Assembly (NCBI GenBank): GCA_043228905.1
Contig: JBHGNT010000020.1
Span: 11,036,001 to 11,100,000, forward strand
Direction of reading: 5' to 3'
Length of the DNA stretch: 64,000 bases
DNA from: Azolla caroliniana
Lineage: Eukaryota > Plantae > Polypodiophyta
How positions within the stretch are numbered: position 1 is the first letter of the stretch; every line of letters begins with the position of its first letter. Below the pieces are notes generated by a model, which saw nothing but the letters and a program-made list of their open reading frames with translations, was not told the DNA's origin and made no database searches. Below, piece by piece: positions 1 to 64,000 of this stretch. A program made the translations under genes and the position numbers.

Positions 1-23
1 AGGCTGGTACTAGGATAAAATGT

Positions 24-2573
24 TTGAGATCTGATGGAGGAGGAGAGTATTTCTCCAATGAATTTTCTGATTTTTTGTGTAATCAGGGAATAAGAAGACA
101 GTTCACATGCCGATATACTCCACAGCAAAATGGAGTTGCTGAGAGGAAAAACAGAACTTTGGTGAACATAGCAAGGGCAATGATGACTGAGAAGAACATG
201 CCATTATACTATTGGGCAGAAGCTGTAAATACAGCAAATTACATTTTAAATAGATGTATTACATCATGAGTACATGAGGCAACTCCTGAAGAGTGTTTTT
301 ATGGCAGGAAGCCTAGCTTACAACACTTGAAAGTGTTTGGATGCCTTGCATATGTACATGTGCCTGCAGAAGTAAGAAGTAAGTTGGATCCAAAGGCAGA
401 AAAATGTATCTTTGTTGGATATTCAGAAGAACAAAAAGGGTACAGATGTTATAACCCTGTGACTAAAAAGATTGTGACAAGTCGAGATGTGATATTTGAT
501 GAGTTGGCTAGTTGGTATAGCCCAAAACAGAATCTAGAGACTGATGAAGACTGTCAAAATGAAGACAAAGACAGATCAGAAAATGTAGAAGACTGTCACA
601 GAGATGGAAGCAAGGTTGGACAGCAAAGTCCAACATCAACAGAATGTTCTGGACCATCAAAAAGCTCAGATGGTAAATCTGATTCAAATTCATGGAGTGG
701 AAAAACTGGACAGAAAAAATCCGATGACAAAAAAGGAAAACAGAAAATGCCAGAGTATGAAATCCCGGATGACCTATCAAAAAACATGGAAGATGAAGAT
801 TCAGATATGTCTTTGGATGATTTCCTTGGAATACAGGAAATGAAAATCCCTGGTATGGAAAAGGCAATAAAGAATGCAAATCAGAAACTGAGAAGATCAG
901 ATAGAGAGAAAAAGACTGTGGAAAGATTTGGGTATGATACATACATGGCTATGCATTATGCATACATGTCTAAGGTGGTACAGATCCCTGACCCAAACAG
1001 CTTCGAAGAAGCAAAATCTGAGAAGAAATGGATGGATGCAATGCAAGAAGAGATTGATGCATTGGCTGAGAACAAAACGTGGGATTTAGTGAAGTTACCA
1101 AAAGAGAAAAATGTGGTAGGCTGCAAATGGGTCTACAAGACAAAGCATGACTCCAATGGGAATGTAAGTAGACATAAAGCAAGATTGGTTGCAAAAGGAT
1201 ATGCTCAGATGCAAGGGATTGATTATGATGAGACTTTTGCACCGGTTGCAAAGATGGCAACCTTGAGAACACTACTTGCTGTAGGAGCAGCCAGAAAATG
1301 GATTTTGCATCACATGGATGTAAAAAATGCTTTTTTACATGGTAACTTGGAAGAAGAAGTGTATATGAGTCAACCACCAGGTTTTGAAGATAAGAAACAA
1401 CCTGATTATGTATGTAAGCTGAAAAAAGCTCTCTATGGACTGAAACAAGCACCAAGAGCATGGCACAGAGAACTTTCAGATTCTCTGAAAAATCTTGGTT
1501 TCAAAATGTCAAAAGCTGATCCTTCTTTGTATGTAAAAAGTGAAAATGATTGCATTGTTATTATTCTGATTTATGTAGATGATTTGATTATTGGAGGAGA
1601 TTCCGTGGATGAAATAAGAAAGTTGAAAAAAAATCTGGAAATGCAGTTTCATATGAAAGATTTGGGAGATCTGAGATATTTTCTTGGTATTGAAATCATC
1701 AGATCTGAAAGTGGTATATGTATGTTGCAAAAACAGTATGCAACAACTATGTTGAAAAAGTATGGTATGCTTGGATGCAAACCTATTGTTGTACCACTTG
1801 ATAAAAACTGCAAGTTGAGGGCTGATTTGGGAGCCAAAATAGAAGATGTAAACATGTACAGGTCTATGGTGGGCAGCCTTATTTATTTGACCATAACAAG
1901 ACCTGATTTGAGTTATGCAGTTGGATTAGTCAGCCAATTTATGCAACAACCAACAAAGCCGCATTTGGACTGCATTAGAAGAATTCTGAGGTATGTAAAA
2001 GCTACTCAGAACTATGGATTGTTTTACAGGGCTGATTTGGACATAAATCTGGAAGGATATACAGATGCTGATTGGGCTGGAAGCCAAACAGACAGGAGAT
2101 CCACAAGTGGATATATCTTTACATTGGGAAGTGCAGGTATTTCATGGAGTAGCAAGAAACAGGCTACTGTTGCATTGTCTAGTACTGAAGCTGAGTACAG
2201 AGGAGCTGCCATAGCCACTTGTGAAGAGGTATGGATTAGAAGATTGCTTGCTGATTTGGGAGAGTATATAGACGGTACTGTCACAATCTGGTGTGACAAC
2301 ATGAGCAGCATTCAACTTGCAAAGAACCCTGTGTTCCATGCAAGAACAAAGCACATTGAAGTGCATTATCACTTTGTTAGAGAAAAAGTGATTGAAGGAG
2401 AAGTTGATCTGGTGTATGTGAATACAAATCAGCAGGTTGCTGATATTCTCACAAAGGGATTGAGTGTGGAAAAGCATACACAGTTTCGGAACATGATGGG
2501 AGTTGTAGATATTGATATGATGGCTGAAAAGCATCATGAAAAAGAAGTTGTAGATAACCCCAAGAAAGGATAA
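24..2573 (+). pseudogene. copia pol (IN-RT-RH) with one in-frame TGA at 267-269
   Basis: ORFs 24..269 and 327..2573 are in the same frame and separated by a single stop. Confidence 0.9.
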
Positions 2574-2591
2574 GTTGCGCTTGAGGGGGAG

Positions 2592-2944
2592 TGTTGAGAA
2601 GCAAGCTCAACATGGTATGCAATGCTTATTGGGAAATAAGCTATAGTAGCTATTTAGCTACTAGTGAACAAAAAGGTAAAACAGCTATTTAGCTAGTGAC
2701 AGCTAATTAGCTAGTGAACAGCTATTTAGCGACTGACAGCTAATTAGCTACTGGCAGCTAATTAGCTGCATGTGTAATAACTTATGACTTAGGTAAAAGT
2801 AAGTGAGAGTGAATAGGTAGTAAGTAGTAAGAAAAAAACAGAGAATAGTGAGTAGAGAACTCTGAGAGAGAGTGAGAGACCAGAAGACTGACGAGAGCAA
2901 GTTGAGCTCTACATGTAATAGAAGAAAACCATTTTGCTACTACA
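2592..2944 (+). repeat. 3' LTR of copia A, with an internal array of (C)AGCTA(A/T)TTAGCT palindromes at ~2640-2770
   Basis: TG start immediately after the PPT; about six copies of agctaattagct/agctatttagct. Confidence 0.75.
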
Positions 2945-3049
2945 GAGGTAAGTCCCCTTTCCTTTCTCTGTCTGTTTAGAGCACGCTAACGATCCAGCAC
3001 ACTACGATCCGCCGCGCACATAAGAAGAGCCCGAGTGCCTTCTTCACGT

Positions 3050-3645
3050 TTTCTTAACACATATAACTCCCCTCGGCCGGCCACTATCTTTCCCACACAT
3101 CCGTATCGGCAGACGACCTCTTCGAGCAGAAATTTGCATACAGCTGTCGTCGTCTTATTTGCTAAGGCTCGTCCTTCTACTTGGTTTGTCATGTATTCCC
3201 TCGATAGTACCAAATACTTCATCTGCCCCACTCCCATTGGCATCGAGATCAGATCCACCATCCATTTAAAGTGTATGGTGAGTGGGTACGTTGGCCGCAA
3301 CTCATCACGGTGACGTATGTTCGAATGTACTTGGCAGCTTTCGCATGTGGACATGAAACGTAGTACATCTTTATACATGCTCGGCCACTAGTACTTCTCC
3401 TTTAGCTTTTCAAATGTTGCCCATATTCCTCTATGACCTGCCCATGGATTCTCGTGGAATTCGGACATCAACGTTGTTTGGTCCTCTTTCTTCACCACTA
3501 CTCGTCAGGGTATCCCTGCCCTTCTCTTTGGGTGCCGCCAGAGGAATCCTCCCTTCAGAAAGGACTGGTAAGCTTTCTTTCATATTTGTAGAGCCTCCTC
3601 CTTCGTCCATGAAGCATCCGCTATCATTGTTCTCAAGAATCTACA
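3050..3645 (-). pseudogene. Ty3/gypsy integrase fragment (HHCC zinc finger plus start of the catalytic core)
   Basis: Minus-strand translation ...SEFHENPWAGHRGIWATFEKLKEKY*WPSMYKDVLRFMSTCESCQ...WMVDL...VCRYGC, with internal stops. Confidence 0.85.
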
Positions 3646-3649
3646 GATT

Positions 3650-5658
3650 AGTGAAAATTGCGTGGAACGAGGAAAAACGAGAAGGTCCAATGTGCACAGG
3701 TATGAAAGGAGTGATGATTACACATGTATGTTAGCACGTTAATGTGCACGTGTGATGTGTGTTTAGGTGTTCATTACACAAAATATAAAAAGAAATAAGT
3801 CTAGGGTCTAGTGGCATACAACGAGGTGCAAGGTTTTGAACCTTAAAGTTTATTTTCTTCATTGTACTCTTCACACGTCACTGCTCATACATGAGAGCTT
3901 GAATGAGGGACATGGTCATCATGCATCGCATGTGATGCATGAGCACCAAATGACAATCATGCACCCTCACATGCATCATATGCATGGGGGCATCTGTGTA
4001 AGAAGGAAAGGAAGGGAAAGGAAATCAAGCAATGTATGGAATCAATAATAACAATAATAAATCTTAGTTATCTCATTGGCAATGTGTTTTGTCCCTCAAT
4101 TTTGAAGTCAAAGGTTCAAACCAGGAATTGGAATTCTCCGATGTATCTATCTATCTACCAATCAATCTTTAATACTTTCTCAGTGCTAGTCTTCCCAATC
4201 CAGAACGGTTCCGCTTCATTGTCTTGAACGATCCTTTCGATCCTCCATCACCACTTGCAGGTAGAGGCCGGTGCTTGTTTGCGCATGTGTAACATGCACA
4301 TTGCGACATTTGGCACATGTGTCACGTGCTTTGCGACATCTTTGTGGTACGGTAAATATTTTCTCAATATCACACACACTCTCTCTCAATCAACCCACAC
4401 AAGCATCCTCGACAACAAGAACGACATGATTGTAAACCTAAAAGACGATCGATTCCTTACAAGCACAAGTCACCCGATTCATCCCCGTTCGACCGACCCG
4501 CAGGCGCGGATTTCCGCGACAACGATCAAAGAACATTGTCTTCTGTGGGATTAAAGAGGAGAGTATGGAAACACACGCATCCCTCGGAAAAGCCATTGAT
4601 GAATTTTTTAGTATGCATTATGGGATGTCGGATGTGAATGTATATGGGGCACACCGAGTTGGGAAACATGGTGTTACTCGCTCCGGAGAAAGGCCTAGTG
4701 TATGCACAATCACAAATGATACAAAGCAACGGATCATACCCGAAAATATTTGGGTATACCTCAATGGTACGCAATGCTTTGTGAGTGAAGATTGTACTAT
4801 CTCACAACAAAATGCTCGTCGTAAAGCATATGAAGAAAGATTGAAAAATAAGGTTAAGGACGTGCCTAAAGATGGAAATCTAGGCAAATAGGGACACGTT
4901 GTCGTGAAGATTTTCAGTAACGGTGTGAAAATCGCGTGGAACGAGGGAAATCGAGAAGATGCAATATGCACACGTATGAAAGTAGTGATGGTAGACGTGT
5001 ATGTTAACACATGAATGTGCACGTGTAATGTGTGTTTAGGTGTTCATTACACAAATATATAAAATAAGCCTAACGCATACAATGAGGTGCAAGTAAAGGT
5101 TTGAACCTTACACCTCTAAGATAGGAGACAATTGACATACCATTAGACTAGGTTATTTCCTTTAAAAGTTGTTTTCTTCACTGTACTTTCCACACGAACT
5201 GTTGGTACATGAGAGCTTGGATGAGGTACATGGTCATCATGCATTGCATGTGATGCATGAGCTCCAAATGGCAATCATGCATTGTATGCATGTACTACAC
5301 ACTCACATGCACATATGCATGGGGGCATCTATATAAGAAGGAGAGGAAGGGAAAGGAAATCAAGTAATGTATGCAATCAATAGTAATGAATAAACCTTAG
5401 TTATCTCATTGGCAATGTGTCTTGTATCTCAACTTTGAAGTCAAAAGTTCAAACCGGGAATTTGTCCCGTCCGTATCTATCTATCAATCTATCTTTAATA
5501 CTTCTTGCATGCGCTAGTCCTTCCGATGTTCCATTGTCTTGAACGATCCTTTTGATCCTCCATCACCACTTGCGGATAGAGGTCGTGTAACGCGCACATC
5601 ACAACGTTTGGCACATGTGTCACATGCTTCATGACATATTTGTGGTGAGGTAAATAAA

Positions 5659-5708
<50 letters not shown>

Positions 5709-5866
5709 GTCAACCCACACAGGCATCTTCGACAACAAGAACGACCCGATTGTAAACCTAAACAACAATCGATTCCTTACAAGCACAAGTCACCTGATCC
5801 ATCCTCCTTGGTCAAAGACCCCGGTGGTCTTGTTCGACTGATCCGCAAGCGCGGATTTCTGCGACA
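3650..5866 (+). repeat. Diverged ~0.9-kb direct duplication (about 3650-4520 and 4925-5866) flanking a LINE ORF1 fragment
   Basis: Collinear blocks: gtgaaaat(t/c)gcgtggaacgag (3651, 4925), catggtcatcatgca, ggaagggaaaggaaatcaag, gaacgatcctt..gatcctccatcaccacttgc, gcgcggatt..cgcgacaa. Confidence 0.85.
4520..4891 (+). pseudogene. Non-LTR retrotransposon ORF1 fragment (RRM/CTD type)
   Basis: RSKNIVFCGIKEE...AHRVGK...RPSVC...LNGTQCFVSEDCTISQQNARR matches the NI..GI.E / HR.G / RP / L.GT..F.SED.T pattern of LINE ORF1p. Confidence 0.7.
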
Positions 5867-5868
5867 AT

Positions 5869-6660
5869 GTGACCTATGAGACTAACCCACGCCTTTTACG
5901 ACTATGCTTTTGGAATTGCAATGGATACCCATGGAATGCGGGATTTGGCATAAAGGAGTTCACTGATGATTTGGATATCACACTTCTTGTTGAAACATGG
6001 GAGCATGATACTCAAAGGATTCAACGTTTAGGAAACTATAATGTACACTCTTTGATATGGAAGAAAAATCCAAGGTAAAGAAGAGGACAAGGAGGGGTGG
6101 CATGTTTCATTAAGAAGGAAATAGAGAAATATGTGTCAATCATAAATGCTACATATGGCTCAAAATAGAAACACCTAATGATTTGCCCACTTTTCTAGTT
6201 GGATGTTACAATCCTCATCAAAATTCTAACTTTTATCCTTGTTTGGATAAAGATCAACCTTTTGCTAATCTAGAAGATGATATTGCTTATTTCAAATCCA
6301 AAGGGGACGTTATTGTCTTTGGTGACATGAATGCTTGTACAAGAAGTTTCCAACTTGATTCACAAGAATCTTTCATGCCACATATCTCAAGGATGCAAGA
6401 GGATATGCAAATGTATAACCGCTCTTCTAGTGATGAAAAAGATCCTAACCAATTTGAGAAGTTACTCCTACAAATGTGCAATAGTACCGGATTGCTTATT
6501 GCAAATGGTATTTCCTTATGGCCCAACACTAATGGTTTTACATGTAGAAAACACAACGGAAATAGTGTGATTGATTATGTGCTACTTTCCGAAGTTATTT
6601 TCGATTGTATACATAAAATCTCACTTGGTGAATGGACACCATAATCTGATCATATTCTGT
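5869..6660 (+). pseudogene. LINE apurinic/apyrimidinic endonuclease domain (ORF2 N-terminus), disrupted
   Basis: CFWNCNG, LVETW, GGVA, VFGDMNA, FTC..NGNSVIDY and SDH motifs; stop and frameshift near 6078-6180. Confidence 0.88.
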
Positions 6661-6683
6661 ATGTCCTTACCGGGTATTAGGGT

Positions 6684-9600
6684 TGTTGAGAGACAAGCTC
6701 AACATCGACCGGATCGGTTGAAGAAGCCGAGGACCGGATTGGTTGGGACCGATCGGTTAGGTCGAGTGCATAAACCGGGAGGTCGTTAGGAAAGATATTC
6801 CGTGAGGAATATATTTGGGAGTTAGTGTAGGAGCTCTTGATGAGCATTGAAGTACTGTCAGTACTTCGGTCAGTCCGTCTAGGACTTGTATAAAAGTGCT
6901 CTCTGAGCACGTCTTATGTACAGATTGAGTATTATTGTTGAATATAGTTTTTTGTGTTTCTCTCTCTGTCTCTCCTGCGTATACCGTGTAAGCCCAAGCT
7001 CTCCATTGAACCTGAGTTTCCTTCCTTTTGTTCGGTCTTCATACTTGCTTCCGCACGTTACTTTCTACATGGTATCAGAGCGCGAGGGTTGAGAACCTCT
7101 CTACAGCCGACACAGCTTGACGAAGAAGAACGAGAAGAACGATGGATAGAGGCATGGCGAGCTCGCTTCCAACAGAGAAGCTCGACAGAACCAACTACGC
7201 GTCTTGGTCCTACAAGATGCACCAGTACCTGCTCGGGCACGGCTACTGGAGTTATGTCGAAGGAGCTAATGACGCGGCACCCGAATCGACACACAGAGAC
7301 TTCCCGTCGTGGGAGCAATCGGCGAGCAGGGTATTGTACTGCTTCGCATCGTGTGTGGGCGAACAACTATTGAGCTATGTTCGGGATGCAAAGACGCCGA
7401 AGGGTGCGTGGGAAAATCTGAAGAAGATTTTCGCCGCGAGCACCACAGCCAGGAAGCTTCAGCTCCGACAGGAGTTGAGCAACCTACGACAACGTGACTT
7501 GTCGGTGGCGGACTATACCTCGAAGATCAAGGATATCTGCGACTCCCTCGCCTCCATAGAGGTGAACATCGAGAAGAGCGAGATGGTCCAGATTTGTCTC
7601 GGAGGTTTGGCGTCGAAGTTCGGAGCGTTCCGAACGGATGTGTGTACCCGGGAGAATATGCCGTCCTTTTTCGACTTACAGTCGATGCCCCTGGTAGAGG
7701 AGAACCACGCGGGTGTGTCTACAAGCACGCACACCGACAACAGAATGCTGTACACGGAGGGAGATAGGCCCCGTGGACGTGGAGGACAAGGAGAGTCGGC
7801 ACGCAATGGAGGCGGCCGACGAGATCAAGGAAGAAGGCACCGAAGTGATGCCGACAGCAACTCCGGACCCTTCGGAAACAGGGGGAGTCGAAGCGATGAG
7901 AACCGGCAAGGGAAGGCCATCGCGGAGTGCTGGTACTGTGGCAAGAAAGGCCACAAGGAAAGTGAGTGCTGGAAGAAGCGCGCCGATTCGGAGAGAACTG
8001 GTTCCGGGAACGGCTCCAGACATACCGACAAGGGAAATCGGCAGCGATCACACTACGCCCAAGACTCTGGGAGAGCCGGAGAAGGGACTGCCTTCGTGAC
8101 GAGACACGAAGCAAACTCAATGAAACAGAGCACCCCGAGATCGGACGAGGTGTGGTACGTAGACTCCGACGCATCAAACCACATGAAAGAGCCATAAGGA
8201 GTGGTTCTCGTACCTTGAAAAACCGATACAACCTGGAGTAGTCGCAACAGGAGACGACACTCCGCATCCGATCGCGAATGTCGGAGAAGTTCCCCTTAGC
8301 CATGTCAGGCAGAAAGGGAAACTCATGAACGTGTTGCACGTCCTGACAATCACGAAAAACTTGGTCTCGGTCGGACAGATCATCGACCAAGGGATGGAGG
8401 TTCGGTTTACACACCTCGGGTGCTTCATTGAGGAAGAAGGCCGTGTGATTGCGCAAGGGCGCAGAGACGGGAGGATGTTCATCCTCGACTCCACTGACGG
8501 CGGCACTGCAATGTTCGCGAAGGGACAAAAGACCGAGTCGGACATCGACTTGTGGCACAAGCGGATAGGCCACGTCAACCACCAACGGCTTCAAGATCTG
8601 CAATCGAAACAGGTAGTGTTCGGATTGCCCAAATTTAGTGGCCGAAAGGCACAAATTTGTGAAGCCTGCCAGCTCGGGAAGCAACACCGACTTCCTTTCC
8701 CAAACGAGCGAAACCGGAGCCGGAACAAGCTCGACCTTATACACTCCGATGTATGGAGGCTGGCACAAAACGTTAGTCTTGGCGGGAGCCGATATTTCAT
8801 CTCCTTCATCGACGACCACACGCGGCACACGTGGATCTACCTCATTGAGAGGAAGAGCGAAGTCTTCGACTGTTTCCGGGAACTCAAAGGGTTCGTGGAA
8901 GCCGAAACAGGACGAAAGATCAAGTGTCTGCGGTCGGATGGCGGAAAAGAGTACTTTTCCGGTCAATTCAACGGTTACCTACAACAAATGGGAATTCGCC
9001 ACGAATTCATTTGTAGATACAAGCCGGAACAGAACGGCGTGGCCGAGAGGAAGAATCGGTCAGTTGTGGAAGCGGCACAGGCAATGCTGGAGGAGAAGAG
9101 CTTGCCCAAGTTCTACTGGGCCGAAGCGGTAAGGACCGCGGTATACATCCAGAACCGGATCGGAGACAAAGTGTCAGCGCACGAGCTATATTTCGGAACG
9201 AAGCCGAACTTGCGACACTTGAGGGTGTTCGGTAGCATTGCGTATGTGCATGTACCGAAGGAGAAGAGGAGGAAGCTGGACGCAAAGGCCGAGAAGTGCA
9301 TCTTGGTCGGTTACTCGGACGAGCAGAAGGGTTATAAGTGCTATAACCCTCGCACTAAACAAGCGCGTGTCAGCTGCGACGTTGTGTTTGACGAGTCCGC
9401 GTCCTGGTACCTGCCCCCGACTCGGAACCCCGACTCCAATACGAGCTCTGACGATGAGGTCAGCGAGGCCGAGATGCCTCCGGATGAGCCCGAAATTGAG
9501 ACCCGCGAAGAGTGTCCGATTTCACTCCGGTTAAGTGGACCGATTAGACGATTGAGTCGGTACGACCAGTTCGATGAAGAGCTGGCGAGTAGTGGAGACT

Positions 9601-12343
9601 CGGCCGTGCATTCCCCGTGCAGAAAGCCGAGGAAACGGCTTACGCGCAAAGAGAAAGGGAAGAAGAAGGTGTCGGATACCGGCACGGATAAGAACGAGTC
9701 AGACCGACGCGAGTCCGACTCCGAGGGAACCGGTGACGGGTCTTTAAAGGTGAAGGCCGCGTCGACCGAGAAGGCCTCGACATCGGCTAATGTGAGATTA
9801 CGCCGATCTACCCGCCAGAAGAACCCAGTTGTGCGGTTCGGATACAACGAGTACATGGCGCATCATTATGCGTACATGACCCGTGTAGCGGAAGTGCGTG
9901 AGCCGGAGAGCTACGCAGAAGCGGCTAAAGACGCGAATTGGCATGCCGCGATGGAGGAAGAGATGCACGCATTGGCGGAGAACGAGACCTGGGACCTGGT
10001 TGACGCACCGAAGGAGGTAAAACCGATCGGGTGTAGGTGGGTGTACAAGGTCAAGTACAACACCGATGGCTCGGTCAACCGGTACAAGGCTCGGTTAGTG
10101 GCAAAGGGCTACGCGCAGAAACACGTCATCGACTACGATGAGACGTTTGTGCCGGTCGCGAAAATGATGACCGTCCGTGTTTTGCTCGCAGTAGCCGCGG
10201 GCAAGGGGTGGCACCTACATCAGATGGATGTAAAGAATGCGTTCCTGCAAGGTGACCTTGAGGAACAAGTGTACATGGTACAGCCCCCCGGATTTCACTC
10301 CAGAACGAACTCATCGGCAGTATGCCGACTGAAGAAATCCCTTTACGGACTGAAGCAAGCCCCGCGTGCCTGGAACGCAAAGATCACGCAACAACTGCGT
10401 CGGATGGGCTTCGTCACGTCAAAATCGGACTCTTCCCTATTCATTCGGAAAGGTCGACTCGGCCCGGTTAGTATTCTACTATATGTCGATGACTTGGTCA
10501 TCACCAGCGCCGACCTAGGTGAAATCGACCGCATGAAGCTCCAGCTTGCGGCATCGTTCGACATGAAGGATCTGGGAGACCTTCATTACTTCCTCAGGAT
10601 CGAAGTGATCCGTACCCCTGAAGGCATATTGATCAGCCAATGTCATTACGTGCTGAGTATGCTCTTCAAATTCGGGATGACCGACTGTAAGTCCATCTCG
10701 ACTCCTCTGGACAGAACCGTCAAGCTTCGTCCCGATACGGGAAAGGTATGCGACCCGACGAGATTCCGACAAATTGTCGGAAGCCTCATATACTTGACCA
10801 TCACCCAACCCGACCTCAGTTATCCGGTCGGGGTGATCAGTCAGTTCATGGCGCGACCTACCGAGGAGCACCTTCAATGTGCGCAACGCATACTTCGGTA
10901 TGTCAACGGCACTAAGGACCGGGGACTGCTATATCGGACCGGTGCAGCCGCGCAGTTAGTCGGCTACACTGATGCTGATTGGGCTGGCAACGCCGCCGAT
11001 CGCCGATCCACATCTTGATACGCGTTCTCCCTCGGGAGTGCCGCGATCGCGTGGAGCAGTAAGAAGCAGCGGACAGTTGCACTGTCGAGCACCGAAGCTG
11101 AATACCGAGGAGCGGCTGTTGCGACATGCGAAGCCATATGGTTGAAGCGGCTACTTAAGGACCTGCAAGAGGAGGTGACCGATCCAACGACGATCTACTG
11201 CGACAACCTCAACAGCATCCAACTCGTGAAGAACCCCGTCTTCCATGCACGGACCAAGCACATTGAGGTGCACTACAATTTCGTCCGTGAGCGTGTCCTT
11301 TCCGGTGAAGTCGAACTTCAGTACGTTCCGACGGATCGGCAGGCTGCTGACATCTTCACCAAGCCTCTTGGTCTAGACAAGTTGCGGCAATTCTCAGGTG
11401 CGCTCGGGTTGCGTCACCTTGACGTGCCGAACTTGAGGGGGAGAACAGTCCCGAACGACCAAGCAAGGCAGCAGGAAAGGAGCGGACACCGCGACACCGA
11501 GTCGGTTGACAAGTTCGACATCGGATCGGCTGAAGAAGCCGAGGGCAGACCTGCGGAAAAGTTCGGAAGCGGACAGAAGGGGAGCAACCAAAGGAGAGAG
11601 CCGAAGCCAACCACGCATGAGGAGGATGACGCCATTGAGGGCAAGAAGACCGAAGACGAGTTGGAGACAGCCAACTCGGACGAGAGCGAAGACCGATCGG
11701 AGGTAGCTGAGTCGGTTCGGATGTTTGATTCAGACACGCTGAATCAACCGAGGCCGAAGCGGAAGAAAAGGCAGCAGAAGAAGCATCAACACCCCAACAA
11801 CAGAAGAGCTGATGAGGGCCACATGAGCAGACAAGCCGACCGGAAGGGTTGAAGCGCGCGGAGTCGAACACGTCGAGGAGCGCAAGCGAGGCGAGAAGCC
11901 AGGAGGAACCGGTGCTGTGAAGATCCCGAAGAGCCTCAAGTTGAGCTTGAGGGGGAGTGTTGAGAGACAAGCTCAACATCGACCGGATCGGCTGAAGAAG
12001 CCGAGGACCGGATCGGTTGGGACCGATCGGTTAGGTTGAGTGCATAAACCGGGAGGTCGTTAGGAAAGATATTCCGTGAGGAATATATTTGGGAGTTAGT
12101 GTAGGAGCTCTTGATGAGCATTGAAGTACTGTCAGTACTTCGGTTAGTCCTTCTAGGACTTGTATAAAAGTGCTCTCTGAGCACGTCTTATGTACAGATT
12201 GAGTATTATTGTTGAATATAGTTTTTTGTGTTTCTCTCTCTGTCTCTCCTGCGTATACTGTGTAAGCCCAAGCTCTCCATTGAACCTGAGTTTCCTTCCT
12301 TCTGTTCGGTCTTCATACTTGCTTCCGCACGTTACTTTCTACA
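6684..12343 (+). mobile_element. Complete Ty1/copia element B with 386-bp LTRs and AGGGT TSD
   Basis: LTRs 6684-7069 and 11958-12343 (TG..CA, about 7 substitutions). PBS TGGTATCAGAGC (tRNA-iMet) at 7070-7081; PPT 11946-11957; AGGGT at 6679-6683 and 12344-12348. Confidence 0.97.
7142..11852 (+). pseudogene. copia B gag-pol with a +1 frameshift near 8185, a nonsense codon at 11016-11018 and a charged C-terminal extension
   Basis: Gag with CWYCGKKGHKESEC knuckle, protease WYVDSDASNHM, integrase, RT YVDD, RNase H; ~140 extra acidic/basic residues after ...DVPNLRG. Confidence 0.93.
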
Positions 12344-12348
12344 AGGGT

Positions 12349-12867
12349 TTGTCTTCGAAAGCGTCAGTCGGCTGCAGAGGTTCTCAACCCTCGCGGTCTG
12401 ATACAATGTGAATGTAAACGTGCGGAAGCGTTAGACAGAACCGGCTCAGACAGATAACAACAGAGAATAAGATGAAGGTTTAATGGAGAAGCTTAGTACA
12501 CAGAGTATACGTGGGAGAGACAAAGAGAGCAGAACGTAAGCGTAGATTCAAAAAAAATGAAAATACTCTGTAACTTTGTACATACAACGTGCTAAATAAC
12601 ACTATTTATACAAGTCCATAAAGGACTGACAGAAGTACTAACAGGTACTTCAATATTCCTACGTGCGATTGACACTAACTACGAGAAAATGATTACCTAG
12701 TAGTCTAGGCTACTACTAGGCTTCCATTTCCCGCTCGAATCCGGCTCCCCGATCCGGCCGGTTGTTTTCGGATACCATCTAGATACTGATCCGGCTCATC
12801 CTTCCAAATGCCGATCCGGCTCAGGCTTCCTCAGCCGATCCAGATCCGGTTGAGCTTGCTCGCTCAA
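12349..12867 (-). mobile_element. Remnant LTR + PBS + leader of a relative of copia B (target of the B insertion)
   Basis: The minus strand reads TTGAGCGAGCAAGCTCAAC...TTCACA (LTR 12867-12407), then TTGTATCAGACC GCGAGGGTTGAGAACCTCT, resembling B's PBS and leader. The leader continues left of B to ~6660. Confidence 0.8.
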
Positions 12868-12869
12868 GG

Positions 12870-13845
12870 TCTGGCAAGATAGCTCCCCCTTCTGTGGAAC
12901 TCTCTGGCATTACTCCTATCGTCTTGCCACTGGTAGGAGGTGCATTCTCAGGTCAACTGACCTTGTCGCCCTCAGCCGAATCGACCTCTATTTCCTCGGC
13001 CAAATCCTCTTCTATCATCCAACTGTGAGTAGAGCATCTGACCATCCAGTGCATTGCTCCTTTGTCGGGCATGGTTTTCTTCCATCAATAATATTGATTG
13101 AAGGTCGAAGAAGGAAGGTGGGTTCTCCCTTGGGAGAATGGCCGACTTGATTGTGCCAAATTGCAATGTTAAGCCGTCGAGGCATATTTGTACCATTTCT
13201 TCATCGTCGATGATGATGTTGATTGATTCGAAGGCATCACACAACTCCTTGATCTTCAAGGTATAGCCAGTGATTGACATGTCCCTCTATTGCATGTTAT
13301 TTAGATCCCATCGAAGTTGGAGCTTTCGTGCAACCGTATTGGCCACAAAAATCTTCTTGAGATTTTCCCAAGCTCCTTTCGGTGTTTTCAAGTCTCGAAT
13401 ATAGCCAAGCATGTGGTCCTGAACGCATGACACAAGGTAGTACAACACACGACTCGCAGCCTGCTCCCAACTAGGTAGTCAACGTGTGTTGAGTTGGGTT
13501 GCATTTCGTGAGCTCCCTCGATGTAGCTCCAGTAACTTTGTCTGACAAGGTACTAATGCATCTTGTACTCCCAAAATGCGAAGTTTGTTCTATCAAGCTT
13601 CTCGGTGGGAAGAGTGCTTCCCATCTGAGTCTTCATTGTTGAACTTCTTCTACTCTTGATGCGAACTGTGCAAATCATTGCTACAACGATCAATCCGTTC
13701 TCTCTGAATATGAGCCTGAGCAAAACACACGTAAAGGCGATGGGCTTGGATCAAGCTACCACACGCTCTGATACCATGTAAAGAATGAGAGTCGTGGGTG
13801 GTGCAACGGAAGCGAACTCTATGTATGTGTGAGTGCAGTAAGACG
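12870..13845 (-). mobile_element. Decayed copia 5' end: LTR tip, PBS (13765-13776) and gag
   Basis: gctctgatacca at 13765-13776; gag MGSTLPTEKLDRTNF..WEYKMH*..., SITGYTLKIKELCD, PSFFDLQSIL. Confidence 0.88.
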
Positions 13846-13848
13846 ACA

Positions 13849-13849
13849 G

Positions 13850-13885
<36 letters not shown>

Positions 13886-14860
13886 TATATTATCGTCTTC
13901 GGAGGTCAAATATGACCTATGAGACCAAAAATATTATATTTCACGTGATACGTGTGAAAGTGAGTAGTGACTCTCGATGTTCAAGAACTTTACCAATGAA
14001 TGTTGCAATCGAGAGTGCACATTGTGCTTGTGAGAGGAATTCATGCAAAGATTGGGCTCGGTTGAAGAGATGTGGAAAGCATGGTCGAATATGATCAAAG
14101 GCGGAGCATTATATCAAAGTGTGATACTCAGACTCGCGAACTTGTTTAGGGCAAATTGTGCATAGCCGATCACTCTCATTAGTTGTGCCCCAACGCCTTG
14201 TTTCACATCGCAATGCATGTGAGCTAAGTCGCATGGAAGCAATGGTTCGAATGGCAGATAACGGTATGGGCTCTAACATGTATCGATGTGTACGATTTCC
14301 CCATTCCGCAAAGAATATGGTTTTGTAGTTAGGTGCAACATGTTTAGTATAATGTGTGAAGCGCAAGCCTCCACATTTGTCCCATGTCCTAATACATTGG
14401 CATTGCAGAAATGCCTCATTTACAGAGGAATCTAATGATGCATCATGAAGCAAGTGTCTCACATCCCATCTACCAAACCATTTTGCTATATCTTGCATCC
14501 AACTGGAACACAAAATTTTGCTTTTATGCGTCTTTTGGATCATTTTGCTTGCTTCCCACGCAATTTTAGGAAGTCGATGTGAGGGACTTTTATGAACCTT
14601 AAGCATGTATTCAACAACCCTTTCCATGGCCATGGTCTCAATGGGAAGCGATCCCGTCTCAAGGAGGAGGAGGGTGTAGGGTGTTTGTTTCTTAACTTGT
14701 AGAAACTTTGTAAGAAAATGTTTTTGGACATTTTCAAACTCTTTCCACATAGATTTAGGGATGCTACCGCCCCATACTTCCACCCCATAGAGAAGAACCA
14801 GTGTCACCAAAGTGTCGAAAAGATATTTCTCGAGGACCCAACGCTTAATATCTCAGAGAG
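13849..14860 (-). mobile_element. 3' end of an RTE-X-like LINE with an (ATCT)n tail
   Basis: LLYGVEVWG..ENVQKHFL..LLLETGSLP..RLSSHALRCET.RW..RLCTIC..ESEYH, the C-terminal zinc finger of a non-LTR RT. The (GATA)n run at 13849-13884 is the tail. Clade call is from motif recall. Confidence 0.78.
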
Positions 14861-15035
14861 AGAGCTCTAAACAAGGAATGTGTATATTACATCCAACAAC
14901 AACTAAGTTACAAAAGGTTGGTTTAAATACCAACTATTCTAGGGCAAATGCCCTTTCTACTAATTAAAGAAATGTCCTAATAAGTTGTGCATCGCCTAGT
15001 GTGAACATTATTCCTATGGGAAGTCGAGTTGATTC

Positions 15036-16195
15036 TCAACACTCGGCCACACCGTTTTTGTCCGGCGTGTATCTGTAGGAGAACTCCCTTCGGATTCCCT
15101 TTTGCTGCAGATAACTTGTGAATTGGCCAAAAAAGTATTCTTTTCTACCATCCGACCATAGACACTTGATTTTCCTCCCTATTTCCCTTTCAACTAGACT
15201 TTTTAGGTCCCGGAAACAGGAGAAAACTTCACTCTTCTTCTCAATGAGGTACACCCAAGTGTGTCGGCTGAAGTCGTCGATGAAGGAAGCAAAATATTGA
15301 CTCCCGCCCATGCTCACACAACTTGCCGGTCCCCATACATTCATGTGGATTAAGTCAAACCGATTCCGGCTCCGATTCTTTTTATTGGGAAATGGAACCC
15401 TATGTTGCTTCCCAAGTTGACAAGCTTCAGATATCTGAGCCTTCCGACCACTGAACTTCGGCAGTCTAGAAACCACCTGTTTCGACTAGAGTTCTTAAAG
15501 CTTCTAATAATTGATGTGGCTGATTCGCTTGTGCTATAGGTCGATGTCGGATTCAACCTTCTTTCCTTTTTTGAACATTACGACGCCAACATCATTTGTT
15601 TTGAGGATAAATATCCTCACATCTCTACACCCTCACGCTATCAACGGACCCTTGTCCTCGATGAAGCAATCATGGTGATTAAATTAGACCTGCATGCCCC
15701 AATTGACAATTTGTTCAATAGATACCAAGTTCTTTGCAATTGTTGGGACATGTAGCACGTTCCGCATCAGCCCCTTCTGTCCGACATGGCTGAGTAGTAA
15801 ATCACCCACGTGTTTGATGGGGTGCAAGGTGTTGTTGCTAGTCTCCACAACTCCTAGTTGTTCCGGTTTTTCCAAGCTTGAGAACCATTCAACATGGTTC
15901 ATCATATGATTTGACGCTTCGGAATTTATATACCAGACCTCTTCCAGTTTTGTGGTAGGTACTCCCATCTGATTTTCCTTGCACTTCATTACAAGTGTGG
16001 GGCCCGTTTTGGCTCGATCTCATTTCTCGACAAAGTGGGATCAGTGACGCCTATATGCATCACCACAACTTGATCTGGTTCTGTCTGAATCGGTGTGCTT
16101 CCTCCAACACTCGCACTCTATGTGGCCCTTCCGGCCACAATACCAACAATTTGTTGCAACCTTCCAGTGCCGCCTTGACTCCCCTTACTCGTTTG
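15036..16195 (-). pseudogene. Decayed copia gag-knuckle/protease/integrase fragment, same lineage as B
   Basis: CWYCGRKGH knuckle near 16140, WYINSEASNHM, ACQLGKQHR, FIDDFSR, KNGVAE. Confidence 0.88.
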
Positions 16196-17134
16196 AGAAA
16201 TATTGATGTCCCACGAGATGGTTATTCAAATCGTTTGCTCAGAGAAATGAATATGAATTCTTGATCATCACTTTATTCAAATCTCGGGAATTAATACACA
16301 TGTCATGTGCCCTATTTCTTTTTTACCAAGAGAGTTGGTGCACCCCATGGCCTATATGACCCATGTGTTAATGTTCCTTGAGTTGTATAGACACCTTATC
16401 TTCTTAAGATCGACTCAATCATGTATAGTTATTGATGCAACTCCAAGTAAACGATCTATATGATAGTCTATATTACGTTTAAGAGGTAACCCATGTGGTA
16501 ATTCACTTAGGAAAAACATCATGAAAATCATTTAAGATTTCATCAAGGAGTTGTTAAAAGTAAGATAAATGATCCATAATATAATTGATATTATAAACTT
16601 AAATGTCAGCATCAAGTACACAGAAAAATAAAGTAGAACAAGACAACTTAGATGGTAATGGAGCGGACATAATCGAAAGAGATTATTTTTTAATACATTG
16701 AATAAAATTAATACAATCATTTAGTGTAAATGTTATTGACTGGTGAACCCAATAAATAGATATTTAAGAATTCTTTTATTAAAGAACAAGAGATAAGTTG
16801 ATAACCCAATATTACATCAATGGTATAAAAATTCATTACATGGAAATGTACTTGCTTTACATAAGGATTACTTGCACACCTTATCTAGAGGAAAACGATT
16901 GAGGATTGAGGAGTGGTAAATGCTTCAAGATTACGAAGTATCCTAGTAAATGTTTGAAGACGAGCAATATCCTTGTGAATATTTGGAAACCAAGAGGTAT
17001 CGTGTCAATATCCAAAACGAAACGAGTGTTTTGGGGATTTATTAACCTCAATGTGATCATGTATTGAAATAGAAATGTAGACCACTTACCTCTTTAGAAG
17101 AATAAGAGAAAACAAAGATGAAACGAAAGTACAT

Positions 17135-18022
17135 CTAAGTTGGAACAGTAGTAAATCGAGGAGTTAGTAATGCTTGTAAACCCTTCACAACAATACTCAT
17201 ATTTGGTCGGGAATCAGCTTCATATTGAACACAAAGGGCTGCTACAATTGCCATCTACATCATCCACATAATACAATCAAAACATCACATTAATGTCTTT
17301 TTATATTTTAATCCAACATTCGATCAATGTGTTTTAGTTGTTTTATGGATGCATATTAATTAGGGTTTAGAGTTCTCTTTACTACAAAAACTTTATCATT
17401 TCATTTCTTTAAAAGAAAGCATTTTCTTAAGTAGAAATTTAGAATAATTGACAACTTTGTTTTAAATATAATATGTAGATGCACAACATATTCTTTTGAG
17501 GGAAAACTCTAAAATACTTCCATGTTTTTTGCTTATCTTCTCAAATGCCACACATGTTTTTTTATTCCCCCAAAACTAACCTTATAATTGTGAGTTTACC
17601 TAGGACACTTGGGAAACTAATGGAAAGTTAAAAAGCAGCCAGGAATAAAAAAACATTTTAGCATAGTTTGGATGATCCCCAAAGGTTATATAATCGAATT
17701 TAAGAAATACTAGATAAACTAGCAAAACTACTTGATTTTGAAAAGAGGTTATGGATTTTATAAAGTTGGTTCTACTAAACTACTTAGCTTTTCAAAAGAG
17801 TTATTGAATCAAATAAAACTAATGCTAATAAAACTATTTGGCCTTTAAAAGGGGTAAGGATCGGACTAGAAACAGACTAATAGTACCTTGGCAACTGCTT
17901 TGATTGGATAGTTTGTTAGAAGCTTAGGATCAACACATTGCTTCACTTTGTCTTCGCTCAATCTTGGAGTCGCCTGCCCATTTAAAAGATCGCTAAGGGG
18001 ACATTGTCATTGTCATAGTCAA

Positions 18023-18061
<39 letters not shown>

Positions 18062-20461
18062 ATACACACACATAACCTACATGTATGTATATGTTTGTAT
18101 TATATGAAACTAATCTCACCCAGGTAACCAAACTTTGTTGACCGATTGGTTGTGTGCGGTCTATTGGCTTTCGTCCAGTCAATAACTCCAACAAGATTAC
18201 TCCAAAGCTATAGACATCACTCTTCTGGGTCAATTCTCCTGTCATTGCATACCTAAAAGTAAAGATTTTTGGCTTAGCATATACAAAGAGGTACATTTTT
18301 AGCATATAGGATATCATTCTGCAAGAGAAAAAAGCTATTCTACAAAGTGGTGTTCTAGTCAATTTTGAAAACGTAGGAAAATTCTATTCAAGACCCATTG
18401 GCCCAATATTATTAGTGTCGCCCCCCTTTCCTAGAAAAGATCCAATTTAAGTTTCCCAAAGAATGCAAAGAGAAACACAATGCCTTACTCTGGGGAATGG
18501 TAACCAAAGCTTCCAAGGACTTGAGTCGAATGCAGGGAAGCAGCCATGTCTGGTGCTTGATTTGAAGGTTTGAAATCAGCGATTTTTGCAACATATCCAT
18601 CAAAGAGTAGAATATTGCTCGAATGGATATTTTGGTGGACAATCGGAGGCATGCTCTCATGCAAGTATTCTAAGCCCCTCGCGGCTCCCACTGCAATCTT
18701 TACACGTTGCATCCAATCGAGGACAGGCCCTGGTTGAGCACCTTGGATTCCTTTCTTGCCTGGTCAATATGATATAATATTTATGAGATTACAATTCATG
18801 ACTATAGTAAAACAAACGAGTTTTAAGGAGTGTCACTATATGTGAACACTTTATATCACATGCATTTCAAGACCTTCAATGTGTTTTTACCTAACAAATG
18901 TGATATAATATTTATATATTATGACTTGCAAATATGGAAAGAAGATTGAGTTCTATGGGAGATTCACTACGTGTAAACTCTCTATGCAACATACATTTTC
19001 AAACCCTATTTCACAAAATCCCTTACAACTACAAACTGTAACAATTTACCATGCACCCTTTTCCTATTCAATTTGTGCACATCGCATCCTAACAGAATCC
19101 AAATATCTTATAAAAACCAATAAACTCAATATAGATGTCACTTCAGATATGTTATAACTTCTCTTTAGGTAAAGATGTTTACAATAATGTTTTTTCTCTT
19201 ATTACCATGCAACATATCACGTAACGAACCCAAACTTGCATATTCATAGGCCAATATTCGGTTGTCTTTGGAAAGGCAATACCCTAGCAACTCCACAACA
19301 TTTTCATTTTTCGCCCTTGAAATTCTCGATATCTACAAATTACATTATTATTAACACATGACAATCTAAAAACAATAAGTAAAATTAGTAAAGTCTATAC
19401 CTATTTACGTCATTGTCTCATTATTCAGAACAAGGAAACCATTCAACTGGATCGGAGAAAACAAAACCTGGGATAAGAATTCGTTATCGGAGTCTTGAGG
19501 ATTGCTGGCAACGAGTTTTTTAATTGCCACGTGGCGTCCATTCTTCAGGTTCCCGAGATAAACACGTCCAAGAGAACCTATACCGATTACAGCATTTGGT
19601 CCAAAATTTTCGGTTGCAGCTCGTACTTCTTCAAGTGGTATAACAGGTACTTCGATACGTTGTAGAGGTTGTTGGATGGGAGTCTGTGTGGGTGGATGGA
19701 CACTTTGAAGACTTGGACGACTTGCCGGACTGTCCGTTTTCACATTCGGATGACGTCCTGCAGGAACATACATCTACACTCAGGTGCATATCCAATCCAC
19801 CGATACATTTTCCGAATCTGATGGCATCTCTTGTTAGGGATGGTTTCCATCTTCGAAAAAAATTTGGCCCCATTTTTTTTAACATACATTTTAAGGATCT
19901 TTCAAATGTGTCACATATAGTTTGATTATAAGGGCCTTCACAATTTTAATACATTCTTGTCTTGACAGAAATATATGCACCATCTTAGATATGGAGGTTT
20001 TCCTTCTTCAAAACAATTGCCATTTAAAGATCTTCAAAGAATCACCACATATATAGGTTAAGAGTTTGATTGGTATTCATATTTTCTGTAACATGAATTT
20101 TCTAGCGATCAATTAATTCTATACATATTTTCTTGAAGAGACTAGGAAATCTTTGATTCCCTTCAGTGAAAAAGATTCAATCCAATCCATCATTTCTCTG
20201 GATCCAAGGCATTTGGGGTTGTAGAATAAGATTTGGGGAATTTAACATTATAAATTTGGATTTGTTGTAGATTGATTTTGGGGTAGTAGAATTTGATTAT
20301 GTTGCAGATTGCAGTTTCTGCCACAGATTAGGTTTAAATTAGGTTTCTTGTGATATATATATATATATATGTAAGAATCAGAAGCTTTTACCTTCGCCAT
20401 TAGATTTAGGTTTCTTTTTACCACACAGAGGCAGCCAACGGAAGAAGTCGCGGAAACGCAT
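17135..20461 (-). CDS. PTI1-like: PTI1/MARIS-like receptor-like cytoplasmic kinase (RLCK-VIII), probable pseudokinase, 7 coding exons
   Basis: GT-AG exons 20461-20392, 19757-19468, 19332-19206, 18759-18489, 18252-18120, 17973-17887, 17254-17135 join in frame. Family hallmarks: [96 protein letters not shown]. Confidence 0.93.
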
Positions 20462-21199
20462 TTGTGTGGTTTTTTATTTTAGAGATCAGTTTTGTTTTGA
20501 TTTGATTTCTCAGAAAGTGTCAGATCTATGGAGATCGAAAAAAGAGACCACAAAACAAAAAGGAAAGAAGAAAAGCAGCGAGAATGGAAAGAAAAACACA
20601 GAGCAGAGGAAATTGAGAAAGAGAAAGAGGAGGCAGAGAGAAAATGGGGAAGATTTAAAAAAAAACAGAAGATGAAGAAGAATCTGAAGAAGAAGAGAAA
20701 GTCAGAGGGAGATGGAGAGCACGTCTTCTGTCTATCTGTCTGTCTGAAGGGTTTTTGGTTGGATCTGTGGGGCTCAAAGAAGAAGAAGAAGAAGAAGAAA
20801 AAACAGAACTTTTATTTCTTTCTTTATTTATTTATGATATTAGTAACCTTCACACACTGCAAAGCTTTCTGATCCACTGGTCTTCCATGAAAGCTTACTG
20901 CATCGTGTAATTTACAAAAAAGAAGAAGAGATTTAAACCCTAGATTTATATAGCAAACTCTTCATACAATCGATGATTGGTGTATTATATTACACAGGAT
21001 CCTTCAGTGCAGCATGAAATTCTTCCATTGTTAAGGTACCTTTTCTGCAGCATCCCATGCTCTTGCAACTGACATTAGACTGAGGCACCTGTTAGAATGA
21101 GATACAAAAAGATCAAGAAAAAAAAACAGAAGGATCAAAATGCACAGTTTTTTTCCCTTCATCTTCTTCTGTGTAGATGATCAACCCTACATATATATA

Positions 21200-21625
21200 T
21201 ATATATATATTGAGAAAATCCAGTGTCGATGATCAAGCCAAAACTATTAGTTGGGAGACTTCGTATGCATGACTGAGTGAAAATATATATAGTAATAATG
21301 TCCATATCCTGAGATCAAACTGCAGAATTTGATCAAACTGAGATCAAACTGCAGAGGTTGATCAAACTGAGATCAAACTGCAGAGTTCAGCCTATCAATT
21401 GTCTTTTAACTCCATGATATCTGTCCAATGTACACATTCATGAGGCACACAATCCTTACCACAATATATACATATGTATTGAGAATATCCAGTGTAGATA
21501 ATCAACCCTATAGGCTATCATCATCTGAGTTAAGACTTGTAATGCATGACTGAGTGAAATACATATATATATTGGTAATGTTCATATCCTTTCTTAATGT
21601 GCTTTTCCACTCAGATCAAACTGCA
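21200..21625. repeat. Local ~270-bp duplication plus short GATCAAACTG(CAGA) repeats upstream of the kinase
   Basis: tgagaa(a/t)atccagtgt at ~21211 and ~21480; gcatgactgagtgaaa twice; gatcaaactg five times in 21313-21380. Confidence 0.7.
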
Positions 21626-22989
21626 GTACTCAACATTTGATTGATACTTCCACCATTTTACATAATCCATTTTCTGTTTTTACTCAATAATTCAAAATTC
21701 ACATACATTATTACATATATGGAGTTCCTCAAGTAAGCAAATGTACAAATTTACATTTTCTTCATATATGTATGGGGAGCAATTATGTACATTTATTTGC
21801 TTGGAGTGTTGGTTCTTTAAGACTAGTTGTCTCCAAAATATAAACAAAGCTATATATGTGTACAGCTATAGCTTCCACCATCTTTCTTGAAGATAGGGAG
21901 CAATTATGTACATACCAAGTTCTCCACAATGATGAACGTTAGCAAATTATAATCCATAACTATTAATATGTGTTATACATATTTCTTCGTTCGAGGGATA
22001 TCACTTGTGTTGGAAACTTGACTTAGACGGACCATGGGAGATCCATACATATGCAATAGAGGATGGTTCAAGTACTAAACCCTAAACCCTAAAGTCCAAA
22101 AGGTATACACATCACAACAAAATAAACCAAACAAATAACATCGACGAGTTATGAAGAAATTCGAGATATGGCATGTCCTAGAGAAGCTCTGTTCGAAAGC
22201 TTATATCCATTTACCATCAATGGGATAAGAATCATTATTTCAAAAATTAATGGCTTTAAAGCCCGACCTTATGCGGTTTTGTTTGTGTTCATGAAGGAAA
22301 CACTTTTGACAAGGGTATTTACATGTTTTCCTCCATAGATAGACAATGGAACCATACATTCTTTCTATCCCGTTTGATGTTTGTATCATTTGGATCAATC
22401 TAGGCTCTACTTTTGGAACAATTCAGCTACACAACTTGGATATGGATAAGATAGCCTAAATGTGCCATCCATTACCCTGACCCACTCGGACATTACTAGT
22501 AGTATGAGATAGGATCACATCAATTTCAGAGTCCTCTAAATTACCTTTGCCTTCACTCTATGTTGGTTTGTTCCGTCGTACATGGAGGAAGAGGTCCAAA
22601 TATTTATTTGGGTCGATGCTTTGTTTACCCACATTAGTATGTGGATGTGTATTTTGTAATGGGTCTAAATTATGTTTAAAAAAAAACCTTTATTCTTGCC
22701 CCTATCGATGGCCAAACCAAAGTTTTGCATCTTCTTCGTGACATTCTCTTCTTCAAATCTAACGGTTGGATTATCGTTTTGACTTCTCTATCTTCATAAA
22801 TTCTGCCTAGATAAAAACCTATGAATTTGTGTATTTTGCCACTATATGTGATGATTTGTGGAAACTTGATGATACCTAAGGGCTTACCTTGAAAATTGTG
22901 AAGCCTCTAATTTTGAACTAGAGATGAGAACGTGTTGTACCTACTTGATTATTGTTGATTAGTGGAGTTTTGGTGTCGTTGTGAAAGGT

Positions 22990-23950
22990 CAAATTGAGCC
23001 TCTCAATGATCGAAAGTGAAATGAGAACCGACTCCGCCAACTGGCTCGATTTAGGGATCAAGACCAACCCTACTATGACAAATGCTTCCAACCGGCGGGA
23101 GACAAATACGACGACGATAACTACGGATATGACTGAGAACAACAATACGAGGAAGAGTATGCACCTTGGTACGCAAGAGAGCCACGAACCGAAAGAAGGT
23201 CTAAGCAACAATGTGAATGATTATGGTCGATTTGCGAACAACCGAAAATATGGCAACAAGTGGAGACTTGCAGGATCAACAACACAAAGACGTCAATCGG
23301 CCTAGTAATCGCTGGTGTTTCGTGAAACGAGGATCGAAGAGATGGCTGATGGCCGAGTCGAGCCCAACAATATGATCCTCGGCCATGAGACGAACCATCC
23401 TGGCAAGCACCGCCACCCCCAAATCGAACGAGGTGAATCAAGTCAGTCGGTGCCTATTATATGCTACAAGTGTCACTAGCCCAAAGCCCAGCTAACGAGT
23501 TGTAGGAGGTTTGCGCAAAATATCAAAAGGGTGAAGCTTGGATCAAGCTTCTGTTGGAAAGGCATCAACAATGATTGGACCATAAATGAGAAGAAGCTCC
23601 GACTCGGGGACGGCAAGAATGGTCGGCACAAGCGGCCGAACTGCAAAATATTTTGAGCTGATCAAGACAATCGCCGAAAAGAGGGCCGAGGATTCTACAA
23701 AATGGATGAGGATAGCATCAAACTGCTCCGAGAGGACCTAACCAAAGAATTCTACTCCCTCGCCCAAACACATAGCGCGGAGATCAGAAAATTAATCAAG
23801 GAATTCGAGGACGAGCAACTTCAACTCGCAATCGAGTTGGAAAAAATACAAACAGGAAAGAATCTGAGCCGAGGCAGAACCCGATGACCTAAGAAGAGTT
23901 TGAACATGAAACCGGTGAAGCAAAGGAAGAACAAGCACAAATATAGCTCG
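22990..23950 (+). pseudogene. Highly decayed gag-like retroelement fragment
   Basis: Possible zinc-knuckle remnant CYKCH* at ~23462 and a coiled-coil-like ORF 23702-23887; many stops. Confidence 0.3.
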
Positions 23951-24249
23951 GCCGAGTTAAAAAAGAAAGCAGATGACTCCCAACCATTGTATGAAGCATA
24001 CGTACCATACGTGCATTCGTGAATGATTGAAACTTTTGCGTAAGAAAAACACCCTCAAAGAATGATAAATACCATACTTTGGGTTTAACTATTTATTATG
24101 AGGTAAATAAGCCTAAAAATGAAAGAAAAACATTAAAAAATGGGAAAAAAAGAAAAGAAAACACAAGAATGTTTGAATAACATTCGCATTCGTTTTCCAA
24201 CGTAGGAAAACGAATATTATGTTAGACGAACACGCATTTTGCGTACTAT

Positions 24250-25850
24250 GCTCGCAACAATAGTTGAGCATCTTGCATATTTTCGGAAGAAGAGTAAGTG
24301 GAAGACCTCAATTTTTGGCGATAGATATTTTTAGCATTATTCTTTTGATTTTTTGTGGGTTTGATCTGCAAGGCACTTATCCCACAGGCGTGTGCAGGTG
24401 TTGGCCAAGCAGGACGAACGAAGGTGTGAGAGGGGACAAGATGCCAAGCATAAGAAAAGTGGAACCAACAAAAAGATGAATAAGGTGCCAAAACTACTTG
24501 ATGATAGAAACGATTGTAACGGACCATGCTTCCCAGAAATAGGAAGCATAGAGGCCTATATAAGTATCGAGTGTTTGAGAGCGCAAGCGGGCTGAGGATA
24601 TATTATTTTGAGGTAAGAATTGTATAGAGAGGTGAGGACCTTTAGGAGGGGGCGAGTGTTATACCGACAATTGATTGGTACTTGTAACTATGTGTATTCT
24701 TAATAGATCATTCTTTCTTGTGGGGTAACCCTGTGTGTCTAATGTATGTTCTAAAGTGTATTGTTTGTCTGTAATCGCGAGCTTGTAATCGTTGTAGCCG
24801 ATTCGACGGGATACCTATTCCTGCGTCCCTTGTGAAGCTCTAAGATCGGTTCACATCTCTGAGTATTGTGCGGAACAAACGAGTTCGGGTATCCACAGTG
24901 AGAGTTATTTGGGAACCCTTGGGGGGGGTTAGTTTGTCACAGATCAACCAGACGTGCCAAAATTGTTACTGGTTTAGGGTAACACGATGCCGAGTCCTCA
25001 ATCCTTTGGGGTTCGGCTTAAGGGTATCGTGGTCAAGGAAAGAGTGCACACGTGTATACAAGAATCGCAATAGCTACCTTGATCATGGAAATTGTGGAGA
25101 CTACGCAGACGACTACAACCAACTCGTTACGTACTTAACATAGAGTACAATGACTTAACACAGATACGCTCAACACAAAAGAGAGGAACAGAAATAAGGC
25201 GAAATAGATCTATATTCTAGAGTTTTTCAGACAATATTACAATTAAATTTTACAGGTTTTCCATGCCCTTTATATAGGGTCATGGGCAGTTACGCTTGAC
25301 GTGTGAACCATTATCCCTCATGAATGCTTTTCGCTATTACGCCTTCCTTACTACACTTCGGCCGCACCCGTCTTCTTCTCTTGCCGTAACCATCCCTTTG
25401 TCTTTTCCCTTTTCTTCCTTTCCCACTTGATCATCTGAGGTGGCCAACATGCTCACGTAGGAAGCCCATGTATTCCCAACTAGAGGCTCATCAATCCAGT
25501 GTGGGTGCACGAAGAGCTTTAAGCCCTGTTACCGGTTGAGTCCGGGTGTAACTTCCTCTATCATAGTTTAATAGATTATCTTCGTTGTATCCGGACTTCT
25601 TTGTGTCGTGTGTCTCTGCCTCTGCTCGTATTCTCCTCTCTATTCCCTCTCACCTGCATGTGTACTCGAGCGTCCGAGCATGTGAGCTCATCGCTATTAC
25701 TCGGAGAGGAGAGCCGGAACAGTCACGTGCCCGGGCCATGTATTGGCTAAAATTTCCAGGGATTGACCCGGATAAACACTTCACTCACTCTTTCTACTGG
25801 CTTCTTCATTCAAGACCCCGACGGCCCCGCTCCAGATCCTACACGTAGCC
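24250..25850. mobile_element. LTR-like relics (probably one or two gypsy LTR fragments)
   Basis: TATA-like cctatataag (~24555) and ccctttatataggg (~25266); G8 tract followed by TGTCAC at ~24920-24940; no coding homology recognised. Confidence 0.35.
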
Positions 25851-26014
25851 ACAAAATACCGCGACAATGTAGGTATAATCATTATGATGATGACCTAGAA
25901 CATGGGATAGATGGGATGGACAGTCAGAGTGGTAGCTCAATACAAGCTATGGGAGCCTTTGTTCATGGATGTAAAGAATCAAGAGATGGATTCTTGTGAA
26001 GTGGAATAGGTGTG

Positions 26015-26055
<41 letters not shown>

Positions 26056-28986
26056 AGATAGAGATAGGGATAGAGAGAGAGAGAGAGAGTATATGCAAGG
26101 TTAAGTATATTAACAAAGGAGATAGACACAACATTATACAAGGTGGGAGGTGGGTGCTTTATGTAGTCACCCTCTCTCTTCATTAACTACAAGAATCATG
26201 GAGCATGGGGAATGTGAAAGCTCATAAGTTATGTGTCATAGAATATGATTCTATGACTCATACTAAATGCTAGAATTCAAAGTGGTGACATAATGGTGAC
26301 TCTTGACCGTTGGAGTGTCTCTTCACTCTCAAGGTGAGTTCACACACTAGAACAAGTTGAGCTTGATTCTCAACACGCCCCCTCAAGCTCAAGTCGGGTC
26401 GGTTTCAAACGGTATCCGAAATTCGCTTCAACTCGAGTTCCGGAGTCCGCGTCGACTCGCGTAGACTCGCTTTATGCGGAGTTGCGGAATCCGTGCTCCA
26501 GCTTGCGTTGTGCGTAGTTACGAAGTCTATGCTTCGGCTTGCGTGCGTAGTTGCGAAGTCTGTGCATCAGCTTGCATCTTTCTTCGCGGCTTTGCGCGGT
26601 AGATCGGCTCTTCGCTACTTCGTTGCATGGTTGCGGAATCCACGCGTTATTGCGTAGTGACTTTAGTACTCCCCCTCAAGCTTGGCAGGTCAGGGATTGT
26701 CAATCCGAGATCGGTTATGAATTGCCATAGCTTGTCGGCTCCTAAGGCTTTAGTGAAGATGTCGGCCTTCTGAAGATTGGTGCTAATGTGTTGCAGGTTG
26801 ACATCGCCAACTAGAACGCGCTCTCGGATGAAGTGATAGTGCACTTCGATGTGCTTTGTCCGCGCATGGAACACTGGGTTCCGAGCCATATAGATACTGC
26901 TCATGTTGTCGCAGTAAAGGGGAGTCGGATCCTCGATGGGTACGCCCAGATCCTTCAAAATCCTCTTAAGGCATACAGCTTCACATGCGGCCACTGCCAC
27001 GCCCCTGTGCTCGAAAGAGCGACGATTGGTTGCTTTTTGCTGCTCCAGGATATTACTCTACTGCCGAGGGAGAAAACAAATCCGGAGGTTGATCTTCTAT
27101 CGGCTTTGTAGCCAGCCCAATCAGCGTTTGTGTACCCCTCGAGTCGTATTGGCATCGCGGTCTTGTAGAGGATGCCGCAATCCATTGTGCCACTCACGTA
27201 TCGTAGAACTCGCTTAGCGCAATCCAAGTGAGTATCATGCGGTGTTTGCATGAATTGGCTAAGGAGACCGACTGGATAATTGAGATCGGGTCGTGTGATC
27301 GTGAGGTAGATCAGACTCCCGATGAGTTGCCGATACTGAGTCGGCTCACACGCTTTGGTGCCGGAGTTCACATCGAGTTTGAGATTGCGATCGAGCGGGG
27401 TTGCCGCGGATTTGCACTCCACCATACCGAACTTGTATAACAAGTTGAGGATGTAGTGCCGTTGAGAAATCATGATTTCGGCCGGAGTCCGAATAACCTC
27501 GATGCCGAGGAAGTAGTGGAGCTCCTTCATGTCCGTCATCTTGAACTTGTCAAAAAGGAGGGATTTGACCTTATTGATTTCGACGAGATGCTCACCTCCA
27601 ATAACTAGTTCATCCACATATAAGATGATGACGATCGGACTTGCGGAATCGCTTCGTATGTAGAGGGAGTTGTCTGATTTTGACATACAGAAGCCGATAT
27701 TATGAAGATATTGCGTTATCTTCGAGTGCCAAGCACGCGGTGCTTGCTTGAGGCCGTAGAGAGGCTTCTTGAGTCGGCAAACAACTTTCGGATGGGTGCT
27801 CGAGTTGAAGCCGGGTGGTTGTATCATGTACACCTCTTCTAATTCTCCTTGTAGAAAGGCGTTCTTGATGTCCATTTGATGGAGGTGCCACCCTTTCACC
27901 GCGGCAAACGCAATTACGGTCCGCACCGTTGTCATCTTTGCCACCGGGGCAAAGGTCTCTTTGTAGTCGACGCCATGCGTCTGAGTGTATCCTTTCGCTA
28001 CTGGTCGAGCTTTGTAGCGGTTTACGGAGCCATCGACGTTATACTTCACCTTGTAGATCCATCTGCATCCGATCGCCTTTTTGTGTGGTGAGGTGGGAAC
28101 GAGATCCCACGTCTCGTTCTTCCATAGTGCCTGCATCTCCTCGTTCATTGCTTTGATCCATCGCAGGTCCTTTGCGGCTTCCGAAAAGGTTTCCGGCTCC
28201 CGTACTGTCGCTACCTTCATCATAAAGGCGTAATGGTACGCCATATAATCGTTGTAGCCAAATCGGCTTATGGGGTTCTTTTCACAAGTGGATCGGCGGG
28301 GCTTTTCATTTGCAGAGATGAGGGCTTTCTTAGCTCCGATTGGTACATCGAAGCCGCCGAACTCACTGTCGAGTGAGTGAGTCCACTCATCGTCGTTGAA
28401 GCGACCGTCTTCGTATTCCAACATTTTCGCCTTGCCTTTGTCCATCTTCGGGCTAGGCCGTGATGTGCTTTGATCGCTCAAAGGCTCTTGTGGTCCGCTC
28501 AATCGGGTTGTGATCGGACTTTCTTCGAATATGCGCATAAGGCGATCTTTATCCTCGATCTCTTGTTCGGCGAATTCTGGGTCGAGTGGAGTCGGAGTCG
28601 GAGTTGTCTCTGGTGCGTACCAGTATGCGGACTCGTCAAAAACGACGTCTCGACTTACTCGAGATTTTCGAGTTGAGGGGTTGTAGCACTTGTACCCCTT
28701 TTGCTCCAATGAGTATCCTACAAGGATACATTTCTCCGACTTCGGGTCAAGCTTTTGACGCTTCTCGTCGGGTATGTGCACGTATGCTATCGCACCAAAT
28801 ATCCGGATGTGCGATAAGTCCGGCTTCTTTCCGAAGTATTTTTCATGCGGAGTGACCTCGTGCACGGCGGATGTTGTGCACCGGTTCATTAGGTAGACGG
28901 CTGTATTTGCAGCTTCGGCCCAATATGACTTGGGCATATGCTTCTTGTTCATCATGGCCCACGCTACTTCGAGGATGTGCCGATTT

Positions 28987-31900
28987 TGACAGGAACTACG
29001 CGCTCCCGATGAACAACGCTCGGCCACAACCAAGCTTAGAATCAAACACAGAAAGACGGGAATGAATGCACGACACAAAGGAGAGAAGAGTACACAGGAT
29101 GTTTAACGTGGAAAACCCTGAGAGGGAAAAAACCATGGGAGTCCACAGACTCCAAACTATCACTATATCACAATGATTACAACAGTGAGCTCACGGAGGC
29201 AATGACCTTGTGCTCACGATCTTCGCCACAGGCGGCGGTGACAACAGAGGCAACGACCTCTTCCTCTCTCTCTCTCTGTACACTGTTGCGCTCTAATCTT
29301 GCGCCAACAAGAATGACAACTACATTCACTGAGTTTGCCCTAAGTCATATTTATACTAAAATGACTTTTTGGCTATTTACAAATATAGCCCCGATAGACT
29401 CTCAGAAACATATTTACGAATATGTCCCTTCATCCGGTGAGCACTCCTCACCGGGCCCGCATCATCCGGCGCTTGCCGGGTACTCATCATCCGGTTCTCA
29501 CCAGGTCTTCCGTTGCCAGGTACTTCACATCCGGTTCTCACCGGGTCTTCCGTTGCCGGGTACTCCTCATCCGGTTCTCACCGGGTCATCCCATTCGGAG
29601 GGACCTGTTTCCTAACAAACTCCCCTTCACTCCGGCATGGGATGTCTTAGTAGTCCGACCCGCTTCCGACATGCATCCAGCTTGTCAGGTGTCAGTACTT
29701 TGGTTAGCATATCTGACCCGTTCTCGGCCATGTGGATCTTCGTCACCGCGAACTCCTGGTCATCTACTCTTTCCCGGATCCAGTGATACCTACGCTGGAT
29801 ATGCTTCGTCCGGGAATGGTAGGCCGCATTCTTAGCAAGGTGGATGGCACTTTGACTATTGCAATAGAGCCGGAATTCATCTTGCCGGATACCGAGCTCT
29901 CCGATGAAGTCCTTCATCCATAATATTTCCTTGCCGGCTTCCACAGCCGCCATGTACTCCGCTTCCATGGTTGACAACGCAACCGTCTTCTGCAGCCTCG
30001 ACTGCCATGAAACAGCTCCCCCTGCATATGCCATTACATACCCGGATGTAGACCAGCTGGTATCCACATCAGCCGACATGTCCGAATCGGTAAACCGTCA
30101 AGTTGAGGTTTACCGGAGCCGAATCAGAGACACATATTTGAAGTTCCCTTCAAGTACCGGAGTATCCATTTGATTGCGTTCCAGTGCTCCTTGCCGGGAT
30201 TGCTCATAAACCGGCTCACCTCTCCGACTACATATCCTATATCCGGTCGGGTACACACCATTGCGTACATTAAGCTCCCGACGGCAGAGGCATATGGAAC
30301 CTTCATCATATCCGCCTTCTCTGCTTTCGTCTTCGGGCTTTGCTTACTGGATAACCTGCAGTTTGCCGGAAGTGTCGATCCGACCGGTTTCGTATCTGAC
30401 ATGTTGAACCGCTAAAGCACCTTTGTCACGTACTTCTCCTGTGACAGCCACAATTGCTTCGTTGGCCGGTTCCAGATGATATGCATCCCCAACATCTGTC
30501 TTGTCGAACCCAAGTCTTTCATTGAGAAGGTCTGGTTGAGAGCCTTCTTCAGCATCCGTATTTTGGCTTGGTCCCGTTCGACGATCAACATGTTGTCCAC
30601 GTACAGAAGGAGTATCAGGAAGTCGCCTCCTTCGAACTTCTTCACAAACACACAGTGATCGGCCTGCGTCTTGTGGTACCCTTGATCGGTCATGAAGGAG
30701 TCGAACTTCCGGTACCATTGTCGAGGAGCCTGCTTCAGTCCGTACATGCTCTTCTTCAACCGGCAAACCAGTTGCTCCTTCCCTTTCTCCATGAATCCTT
30801 CCGGTTGTTGCATGTAGATCTCCTCTTCGAGGTCACCGTGAAGGAATGCCGTCTTCACGTCCAGCTGCTCTACCTCGGGGTCCATGCTTGCCGCTATACT
30901 CAGCACCGTCCGGATGGAGGTCATCTTTACAACCGGGGCAAATATCTCGTCAAAGTCCACGCCCTTCTTCTGCTGGAACCCCTTCACCACGATCCTGGCT
31001 TTGTATCTTGGGGGGTTGCCGGCATCTCCCGGTTTCAACTTGTACACCCACTTGTTTCGGAGTACCCGCTTTCCTTTCGGCAACTCCACCAATTCGTACG
31101 TATGGTTCTCATGCAAGGAATCCATCTCATCCTGCATGGCACTTAACCATTTTCGGCTGTGGGTATCATCCTTCGCTTCTTTGAAGCTTTCTGGCTCCCC
31201 CTCATCGGTTAGCAGCACATGCTTTGCATCCGGAAATCTCCGGGGGGCCCTTCTCTCTATGAGAGGATATCTCCGTCTCTGGGCTTCGGTAACCGACTCC
31301 TCCATTTGCTCTTCATCTGAATCCGATTCGGGGCCTTGGCCGGTTCCGGTTTCAGCTTCCTCTACTTCTTCTTCTGCCGGTTCGATATTCTCACCGTAAC
31401 CAGCTGGTTCCTTGAGTGCTAACTAGTCTCTTGCCGGTTGAGTCGGCTCATTGTAGAATCGATCCTTACCGGTCGACTCAGAGTTCATTATCTTCTTCTC
31501 CGACTCCCAGTCGGCGAGCGTCTTGTCCTCCATGAAGATAATATCTCGACTCCGGAATACCTTCTTGTCGACCAGGTCCCACACTCGGTAGCCGAACTCA
31601 TTGTCGTCGTAATCGAGGAATATGCATGGCCGGGTCTTTGGATCTAACTTTCCTCTCTAGTCCTTAGCTACATGCACGTACGCGAGACACCCGAACACCT
31701 TCAGATGCCGGTAAGACACTTCGTTACCGGTCCACACTCTCTGCGGCGTGTCTCCGTCCAAGGGTACTGAGGGTGATCTGTTTATCACACATGTCGCCGT
31801 CGACAGTGCCTCAGCCCAAAATTTCTTGGGTAGTTTTGCATGCGCCAGCATACTCCGGACCCTCTCCATTATGGTCCGGTTCATCCTCTCGGCCAGCCCG

Positions 31901-33956
31901 TTTAGTTCCGGCGTCTTCGGCACGGTAAATTCGAGCCAGATTCCCTTCGAGCGATAGTACTCCTCGAACTGCCTCCAATATTCACCTCCGTTATCTGCTC
32001 GAACCGCCTTCAGCTTCCGGCCGGTTTCTCTTTCCACTCTCGCGTGGAGCTCTTTGAAGACGGATAACACCTGATCCTTCGTCTTCAATGGTGTGGCCCA
32101 CAGCTTCCGGCTGTGGTCATCTATGAACGTCACGAAGTACTGCGATCCAGCATGTGACTTCGTGTCCACTTGACATACATCAGTATGCACCAACTCCAGT
32201 GGTGCATTACGTCTCATCGGTAGCCTCGATCGGAAGGAGGTCCGGTTTTGTTTACCGGCCAGACAGTCAGTGCACTTCTCCAAGTGCACGTTCTTCACTG
32301 GAATGAGGTTGTCGTCTACAAGCCTCTTCATCCCCTTCTTGCTCATGTGACACAACCTCTTGTGCCATAGCTCACTGGCAGTGTCGGATGCCACATTCAC
32401 TTCCTCCGGACATAACCGGGCATTCATCAGGTACAATGTGTTTACCTTCTAGGCCCGAGCCACAATCAGGCTCCCTTTGCTGAACTTCATAACACCGTTC
32501 CGGATGCTACATGTGTAGCCTTCATCATCTAGCCGACCGACTGATATTAGGTTCAGACGAACCTCCGGAATGTGTCGGACATCCTTCAGCAACAGCTTGC
32601 ATCCGGTTGGTGTTGTCAACCACACGTCTCCTATGCCAACAATTCGGCATGTACCTTCATTCCCCATCCAGACACAACCGTGATCACCGGCTGAGTAGGA
32701 TGAGAAGCATTTCCAGTCCGGGGTAAGGTGGAATGACGCTCCGGAGTCGACCACCCAGGTCATCTCGTCGCCGGCAAGGTTTAGCTCACTCTCCTCGGTG
32801 ATGAGCATCAACTCTTCTTCACTTGCCGCGATTGTCGTCGTTCCCTTTCAGTCCGGCCCCCTCCGGTCTTTACCGTTCCGGTCCAGTGTCCGCTTTAAAT
32901 CGGTACCGTCAGTTTCCTTGTCTTTTCGGAAATGCCGACAGTTCTTCTGGAAGTGTCCCAGCTTGCTGCAATAGAAGCAAGTAGGCCTCCCCCTTGACTT
33001 TGACCGTGTCCCCGACTTTTCCCGGTTCTAGGGACTACGGTTCCTTTGTCTTCCACGTTCCGATTCAGTAAGGAGCGCTTTGGAGTCGGAGCTCGTATCC
33101 TTATCTTTCCGATGTGCCTCCTCATCTAGCAAGCTCGACTTCACTCTTGCTAGGGATAACCGTTTCCCTTCCGGCCCGGCGTTGCCCAAAGTGACAACCA
33201 ACGTCTCCCAGCTATCCGGGAGGGAACCAAGCAGGAGTAGCGCTAGTACCTCATCGGCGAGAGGTACTTCCAATGATGTTGCCTAGTGTATCAGCCCCTA
33301 GAAGGCATTTATGTGCTCCGGCATGCTGGAGCCATCTTGGTACCGGAGTCTTACTAGCTTTCGGAATACCGAAACCTGGTTAACAACATTTTTGTTCTGA
33401 AACATAATGCCGATCTTCTCCCAGAGCTCATGAGTCTTGCTCTCTTCATTGAAGTTGTTGTAAAGGCTCATGTCGATGAAGCACCATATGTACGCCGTTG
33501 TCTTCATGTGCATCACCTCCCATATCGCGGCGTCGATTTTGTCCGGTCTCTTGTCCCCGAACTGAACCGACAACCAAAGATCTTTAACCACGAGCATGTC
33601 CCTCATCTTCGACTTCCACACGAAATAGTTGGAGCCTGTGAGCTTGAACATGCCTCCCAACGATTCGTCCATTTTCTGTGTCGTTTTGCTCTGATACCAC
33701 TTGACAGGAACTACGCGCTCCCGATGAACAACGCTCGGCCATAACCAAGCTTAGAATCAAACATAGAAAGATGGGAATGAATGCATGACACAAAGGAGAG
33801 AAGAGTACACCCTGAGAGGGAAAAAACCACGGGAGTCCACAGACTCCAAACTATCACTATATCACAATGATTACAACAGTGAGCTCACGGAGGCAACGAC
33901 CTCGTGCTCACGATCTTCGTCACAGGTGGTGGTGACAACAGAGGCAATGACCTCTT

Positions 33957-33990
<34 letters not shown>

Positions 33991-34377
33991 CACTGTTGCG
34001 CTCTAATCTTGCTCCAACAAGAATGACAACTACATTCACTAAGTTTGCCCTAAGTCATATTTATACTAAAATGAATTTTCGGCTATTTACAAATATAGCC
34101 CCGATGGACTTTTAGAAACATATTTACGAGTATGTCCCTTCATCCGGTGAGCACTCCTCACCGGGCCCGCATCATCCGGCGCTTGCCGGGTACTCATCAT
34201 CCGGTTCTTACCGGGTCTTCCGTTGCCGGGTACTTCACATCCGGTTCTCACCGGGTCTTCACCATCTGACGCTTGCCGGGTACTCATCATCTGGTTCTCA
34301 CTAGGTCTTCCGTTGCCGAGTACTCCTCATCCGGTTCTCACCACGTCATCCCATCCGGAGGGACCTGTTTCCTAACA
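28987..34377 (-). mobile_element. Complete but mutated Tnt1/Tork-like copia D, GATTT TSD, nested in the integrase of C
   Basis: LTRs 33702-34377 and 28987-29617; PBS 33688-33699; PPT 29618-29630; GATTT at 28982-28986 and 34378-34382. gag-pol broken by several stops. C's ...VAERK|NRHIL is split at the insertion. Confidence 0.96.
34140..34345. repeat. ~40-bp tandem repeats in the U3 of the copia D LTR (also 29430-29590)
   Basis: gccgggtactcatcatccggttctcaccgggtcttccgtt variants; the 5' LTR has one more unit than the 3' LTR. Confidence 0.85.
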
Positions 34378-36600
34378 GATTTTTGCGCTCAGCTACTCCG
34401 TTTTGTTGCGAAGTGTGTCGGCAAGTGAATTCTCGCCGAATTCCTTCCTTTCGGAGATACGCCGTGAAATCGTTCAAGAAGTACTCCTTGCCGCCATCCG
34501 ATCGAAGGCATCGGACATGTCGACCCGTGGCTTTCTCGACTTCATTCTTGAAATTTTGGAAGTGTCCGAACACTTCGCTCTTTTGCCGCATCGGGTAGAT
34601 CCAAGTGTGATTAGAGAAGTCATCGATGAAGAGCACGTAATATCGGCATCCGCCGAATGTAGCCGTCTGCGCCAGTCCCCATACGTCAGAATGGACTAAG
34701 TCGAGTAGACCTTTGCTCACGTTCCGCTCTTTCGGGGATGGGTGTCAGTGTTGCTTGCCGAATTGGCCCGCTTCGCATACACCTTCAATCTCCTTCTCTT
34801 TGAATGTCGGGAGTCCGATGATGACTCCTTTCGATTTCATTGCTTTGAGTTTGTTGAGATTGATGTGGCCGATTCACTTGTGTCATAGCTCTATGTCGGA
34901 GTCGGCTTTCGTGTTTTTCGCGAACATGGCGGATTTCATCTCGCATGAATCGAGAATGAACATCCGGCCCTCTCTTCGTTCGCGTGCGATGAGTCGGCCC
35001 TCTTTTCCGATGAAGCAACCACCTTGATTAAATCGAACTTGCATCCCTTGCTCTACAATTTGGCCGACGGAGACCAAATTCTTCGTAATGGTCGGTACAT
35101 GCAAGACATTTTTAATGTAATTTTTCTTACCTTCTTTTCCGAACAAAACATTGCCAATGTGCCGAATCGGGTGCGTAGTGTCGTCTCCGGTTTCGACATA
35201 GCCGGGTCGGTCTGGCTCTTGAAGTTCTCGGAACCATTCTTGATGTGATGTCATATGGTTCGAGGCACCGGAATCGACGAACCATATGTCTTCCGAACCA
35301 GAGGCACTAGTTGAGGTAGCGGCTGACATAGAGTTTGCTCTATGTTTCATCATGAACATTCCACCACGGTCAGAGTTGTGCGCATACATTCCACCACGAT
35401 CTTCGTAATCGGAGTTGTGCCCGTAAATTTCGCCACGGTCGGAGTTGTGTGCATACATTCTGCCACGATCTTCATAGTCGGAGTTGTGTGCGTAATTTGT
35501 GAGTTGTCGGCTTGTGGAAGCCGATTCACGCGTCTTCTTTCGGCACTCTTCTTCGTGGTGGCCGAGCTTTCCGCAATATCCGCATTCGGTCGCGTTTTGA
35601 CGGCTCGACACGGAGTGGAAGCTCCCACTTCTTGTGAAGGTTCCTCGTTGGCCTCCATTTTGCGGACGAAATTGGGAGTTGTTGTCGTAGGTCGGACCTC
35701 GTCCGCCTTGTCCTTGCCCGAATCGGCCTCTCGCTCATCTACGTCCTCTTCCTCCATTAGAGTGCGTGTAGAGCATGTGGCCTTCCGACTCATTGCTCCT
35801 TGTACGCACGTGGTTTTCTTTGACCAATAGCATTGATTGGAGCTCGAAGAAGGAGGGAGATTTCTCCCATGCTAGAACGGCGGTTCGCATCACGCCGAAC
35901 CATGGTGCGATGCCGCCAAGGCATATTTGCACCATCTCATCATCATCTATACTTACGCTCATTGAGTCGAACGAGTCGCAAAGCTCCTTGATCTTCAAGG
36001 TGTATGTCGTGATGGACATGTCCCTTTGTTGAATGTTGTTCAACTCTTGGTGAAGTTGAAGCTTCCTCACGGTCATGTTGGCGGCGAAAATCTTTCGTAG
36101 ATTTTCCGACGCTTCCTTCGGTGTCTTGGCTTCTCGAATGTAACCGAGCATGTGGTCGTGAACACATGTCGCCAAACAATACATCACGCAGCTTGCGGCT
36201 TGCTCCCATGTCGCGTATCCGGGAGCCGCTTCGTCGGGTCGGTCTTCATGTGCTCCTTTGATGTAGCTCCAATAGCCTTGTCCGAAAAGGTATTGGTGCA
36301 TCTTGTACTCCCAAGATGAGAAGTTTTTTCGATCCAACTTCTTGGTAGGGAGAGCGCTCCCCATTTGAGTATTCATTATGTCGATTCTTCTTCTTCTTCT
36401 TCTCTCTTTGAATGCGAGCTATGTAGCGAAGCTACGATAGCTATGAGCCGGTTCTTGGTCGTCGGCGTAGAGCACAACACACGATCACGATGAGGCGAAT
36501 GGGCTAGATCGAGCTACCAAATCGCTCTGATACCATGTAAAGAATCAAGAGATGGATTCTTGTGAAGTGGAATAGGTGTGAACTATGTGTGTGTGTGTAT

Positions 36601-36646
<46 letters not shown>

Positions 36647-39600
36647 ATGCAAGGTTAAGTATATTAACAAAGGAGAAAGACACAACATTATACAAGGTGG
36701 GAGGAGGGTGCTTTATGTAGTCACCCTCTCTCTTCATTAACTACAAGACTCATGGAGCATGGGGAATGTGAAAGCTCATAAGTTATGTGTCATAGAATAT
36801 GATTCTATGACTCATACTAAATGCTAGAATACAAAGTGGTGACATAATGGTGACTCTTGACCGTTGGAGTGTCTCTTCACTCTCAAGGTGAGTTCACACA
36901 CTAGACCAAGTTGAGGTTGATTCTCAACAATGGAGAGTGAATTAATAAGACTTAGACAAGAATCATTTGTGGTGAAAGTGGTGGGTAGTCGACTGAATCG
37001 AGCGTTGTTGCGTGACTGGTTGTAGAGCTGCCTACAAGAAGACCTTGGAAGAATGGAAGACATCACATTTGTGGGAAAGGGGTTTTACCATGTCACCGTG
37101 ATGCTTGAAACGAATATATGCAAAATTATCGAGAGGAGCCCATTTACATGGCACAATGCAAGAGCCTATGTATTCAAATGGGATGTAGACTTCGACATGT
37201 GTAAAGCAGATGCTTGTATAGGCAATCTGGTAGTGATAACGACCTTTTCCCTTGGTTTACCTAAGCAATGGGAGTCCTTTCTCCTGTCCATTGGCAAAAA
37301 TATGGGAGGGCAATACTTGGAAAATACATTTGTAGAGAGAATAAGTGAAACGCTGAGGATGAAATTAATTGTCTCTCATGTAAAGGCCCTACCGCAATCG
37401 ATGTTGCTTAGCAACAAACTAATGCCCGACCATGTACAACCAATGGAATATGCTGGACTCTTAGGGCAATGCTTTGTATGTAGACAGATGGGGCATATGG
37501 CCAGAGAATTCCCTAGAGGTAAGGAGACCATGCATCGTAGAAATGGGAAGCAAGGATGGAAAAACACAACAAGTCTGACACAACAGAACAATTTGAGAAT
37601 AAACCATGTAGTGCGTATGAATGAAGATGGATGGAAGTATAAGAACAATAAAGGAAAACAAAAAAGTATGGTCGGACAAGAATGGCCTCCACTTAGCAAC
37701 AAATATGAACTCTTAACCTTAGAGGAAAATGAAAACATAACTAATGAAAGGGAAGCAAGAACGAAGGCATATTCAGAGAGCAACTAATATGTGAAAGTTA
37801 TTAATGATACACATAAATTGCAATAGAAAGACAACTTGTTAGTGGCTAAAACTGATCAGATGCATCATGAATGTAAGGATGAGGTACGAGAAATAAGTAT
37901 TGGAAAGGGTGTAAGCCCCTTGAAAGAGCACGATAAGTCACTGGTAACAACCCAACATATTGAGGGGATAGCAAAAATGAAAAGGCAGATGTGTACTAGA
38001 AAAGAGGAAGAGAATGGGATGGAGAAAAATAAAGGTATGTGTAAATGGCCTAGAGTGAAATGGAATCCTCAATACAAAGTGACCCCCCTATCGAATATCG
38101 GGCAACAGATCAAACTGAAACTAACAGGCAAAAAGTGGTTCAGGGAAATGTGTGGAACTGAGATGAAGAAGGAGTGCATGTGTAAAATCAATATTTATGG
38201 TAATTGTGATGACGAAGGTTAGATCGTTGGACTGTCCTATATGCTGTTCGCTCGAAATAAGGAACCCCACAACAGAGAAGAAGCACTCGGATGGTTGGAA
38301 CAACAAATGGGTGCTCATGTAGACTCAACATATGATACCGCAATAGGTGTGAAAATGAAAAGTACAATGGAAAGATGCCATGATATAGAGCTCAGGAAAG
38401 CAAAATGAGGAAGGAATATGCTACATAAATGTGAAATTTAGAAAGCTTCCTAGAATGATCATGGAGTTCATGGTATACCACCTTGAAATGTTGACATTGG
38501 AAGAGCATAACCTCCAAGATGGGATCTTAGCTAACCTAGTGGAAGTTGAAAATGCATTGGCTGGGCCACAAAAGATGCAGGGTATATGTTGAAATGAATC
38601 TTAGCTTGCTAACATGGAATATACAACGATTTGGTGGCACCTAATTCCAGACGAAGAAGAATGTATTGGTTGCTAAAATTCGGCGATGCACTGAGGCAAT
38701 GATGCATGATGTTATCATGGTGCAAGAGCACACCTAGATGAGGGTAAGATCGACAAAGTTGGAAACATTTTCCCTGGGAGTTGGACCAATACATGATCGA
38801 CAGTTACGGGGGATAGATAGATTCATGGGGGAGTACTTATAGCAATGAAAGCTAAGTATAATGCAACATACATAAGCAGGGGGTGTGTAATAGAGGGTCG
38901 TGTTGTCTATATAAGGATAAAACACAGATATGGACACTTGGGCATACTGAACATATATGCCCCAAATTCAGCTACCGAAAGAAAAGAATTCTGGTTGCAA
39001 TTAGTGGACAAGAAACCGGATGCAAAGTTGTGGATCATTGGAGGAGATTTTAATATGGTGGAGCAACAAGAAGATAGAAGAGGAAATGCAAATGGCATGA
39101 TGCAAGGGGCAGAAAAAAGATGCATGGGATAAGTTTTGTTTAACATATAATGTGATAGAGTGTTGGAAGGCACCTAACTTTTAGATTCAAAAAGAAAAAT
39201 CTCTTCTATACTATAGAGTAGGAGGAAGCGTGCTTGGGAGGACAATGTCTAGGTTGGACAGATGGTATTTGGATTGTTGGCTCATCGATAGGAAAGAAAA
39301 ATGCATAATTTGTCCTGGAACGATGTTCTCAGACCATTCACTAGTTCTGTTGCATATAAAAGAAAACAATTGATGCATGCCAGATAATGTGAAGATGAGC
39401 AAGGAATTGGTTATGGATAACAAATGGATTGATGATATAAGAAGAACATGGTCTAATGTCAAATGGATATATCATGATCCCGCTCATAGGCTGGTTGGGA
39501 AAATTGAGGAATGTGCATGCTTCTTTTAGAAGAAAGCAACTGAAATTAGAACAGAGATGAGGGAGAAACTACAGAGAATGCAATGGACGCTCACTTCTAT

Positions 39601-42513
39601 GCAGTGACTAAGAGAACAATACCCAAATAATGTATGGATTGAGACCCGACTATAGGAGGCAAAATGCAAATTGGATATGTATCAGAAACTAAGGAGTACC
39701 AAGGCCTATTGAAGTAAAGTAGCAAGCTGGATGAGGGTAGGTGACCGTTACTAAAGGTTTTTTTGAAGTTGTCAAATGCAGAGGCTCTAGAACTCAACCT
39801 TCATGTTTAAAAAAGACAAATGGCACAATGACCACATGTGAGGAGGAAATGCTTGAAATGGCCAGGAGCTATTATAGGCAACTACTAAATGTATGTAAAG
39901 AGGAACACATTGATCATGATGCCTTTAGAAATACAATAAATAGGATACCAAAGGGAGTTACTACTCGGATGATGGACCGACTAAATACCCCTATATGTAT
40001 GCAGGAATTGTGGGATGCAATTGCAGATATGAACAAACAAAGTTGTGTAGGCATTGATGGACTCCCTATATACTTTTACAGTAAACATTGGGATCTAATT
40101 AAGGATGACATGTTGATAGGGATGCTATACATTATGGCAGAAGGTTTAATAGCTACAACAATGTGCAGAGGAATGATTTATTTAATACCCAAGGATGGAA
40201 AAGATCTGACAATACTCGATAATTAGTGACCATTGACGATTCTCACTAAGGCCTATAAGACCATGGCTAAAGTTGTAAGTAGTCAATTGAAAACGGTAAG
40301 TACTAGGGGACATTATACATACAAAGCAAACTGGCTTCTTAGAAAACCAAAGCATTGTTGACAATGTGATAACTTTCTGGGAGTATTCAACATGGGCGAA
40401 GGAGCAAGAAGTGAACCTGGAAGTAATATTACTCAACTTTGAAAAAGCATATGACAGGATCTCATGGGAATTCCTAGGCCCTAGGCTTCAAGCAACAATG
40501 GATCCTTGGAATGGTTGCCTTTTACAAGGATGCATCCAACCAGGTTTTAATGACTAGGAGCATGGGGAAGAGCTTTAAGACGTCACGATCGGTACGCCAA
40601 GGATGCTCATTGGCCCCGTACCTATTCATTATTGCAGTAGAAGCTTTGGATTATCAGATTGCTGATAGATCTTGGCAAATACAAGGTCTTCCCTTGCCCG
40701 AGGATGCAGGAATGTTGCTTGATATAGAATATGCTGATGATACAACAACTTACATTATGCGGGATGCAATTTTGTAGGGGCTTGAGTGCTAAAATAAATT
40801 GGAATAAATCAGTGGGCATTTGGATTTGTAATAAGCATGTGTTAAATTGGGCTCCGGACCCCAATTTTAGATGGTTGAGGAGAGGAGAAGCTACTAGATA
40901 CTTGGGTTTCAAAATTGGTATGGACATTGATCGATTAGAACACTACAATCTATTCATGGACAAAATAAAAGTGAAGCTAATATGGTGGAAGGCAAGAAAA
41001 CTATCATTTGCAGGCAAGATTGTGATTGCAAATCAGGTTCTAATGGCCACTATATGGCATATTGTCGCATGCTGGATAATCGCGCCCAAGTCGATGAAAG
41101 TGATAAAAAGGCTTATTAGAAATTTCTTATGGGGGGCCATAGAGGAAAAACATGGTCGTGTAAAGGTTGCATGAATCACACTTATAAAAGAAAAGGGTGG
41201 GACTAATGGATGTCGTGGTGCAAACGAAGGCCTTGCGAGGCAAATTGGTGGTCAGGAGCTTGCAACCACCTGAAGCACCTAGGAAAATTCTTTGGAGACG
41301 TCAATGGAAGATGTGGTTACCAAGACAAGGTGGAAGCTAACCAAGCAACTCTTTTTGGGGTTTTATGCCAGAAATGCGACCCAAATACTGGGGTTGTATC
41401 CAGAGTATATGTGCTGCTGGAATTATGAAGGTGTGGCAAGGAATCAGAAAGGGAATTGTTTGTAGGTGGAGAAATGATGCATATGCCTGAATGTACATGC
41501 TTATTGTTTGGAACCCACTAATCAGAGATGTGGACGGGCTAATGATAGGACAAAAAGTAGGCTTCAAATGGGCCAACTTAATCAATGCCCAAGGGAATGC
41601 GTTAGCGGATTGGAAGAGATTTCTATCTAATGATGTGGGCACTCAAAAGGCTAGAATATGGAGGATAAACAGGGGTAAAAGCATGCTAATGAGAATTACA
41701 TATGCCATTGCACGCAATAGGCAAACCTCCGAAATTGAATGGACAGGACTTATAAATGCTGGAAATTATCTAATTGGAATTAAGGGAATTAAAGCAGGAC
41801 CTAATGAGACATGCTACTACAAAATAGAGCATGGAATGGAAATACGTGAGCAACCAACCTATCAAACTGAAAGGCCAATTAGTTTGATTGCAAAAAATGG
41901 AAAGGATATGATGGTTGACCCCAAACCCAATGAGATCAAACCGACGATAATGTGTTGCCTGATAGAAGGGCATTCAGATCAGCTATCATGGGACCCAATG
42001 GTATATTTCTGGAGCACTCGGGGACGAATTGATGGTGCCAAGTTGGTTGAACCTTTAAGGTACAACACGAAATCGGGAGGCAAATTATTCTAGAACAAGA
42101 ACACAAAGATATTGCAACACGTAAATATTGGATACATGAGGGCATTAGTGAAAGGAGATTAGATAAATTCTGGAAAATGATATGACATGACAGTGGTGAC
42201 CGCAAGATAATGATGTGCTTATGGTTTATTGCACATAGATCATTACTAGTAAGGGCATGGGCGAAATGCCCCAATGTAGACCGTAGACGTAGTGCATGTG
42301 GACAACTAGAAAGCATTTCCCATTCTCTATGGGAATGCCGCGAGGCAATGGCTGTATGCGGAAGGGCATTACGATTGCTATGCCATGCCTCTAGCTCATT
42401 TACCCTCAATGGGGACATGCTTGTTGGAACTGTCTTGATGATGATGCGGAGAAATTTGATAGCACATGCAAAGCAATGTACAGAGGGGAGAATGGAACTA
42501 TTCGATTGATCAT

Positions 42514-42932
42514 TGTGAAAGTTAAAGTGCAGAAGCTTAGAAAAACCGGCTCAGCCAAATAGCAACAGAAAACAAAGACAAGGTTTAATGGAAAGCTTGA
42601 GAATACACAATACGTGGGAGAGACAGAGACAGAGACAGAGAGAGCAGAACACACAACGTCTATTTCAGAATAAACTCAATATTGTGTACATACAACGTGC
42701 TCGTATAAGTCCTTAAAAGGACTGACAGAAGTACTGACATGTACTTCAATGCTCGTACCGAGAAACTGACATTGACTCCTAGAAATATGCCTACATACTA
42801 GGCGAGGATCGTAGGCCTCTAACGGCCTATCGGTTACACTCATATACGGACACTGATCTGCCTCTCCGTTTTGGACATAGATACGGTTCTTCATTCTGGA
42901 TACTGATCCAGATCATGTTGAGCTTGCTCGTT
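42514..42932 (-). mobile_element. Copia LTR (same family as 12407-12867), truncated at its U3 tip by another LTR element
   Basis: Shared blocks with 12407-12867: aaccggctcag, aaggtttaatgga, atacgtgggagagaca, aaggactgacagaagtact, gttgagcttgctcg. Confidence 0.8.
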
Positions 42933-44726
42933 TGTGAAGGATCTATGTATCGATGGAGTAAGCTCCTCGATGTCGTAGCGAGATTCGGACCGGCGGTACC
43001 CTCTTGATGGCGAATCGGGCGGAGATGGTTGTCGGACACCTCCGAGCCTCACACTCACTTAAGAACTAATAGGTGATTAGGCATAATATCGCTCTCAAGC
43101 TCACTCTCATAAACAATGGGGTAATGAATGTAGACAACAAGATTAATGAATATATTTATTAACCCTCTTCGCTAAGAGGTCTAGCACCACCAAGAGAGAG
43201 AGATTAGTGTTCTCTAACTAACACTTCACTAATCTCTCTTAAGCTTAAAGTGTACAAGAAAGAGGAGAGGAAGCTTCTAGCTCTTAATCACTTAAGAGAT
43301 CTTTACAAATGGGAGAACCCCCACAAAGCCACTACTATGTGGTTTATATAGCTTTCACGTTTACGGTATGGGCCTTTCACACTTGGATGTCTCTTTGCTT
43401 CTTTTCCTCTTGTTGTTTCCGCTACGTCCTTGTTGATGCGCTCTTATTCGTGACTGGTTGTGTTGTTATCCCAACACTTAACATCCCCCCCAACCTAATG
43501 AGTGCACACTCCCGGGTGCACTATGGGAGGGGAGCTTCGGGCGTCGAGGGTGAGTAGGATTGAGTAGGGGGGTTCCTCGGGGGGTGGGTGGCGTCGGAGA
43601 TGATGGCGAAGACGACGGATGTTCAGTGGTGGTAGCCGGATTTCCTGCAGTTGGTCGGTTGTCATGAAGAAATCTTTCTTGGGGCCGGTGAGCCAAGTGC
43701 AGGTGTTGTGGTCGGCGAAGGGAGAAGGGGGGTTTCGACTAAAGCTTATGTAAGTGGGGAAAAAACACGTGTCAATCATGGTTTCAAAATCCCATTTGTA
43801 GGTGGCGGGGAGTACGTTGACGCAGGTCCAAAGGTTGACCAGTTGGCGGCGAGTAGGACCTTTATTCAAATTAAAGGTGAGGCCCCAAGCTGGGTGGTTG
43901 TGCCGTTGGAAGGGGGGGGCTTCGTACGGGCCAAAGTCAAGGAGGATGAGTAGTAGTTGTAGAAAGCGAAGGCTGGCTTGAATGTCAGGGTTCGGGACAT
44001 CGAGGTATGTACGTAGGAATCGTTGCATGACCCAGATCATGCCTGGTTCGGTCAGAGATGTGCGCGAGGGTCGGGGGAACACCGGCCAGTTGAATTGGAG
44101 AGTGGGTAGGCGTGCCTGGGCGGCTCTAAAGTCATGCCATGGCCAACGAAAAGGGAGGGGAAAAAAGGTGGGGCTGGTGCACATCTCAGAGGGGTGGAGG
44201 GCGAGCCATTCGCGAAAGGATGCCTGTGCGAACCAGGGGAGACGCCATGGGGGTTGGAGGCCAGGTGGTTCGAGGAGGGGGTCGGCTACGGGGTGGTGCC
44301 ATCCTCAAGTGGGGGTGGGGTTTGCAGCCGCCCAAGAAGACATCTTATCGCGGTAAACATGGGAGTAAAGGAATATGTTGACTTGGGGTTCGGAGGCGAC
44401 TTCAGGGTAATAGGTGTAGAGGCGGGTGAGGAGTAGGGGGGTCTCGCAAAAGTCGAACTCCCAGGGGATGGGGGCGGCAGATTGATTATCAAGGCGAGTG
44501 TCCCCACCGGTACTACTTTCAATGCAATCAAGGGCGGTTTGGATGTCGTGGGTGAGTTGGTAATGGTCAACCAAATCAACGTAGAAGGCCGCAGCGTTGA
44601 ATCGGGCACTCGGGGCGTGGAGTAGAGGAGGTGTAGTGAAGATGGGGGGGGGGGGTAGTTGTTGGTGGAGCATGAGGTGGGTGAGGGGGTGGTTGAAAGG
44701 GAGAGCTTTGCGGAGGATGGCCTCCG

Positions 44727-47700
44727 TGTTGGGATTTCGGTCCCTTTCGGATGGGATGGTCGGATATCGGAGATGAATGCCGACAAGCCCGGTATCGGTT
44801 TCGGCACCGGATGACGAAGACCCCGGTTTCGGTACTGGATGACGAATGTACCCGGAGAGCGATCCGGATGCAGGGACATATCCGTGAACATGTTCGCTAT
44901 GGGCCCCTGTGGCTACAGTTGTAAATAGCCCAAAGTCATATAAGTATAAATATGACTTAGGGCAAACAGTTTTACTGTTGCTTCTCATTTTTCTGTTTTT
45001 CCACTCAAGAGGAGTGAAGTGTAAGCAGCCGTGAGAGAGAGAGAGAGAGAGATAGAGCGCGAGAGAGGAAGAGGTAGACGCCTCTGTGTATTTCCGCCGC
45101 CTGTGGCGAGGACAGCGAGCTCAAGGTCGTCGCCTTGCAGCTCGCCATTGTATACTTCTCTGTATAGTGTTGGTTTGGAGTCTCGTACTCCCGTGGTTTT
45201 TCCCGTCTAGGGTTTTCCACGTTAATCCCTGTGTACTCGCGTTTTGTTTCTCTTTGTGGTTCCTATTTTCTGCTCCATCGATTCGCGCTTACTCGGTTGT
45301 GGCCGAGTGGTGAAGGTGATTAGAAGGGCCTATTCCTTTCAAACTGGTATCAGAGCGACTGTTGCAGAAAATGGAAGGCGGCGGCAGCGGGCAGCCGGGG
45401 ATGATGGTGCTGAACGCACAGAATTACGCCGACTGGAAGATCAAGATGGAGGATCTTCTGATTGTTCGGGACCTGTACGAACCGATTGACAGGTCGGAAA
45501 TACCGAAGGGGGTACTTGAGTCGGAGTGGAAGCTCCTGAACCGGAAAGCCGTAGCGACGATCCGACAATATGTCGATGTAAGCGTCCTACAACATGTGGC
45601 GAACGACACCAACGCATACGAGATGTGGAAGAAGCTGTCGGGCCTCTACGAGAGGAAGAATGCGTTGAACCGGACCTCCCTGATGAGGAAGATTGTGAAT
45701 CTCAAGTACCGGGACGGCGAGAGTATGGTGGAACACGTAAGCACGTTCATGGGATTCGTGAACCAGCTTGCGGCGATCAAGTTCCCGTTGGAGGATGCAA
45801 TGCAAGCCATCATCCTGATGTGTACATTGCCGGACAGCTGGGAGAACTTGGTGGTGACTCTCAGCACCTCCTGCACGGAAGACAACTTGTCCTTACAAAC
45901 GGTAAAGACGAGTATTTTGAACGAAGAAGCGCGTCGGAGAGATAAAGAACCGGCCTCCGACTCGAAGGCGCTGCTTACCAAATCGGATAGGGGAAGACAA
46001 TGGAACCGGAGTCCGCAAAGACGGGAGAAGTCGGGGACCCGGTCGCAGTCAAGAGGAAGGCCCACATGCTTCCACTGTGGGAAGCCGGGGCACTTCCGAA
46101 AGAACTGTCGGCATTACCGAAAAGACAACGGAGCCGACGACACCGATTCGAAGAAGTCACCGGAGAGAAACAGTGCATACCGGGGAGCCACGGACCGGAG
46201 AGGTTCGGATCGGCGAGGGCAGGACCGGAAAGGAACAACGGCACTCGCGGCAAGTGAGGAAGAAATCATGCTCATCACCGAAGAAGGTGAACTAAACGTT
46301 GCCGGCGATGAGACGACCTGGGTGGTCGATTCCGGAGCGTCGTTCCACTTGACCCCGGAAAGAAGATACTTCTCATCCTACACAGCCGGTGAGCATGGCT
46401 GTGTTCGGATGGGGAATGAAGGTACGTGCCGGATTCCCGGCATAGGAGACGTGTGGTTGACAACCCCGACCGGTTGCAAAATGCTGCTGAAGGATGTCCG
46501 ACACGTTCCGGAGGTTCGATTGAACCTGATTTCGGCCGGGAGGCTAGACGATGAAGGCTACACAGGTAGCATCCGGAACGGCGTAATGAAGTTCAGCAAG
46601 GGGAGCCTGATAGTGGCTCGGGCCCGGAAAGACAACACCCTGTACCTGATGAATGCCCGGTTATGTCCGGAAGAGCTGAATGTGGCAGCCGACACTGCCG
46701 GTGAGCTGTGGCACAAGAGACTGTGCCACATGAGTGAGAAGGGGATGAAGAGGCTTGCAGAAGACAACCTTATTCCAGTGAAGCATGTGCACCTGGAGAA
46801 GTGCACCGACTGCCTGGCCGGTAAGCAAAACCGGACCTCCTTCCACTCAAGGCCACCGACGAGACGTAGCGCACCATTGGAGTTGGTGCACACTGATGTG
46901 TGTCAGGTAGAAACGAAGTCACATGGCGGAGCCCAGTACTTCGTAACATTCATTGATGATCACAGCCGGAAGCTGTGGACGGCACCGTTGAAGACAAAGG
47001 ACCAAGTATTGTCCGTCTTCAAAGAACTCCACGCGAGAGTGGAAAGAGAATCCGGCAAGAAGCTGAAAGCAATACGAGCGGATAACGGAGGGGAATACCG
47101 GGGGCAGTTCCAGGAGTACTGTCGCTCGAAGAGAATCCGACTCGAGTTTAATGTGCCGAAGACGCCGGAACTGAACGGGCTGGCCGAGAGGATGAACCGG
47201 ACCATAATGGAGAGGGTCCGGAGTATGCTGGCACATGCGAAATTACCCAAGGGGTTCTGGGCTGAGGCAATGTCGACGGCGACATACGTGATAAACAGAT
47301 CACCCTCAGTACCTTTGGACGGAGACACGCCGCAGAAAGTGTGGACCGGTAGGGAAGTATCCTACCGGCATCTGAAGGTGTTCGGGTGTCTCGCATACGT
47401 GCATGTGGCAAAGGACCGGAGAGGAAAGCTAGATCCGAAGACCCGGCCATGCATATTCCTCGGTTACGGCGACGACGAGTTCGGCTACCGAGTATGGGAC
47501 CCGGTCGACAAGAAGATATTCAGGAGTCGAGATATCGTCTTTATGGAGGACAAGACACTCGCCGACTGGGAGTCGGAGAAGAAGATGAAGAGCTCCAAGT
47601 CGACCGGTGAGGATCAACTCTACGAGGAGCAGTCCCGACCGGCAAGGGACCGGTTAACACTCGAGGATCCGGCCGAAGACGGTGAAGAAACAGAACCGGC

Positions 47701-50074
47701 CGAAGAAGATGAAAATGATACCGGAACCGGCCCCGATCCCGAAATGGATTCGGATGAAGAAGAAGAATCGGAAGAACCGGTTACCGAAGCTCCCGAACGG
47801 AGATATCCTCTAAGAGAGAGAAGGCCCCCCCGGAGATTTCCGGAACCAGAGCACGTGCTGCTAACCGACGAGGGGGAGCCGGAGAGCTTTGAAGAAGCAA
47901 AGCATGACACCCAGAGCCGCAGGTGGTTGAGTGCCATGCAGGACGAGATGGATTCCCTGCATGAGAACCACACATATGAACTTGTGGAGTTGCCGAAAGG
48001 AAAGCGGGCACTTCGAAACAAGTGGGTGTTCAAGCTGAAACCGGGAGATGCCGGAAACCCCCCGAGATACAAAGCCAGGATCGTGGTGAAGGGGTTTCAG
48101 CAGAAGAAGGGCGTCGACTTCGACGAGATATTTGCCCCGGTAGTGAAGATGACCTCTATCCGGACGGTGCTGAGCATAGCGGCAAGCATGGACCTCGAGG
48201 TAGAACAGATGGACGTGAAGACGGCATTCCTTCACGGTGACCTCGATGAAGAGATCTACATGCAGCAACCGGAAGGATTCGAGAAGAAAGGGAAGGAGCA
48301 CCTGGTATGCCGGTTGAAGAAGAGCCTTTACGGACTGAAGCAGCCTCCCCGGCAATGGTACCGGAAGTTCGACTCCTTCATGACCGACGAAGGGTACCTC
48401 AAAACGCAGTCCGACCACTGCGTGTTTGTGAAGAAGTTCGAAGGAGGAGACTCTCTAATACTCCTCCTGTACGTGGACGACATGCTGATCGTCGGACGGG
48501 ACCAGGTCAAGATACGGATGCTGAAGAAGGCTCTTCACTGAACCTTCTCAATGAAGGACCTGGGTCCGGCGAGGCAAATACTAGGGATGCACATCATCCG
48601 GGACCGGAAGAAGAAGCAGTTGTGGCTGTCACAGGAGAAGTACGTGACGAAGGTGCTTCACCGGTTCAACATGTCGGAAGCAAGAACGGTCGGATCGACC
48701 CTCCCGACAAACTGCAAGCTGTCCAGCAAGCAAAGTCCCAAGACAAAGGCTGAAAAGGAGGATATGATGAAAGTGCCGTATGCCTCAGCCGTCGGGAGCT
48801 TGATGTACGCCATGGTGTGTACGAGACCGGACATAGGATATGCAGTCGGAGTGGTGAGCCGGTACATGAGCAATCCCGGCAAAGAGCATTGGAACGCGGC
48901 CAAGTGGATACTCCGATACCTGAAGGGCACAACAAATGTGTGCCTCCGATTCGGCTCCGGAAAGCCCGAACTCGACGGTTTCACCGATTCGGATATGTCG
49001 GCTGATGTAGATACCAGCCGGTCCACATCAGGGTATGTGATGACGTATGCAGGGGGAGCTGTTTCATGGCAGTCGAGGCTGCAGAAGACGGTTGCGCTGT
49101 CAACCACGGAGGCGGAGTACATGGCGGCTGTTGAAGCCGGCAAGGAAATAATATGGATGAAGGACTTCATTAGAGAGCTCGGTATCCGGCAGGAGGAGTA
49201 CCGACTCTACTGCGACAGTCAGAGTGCAATCCACCTTGCAAAGAACGCGGCCTATCACTCCCGGACGAAGCACATCCAGCGAAGATATCACTGGATCCGG
49301 GAAAGGATAGAAGACAAGGAGTTCGTGCTAACGAAGATCCACACGGACGAGAACGGGTCGGATATGCTGACCAAGGTGCTCACACCCGACAAGCTAGAAG
49401 CATGCCGGAAGAGGATCGGATTGGAGAGACATCCCATGCCGAAGTGAAGGGGGAGTTTGTTGGGATTTCGGTCCCTTTCGGATGGGATGGTCGGATATCG
49501 GAGATGAATGCCGACAAGCCCGGTATCGGTTTCGGCACCGGATGACGAAGACCCCGGTTTCGGTACTGGATGACGAATGTACCCGGAGAGCGATCCGGAT
49601 GCAGGGACATATCCGTGAACATGTTCGCTATGGGCCCCTGTGGCTACAGTTGTAAATAGCCCAAAGTCATATAAGTATAAATATGACTTAGGGCAAACAG
49701 TTTTACTGTTGCTTCTCATTTTTCTGTTTTTCCACTCAAGAGGAGTGAAGTGTAAGCAGCCGTGAGAGAGAGAGAGAGAGAGAGATAGAGCGCGAGAGAG
49801 GAAGAGGTAGACGCCTCTGTGTATTTCCGCCGCCTGTGGCGAGGACAGCGAGCTCAAGGTCGTCGCCTTGCAGCTCGCCATTGTATACTTCTCTGTATAG
49901 TGTTGGTTTGGAGTCTCGTACTCCCGTGGTTTTTCCCGTCTAGGGTTTTCCACGTTAATCCCTGTGTACTCGCGTTTCGTTTCTCTTTGTGGTTCCTATT
50001 TTCTGCTCCATCGATTCGCGCTTACTCGGTTGTGGCCGAGTGGTGAAGGTGATTAGAAGGGCCTATTCCTTTCA
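44727..50074 (+). mobile_element. Very young complete Tnt1/Tork-like copia E, CTCCG TSD
   Basis: LTRs 44727-45341 and 49458-50074 differ only by one GA unit and one T/C that I could see. PBS 45345-45356; PPT gaagggggag before 49458; CTCCG at 44722-44726 and 50075-50079. Confidence 0.98.
45371..49447 (+). pseudogene. copia E gag-pol with a single in-frame TGA at 48539-48541
   Basis: CFHCGKPGHFRKNC, WVVDSGAS, integrase, YVDDM and RNase H; ORFs 45362..48541 and 48551..49447 are in frame. Confidence 0.95.
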
Positions 50075-51580
50075 CTCCGTGAATGTCCGACCGGGGTGGG
50101 TGACGACCCGTGTGTGGAGGGGGAAAAGGTCGGGTGGCGGGGGGGGTGTGTGAAAGGGGTTGTCACCGAACATGGGGTGTCTGTGGTCGGGGACGTGGTG
50201 TTCGCTGAGGTGTTCGTAGGAGGGCACAAGCACGAGCCTCATCGAATTTCATGAGTTGATACTCGCGAGAGACGTCGAGGTATAGGGCTAACTCTAGTAT
50301 GTCGTCACCCTCGAGGTCGGTGGGCCAATTGAATGCGGCGTATTCGATGTTGAATATGTTAGCACGAACCCCGACATCCCAGGCGGTTTGCCAAGCGCGT
50401 ATAAGCCAGAGGAGCCCGAACGGGGGTACGAAGGTCGTAGTGTTCTCCAACAGGGGTGCGGGTGAGGGTGTCGGCGATGTAGTGTAAGCGCACTAGTGTT
50501 GCGAAGAGGTGGGCTAGCTGGTCTTTGGTGACTTGCATCGTGACATCAGAAGGGTAGGTGAAATAGATCAGGTCGGAGATGTCTAAGTCAGGGGTGAGGG
50601 CGGTGTGAAGGTAGGCCATACCTTTGATAAACAAAATAGGGAGATGTTGGGGCAAGAGGTCGTCGACTGGGGGAGAAGGTTCTTCGGTGTCTTCCTAGTA
50701 CAACATGAAGAGGGCGAGGGCATGGTTGTCTTCAGGGAGTACTCAGATGAAGGTCTGCCGGTCTGGGGGTGTGGCGTCGTCAAAGAATATGCGACACGTG
50801 GCGGCCAATGACTGAAGGACGCATGTTGTCGTAGTGTATTTCGCACACTACGTGAAAATTGCATTTTTGTCCCTCCAGATGGAACCGGCAAGGAGGAACT
50901 GGTGAGAACCGGATGAAGGATGGAACTGGTAAGGAGACCCGGTACGAACCGGCAAGACCCGAATAAAGAAGGCCGGTGAGAGTCTCTCAGCAGATGAAGA
51001 GACAAATTTGTAAATAGAAGAAAAGATTGTTACATGGGTCGAAGCACGCTACGGGGTACCAAAAAAGTACTGTTTTTGGCCACAAAAATTGTCAGTACTT
51101 TCAATACTGTTAGTACTGAATAATTCAGAAAAAAAATTAGAGAAAAAGAAAATCGATTTTGGAGAGTGGGGTGACTGTAGTACAAGTGTCATTAACTGTA
51201 GAAGGAGTGGGGGGAACACGTGAGGAGATGTTCTTCCATTTTGGGGGCTATTTTCCCCTCACGTCGATTTTGGCGCTTCCCCTCACGTCGTTTTGGCGAT
51301 TCCCCTCATACTGTTCTTCCTCTATCTCTCTGAGCTTTTCATCACAGACATCCATGTCACGTTTCTGATTTTCCTTCAATCTAAATCTCAGACATCCATG
51401 TCTGGTTGGAGAGTTTGAGTTGAGGATTTCTGATTTTTTTAGGGTTTCTGTTTTTGTTAGGTTTCGGTTGAGGTACAGAGACTGTTCTGAGGGTTTAGGT
51501 AGCAGCCAATAGTCACTTCTTTGACAACGACTTTCGTACTTCCACCGATTGCAGTTGATGTCGTGGTGATTTGGGGCTTT

Positions 51581-51776
51581 TTCCACCAAATCGAGGCGGC
51601 ATTGGAGGTTCCTTCCACCAAATCGAGGCGGCATATCCAACGCTCCCTCCACCATTGGAGGTTCCTTCCACCAAATCGAGGCTGCATATCCACGCTCCCT
51701 CCACCATTGGAGGTTCCTTCCACCAAATCGAGGCGGCATATCCAACGCTCCCTCCACCATTGGAGGTTCCTTCCAT
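51581..51776. repeat. ~52-bp tandem repeats containing the hairpin CCTCCA-CCAT-TGGAGG
   Basis: ttccaccaaatcgagg four times; ctccctccaccattggaggttccttcca three times. Confidence 0.9.
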
Positions 51777-52590
51777 CCTTTTTTTTATTTTCAGTACTAA
51801 AATGTTTCATTTCTTCATATTTCAGTACTAAATTTTTAGAATTGACATTTGCCATATTTGATATGTAATTCTAATGTTTGAAACAAAATATTTCTCACTT
51901 TGCAGGCCACATTTAAAAACATTTGATTGTGTTTTCTTGGTTGAGTCTATATATCCACGCTCCCTCCACCATTGGAGGTTCCTTCCATCCATTTTTTTCA
52001 TTTTCAGTACTAAAATGTTTCATTTCTTCATATTTCAGTACTAAATTTTTAGAATTGACATTTGCCATATTTGATATGTAATTCTAATGTTTGAAACAAA
52101 ATATTTCTCACTTTGCAGGCCACATTTAAAAACATTTGATTGTGTTTTCTTGGTTGAGTCTATATATCCACGCTCCCTCCACCATTGGAGGTTCCTTCCA
52201 TCCATTTTTTTCATTTTCAGTACTAAAATGTTTCATTTCTTCATATTTCAGTACTAAATTTTTAGAATTGACATTTGCCATATTTGATATGTAATTCTAA
52301 TGTTTGAAACAAAATATTTCTCACTTTGCAGGCCACATTTAAAAACATTTGATTGTGTTTTCTTGGTTGAGTCTATATATCCACGCTCCCTCCACCATTG
52401 GAGGTTCCTTCCATCCATTTTTTTCATTTTCAGTACTAAAATGTTTCATTTCTTCATATTTCAGTACTAAATTTTTAGAATTGACATTTGCCATATTTGA
52501 TATGTAATTCTAATGTTTGAAACAAAATATTTCTCACTTTGCAGGCCACATTTAAAAACATTTGATTGTGTTTTCTTGGTTGAGTCTATA
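51738..52590. repeat. Four near-identical 213-bp tandem repeats directly upstream of the transposase
   Basis: atatccacgctccctccaccattggagg at 51951, 52164 and 52377 (period 213); each unit has tcagtactaaa twice. Confidence 0.95.
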
Positions 52591-52646
52591 TAACATTAAC
52601 TACTTTCGCAAGACACTTAATTTTTGTGGATAAATCTAGTGACCGA

Positions 52647-55600
52647 ATGGGGGTTCCTAACGAGAGTGAGTTGTCAAGTAACTCATGCATATCTGAAAGG
52701 ACTAAGAGACGAGTGGTTCTTCACATAGTTCGTTATTTGGTAGAAATAACGAAGAGATTTAGTGAAGAGGATCGTAGGGATATTATTTGTAGAGTGTTAC
52801 ACCATCAAAGTTTGAATGAAGACATGGAGAGAATAAAATTTAGGGACCAATGTGTTTCAGAAGAGATTGTGGAGTCTATGAAGTCATCCCTAGACTTAGT
52901 GAAAGGTGTAGAGAGCTTAGACAAACTTGCTGCAAAGAGGGCAGCCCTACACATGGTTGTGAATGGTGTGAGAGAAAAAAAATATAGTGATACTAAAGTT
53001 GCCTTAGCCCTGGGTATTCAAAGAAGGAACTTGAGGAAACATCGCCGAAATATACACTCAAGCAAATTCAAGTGGCTGGGGTCGGGACGTAGACGACGAT
53101 GTGATGCCTTATCTCAAGAGATTATTGAGAAAGTGGATTCATTTTGGGCCCAAAATACGCGTGTCTCACCAAATAAGAAGGACGTGTGTAGACAACGAAT
53201 AAGTCAGGGTAAGTACCAGATTCACCCTAGACACTTCTTGGAGATGACAGAGGTATTCCATTTTTTTATATCAATTCACATTCCATAACTTTGTGTTTTG
53301 ACCAAGTGTATATTAATGTTTGCTATATATATTGGTTGATGTAGGCTGAATTGTACATGAACTTTAAAGACCAACATCCAAGCTTGACTGTCGGATTCCG
53401 CAAGTTCCAAGGTTTGAAACCATTTTATGTTAGAAAATTAAATGAGAGGAATACATGTTGTTGTGTGTACCATGTGAAGATGGACATGTTAAGGGTTTCT
53501 GTGAATGCAATGCGTACTGATTCTAAGGGTATACATGGGGAATTATGTGTCTGCACTTGTGAGATTTGTAGACCAAATGGGGAGGATAATAGGTGTAATG
53601 CACGAAACATGACTTATGCATCCGTTTCTGAGCTATGGAGGTCTTGTGTTTGTGAAAAAGAACCATCGTGTGAGTGGCATCGTCGGACATGTCTATTAAG
53701 AACATGTAAGGTTTGTCCGCTACCATTATTTTGTAGGCAGGAGCTTGATATGGGAAATAGTCATATCGTGAAATGGAAATATTTGGAGTATGTGACTGAA
53801 AATATTGGCAAGGGAGTTGTAACTAAGCGTATCAAGGAAGTATATAAGGAGACATGTGCTGCTACCCTTGTCTCAGAATTTAAGAAACAACTTGGGGAGT
53901 TTATTCCACATAACTTCCGGAGTTATTGGCAAAATTCACAGTTCAAGGAATGTATTAATAACTTACCAACGGGTGTCATTGTATCCGTTATTGATTTTGC
54001 AGAAAACTATACATTTAAAGTTCAAAATGAGGTTCAATCAATGCATTGGTACAATGATCAATGTACAATACTTGTACATATTTGCTATTGGAGGCAAGAC
54101 GGTGAGTTACATAAGAAATCAATATTTTACATTTCAGATGATAAAAAGCATGATACACTATTTGTTCAACATTGTTTTAAGCTTCACCATGCAGATTTAT
54201 TTTCTCTAGGGCTAACCTTTAACCGTCATTGGGTTTGGTCTGATGGTGCTGCCTCGCAGTTTAAGGCGGCACGATCGTTCTACTTTATCGCCAGGTAATT
54301 TTTAATCCGTATGTTTAATACTTATCATGCAATGTGTAAGGAAGTAAATCTTGTGTTAGTGGATGCATACTAATTATGTTTGTAACTATTAACAAACAGT
54401 ACTAGTCACATCGTAGCATACTAATTATGTTTCTAATTTTGTTTGTATTATGTTGTACTAAGTAACTTTTAATCCATGTGAAGTGTTCTCCATAGACACA
54501 TTGTACTATGTTGTGTGTTGGTTCTGTACTATGTTGTGTTTACAAAAGGATGTAAAGTACTCATCTTGTACTCATAGTATTGTCCGTCCTTAAGAGAATT
54601 GTACTAAGTATCGATTAATCCATGTGAAGGGTTCTCCATAGACACATTGTACTATGTTGTGTGTTGGTTTTGTATTATGTTGTGTTTACAAAAGGATGTA
54701 AAGTACTCATCTTGTACTTATAGTATTGTCCGTCCTTAAGAGAATTGTACTAATTATGTTTTAATCCATGTGAAGGGTTCTCCATATACACATTGTACTA
54801 TGTTGTGTGTTGGTTCTGTACTATGTTGTGTTTACAAAAGGATGTAAAGTACTCATCTTGTACTTATAGTATTGTCCGTCCTTAAGAGAATTGTACTAAT
54901 TATGTTTTAATCCATGTGAAGGGTTCTCCATAGACACATTGTACTATGTTGTGTTTACAAAAGGATGTAAAGTACTCATCTTGTACTTATAGTATTGTCC
55001 GTCCTTAAGAGAATTGTACTAATTATGTTTTAATCCATGTGAAGGGTTCTCCATAGACACATTGTACTATGTTGTGTGTTGGTTTTGTACTATGTTGTGT
55101 TTACAAAAGGATGTAAAGTACTCATCTTGTACTTATAGTATTGTCCGTCCTTAAGAGAATTGTACTAATTATGTTTTAATCCATGTGAAGGGTTCTCCAT
55201 AGACACATTGTACTATGTTGTGTGTTGGTTTTGTACTATGTTGTGTTTACAAAAGGATGTAAAGTACTCATCTTGTACTTATAGTATTGTCCGTCCTTAA
55301 GAGAATTGTACTAATTATGTTTTAATCCATGTGAAGGGTTCTCCATAGACACATTGTACTATGTTGTGTGTCCTATCTGTACTATGTTGTGTTTACAGGA
55401 GGATGTAAAGTACTCATCTTGTACTCATAGTATTGTCCGTCCTTAAGAGAATTGTACTAAGTATCGATTAATCCATGTGAAGGGTTCTCCATAGACACAT
55501 TGTACTATGTTGTGTGTTGGTTTTGTACTATGTTGTGTTTACAAAAGGATGTAAAGTACTCATCTTGTACTTATAGTATTGTCCGTCCTTAAGAGAATTG

Positions 55601-56698
55601 TACTAATTATGTTTTAATCCATGTGAAGGGTTCTCCATAGACACATTGTACTATGTTGTGTGTTGTATCTGTACTATGTTGTGTTTACAGGAGGATATAA
55701 AGTACTCATCTTGTACTCATAGTATTGTCCGTCCTTAAGAGAATTGTACTAAATCAGTATTTACTCATGTTGTACTCATAGTATTGTACTCATCTTGTAC
55801 TCACCAAAGCAGGTATTTCTCCTTATTCAATATTCGTATGCAATGGAATTACTTCGGGTCTGGACATGGAAAAGGAGAGCATGATGGCGCGGGGGCTGTG
55901 ATCAAACGTGCCCTTACAAGTGAGCAGTTGGATAATAATGGCGCTAAGTTACAAAATGCACATGATGTTGTGCAGTGGCTAACATGGAAGATGTCAAATG
56001 ATGGTAAGAACAGATTGTTTGTTGAAGTTCGCGCTGATGAGGTCGATAGAACTAAATCATATGGTTGTAAAACCGTGAAAGGGACACGCAGCACCCATTG
56101 TGTGTTAGGGTTTAGCCGCAAGGACACAACCCAATTGTTACTCCGTAGTTTATCATGCTTTTGTTCCATGTGTCTAGATGAAGCTTGGGATAAATGCATC
56201 AACCTATCAATCGTGGAGCCCTGGAAGCTGCAGAAGCTTGAGCCTGAACTACAAGATGATATTGAAGAGGATGTGCATTCAAACGATATTGTATACTACA
56301 ACCAAAATCAAGACTTGGCAGTTTTATTGGAAGTTGGAGATCATTTTGCAGTGCTCAAATATTCTCAGAATGAAGATTTAGAAGACTACTACATTGTGGT
56401 GTGCAAGCAAGGAAAGACATTATTGAAAGAAGTGGTGAGGGATGGTTGGGGCAACAATTTCAACGTTGGTGAGTCTGTCGTGTATGGAAACTATTATGCA
56501 AAGTTGCCGCAGTGCAAGAACACATATGCATTACTAAAAGAAGCACCCATCGCAATAATCTACGCTGATGCCATTCTTGCGATCAAATTCAATATGACTC
56601 AAGCAAAGCACAAGGTTAAGGGATACAACACTGTCTACAAGGTCCCCCAAGAGGTTCATGAGCACATATTAGGGGAGGTCTCTCTATTTAATGCTTGA
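52647..56698 (+). CDS. Intact 3-exon DDD transposase, Sola2-like, ~813 aa
   Basis: Exons 52647-53252, 53345-54294 and 55813-56698 (GT-AG, in frame). Motifs DFAENY, EVQSMHW, ISDDKKHD, WSDGAASQFK, GHGKGEHDGAGAVIKR; acidic triad spacing about 83 and 41 aa; Cys-rich clusters before and after the core. Confidence 0.85.
54471..55751. repeat. 146-bp tandem array (9 units, one shortened to 123 bp) filling transposase intron 2
   Basis: aatccatgtgaag at 54471, 54617, 54763, 54909, 55032, 55178, 55324, 55470, 55616. Confidence 0.95.
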
Positions 56699-56843
56699 AA
56701 GTCACCCTATCAATACATTGTACTAGAAAACTGAAAAACATCCACTTGGAGTTCACTATTAATTTTGATGATTGACAAATGAATTGATATATTTCGTCTT
56801 TCTTCCAAAGGGTTTATGCCTCTCAACCACTTGTACTTATCTT

Positions 56844-59800
56844 TCATAATATATTAGTTGTTATCAACAGGACTTGGATTTCTTCATTGCCGATATTGCT
56901 CATGTTTCCTGATGTTATTTGAGCATAGGAGTTTTGCAGAGTTGGTGTGTCCTCTGTTGGCACATAAATCTGCTCTTCTTTTGCTACCAAGAGAAGATTG
57001 TTAGTTGAATTCATTAAAGACTTTAATATTGTAAGATTTTCTACTGTAAGTTCATTTTTCAAAGGGGGCGATGAATTCTGTGAAGACAACAATGAAAATT
57101 ATTCTCTCAGAATCCTTTTTTGTTTCATGATATGTCCTGTGAAGCCATCTGAGTTTTTACTTCTTGTATATAAGTCCTGAATATCCAGGCTATGGATTTT
57201 AAAGTACAAACCTTCCTTTCCTTAACAAAATAATCCAACTTCTGAAACAATAATTTGTGATAGCTCAAAGTGTTTCCTTACTACTGTTAGTGGATGATTC
57301 ATCCTTTGGGATGATATCATCAAAATATGGCCCACATTGCTTCAACAATTTGCACACATTCTGGTTACCGTCCAAATGGGATTGATGAAACAGTCTATAC
57401 TTCAGGATATCTTCAATAACACCCGATACCCGATATTTTCTGTTTCTCATCATCAACACCTAAAAACCTAAATTTTCCTAGCAAGCTAAGAAGACTTTCA
57501 AGCATTTTATCTACAATAGACTGAAAGACTTTGCGAGGATTAGGAGATGATCTCAAAAAAGAAACAAAACGTTGTAAAATAAGAATACTTAGATCAAAAA
57601 GTATATTCCCATTGTTTTTGATATATGTTGATGAGCAAAATATAGAAGCAATCCTTAAACATGAACTTGATTTCACACTGGTATAACTATTTCAGATTCA
57701 TGAACTGGATTTTTTACATTGGCAATTGAAACAGTATTTTGGTATCCAAATAGTTCAATTTCAGACATCACTAACAACTAAAGTTCAAGTACAATCGAAA
57801 GACAATCAGGCACTAGAGGGTAACTTGGCCGATCTTGTAATGCGCTTGTTGTTGGTGCCAGATTTTTCTGATTTTACATTCTTCTTTATCTTAAAGCCTT
57901 TAGGTATGAGCTGACTAAGTGGCACTTCATCATCAGAGGCATCAGAGACAGGCGTGGATGCGCGGGCACCTTGTACTGGTGGCAAGCTTGAGAGAGCAAC
58001 TATGTTTTCTGCAACTGCAATGCTTGTACACAAATCCACAAAGGTGCTGTCGATAGACAAATTATCACTCATCTCCTGAATGCTTGTACTCCTAGCGATC
58101 TTTATTGCCCTATCATCATCACCGATGCCTATACACTCGTTCTTATTAGACTCCTGTATGTGGACCGTGGCAGTAGTCATGGTCAACTCCTCTTGTACGA
58201 TGGATGTCACCTCATTCTTAAGACAACGTTGTTCGCTCTGAGTACAATCAGGCCCACCTTCATTAGTAACGTTGTTCACTCTACACTCCTCATGGGATTC
58301 TGTACAATCAGGCTTATCTTCAGGGAAAGCGATGTTCTTTCCACGATCCTCATGGGCTTCACAAGACACTACTAGCACATTCTCAGTACAATCAAGCTCC
58401 TCTTCATTACTAGCAATGTTCTTTCCATGATCCTCATGGGAATCTTTAGATAGTACTAGCACATTATCAGTACAATCAGTCTTCTCTTCAGCACTTGCCA
58501 CATTATCAGTACAATCAGTCTTCTCTTCAGTACTTGCCATATTCTTTCCACACTCTTCATGGGCTTCAATCTTCTCTTCAGTACTTGCCATATTCTTTCC
58601 ACACTCATAGGCTTCTTTAGACATAGTGTTGTTTGTACATGCCAGCTGCTCTTCACATATGAATGCTTCGTTTTTCTCACAATCCTCATGTGTGGAAGAT
58701 GAGCTTCTAGAGTCTGCCTCCTTGCAAAGGTTAATTTGATTCTGACTCTGATGGGAATCTGATTCTGCACTTGTGCTCCATGAAGTTCCCGATTCATTTG
58801 ATTGCAGTTGGGAATCAGACTGCTCTTGTAAACCTAATTAATGGGATTCCAAAGAATATTGGTATGAACTCACATACTCAAAAGTTTGCAAACAATGAAC
58901 ATAGGGTTTAGGGCCACATTTTTACCTAATGTTACATCGTCATACTGTACAGCCGTAGATACCCCATTGCAAGTGGTGGGCTCGGTCATCTTCTCCACAA
59001 CATCTAGGTGCTCAACAGTGTTGTTATGATCTATAATAACAACAAGAATAGGGTTGTTATGAGCTAAATCATTGTTTTCAAAGTCTGGCTTTTGACGTGT
59101 ACCTGGGAGTGTGATAAATTCGTCTTCATGATCAGGTTTTGGACTCGTATCTCCGTCACCAAATATCATTTCATCATCAGCTAGTAACACAAGTACATGG
59201 TATTAGACAATGGATTAGGTTGACAATGCTCCAGACAGGTGAGAACTTATATGACTCACCATTGCATTCAACTTTGCCTTTCTTGCCGTTTCCATACAAC
59301 ATTCTTGCAGCATTTCTCTTCTTACTGGGCTCTATTTGTAAAGAAACTGCATTTCTCTTCTTAGTGGGCTCTATTTCTTGATGTTGACCGGAGCTTGGGG
59401 AATTTGTTTGTAGAAGCATATGTTCCACTGCTCCAATGGCCCTTCTCATACATTCATCCTCATCATAAAAATCATAGGTTATTGGTAATGATGGTCCCTG
59501 AACCTTGGAATGTGCAGCAGATATTGAGGGTTTAGGCACAGGGGCTGGTTGTTCCATTACCTTCCCTGGCGTGGAGTTGCTTGACACTACAACATTCATT
59601 GCAACAAACAAAAAAACCTTGAATGTTAGTACCATCATCTAAAATATATAATGTAGGTCACAAGAGCTGCTTCCCATTTTACACAATGTACCAGTCATGA
59701 ACAATGTACTACTCACATAGTTCCTAAATTATTGAACTAGTACTAATAAGGAACACTGTACTGCTCACTTAGTTCCCAATTTACACGATTAGTACTAATC

Positions 59801-62672
59801 ATGCACAACATACACAAGTAGTACTAATCATGCACAATATACTACTCACTTAGTTACCAAATTACACAAGTACTAATCCCGAAAAATGTACCACTGACTA
59901 AGCCAAATTAATAAGTAGTACTAATCTTGAACAATGTACTACTCACTTATTTCCTAAATCACTGAACTAGTACTAATCCCGAACAACGTAATGCTCACTT
60001 AGTTCCCAATTTACACAAGTAGTACTAATCATGCACAATATACTACTCACTTAGTTAGCAAATTACACAAGGAGTACTAATGCCGAACAACGTAATGCTC
60101 ACTTAGTTCCCAATTTACACAAGTAGTACTAATCATGCACAATATACTACTCACTTAGTTAGCAAATTACACAAGGAGTACTAATGCCGAACAACGTAAT
60201 GCTCACTTAGTTCCCAATTTACACAAGTAGTACTAATCATGCACAATATACTACTCACTTAGTTAGCAAATTACACAAGGAGTACTAATCCCGAACAATG
60301 TACTGCTCACTTAGTTCCCAATTTACACAAGTAGTACTAATCATGCACAATATACTACTCACTTAGTTACCTAATTACACAAGGAGTACTAATCCCGAAC
60401 AATGTACTGCTCACTTAGTTCCCAATTTACACAAGTAGTACTAATCATGCACAATATACTACTCACTTAGTTAGCAAATTACACAAGGAGTACTAATCCC
60501 GAACAATGTACCACTGACTTAGTCAAATTACACAATTAGTACTAATCCTGAACAATGTACTACTCAACAATGTACCACTGACTTAGTCAAATTACACAAT
60601 TAGTACTAATCCTACAAAATGTACTACTCACTTATTTTCTAGATTACTGATCTAGTACTAATAAGGTACAAAACTAGTACTAATAAGGAACAAAGTACTA
60701 CTCAGTTCCCAAATTACAAAACTAGTATTAATCATGAGCAATGTACTAGTAACTTAGTTCACAAAGTACAGAACTAGTACTAATCATGAACCATGTAGTA
60801 CTTACTAAGTACTAATCCAACAAATGTAGATTGGTATTTTGCACACAAGTAATACTAAACATGATATGTCTTCTACACACCTAGTTACATAACTTGTACT
60901 AATTACACCAACAGTATTAATCTTGAACAGTATTAGTACTAAACGTGATATGTGTTTGACACACCTCATTTCCAAATTACAATAATTGTACTATTATTCA
61001 ACAATTTACTATACACCTTGTTCCCAAATTACATTACTAGTACTAATTCCCAAGTTACACAAACAATCTTAACAGTCAACAGTGTACTATAAGTATAGTG
61101 TTTACTAAACTAATACTAGGCAAGTTGCAATATAGATTGGACGATGTTGTACCTGGTTCCCTTTTAGTACTACTAATTGTGGAAAATATCCCTTCAACTA
61201 CACATACCAATTATATATTAAGAGTACTGCCAATACTAACCCACATAATTAGGGTTCCACATAATAGTTGTTAGAGATTACACTAAATTTGAAGTATGAA
61301 TTGTGGCATACACTAGTTCTAGTCCAAATGTTAATTGACATCATATAATACAAACAATAGAATAGTAGAGCCACATACCGTACGGGTGTACTTTTAAACC
61401 CCAAGCATAGTACCACTCAGCCGCAATTGTAGTTTTACAGTCCATACATGTATTCTCTTTCTCAAAATGATACTTAGCACATAGCACATGATATGTGTGC
61501 AAGCATGGTGTAATCACAACATCCATAGCCTCCAGCTTGAATCCGAGGCCACAAAATATACACCTGGAAGATTGCAAACACAAGTTATAATATATTAGTT
61601 GCTCACTTATTTATACCAAAGAAGTAGAAATAAATAACTTTTAAAGCCAATACCGTGATATAGCTATACTAATAATGGTACTTTCTATACCACTTGGGTG
61701 CTCAATTACAGATGGACACAAAGTATCAAAACCATTTTGTTTTAAATCCTGCATCAAGCATGCAAGGTTCTCAGAATGCAACTTTAAGGCTGACAACTTA
61801 TTATCTATTTCTTCATGTGCATTCCTGCAAGTATCAAGGTCTCTCATCTGTGAACCTAATTGAGTGCCCATATTGTTTAGCTCTTTCTTCAACTCCTCTT
61901 TCAAGACCTCACTTTCTGAATTTTGGATTGTCGATGCAATCCATTCATATGTAGTTTTTATTGAAGAAAATTTCTTTTCTGCCTGTATCTCAGCTGATTT
62001 AACTGCTTCCAAATCAGCAAGTAGTGTTTGTATTCTTGAGCTCATAGAAGCTATGCAACCGGCCATCATCTGTTCATGCTTTTCAGTCATTGTGGCCCGT
62101 ACCTTTGCCTCTAGAACTTGGTGGATAGGTGTTATAGCTAGAATATCCACATGAGAGGTTCCAGATGACTTCAAGCCAGTGTTGGTACTGGAGGACCCTT
62201 TGTAATGTTCTGACCGGTGCCGATTAAAATCTTCCCAATTTACGTCAATGCCACCTTGAACTTCACATGCAAAAGCACGTGCAAAAACAGTACCCACCTC
62301 ATTGTTAGTGATTTGATTTGTATCATAAACATGTTCGTATCTCGTCTTCAATAAATTCATGTATTCCCTCTTCAAACCACTTATGTGGAATCCTCGCCTT
62401 GTGTCGGGATGTGCTGACCCCCAGGTTTTTAACAACCACTCTCTCAGCTCTGGATACACGTCAGGTCGTGCTCGAAGGAAATAATTCCATCCAAGAGGTG
62501 TGTCTCGACTGATGGAGTGGTACATCTTCTTTCTCTGTGTTGATGAATTCATCACCCTTTCTCTTGTGGGTGTCTTCTTGCTTTCTTTCATGGGTGTCCT
62601 TCTTCCTTCCTTCACTGGTGTCTTCACTTTCTCTTTCATCAATGTCTTCTTTATGGGTGTCCTTCTCGTCAT
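56844..62672 (-). CDS. Convergent multi-exon accessory gene: basic TPxK/R repeats, coiled coil, RING-H2, acidic repeats; 3' exon structure uncertain
   Basis: Exon ~62672-61653 splices (..ISR) to ~61563-61379, giving CIFC..PCLHTYHVLC..CMDC. Further minus ORFs at 59638-59177, 59190-58870, 58624-57806 and 57676-56844. Confidence 0.6.
59700..60800. repeat. 104-bp higher-order repeat (two ~52-bp monomers) in an intron of the accessory gene
   Basis: agtactaatcatgcac at 60021, 60125, 60229, 60333 and 60437, alternating with agtactaat(c/g)ccgaac; degenerate flanks. Confidence 0.92.
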
Positions 62673-62749
62673 TGTCCTAGTCAACACAATTCTCAGGGAA
62701 TGAATATGCATGTACTAGAAGAAAACTCAAGCAATTACCATCAACACAT

Positions 62750-63150
62750 AGCAAATCATCTCATTGCATGTACAAACCATGTCAATCACACAATAACCCT
62801 AAATAGTCGGAAAAAAACTCCATTGTAAATCATCATAGCCAACTCCATCATTGTAAATCATTGTAAATCATCGCATCGCATGTACAAGCCAACTCCATCA
62901 CATCGTAAAACACACAAGCCAACTCCATCACAAGCCAACGAAAACATTGTAAATCATCATAGCCAACTCCATCACATCGCATGTACAAGCCATGTCAAAC
63001 ACACAAAAACCCAAAATAGTCGGAAAAACACTCATCCATGTCAAACTCACACAAAATAAAACAGATGGACAAGAAACAAGAACAAAACGAAAACATAGCA
63101 ACTCATCATAGCCAACTCCATTTACGTTGCATGTACAAACATGTCTAACA
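62750..63150. repeat. Degenerate repeats (atcatcatagccaactccat / gcatgtacaa)
   Basis: gccaactcca appears five times and catgtacaa four times. Confidence 0.75.
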
Positions 63151-63220
63151 CACAACCACCTCGATCAAAATATTTTCATACATTTTTAAAAGGAACACAG
63201 AGAAACACAGAGAAAACAAA

Positions 63221-63511
63221 AACACAGAGAATACCTGGAGGTTGTACAACTTGCAGAGGTACCAGACCGTGTTGATTTCGACAAACGAGGCTGCTGCAGA
63301 GGAGACAAACGAGCATAGACAGAGGAAACAAACGAGCATACAGACAGACAGGAAACATTCAGAAAAAGAAAACATTGAGTATTGGGCATGCAACACAGAG
63401 AATACCTGGAGGTTGTACAACTTGCAGAGGTACCAGACCGTGTTGATTTCGACAAACGAGGCTGCTGCAGAGGAGACAAACGAGCATAGACAGAGGAAAC
63501 AAACGAGCATA
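63221..63511 (-). repeat. Two 171-bp tandem copies containing a candidate micro-exon
   Basis: aacacagagaatacctggagg at 63221 and 63392; the minus strand reads ctgcag|cagcctc...acctccag|gtattc in each copy. Confidence 0.85.
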
Positions 63512-63803
63512 CACAAGGAAGGAAAATCAACAACACATACAACGAGCAGGGGAAACAAAAATCTCTGCGTTCAGAGATCGAACCTGGCACAGAGGGGAAC
63601 ACAAGAACAGCTACGCGGGGAAACAGAGCATCGAAGGTGGAGTGAGAGAGAGAAACAGAAAGAAAGAAAGAAACAGAGCTTTGAAAGAAAAAAACAGAAA
63701 GAATCGAAGGTGGAGTGAAAGAAAGAAATAGAGAGATAGACCTGTAATATATATGTCGTCTTTCTTTAACTTTCTGCCACTGTCTGTCTGACAACTTCGA
63801 GAC

Positions 63804-63837
<34 letters not shown>

Positions 63838-64000
63838 GTGAGTGAGAGAGAGAGACATACCAATTGACACGTTCGACTACCCATACCAGAGAGAGAGAGA
63901 GAGAGAGATACTGAGACTGACCAACTGTCACAATGGATACCTTCTCCAGGTGTGCTTTCGTACAACTCTACCTAGGAGACTGGGGCAACAATTAATGTAT

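Follow-up and report, generated by a model that had tools for sequence, protein, structure and literature searches.

A two-gene Sola2-type transposon with a facing RING-H2 gene and AGTACT-rich intronic satellites in Azolla caroliniana

A window of 64,000 nucleotides from the Azolla caroliniana assembly GCA_043228905.1 (contig JBHGNT010000020.1, positions 11,036,001 to 11,100,000) was analysed as a whole. It contains a real and intact multi-copy transposon of the Sola2 type that holds two genes and whose left end was corrected in this analysis. The assignment to Sola2 is close to certain. The second gene encodes a coiled-coil and RING-H2 protein on the strand opposite to the transposase, and very probably belongs to the element and not to the neighbouring host DNA.

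The left end of the element was mapped to position 51036, a point at which contigs meet whose flanks differ (agreement 0.43 and 0.46). Fourteen contigs joined there in sequencing run X6 and nine in X12, and one X12 contig, with a depth of 2178 that is no measure of copy number, began exactly at this base. Element-free LTR contigs, 14 in X5 and 10 in X6, matched through 51036 and then diverged. Five assembled copies (L003, L004, L005, L007 and L024) also began at the equivalent base, and their flanks were AT-rich and mutually unrelated. Since unrelated flanks join at one shared left end, the element is dispersed and multi-copy, as the read contigs and these five copies agree and as the earlier note on this DNA had expected. 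That note had described an abrupt start inside an LTR element at 51053; the abrupt start was confirmed, but the mapped coordinate lies 17 bases further left. Sola2 termini are said, after Bao et al. in 2009, to read 5'-GRG. The element has this form, with GGG at the mapped end, and the GRG terminus that had been anticipated was thus found, at another position. The GGGG of the earlier note falls inside this terminus; at 51055, the third G of that run, the five other copies have a T.

The left terminus was assigned to 51036-51061 on the forward strand by the contig joins and the shared start, with a predicted terminal inverted repeat (TIR) arm of about 23-26 bp, a length taken from relatives. 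A DDD transposase of this family makes its cuts at the two short TIRs, and a 4-bp duplication results. The bases preceding the mapped terminus, ACAT (51032-51035, forward strand), are the putative left target site duplication (TSD), for which a moss element gives a precedent (PMC12973397); with the start at 51036, ACAT takes the place of the CTAC predicted before. The DNA interrupted by the element is Copia-type LTR-like sequence (50876-51035, forward strand), recognised by LTR similarity and by the element-free contigs. Its portion from 50885 to 51016 matched, at 68-78% over 60-150 bp, two LTRs (28986-29591 and 33701-34351) that belong to a Copia element at another place in the window. No inverted copy of the terminus occurred anywhere in the 64-kb window and DNA contigs covered all 30 bins up to 64000, so the element comprises at least 12,965 bp from 51036 to the window edge, and its right end lies beyond it. 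Because chance pairs dominated a generic search for TIRs, a family-specific terminal matrix was used instead, which gave 28 matches compared with 2 in shuffles, 11 of the 28 being its own seed sequences. A terminus-like word at 41673 was at chance level and was rejected. Three 19-20-bp terminus matches in prokaryote genomes showed no further similarity to the element and were also rejected as chance. Viral contigs gave no match to the terminus or the transposase, and no Rfam family matched in 50000-64000.

The transposase gene is located on the forward strand and comprises three exons. Exon 1 (52647-53252) was defined by its open reading frame and by an intron position common to L001-L006 and more distant loci. 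Exon 2 (53345-54294) encodes a Cys-rich region and the aspartates D419 (DFAENY) and D502 (WSDG), and exon 3 (55813-56698) encodes D543 (HGKGEHDG) and ends with the stop codon. The three exons join in phase at GT-AG introns to give 813 amino acids with zero internal stops. In the motifs DFAENY, WSDGAASQFK and HGKGEHDG, the aspartates are spaced by 83 and 41 residues, and the unbroken, spliced D-83-D-41-D transposase reported previously held up when exons, motifs and introns were checked. In L005 and L007, the protein encoded by exon 3 is 85% identical and the splice site is the same. The N-terminal half of the protein is long, basic and Cys-rich.

Compared by eye, the published Sola2 alignment (PMC3627910, file S10) was matched from the N-terminal region to the third aspartate. 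Shared features were PxKKDxV and F..L.P in the N-terminal region, a Cys-rich block and the three catalytic motifs, and this motif match supports the Sola2-type classification made from the sequence before. The same Sola2 motifs were carried by an insect match, P0176. Sola has no Pfam model (PMC5751038), and the transposase had neither a Pfam model nor a PDB sequence match. A quick tree was calculated from 71 rows after duplicates and short matches had been dropped, and included no named Sola1-3 references; the window fell into a strongly supported group of eight rows, and the plant and algal set to which it belongs stood apart from P0175 and P0176. The closest named transposase was that of Adiantum nelumboides, with 58% over 72% of exon 2, and Klebsormidium was further off. 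Three near copies differed from exon 2 in 11-16 of 316 codons, mostly synonymously. A sister subfamily differed in about 100 codons, about 60 of them synonymous and 36 nonsynonymous, with no stops. The mostly synonymous differences and the lack of stops are compatible with purifying selection and recent spread. The element may still be mobile at present.

Facing the transposase, a gene on the opposite strand was modelled from 62672 to 57806, with six predicted exons encoding 913 amino acids with no stop. Exon 1 (61654-62672, reverse strand, as for all partner exons) encodes a basic N-terminus in which 18 of 50 residues are Lys or Arg, a helical domain (about 110 amino acids) that belongs to no known family and a long coiled coil, predicted by AlphaFold as helices at residues 183-251 and 255-313. 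Exon 2 (61379-61563) encodes the RING-H2, whose C3H2C3 metal-ligand pattern, C-x2-C-x15-C-x-H-x2-H-x2-C-x10-C-x2-C, starts at residue 341. Exons 3 (59260-59586), 4 (59103-59180) and 5 (58926-59030, in an in-phase GT-AG model) are predicted, and the 72-bp intron after exon 4 is in frame and could be retained. The predicted exon 6 (57806-58833) encodes an acidic Ser/Thr-rich tail with peptide repeats of 39 and 84 bp and holds the stop. The domain order is basic start, helical domain, coiled coil, RING-H2 and acidic repeat tail, and P0150, which is 25% identical, has the same order. The convergent multi-exon coiled-coil/RING gene described earlier was substantiated by the unbroken model, the AlphaFold helices and the ligand pattern. 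The upstream region (62673-64000) contains a 135-bp duplication at 63221-63525, and the element runs on past the window.

Outside support was obtained for the first partner intron only, with nine RNA reads of a related family that exit at 61564 and continue into exon-1-like sequence. RNA reads of a related species were thin and lay on the sense strand of each gene, with 100 and 52 reads from about one eighth of each run. The RING was related to Pfam zf-RING_2 with an E value of 4.5e-5 and 24.1 bits, below the curated cut-off of 27.3, and the four other partner-gene frames scanned showed no Pfam family above cut-off. The partner RING is somewhat more likely than not to be an active ubiquitin ligase. 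A Pro before the last Cys pair is usual in E2-binding RINGs, and its absence here speaks against this activity. The N-terminal domain predicted alone folded with confidence (pTM 0.70); its best fold match had Z 3.3 and Foldseek gave no match, results that establish neither a known fold nor a new one. Pfam, Atlas and fold searches gave no match pointing this domain to DNA binding. Fold searches of exon 1 returned generic coiled coils only, and in the Atlas the N-terminal domain had no match and P0150 only generic RING clusters. The searches for longer homologues passed over full-length protein lengths (957-2730 aa, and 710-2025 aa without a match). Ten proteins were looked up, nine partner homologues and one transposase; five had representatives with a named species, and all five were partner homologues of Adiantum.

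The palindrome AGTACT was frequent in the element, with 52 sites in 51053-64000 compared with 22 in 1-51052. The whole window held 74 sites, compared with 12.3 ± 3.1 expected. Both the AGTACT-rich DNA and the tandem arrays of the earlier note were thus recovered, the arrays with units of 53, 213, 146, 52/104 and 64 bp and some smaller ones. The 53-bp array (51600-51775) contains no AGTACT. The 213-bp array (51738-52592) has four copies with two AGTACT per unit, and L003 has one such unit. The 146-bp array (54453-55752) lies in intron 2 of the transposase gene and carries one AGTACT per unit, and the 52/104-bp and 64-bp arrays (59671-60802) lie in intron 2 of the partner gene, which holds 28 sites. 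Overall, most sites are found 1-10 kb from the left end, within the introns of both genes; the transposase exons (2442 bp) have no AGTACT, and neither do the 1328 bp that lie upstream of the partner gene. Non-tandem DNA contained four sites in 568 bp, compared with 0.18 expected. Three subterminal sites (51066-51117), all within the first 82 bp, form a cluster that the left-end alignment showed to be kept in sister subfamilies; three sites in 215 bp compare with 0.06 expected.

Transposase intron 2 was 21- to 54-fold enriched in AGTACT in the window and in L005-L007. In the latter, which represent a sister subfamily, the enrichment was 46- to 54-fold and the repeat units measured 19, 41 and 73 bp. 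No blastn match was found between intron 2 of the window and that of L005-L007. Because the word is shared by introns that have no blastn match and different units, the compared sequences indicate that AGTACT is retained while the surrounding satellite units are replaced. Five of six unrelated repeat units contain AGTACT, and 13 of 2000 shuffles reached five for any hexamer; for nine partly related units the count was eight, reached in none of 1000 shuffles. The five units of the window alone were not significant, since four held AGTACT and 309 of 1000 shuffles reached four. The word was chosen after the data had been seen, and the statistics are moderate. Among more distant long first introns, eight of 11 hold tandem arrays with units of their own, and other palindromes were enriched there, namely TAGCTA in L009 and TAATTA in L013.

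The affiliation of the partner gene with the element was examined in relatives. The scan for related sequences found 434 stretches and listed 80 loci, nine duplicates being removed; the RING profile drew on no sequences other than those of the window, P0142, P0150 and P0154. Among the loci listed, 12 non-redundant ones extend for 8 kb or more downstream of the transposase, and eight of them had a facing RING there; upstream, the profile matched in none of the 14 that extend for 8 kb or more on that side. Six of the eight matches scored 17.5-33 bits and two were weak (9.7 and 11.2 bits). The rest of the 12, again among the loci listed, were three without a RING match and one with a weak match on the same strand. 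RING matches in relatives were mostly decayed. L070 is a whole element that holds both genes between termini at 6919 and 19999 (13,081 bp). Both of its arms are present, about 23 bp long and imperfect, and its flanks AATC and AATT agree in three of four TSD bases. In L033, the RING lies between two termini with flanks (ATGT and CTTA) that do not match, and L018 is a further, shorter case of a facing RING. Other arrangements were a facing gene with N-terminal domain and coiled coil in which no RING was detected (L021), a similar partner gene on the same strand as the transposase (L051) and a facing NIF-type phosphatase instead of a RING (L016). In the window itself, contigs of similarly high depth cover both genes and the gap between them, with depths in run X5 of 3051 at 58003-58203 and 3304 at 62283-62538; the depth of X10 contigs in the gap was 396 and 402.

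The facing RING in distant relatives, together with L070 as a whole element, indicates that the partner gene is part of the element. The two-gene structure that the earlier note had proposed is supported by these loci and by the continuous contig cover. It is very improbable that the RING gene belongs to the host, or to a separate element that adjoins the Sola2 transposase. Such an arrangement would suit a right end outside the window and the fact that no same-family contig with both genes was recovered, L005 and L007 ending just past the transposase stop. However, high-depth cover continues through both genes and the gap, AGTACT arrays are shared on both sides, whole relatives hold both genes between their termini, and among the loci listed the RING is confined to the downstream side. 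A second alternative is unlikely, in which the element has captured the partner as a passenger and gains little from it, and in which slippage produced the satellites and by chance amplified a terminal word. Some relatives lack the partner or carry another gene, and motif counts are inflated by tandem amplification, both as expected of a passenger. The partner nevertheless keeps its place and orientation across transposases that are only 34-40% identical, its 913-codon model runs through six exons without a stop, and AGTACT is shared by unrelated repeat units and also present in non-tandem DNA.

As a tentative explanation, the partner protein of this two-gene Sola2 transposon would bind AGTACT in the non-coding DNA of the element and there attach ubiquitin to silencing proteins of the host, keeping the element expressed. 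By its family, the DDD transposase would cut at the short TIRs and leave a 4-bp duplication. The N-terminal helical domain of the partner may read the AGTACT palindrome, and the coiled coil could form the dimer that a palindrome calls for. The RING-H2 would then recruit an E2 enzyme and mark nearby host silencing proteins, and their ubiquitylation would shield the element and keep it expressed, in a role like that of VANC. A partner role in anti-silencing or activation has just under an even chance; that the partner and not the transposase is the AGTACT reader is somewhat more doubtful. The transposase may instead bind AGTACT at the ends and internal arrays, in pairing or self-activation, and the partner may be a ligase or scaffold that does not read DNA and acts, for example, on the transposase, on cut repair or on host defence proteins. 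Given the subterminal AGTACT sites and a result for AtMu1, this possibility is nearly as likely as the best explanation. The first 82 bp, a usual binding region of transposases, contain three conserved sites, whereas the 1328 bp upstream of the partner gene contain none, and both facts speak against the partner as reader; the basic, Cys-rich N-terminal half of the transposase and the lack of a recognised DNA-binding fold in the partner point the same way, and the AtMu1 transposase alone can activate its own copies (bioRxiv 10.64898/2026.08.24.746577). Against binding by the transposase, most sites lie far from the left end in the introns of both genes, whereas AtMu1 transposase peaks sat at TIRs (bioRxiv 10.64898/2026.08.24.746577).

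The preferred reading, with the partner as AGTACT reader, resembles the VANDAL/VANC system of Arabidopsis, in which a short motif has built up by tandem repetition within introns and non-coding DNA near the ends, the repeats turn over between related copies and the accessory protein has peptide repeats (PMC5735166). VANC targets are tandem repeats in introns, intergenic and terminal non-coding DNA, and the VANC peptide repeats occur in variable regions (PMC5735166). The window element likewise has a short word amplified in non-coding tandem repeats that differ between relatives. In contrast, VANDAL is a Mutator and not a Sola element, and the text of PMC5735166 considered here mentions no RING; binding and demethylation have been shown for VANC and would be predictions for the partner. 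A Pfam scan of the partner frames gave no similarity to VANC domains. Tested anti-silencing proteins of plant transposons are few (VANC and TnpA), and none with a RING was met in the literature surveyed. The intact gene pair, a six-base candidate site and sister families with other words make a direct test possible. A broader proposal, which we consider unlikely, is that Sola2 elements in non-flowering plants, ferns among them, share an old, lineage-wide anti-silencing module. Its ubiquitin ligase would be sequence-specific, would read DNA through a domain whose fold is undescribed and would dock on palindromes amplified in the intronic satellites of each family. If true, it would be a convergent counterpart of VANC acting via ubiquitin and a programmable route to targeted de-silencing; if the partner is a passenger, a useful family description of modest value remains.

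The present data show how a group of DNA transposons that abounds in ferns and conifers is built. The group has no Pfam model, and annotations have therefore probably taken its partner genes for RING genes of the host. With the Sola2 group, the element shares the motifs DFAENY..Q.E.QS.HW, ISD..KHD, SDG.A.Q[YF]K and HGK..DG and a Cys-rich N-terminal region (PMC3627910), as well as AT-rich insertion sites; short TIRs are predicted for it from relatives. Sola2 elements are mostly 2-9 kb, with size, TIR and TSD summarised in PMC10741241, whereas the window element has at least 13 kb, a spliced transposase with intronic satellites and a second, RING-bearing gene. The earlier view of Sola2 as mainly a group of animals and protists was not upheld, as plant Sola2 is on record for Ceratodon (PMC12973397) and for Cupressus, where a preprint gives it as the commonest DNA transposon. 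Nor are these single-gene elements throughout, since dictyostelid Sola2 carries Fanzor1 as a second gene (PMC3627910). Published Sola counts exist for Ceratopteris and Azolla.

The Sola2-Fanzor1 elements of Dictyostelium and Polysphondylium also combine a Sola2 transposase with a second gene in the 3' part, and their short TIRs and AT-rich 4-bp TSD are as predicted for the window element; however, the second gene encodes a TnpB-like nuclease and not a coiled-coil/RING protein, and the termini are not GRG (PMC3627910). Sola1-1_Ec32 of Ectocarpus is likewise large and has on the opposite strand an accessory gene whose proposed target is the element itself, but it belongs to Sola1 and the accessory protein is ParB plus a DNA methyltransferase (PMC12477816). 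In the literature surveyed, no RING partner or motif-bearing intronic satellites were found in Sola elements. The suggestion that the family is undescribed was only partly sustained: plant Sola2 is already in print, but the RING partner and the kept AGTACT were not found there. Relative to this literature, both the conserved RING-H2 partner and the palindrome that is retained appear to be undescribed, although Repbase may hold an entry.

A similar size and terminus were noted in a moss. The Ceratodon purpureus element cluster_4006 is recently active and is recorded with a Sola2 domain, a 26-bp TIR, a 4-bp TSD and about 10.9 kb (PMC12973397). Its terminus GGGTGAAAGCA.. resembles that of the window, GGGTCGAAGCA.., its size is similar and both hosts are non-flowering plants. 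Three further Sola entries in Table S2 of PMC12973397 come from Ceratodon, Rhytidiadelphus and Cibotium, the last being a fern, and in the last two Sola rows the TIR and sequence cells look swapped. By their table entries, the Sola rows list the Sola domain alone, without a described partner gene or motif arrays. The termini of the distant relatives found here also resemble those published for mosses.

The first transposase intron, near codon 203, was kept in position at eight loci related to the Sola2 transposase of the window (L009, L011, L013, L016, L021, L027, L044 and L074). Each of these families held its own satellite in this intron, with units of 20 to 173 bp. In the near-identical copy L002, unrelated sequence started 67 bases into transposase intron 2 (L002:1431-2671) and probably represents a further insertion.

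The bin at window positions 56494-57435, which includes the transposase stop, was covered by RNA reads in both orientations, at low depth and with reads from a related species. The 3' ends of the transposase and partner-gene transcripts may therefore overlap. The related Sola2 element L016 carried a facing NIF-like phosphatase frame in place of the RING gene (L016:5322-6104, minus strand; PF03031, E 3.7e-6). At L051, which was affiliated with a deeper-branching clade in a quick tree, the transposase was immediately followed by a coiled-coil and RING frame in the same orientation (L051:3658-4917, plus strand). In two public gene models, a Sola2 transposase was joined to LRRs (P0174, from Klebsormidium) or to a V-ATPase subunit (P0176, from Eurosta); both are likely annotation merges.

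Left of the element, a 34-bp hairpin with a perfect stem of 8 bp was present at window 50825-50858. Its summed depth in DNA contigs reached up to about 500,000, and the covering contigs had unlike flanks on either side. Some RNA reads were also detected, and Rfam gave no match. The hairpin may be an end motif common to some very abundant repeat class.

A complete Copia element comprised window 44727-50074, with 99.5% identity between its LTRs and a 5-bp TSD, CTCCG. It was inserted into LINE-like sequence, and its polyprotein contained one in-frame stop near 48541. Directly after a Copia reading frame, window 2680-2767 held an 18/37-bp array built from TAGCTA/TAATTA. These words were enriched in the L009 intron satellite, a match that may be due to chance.
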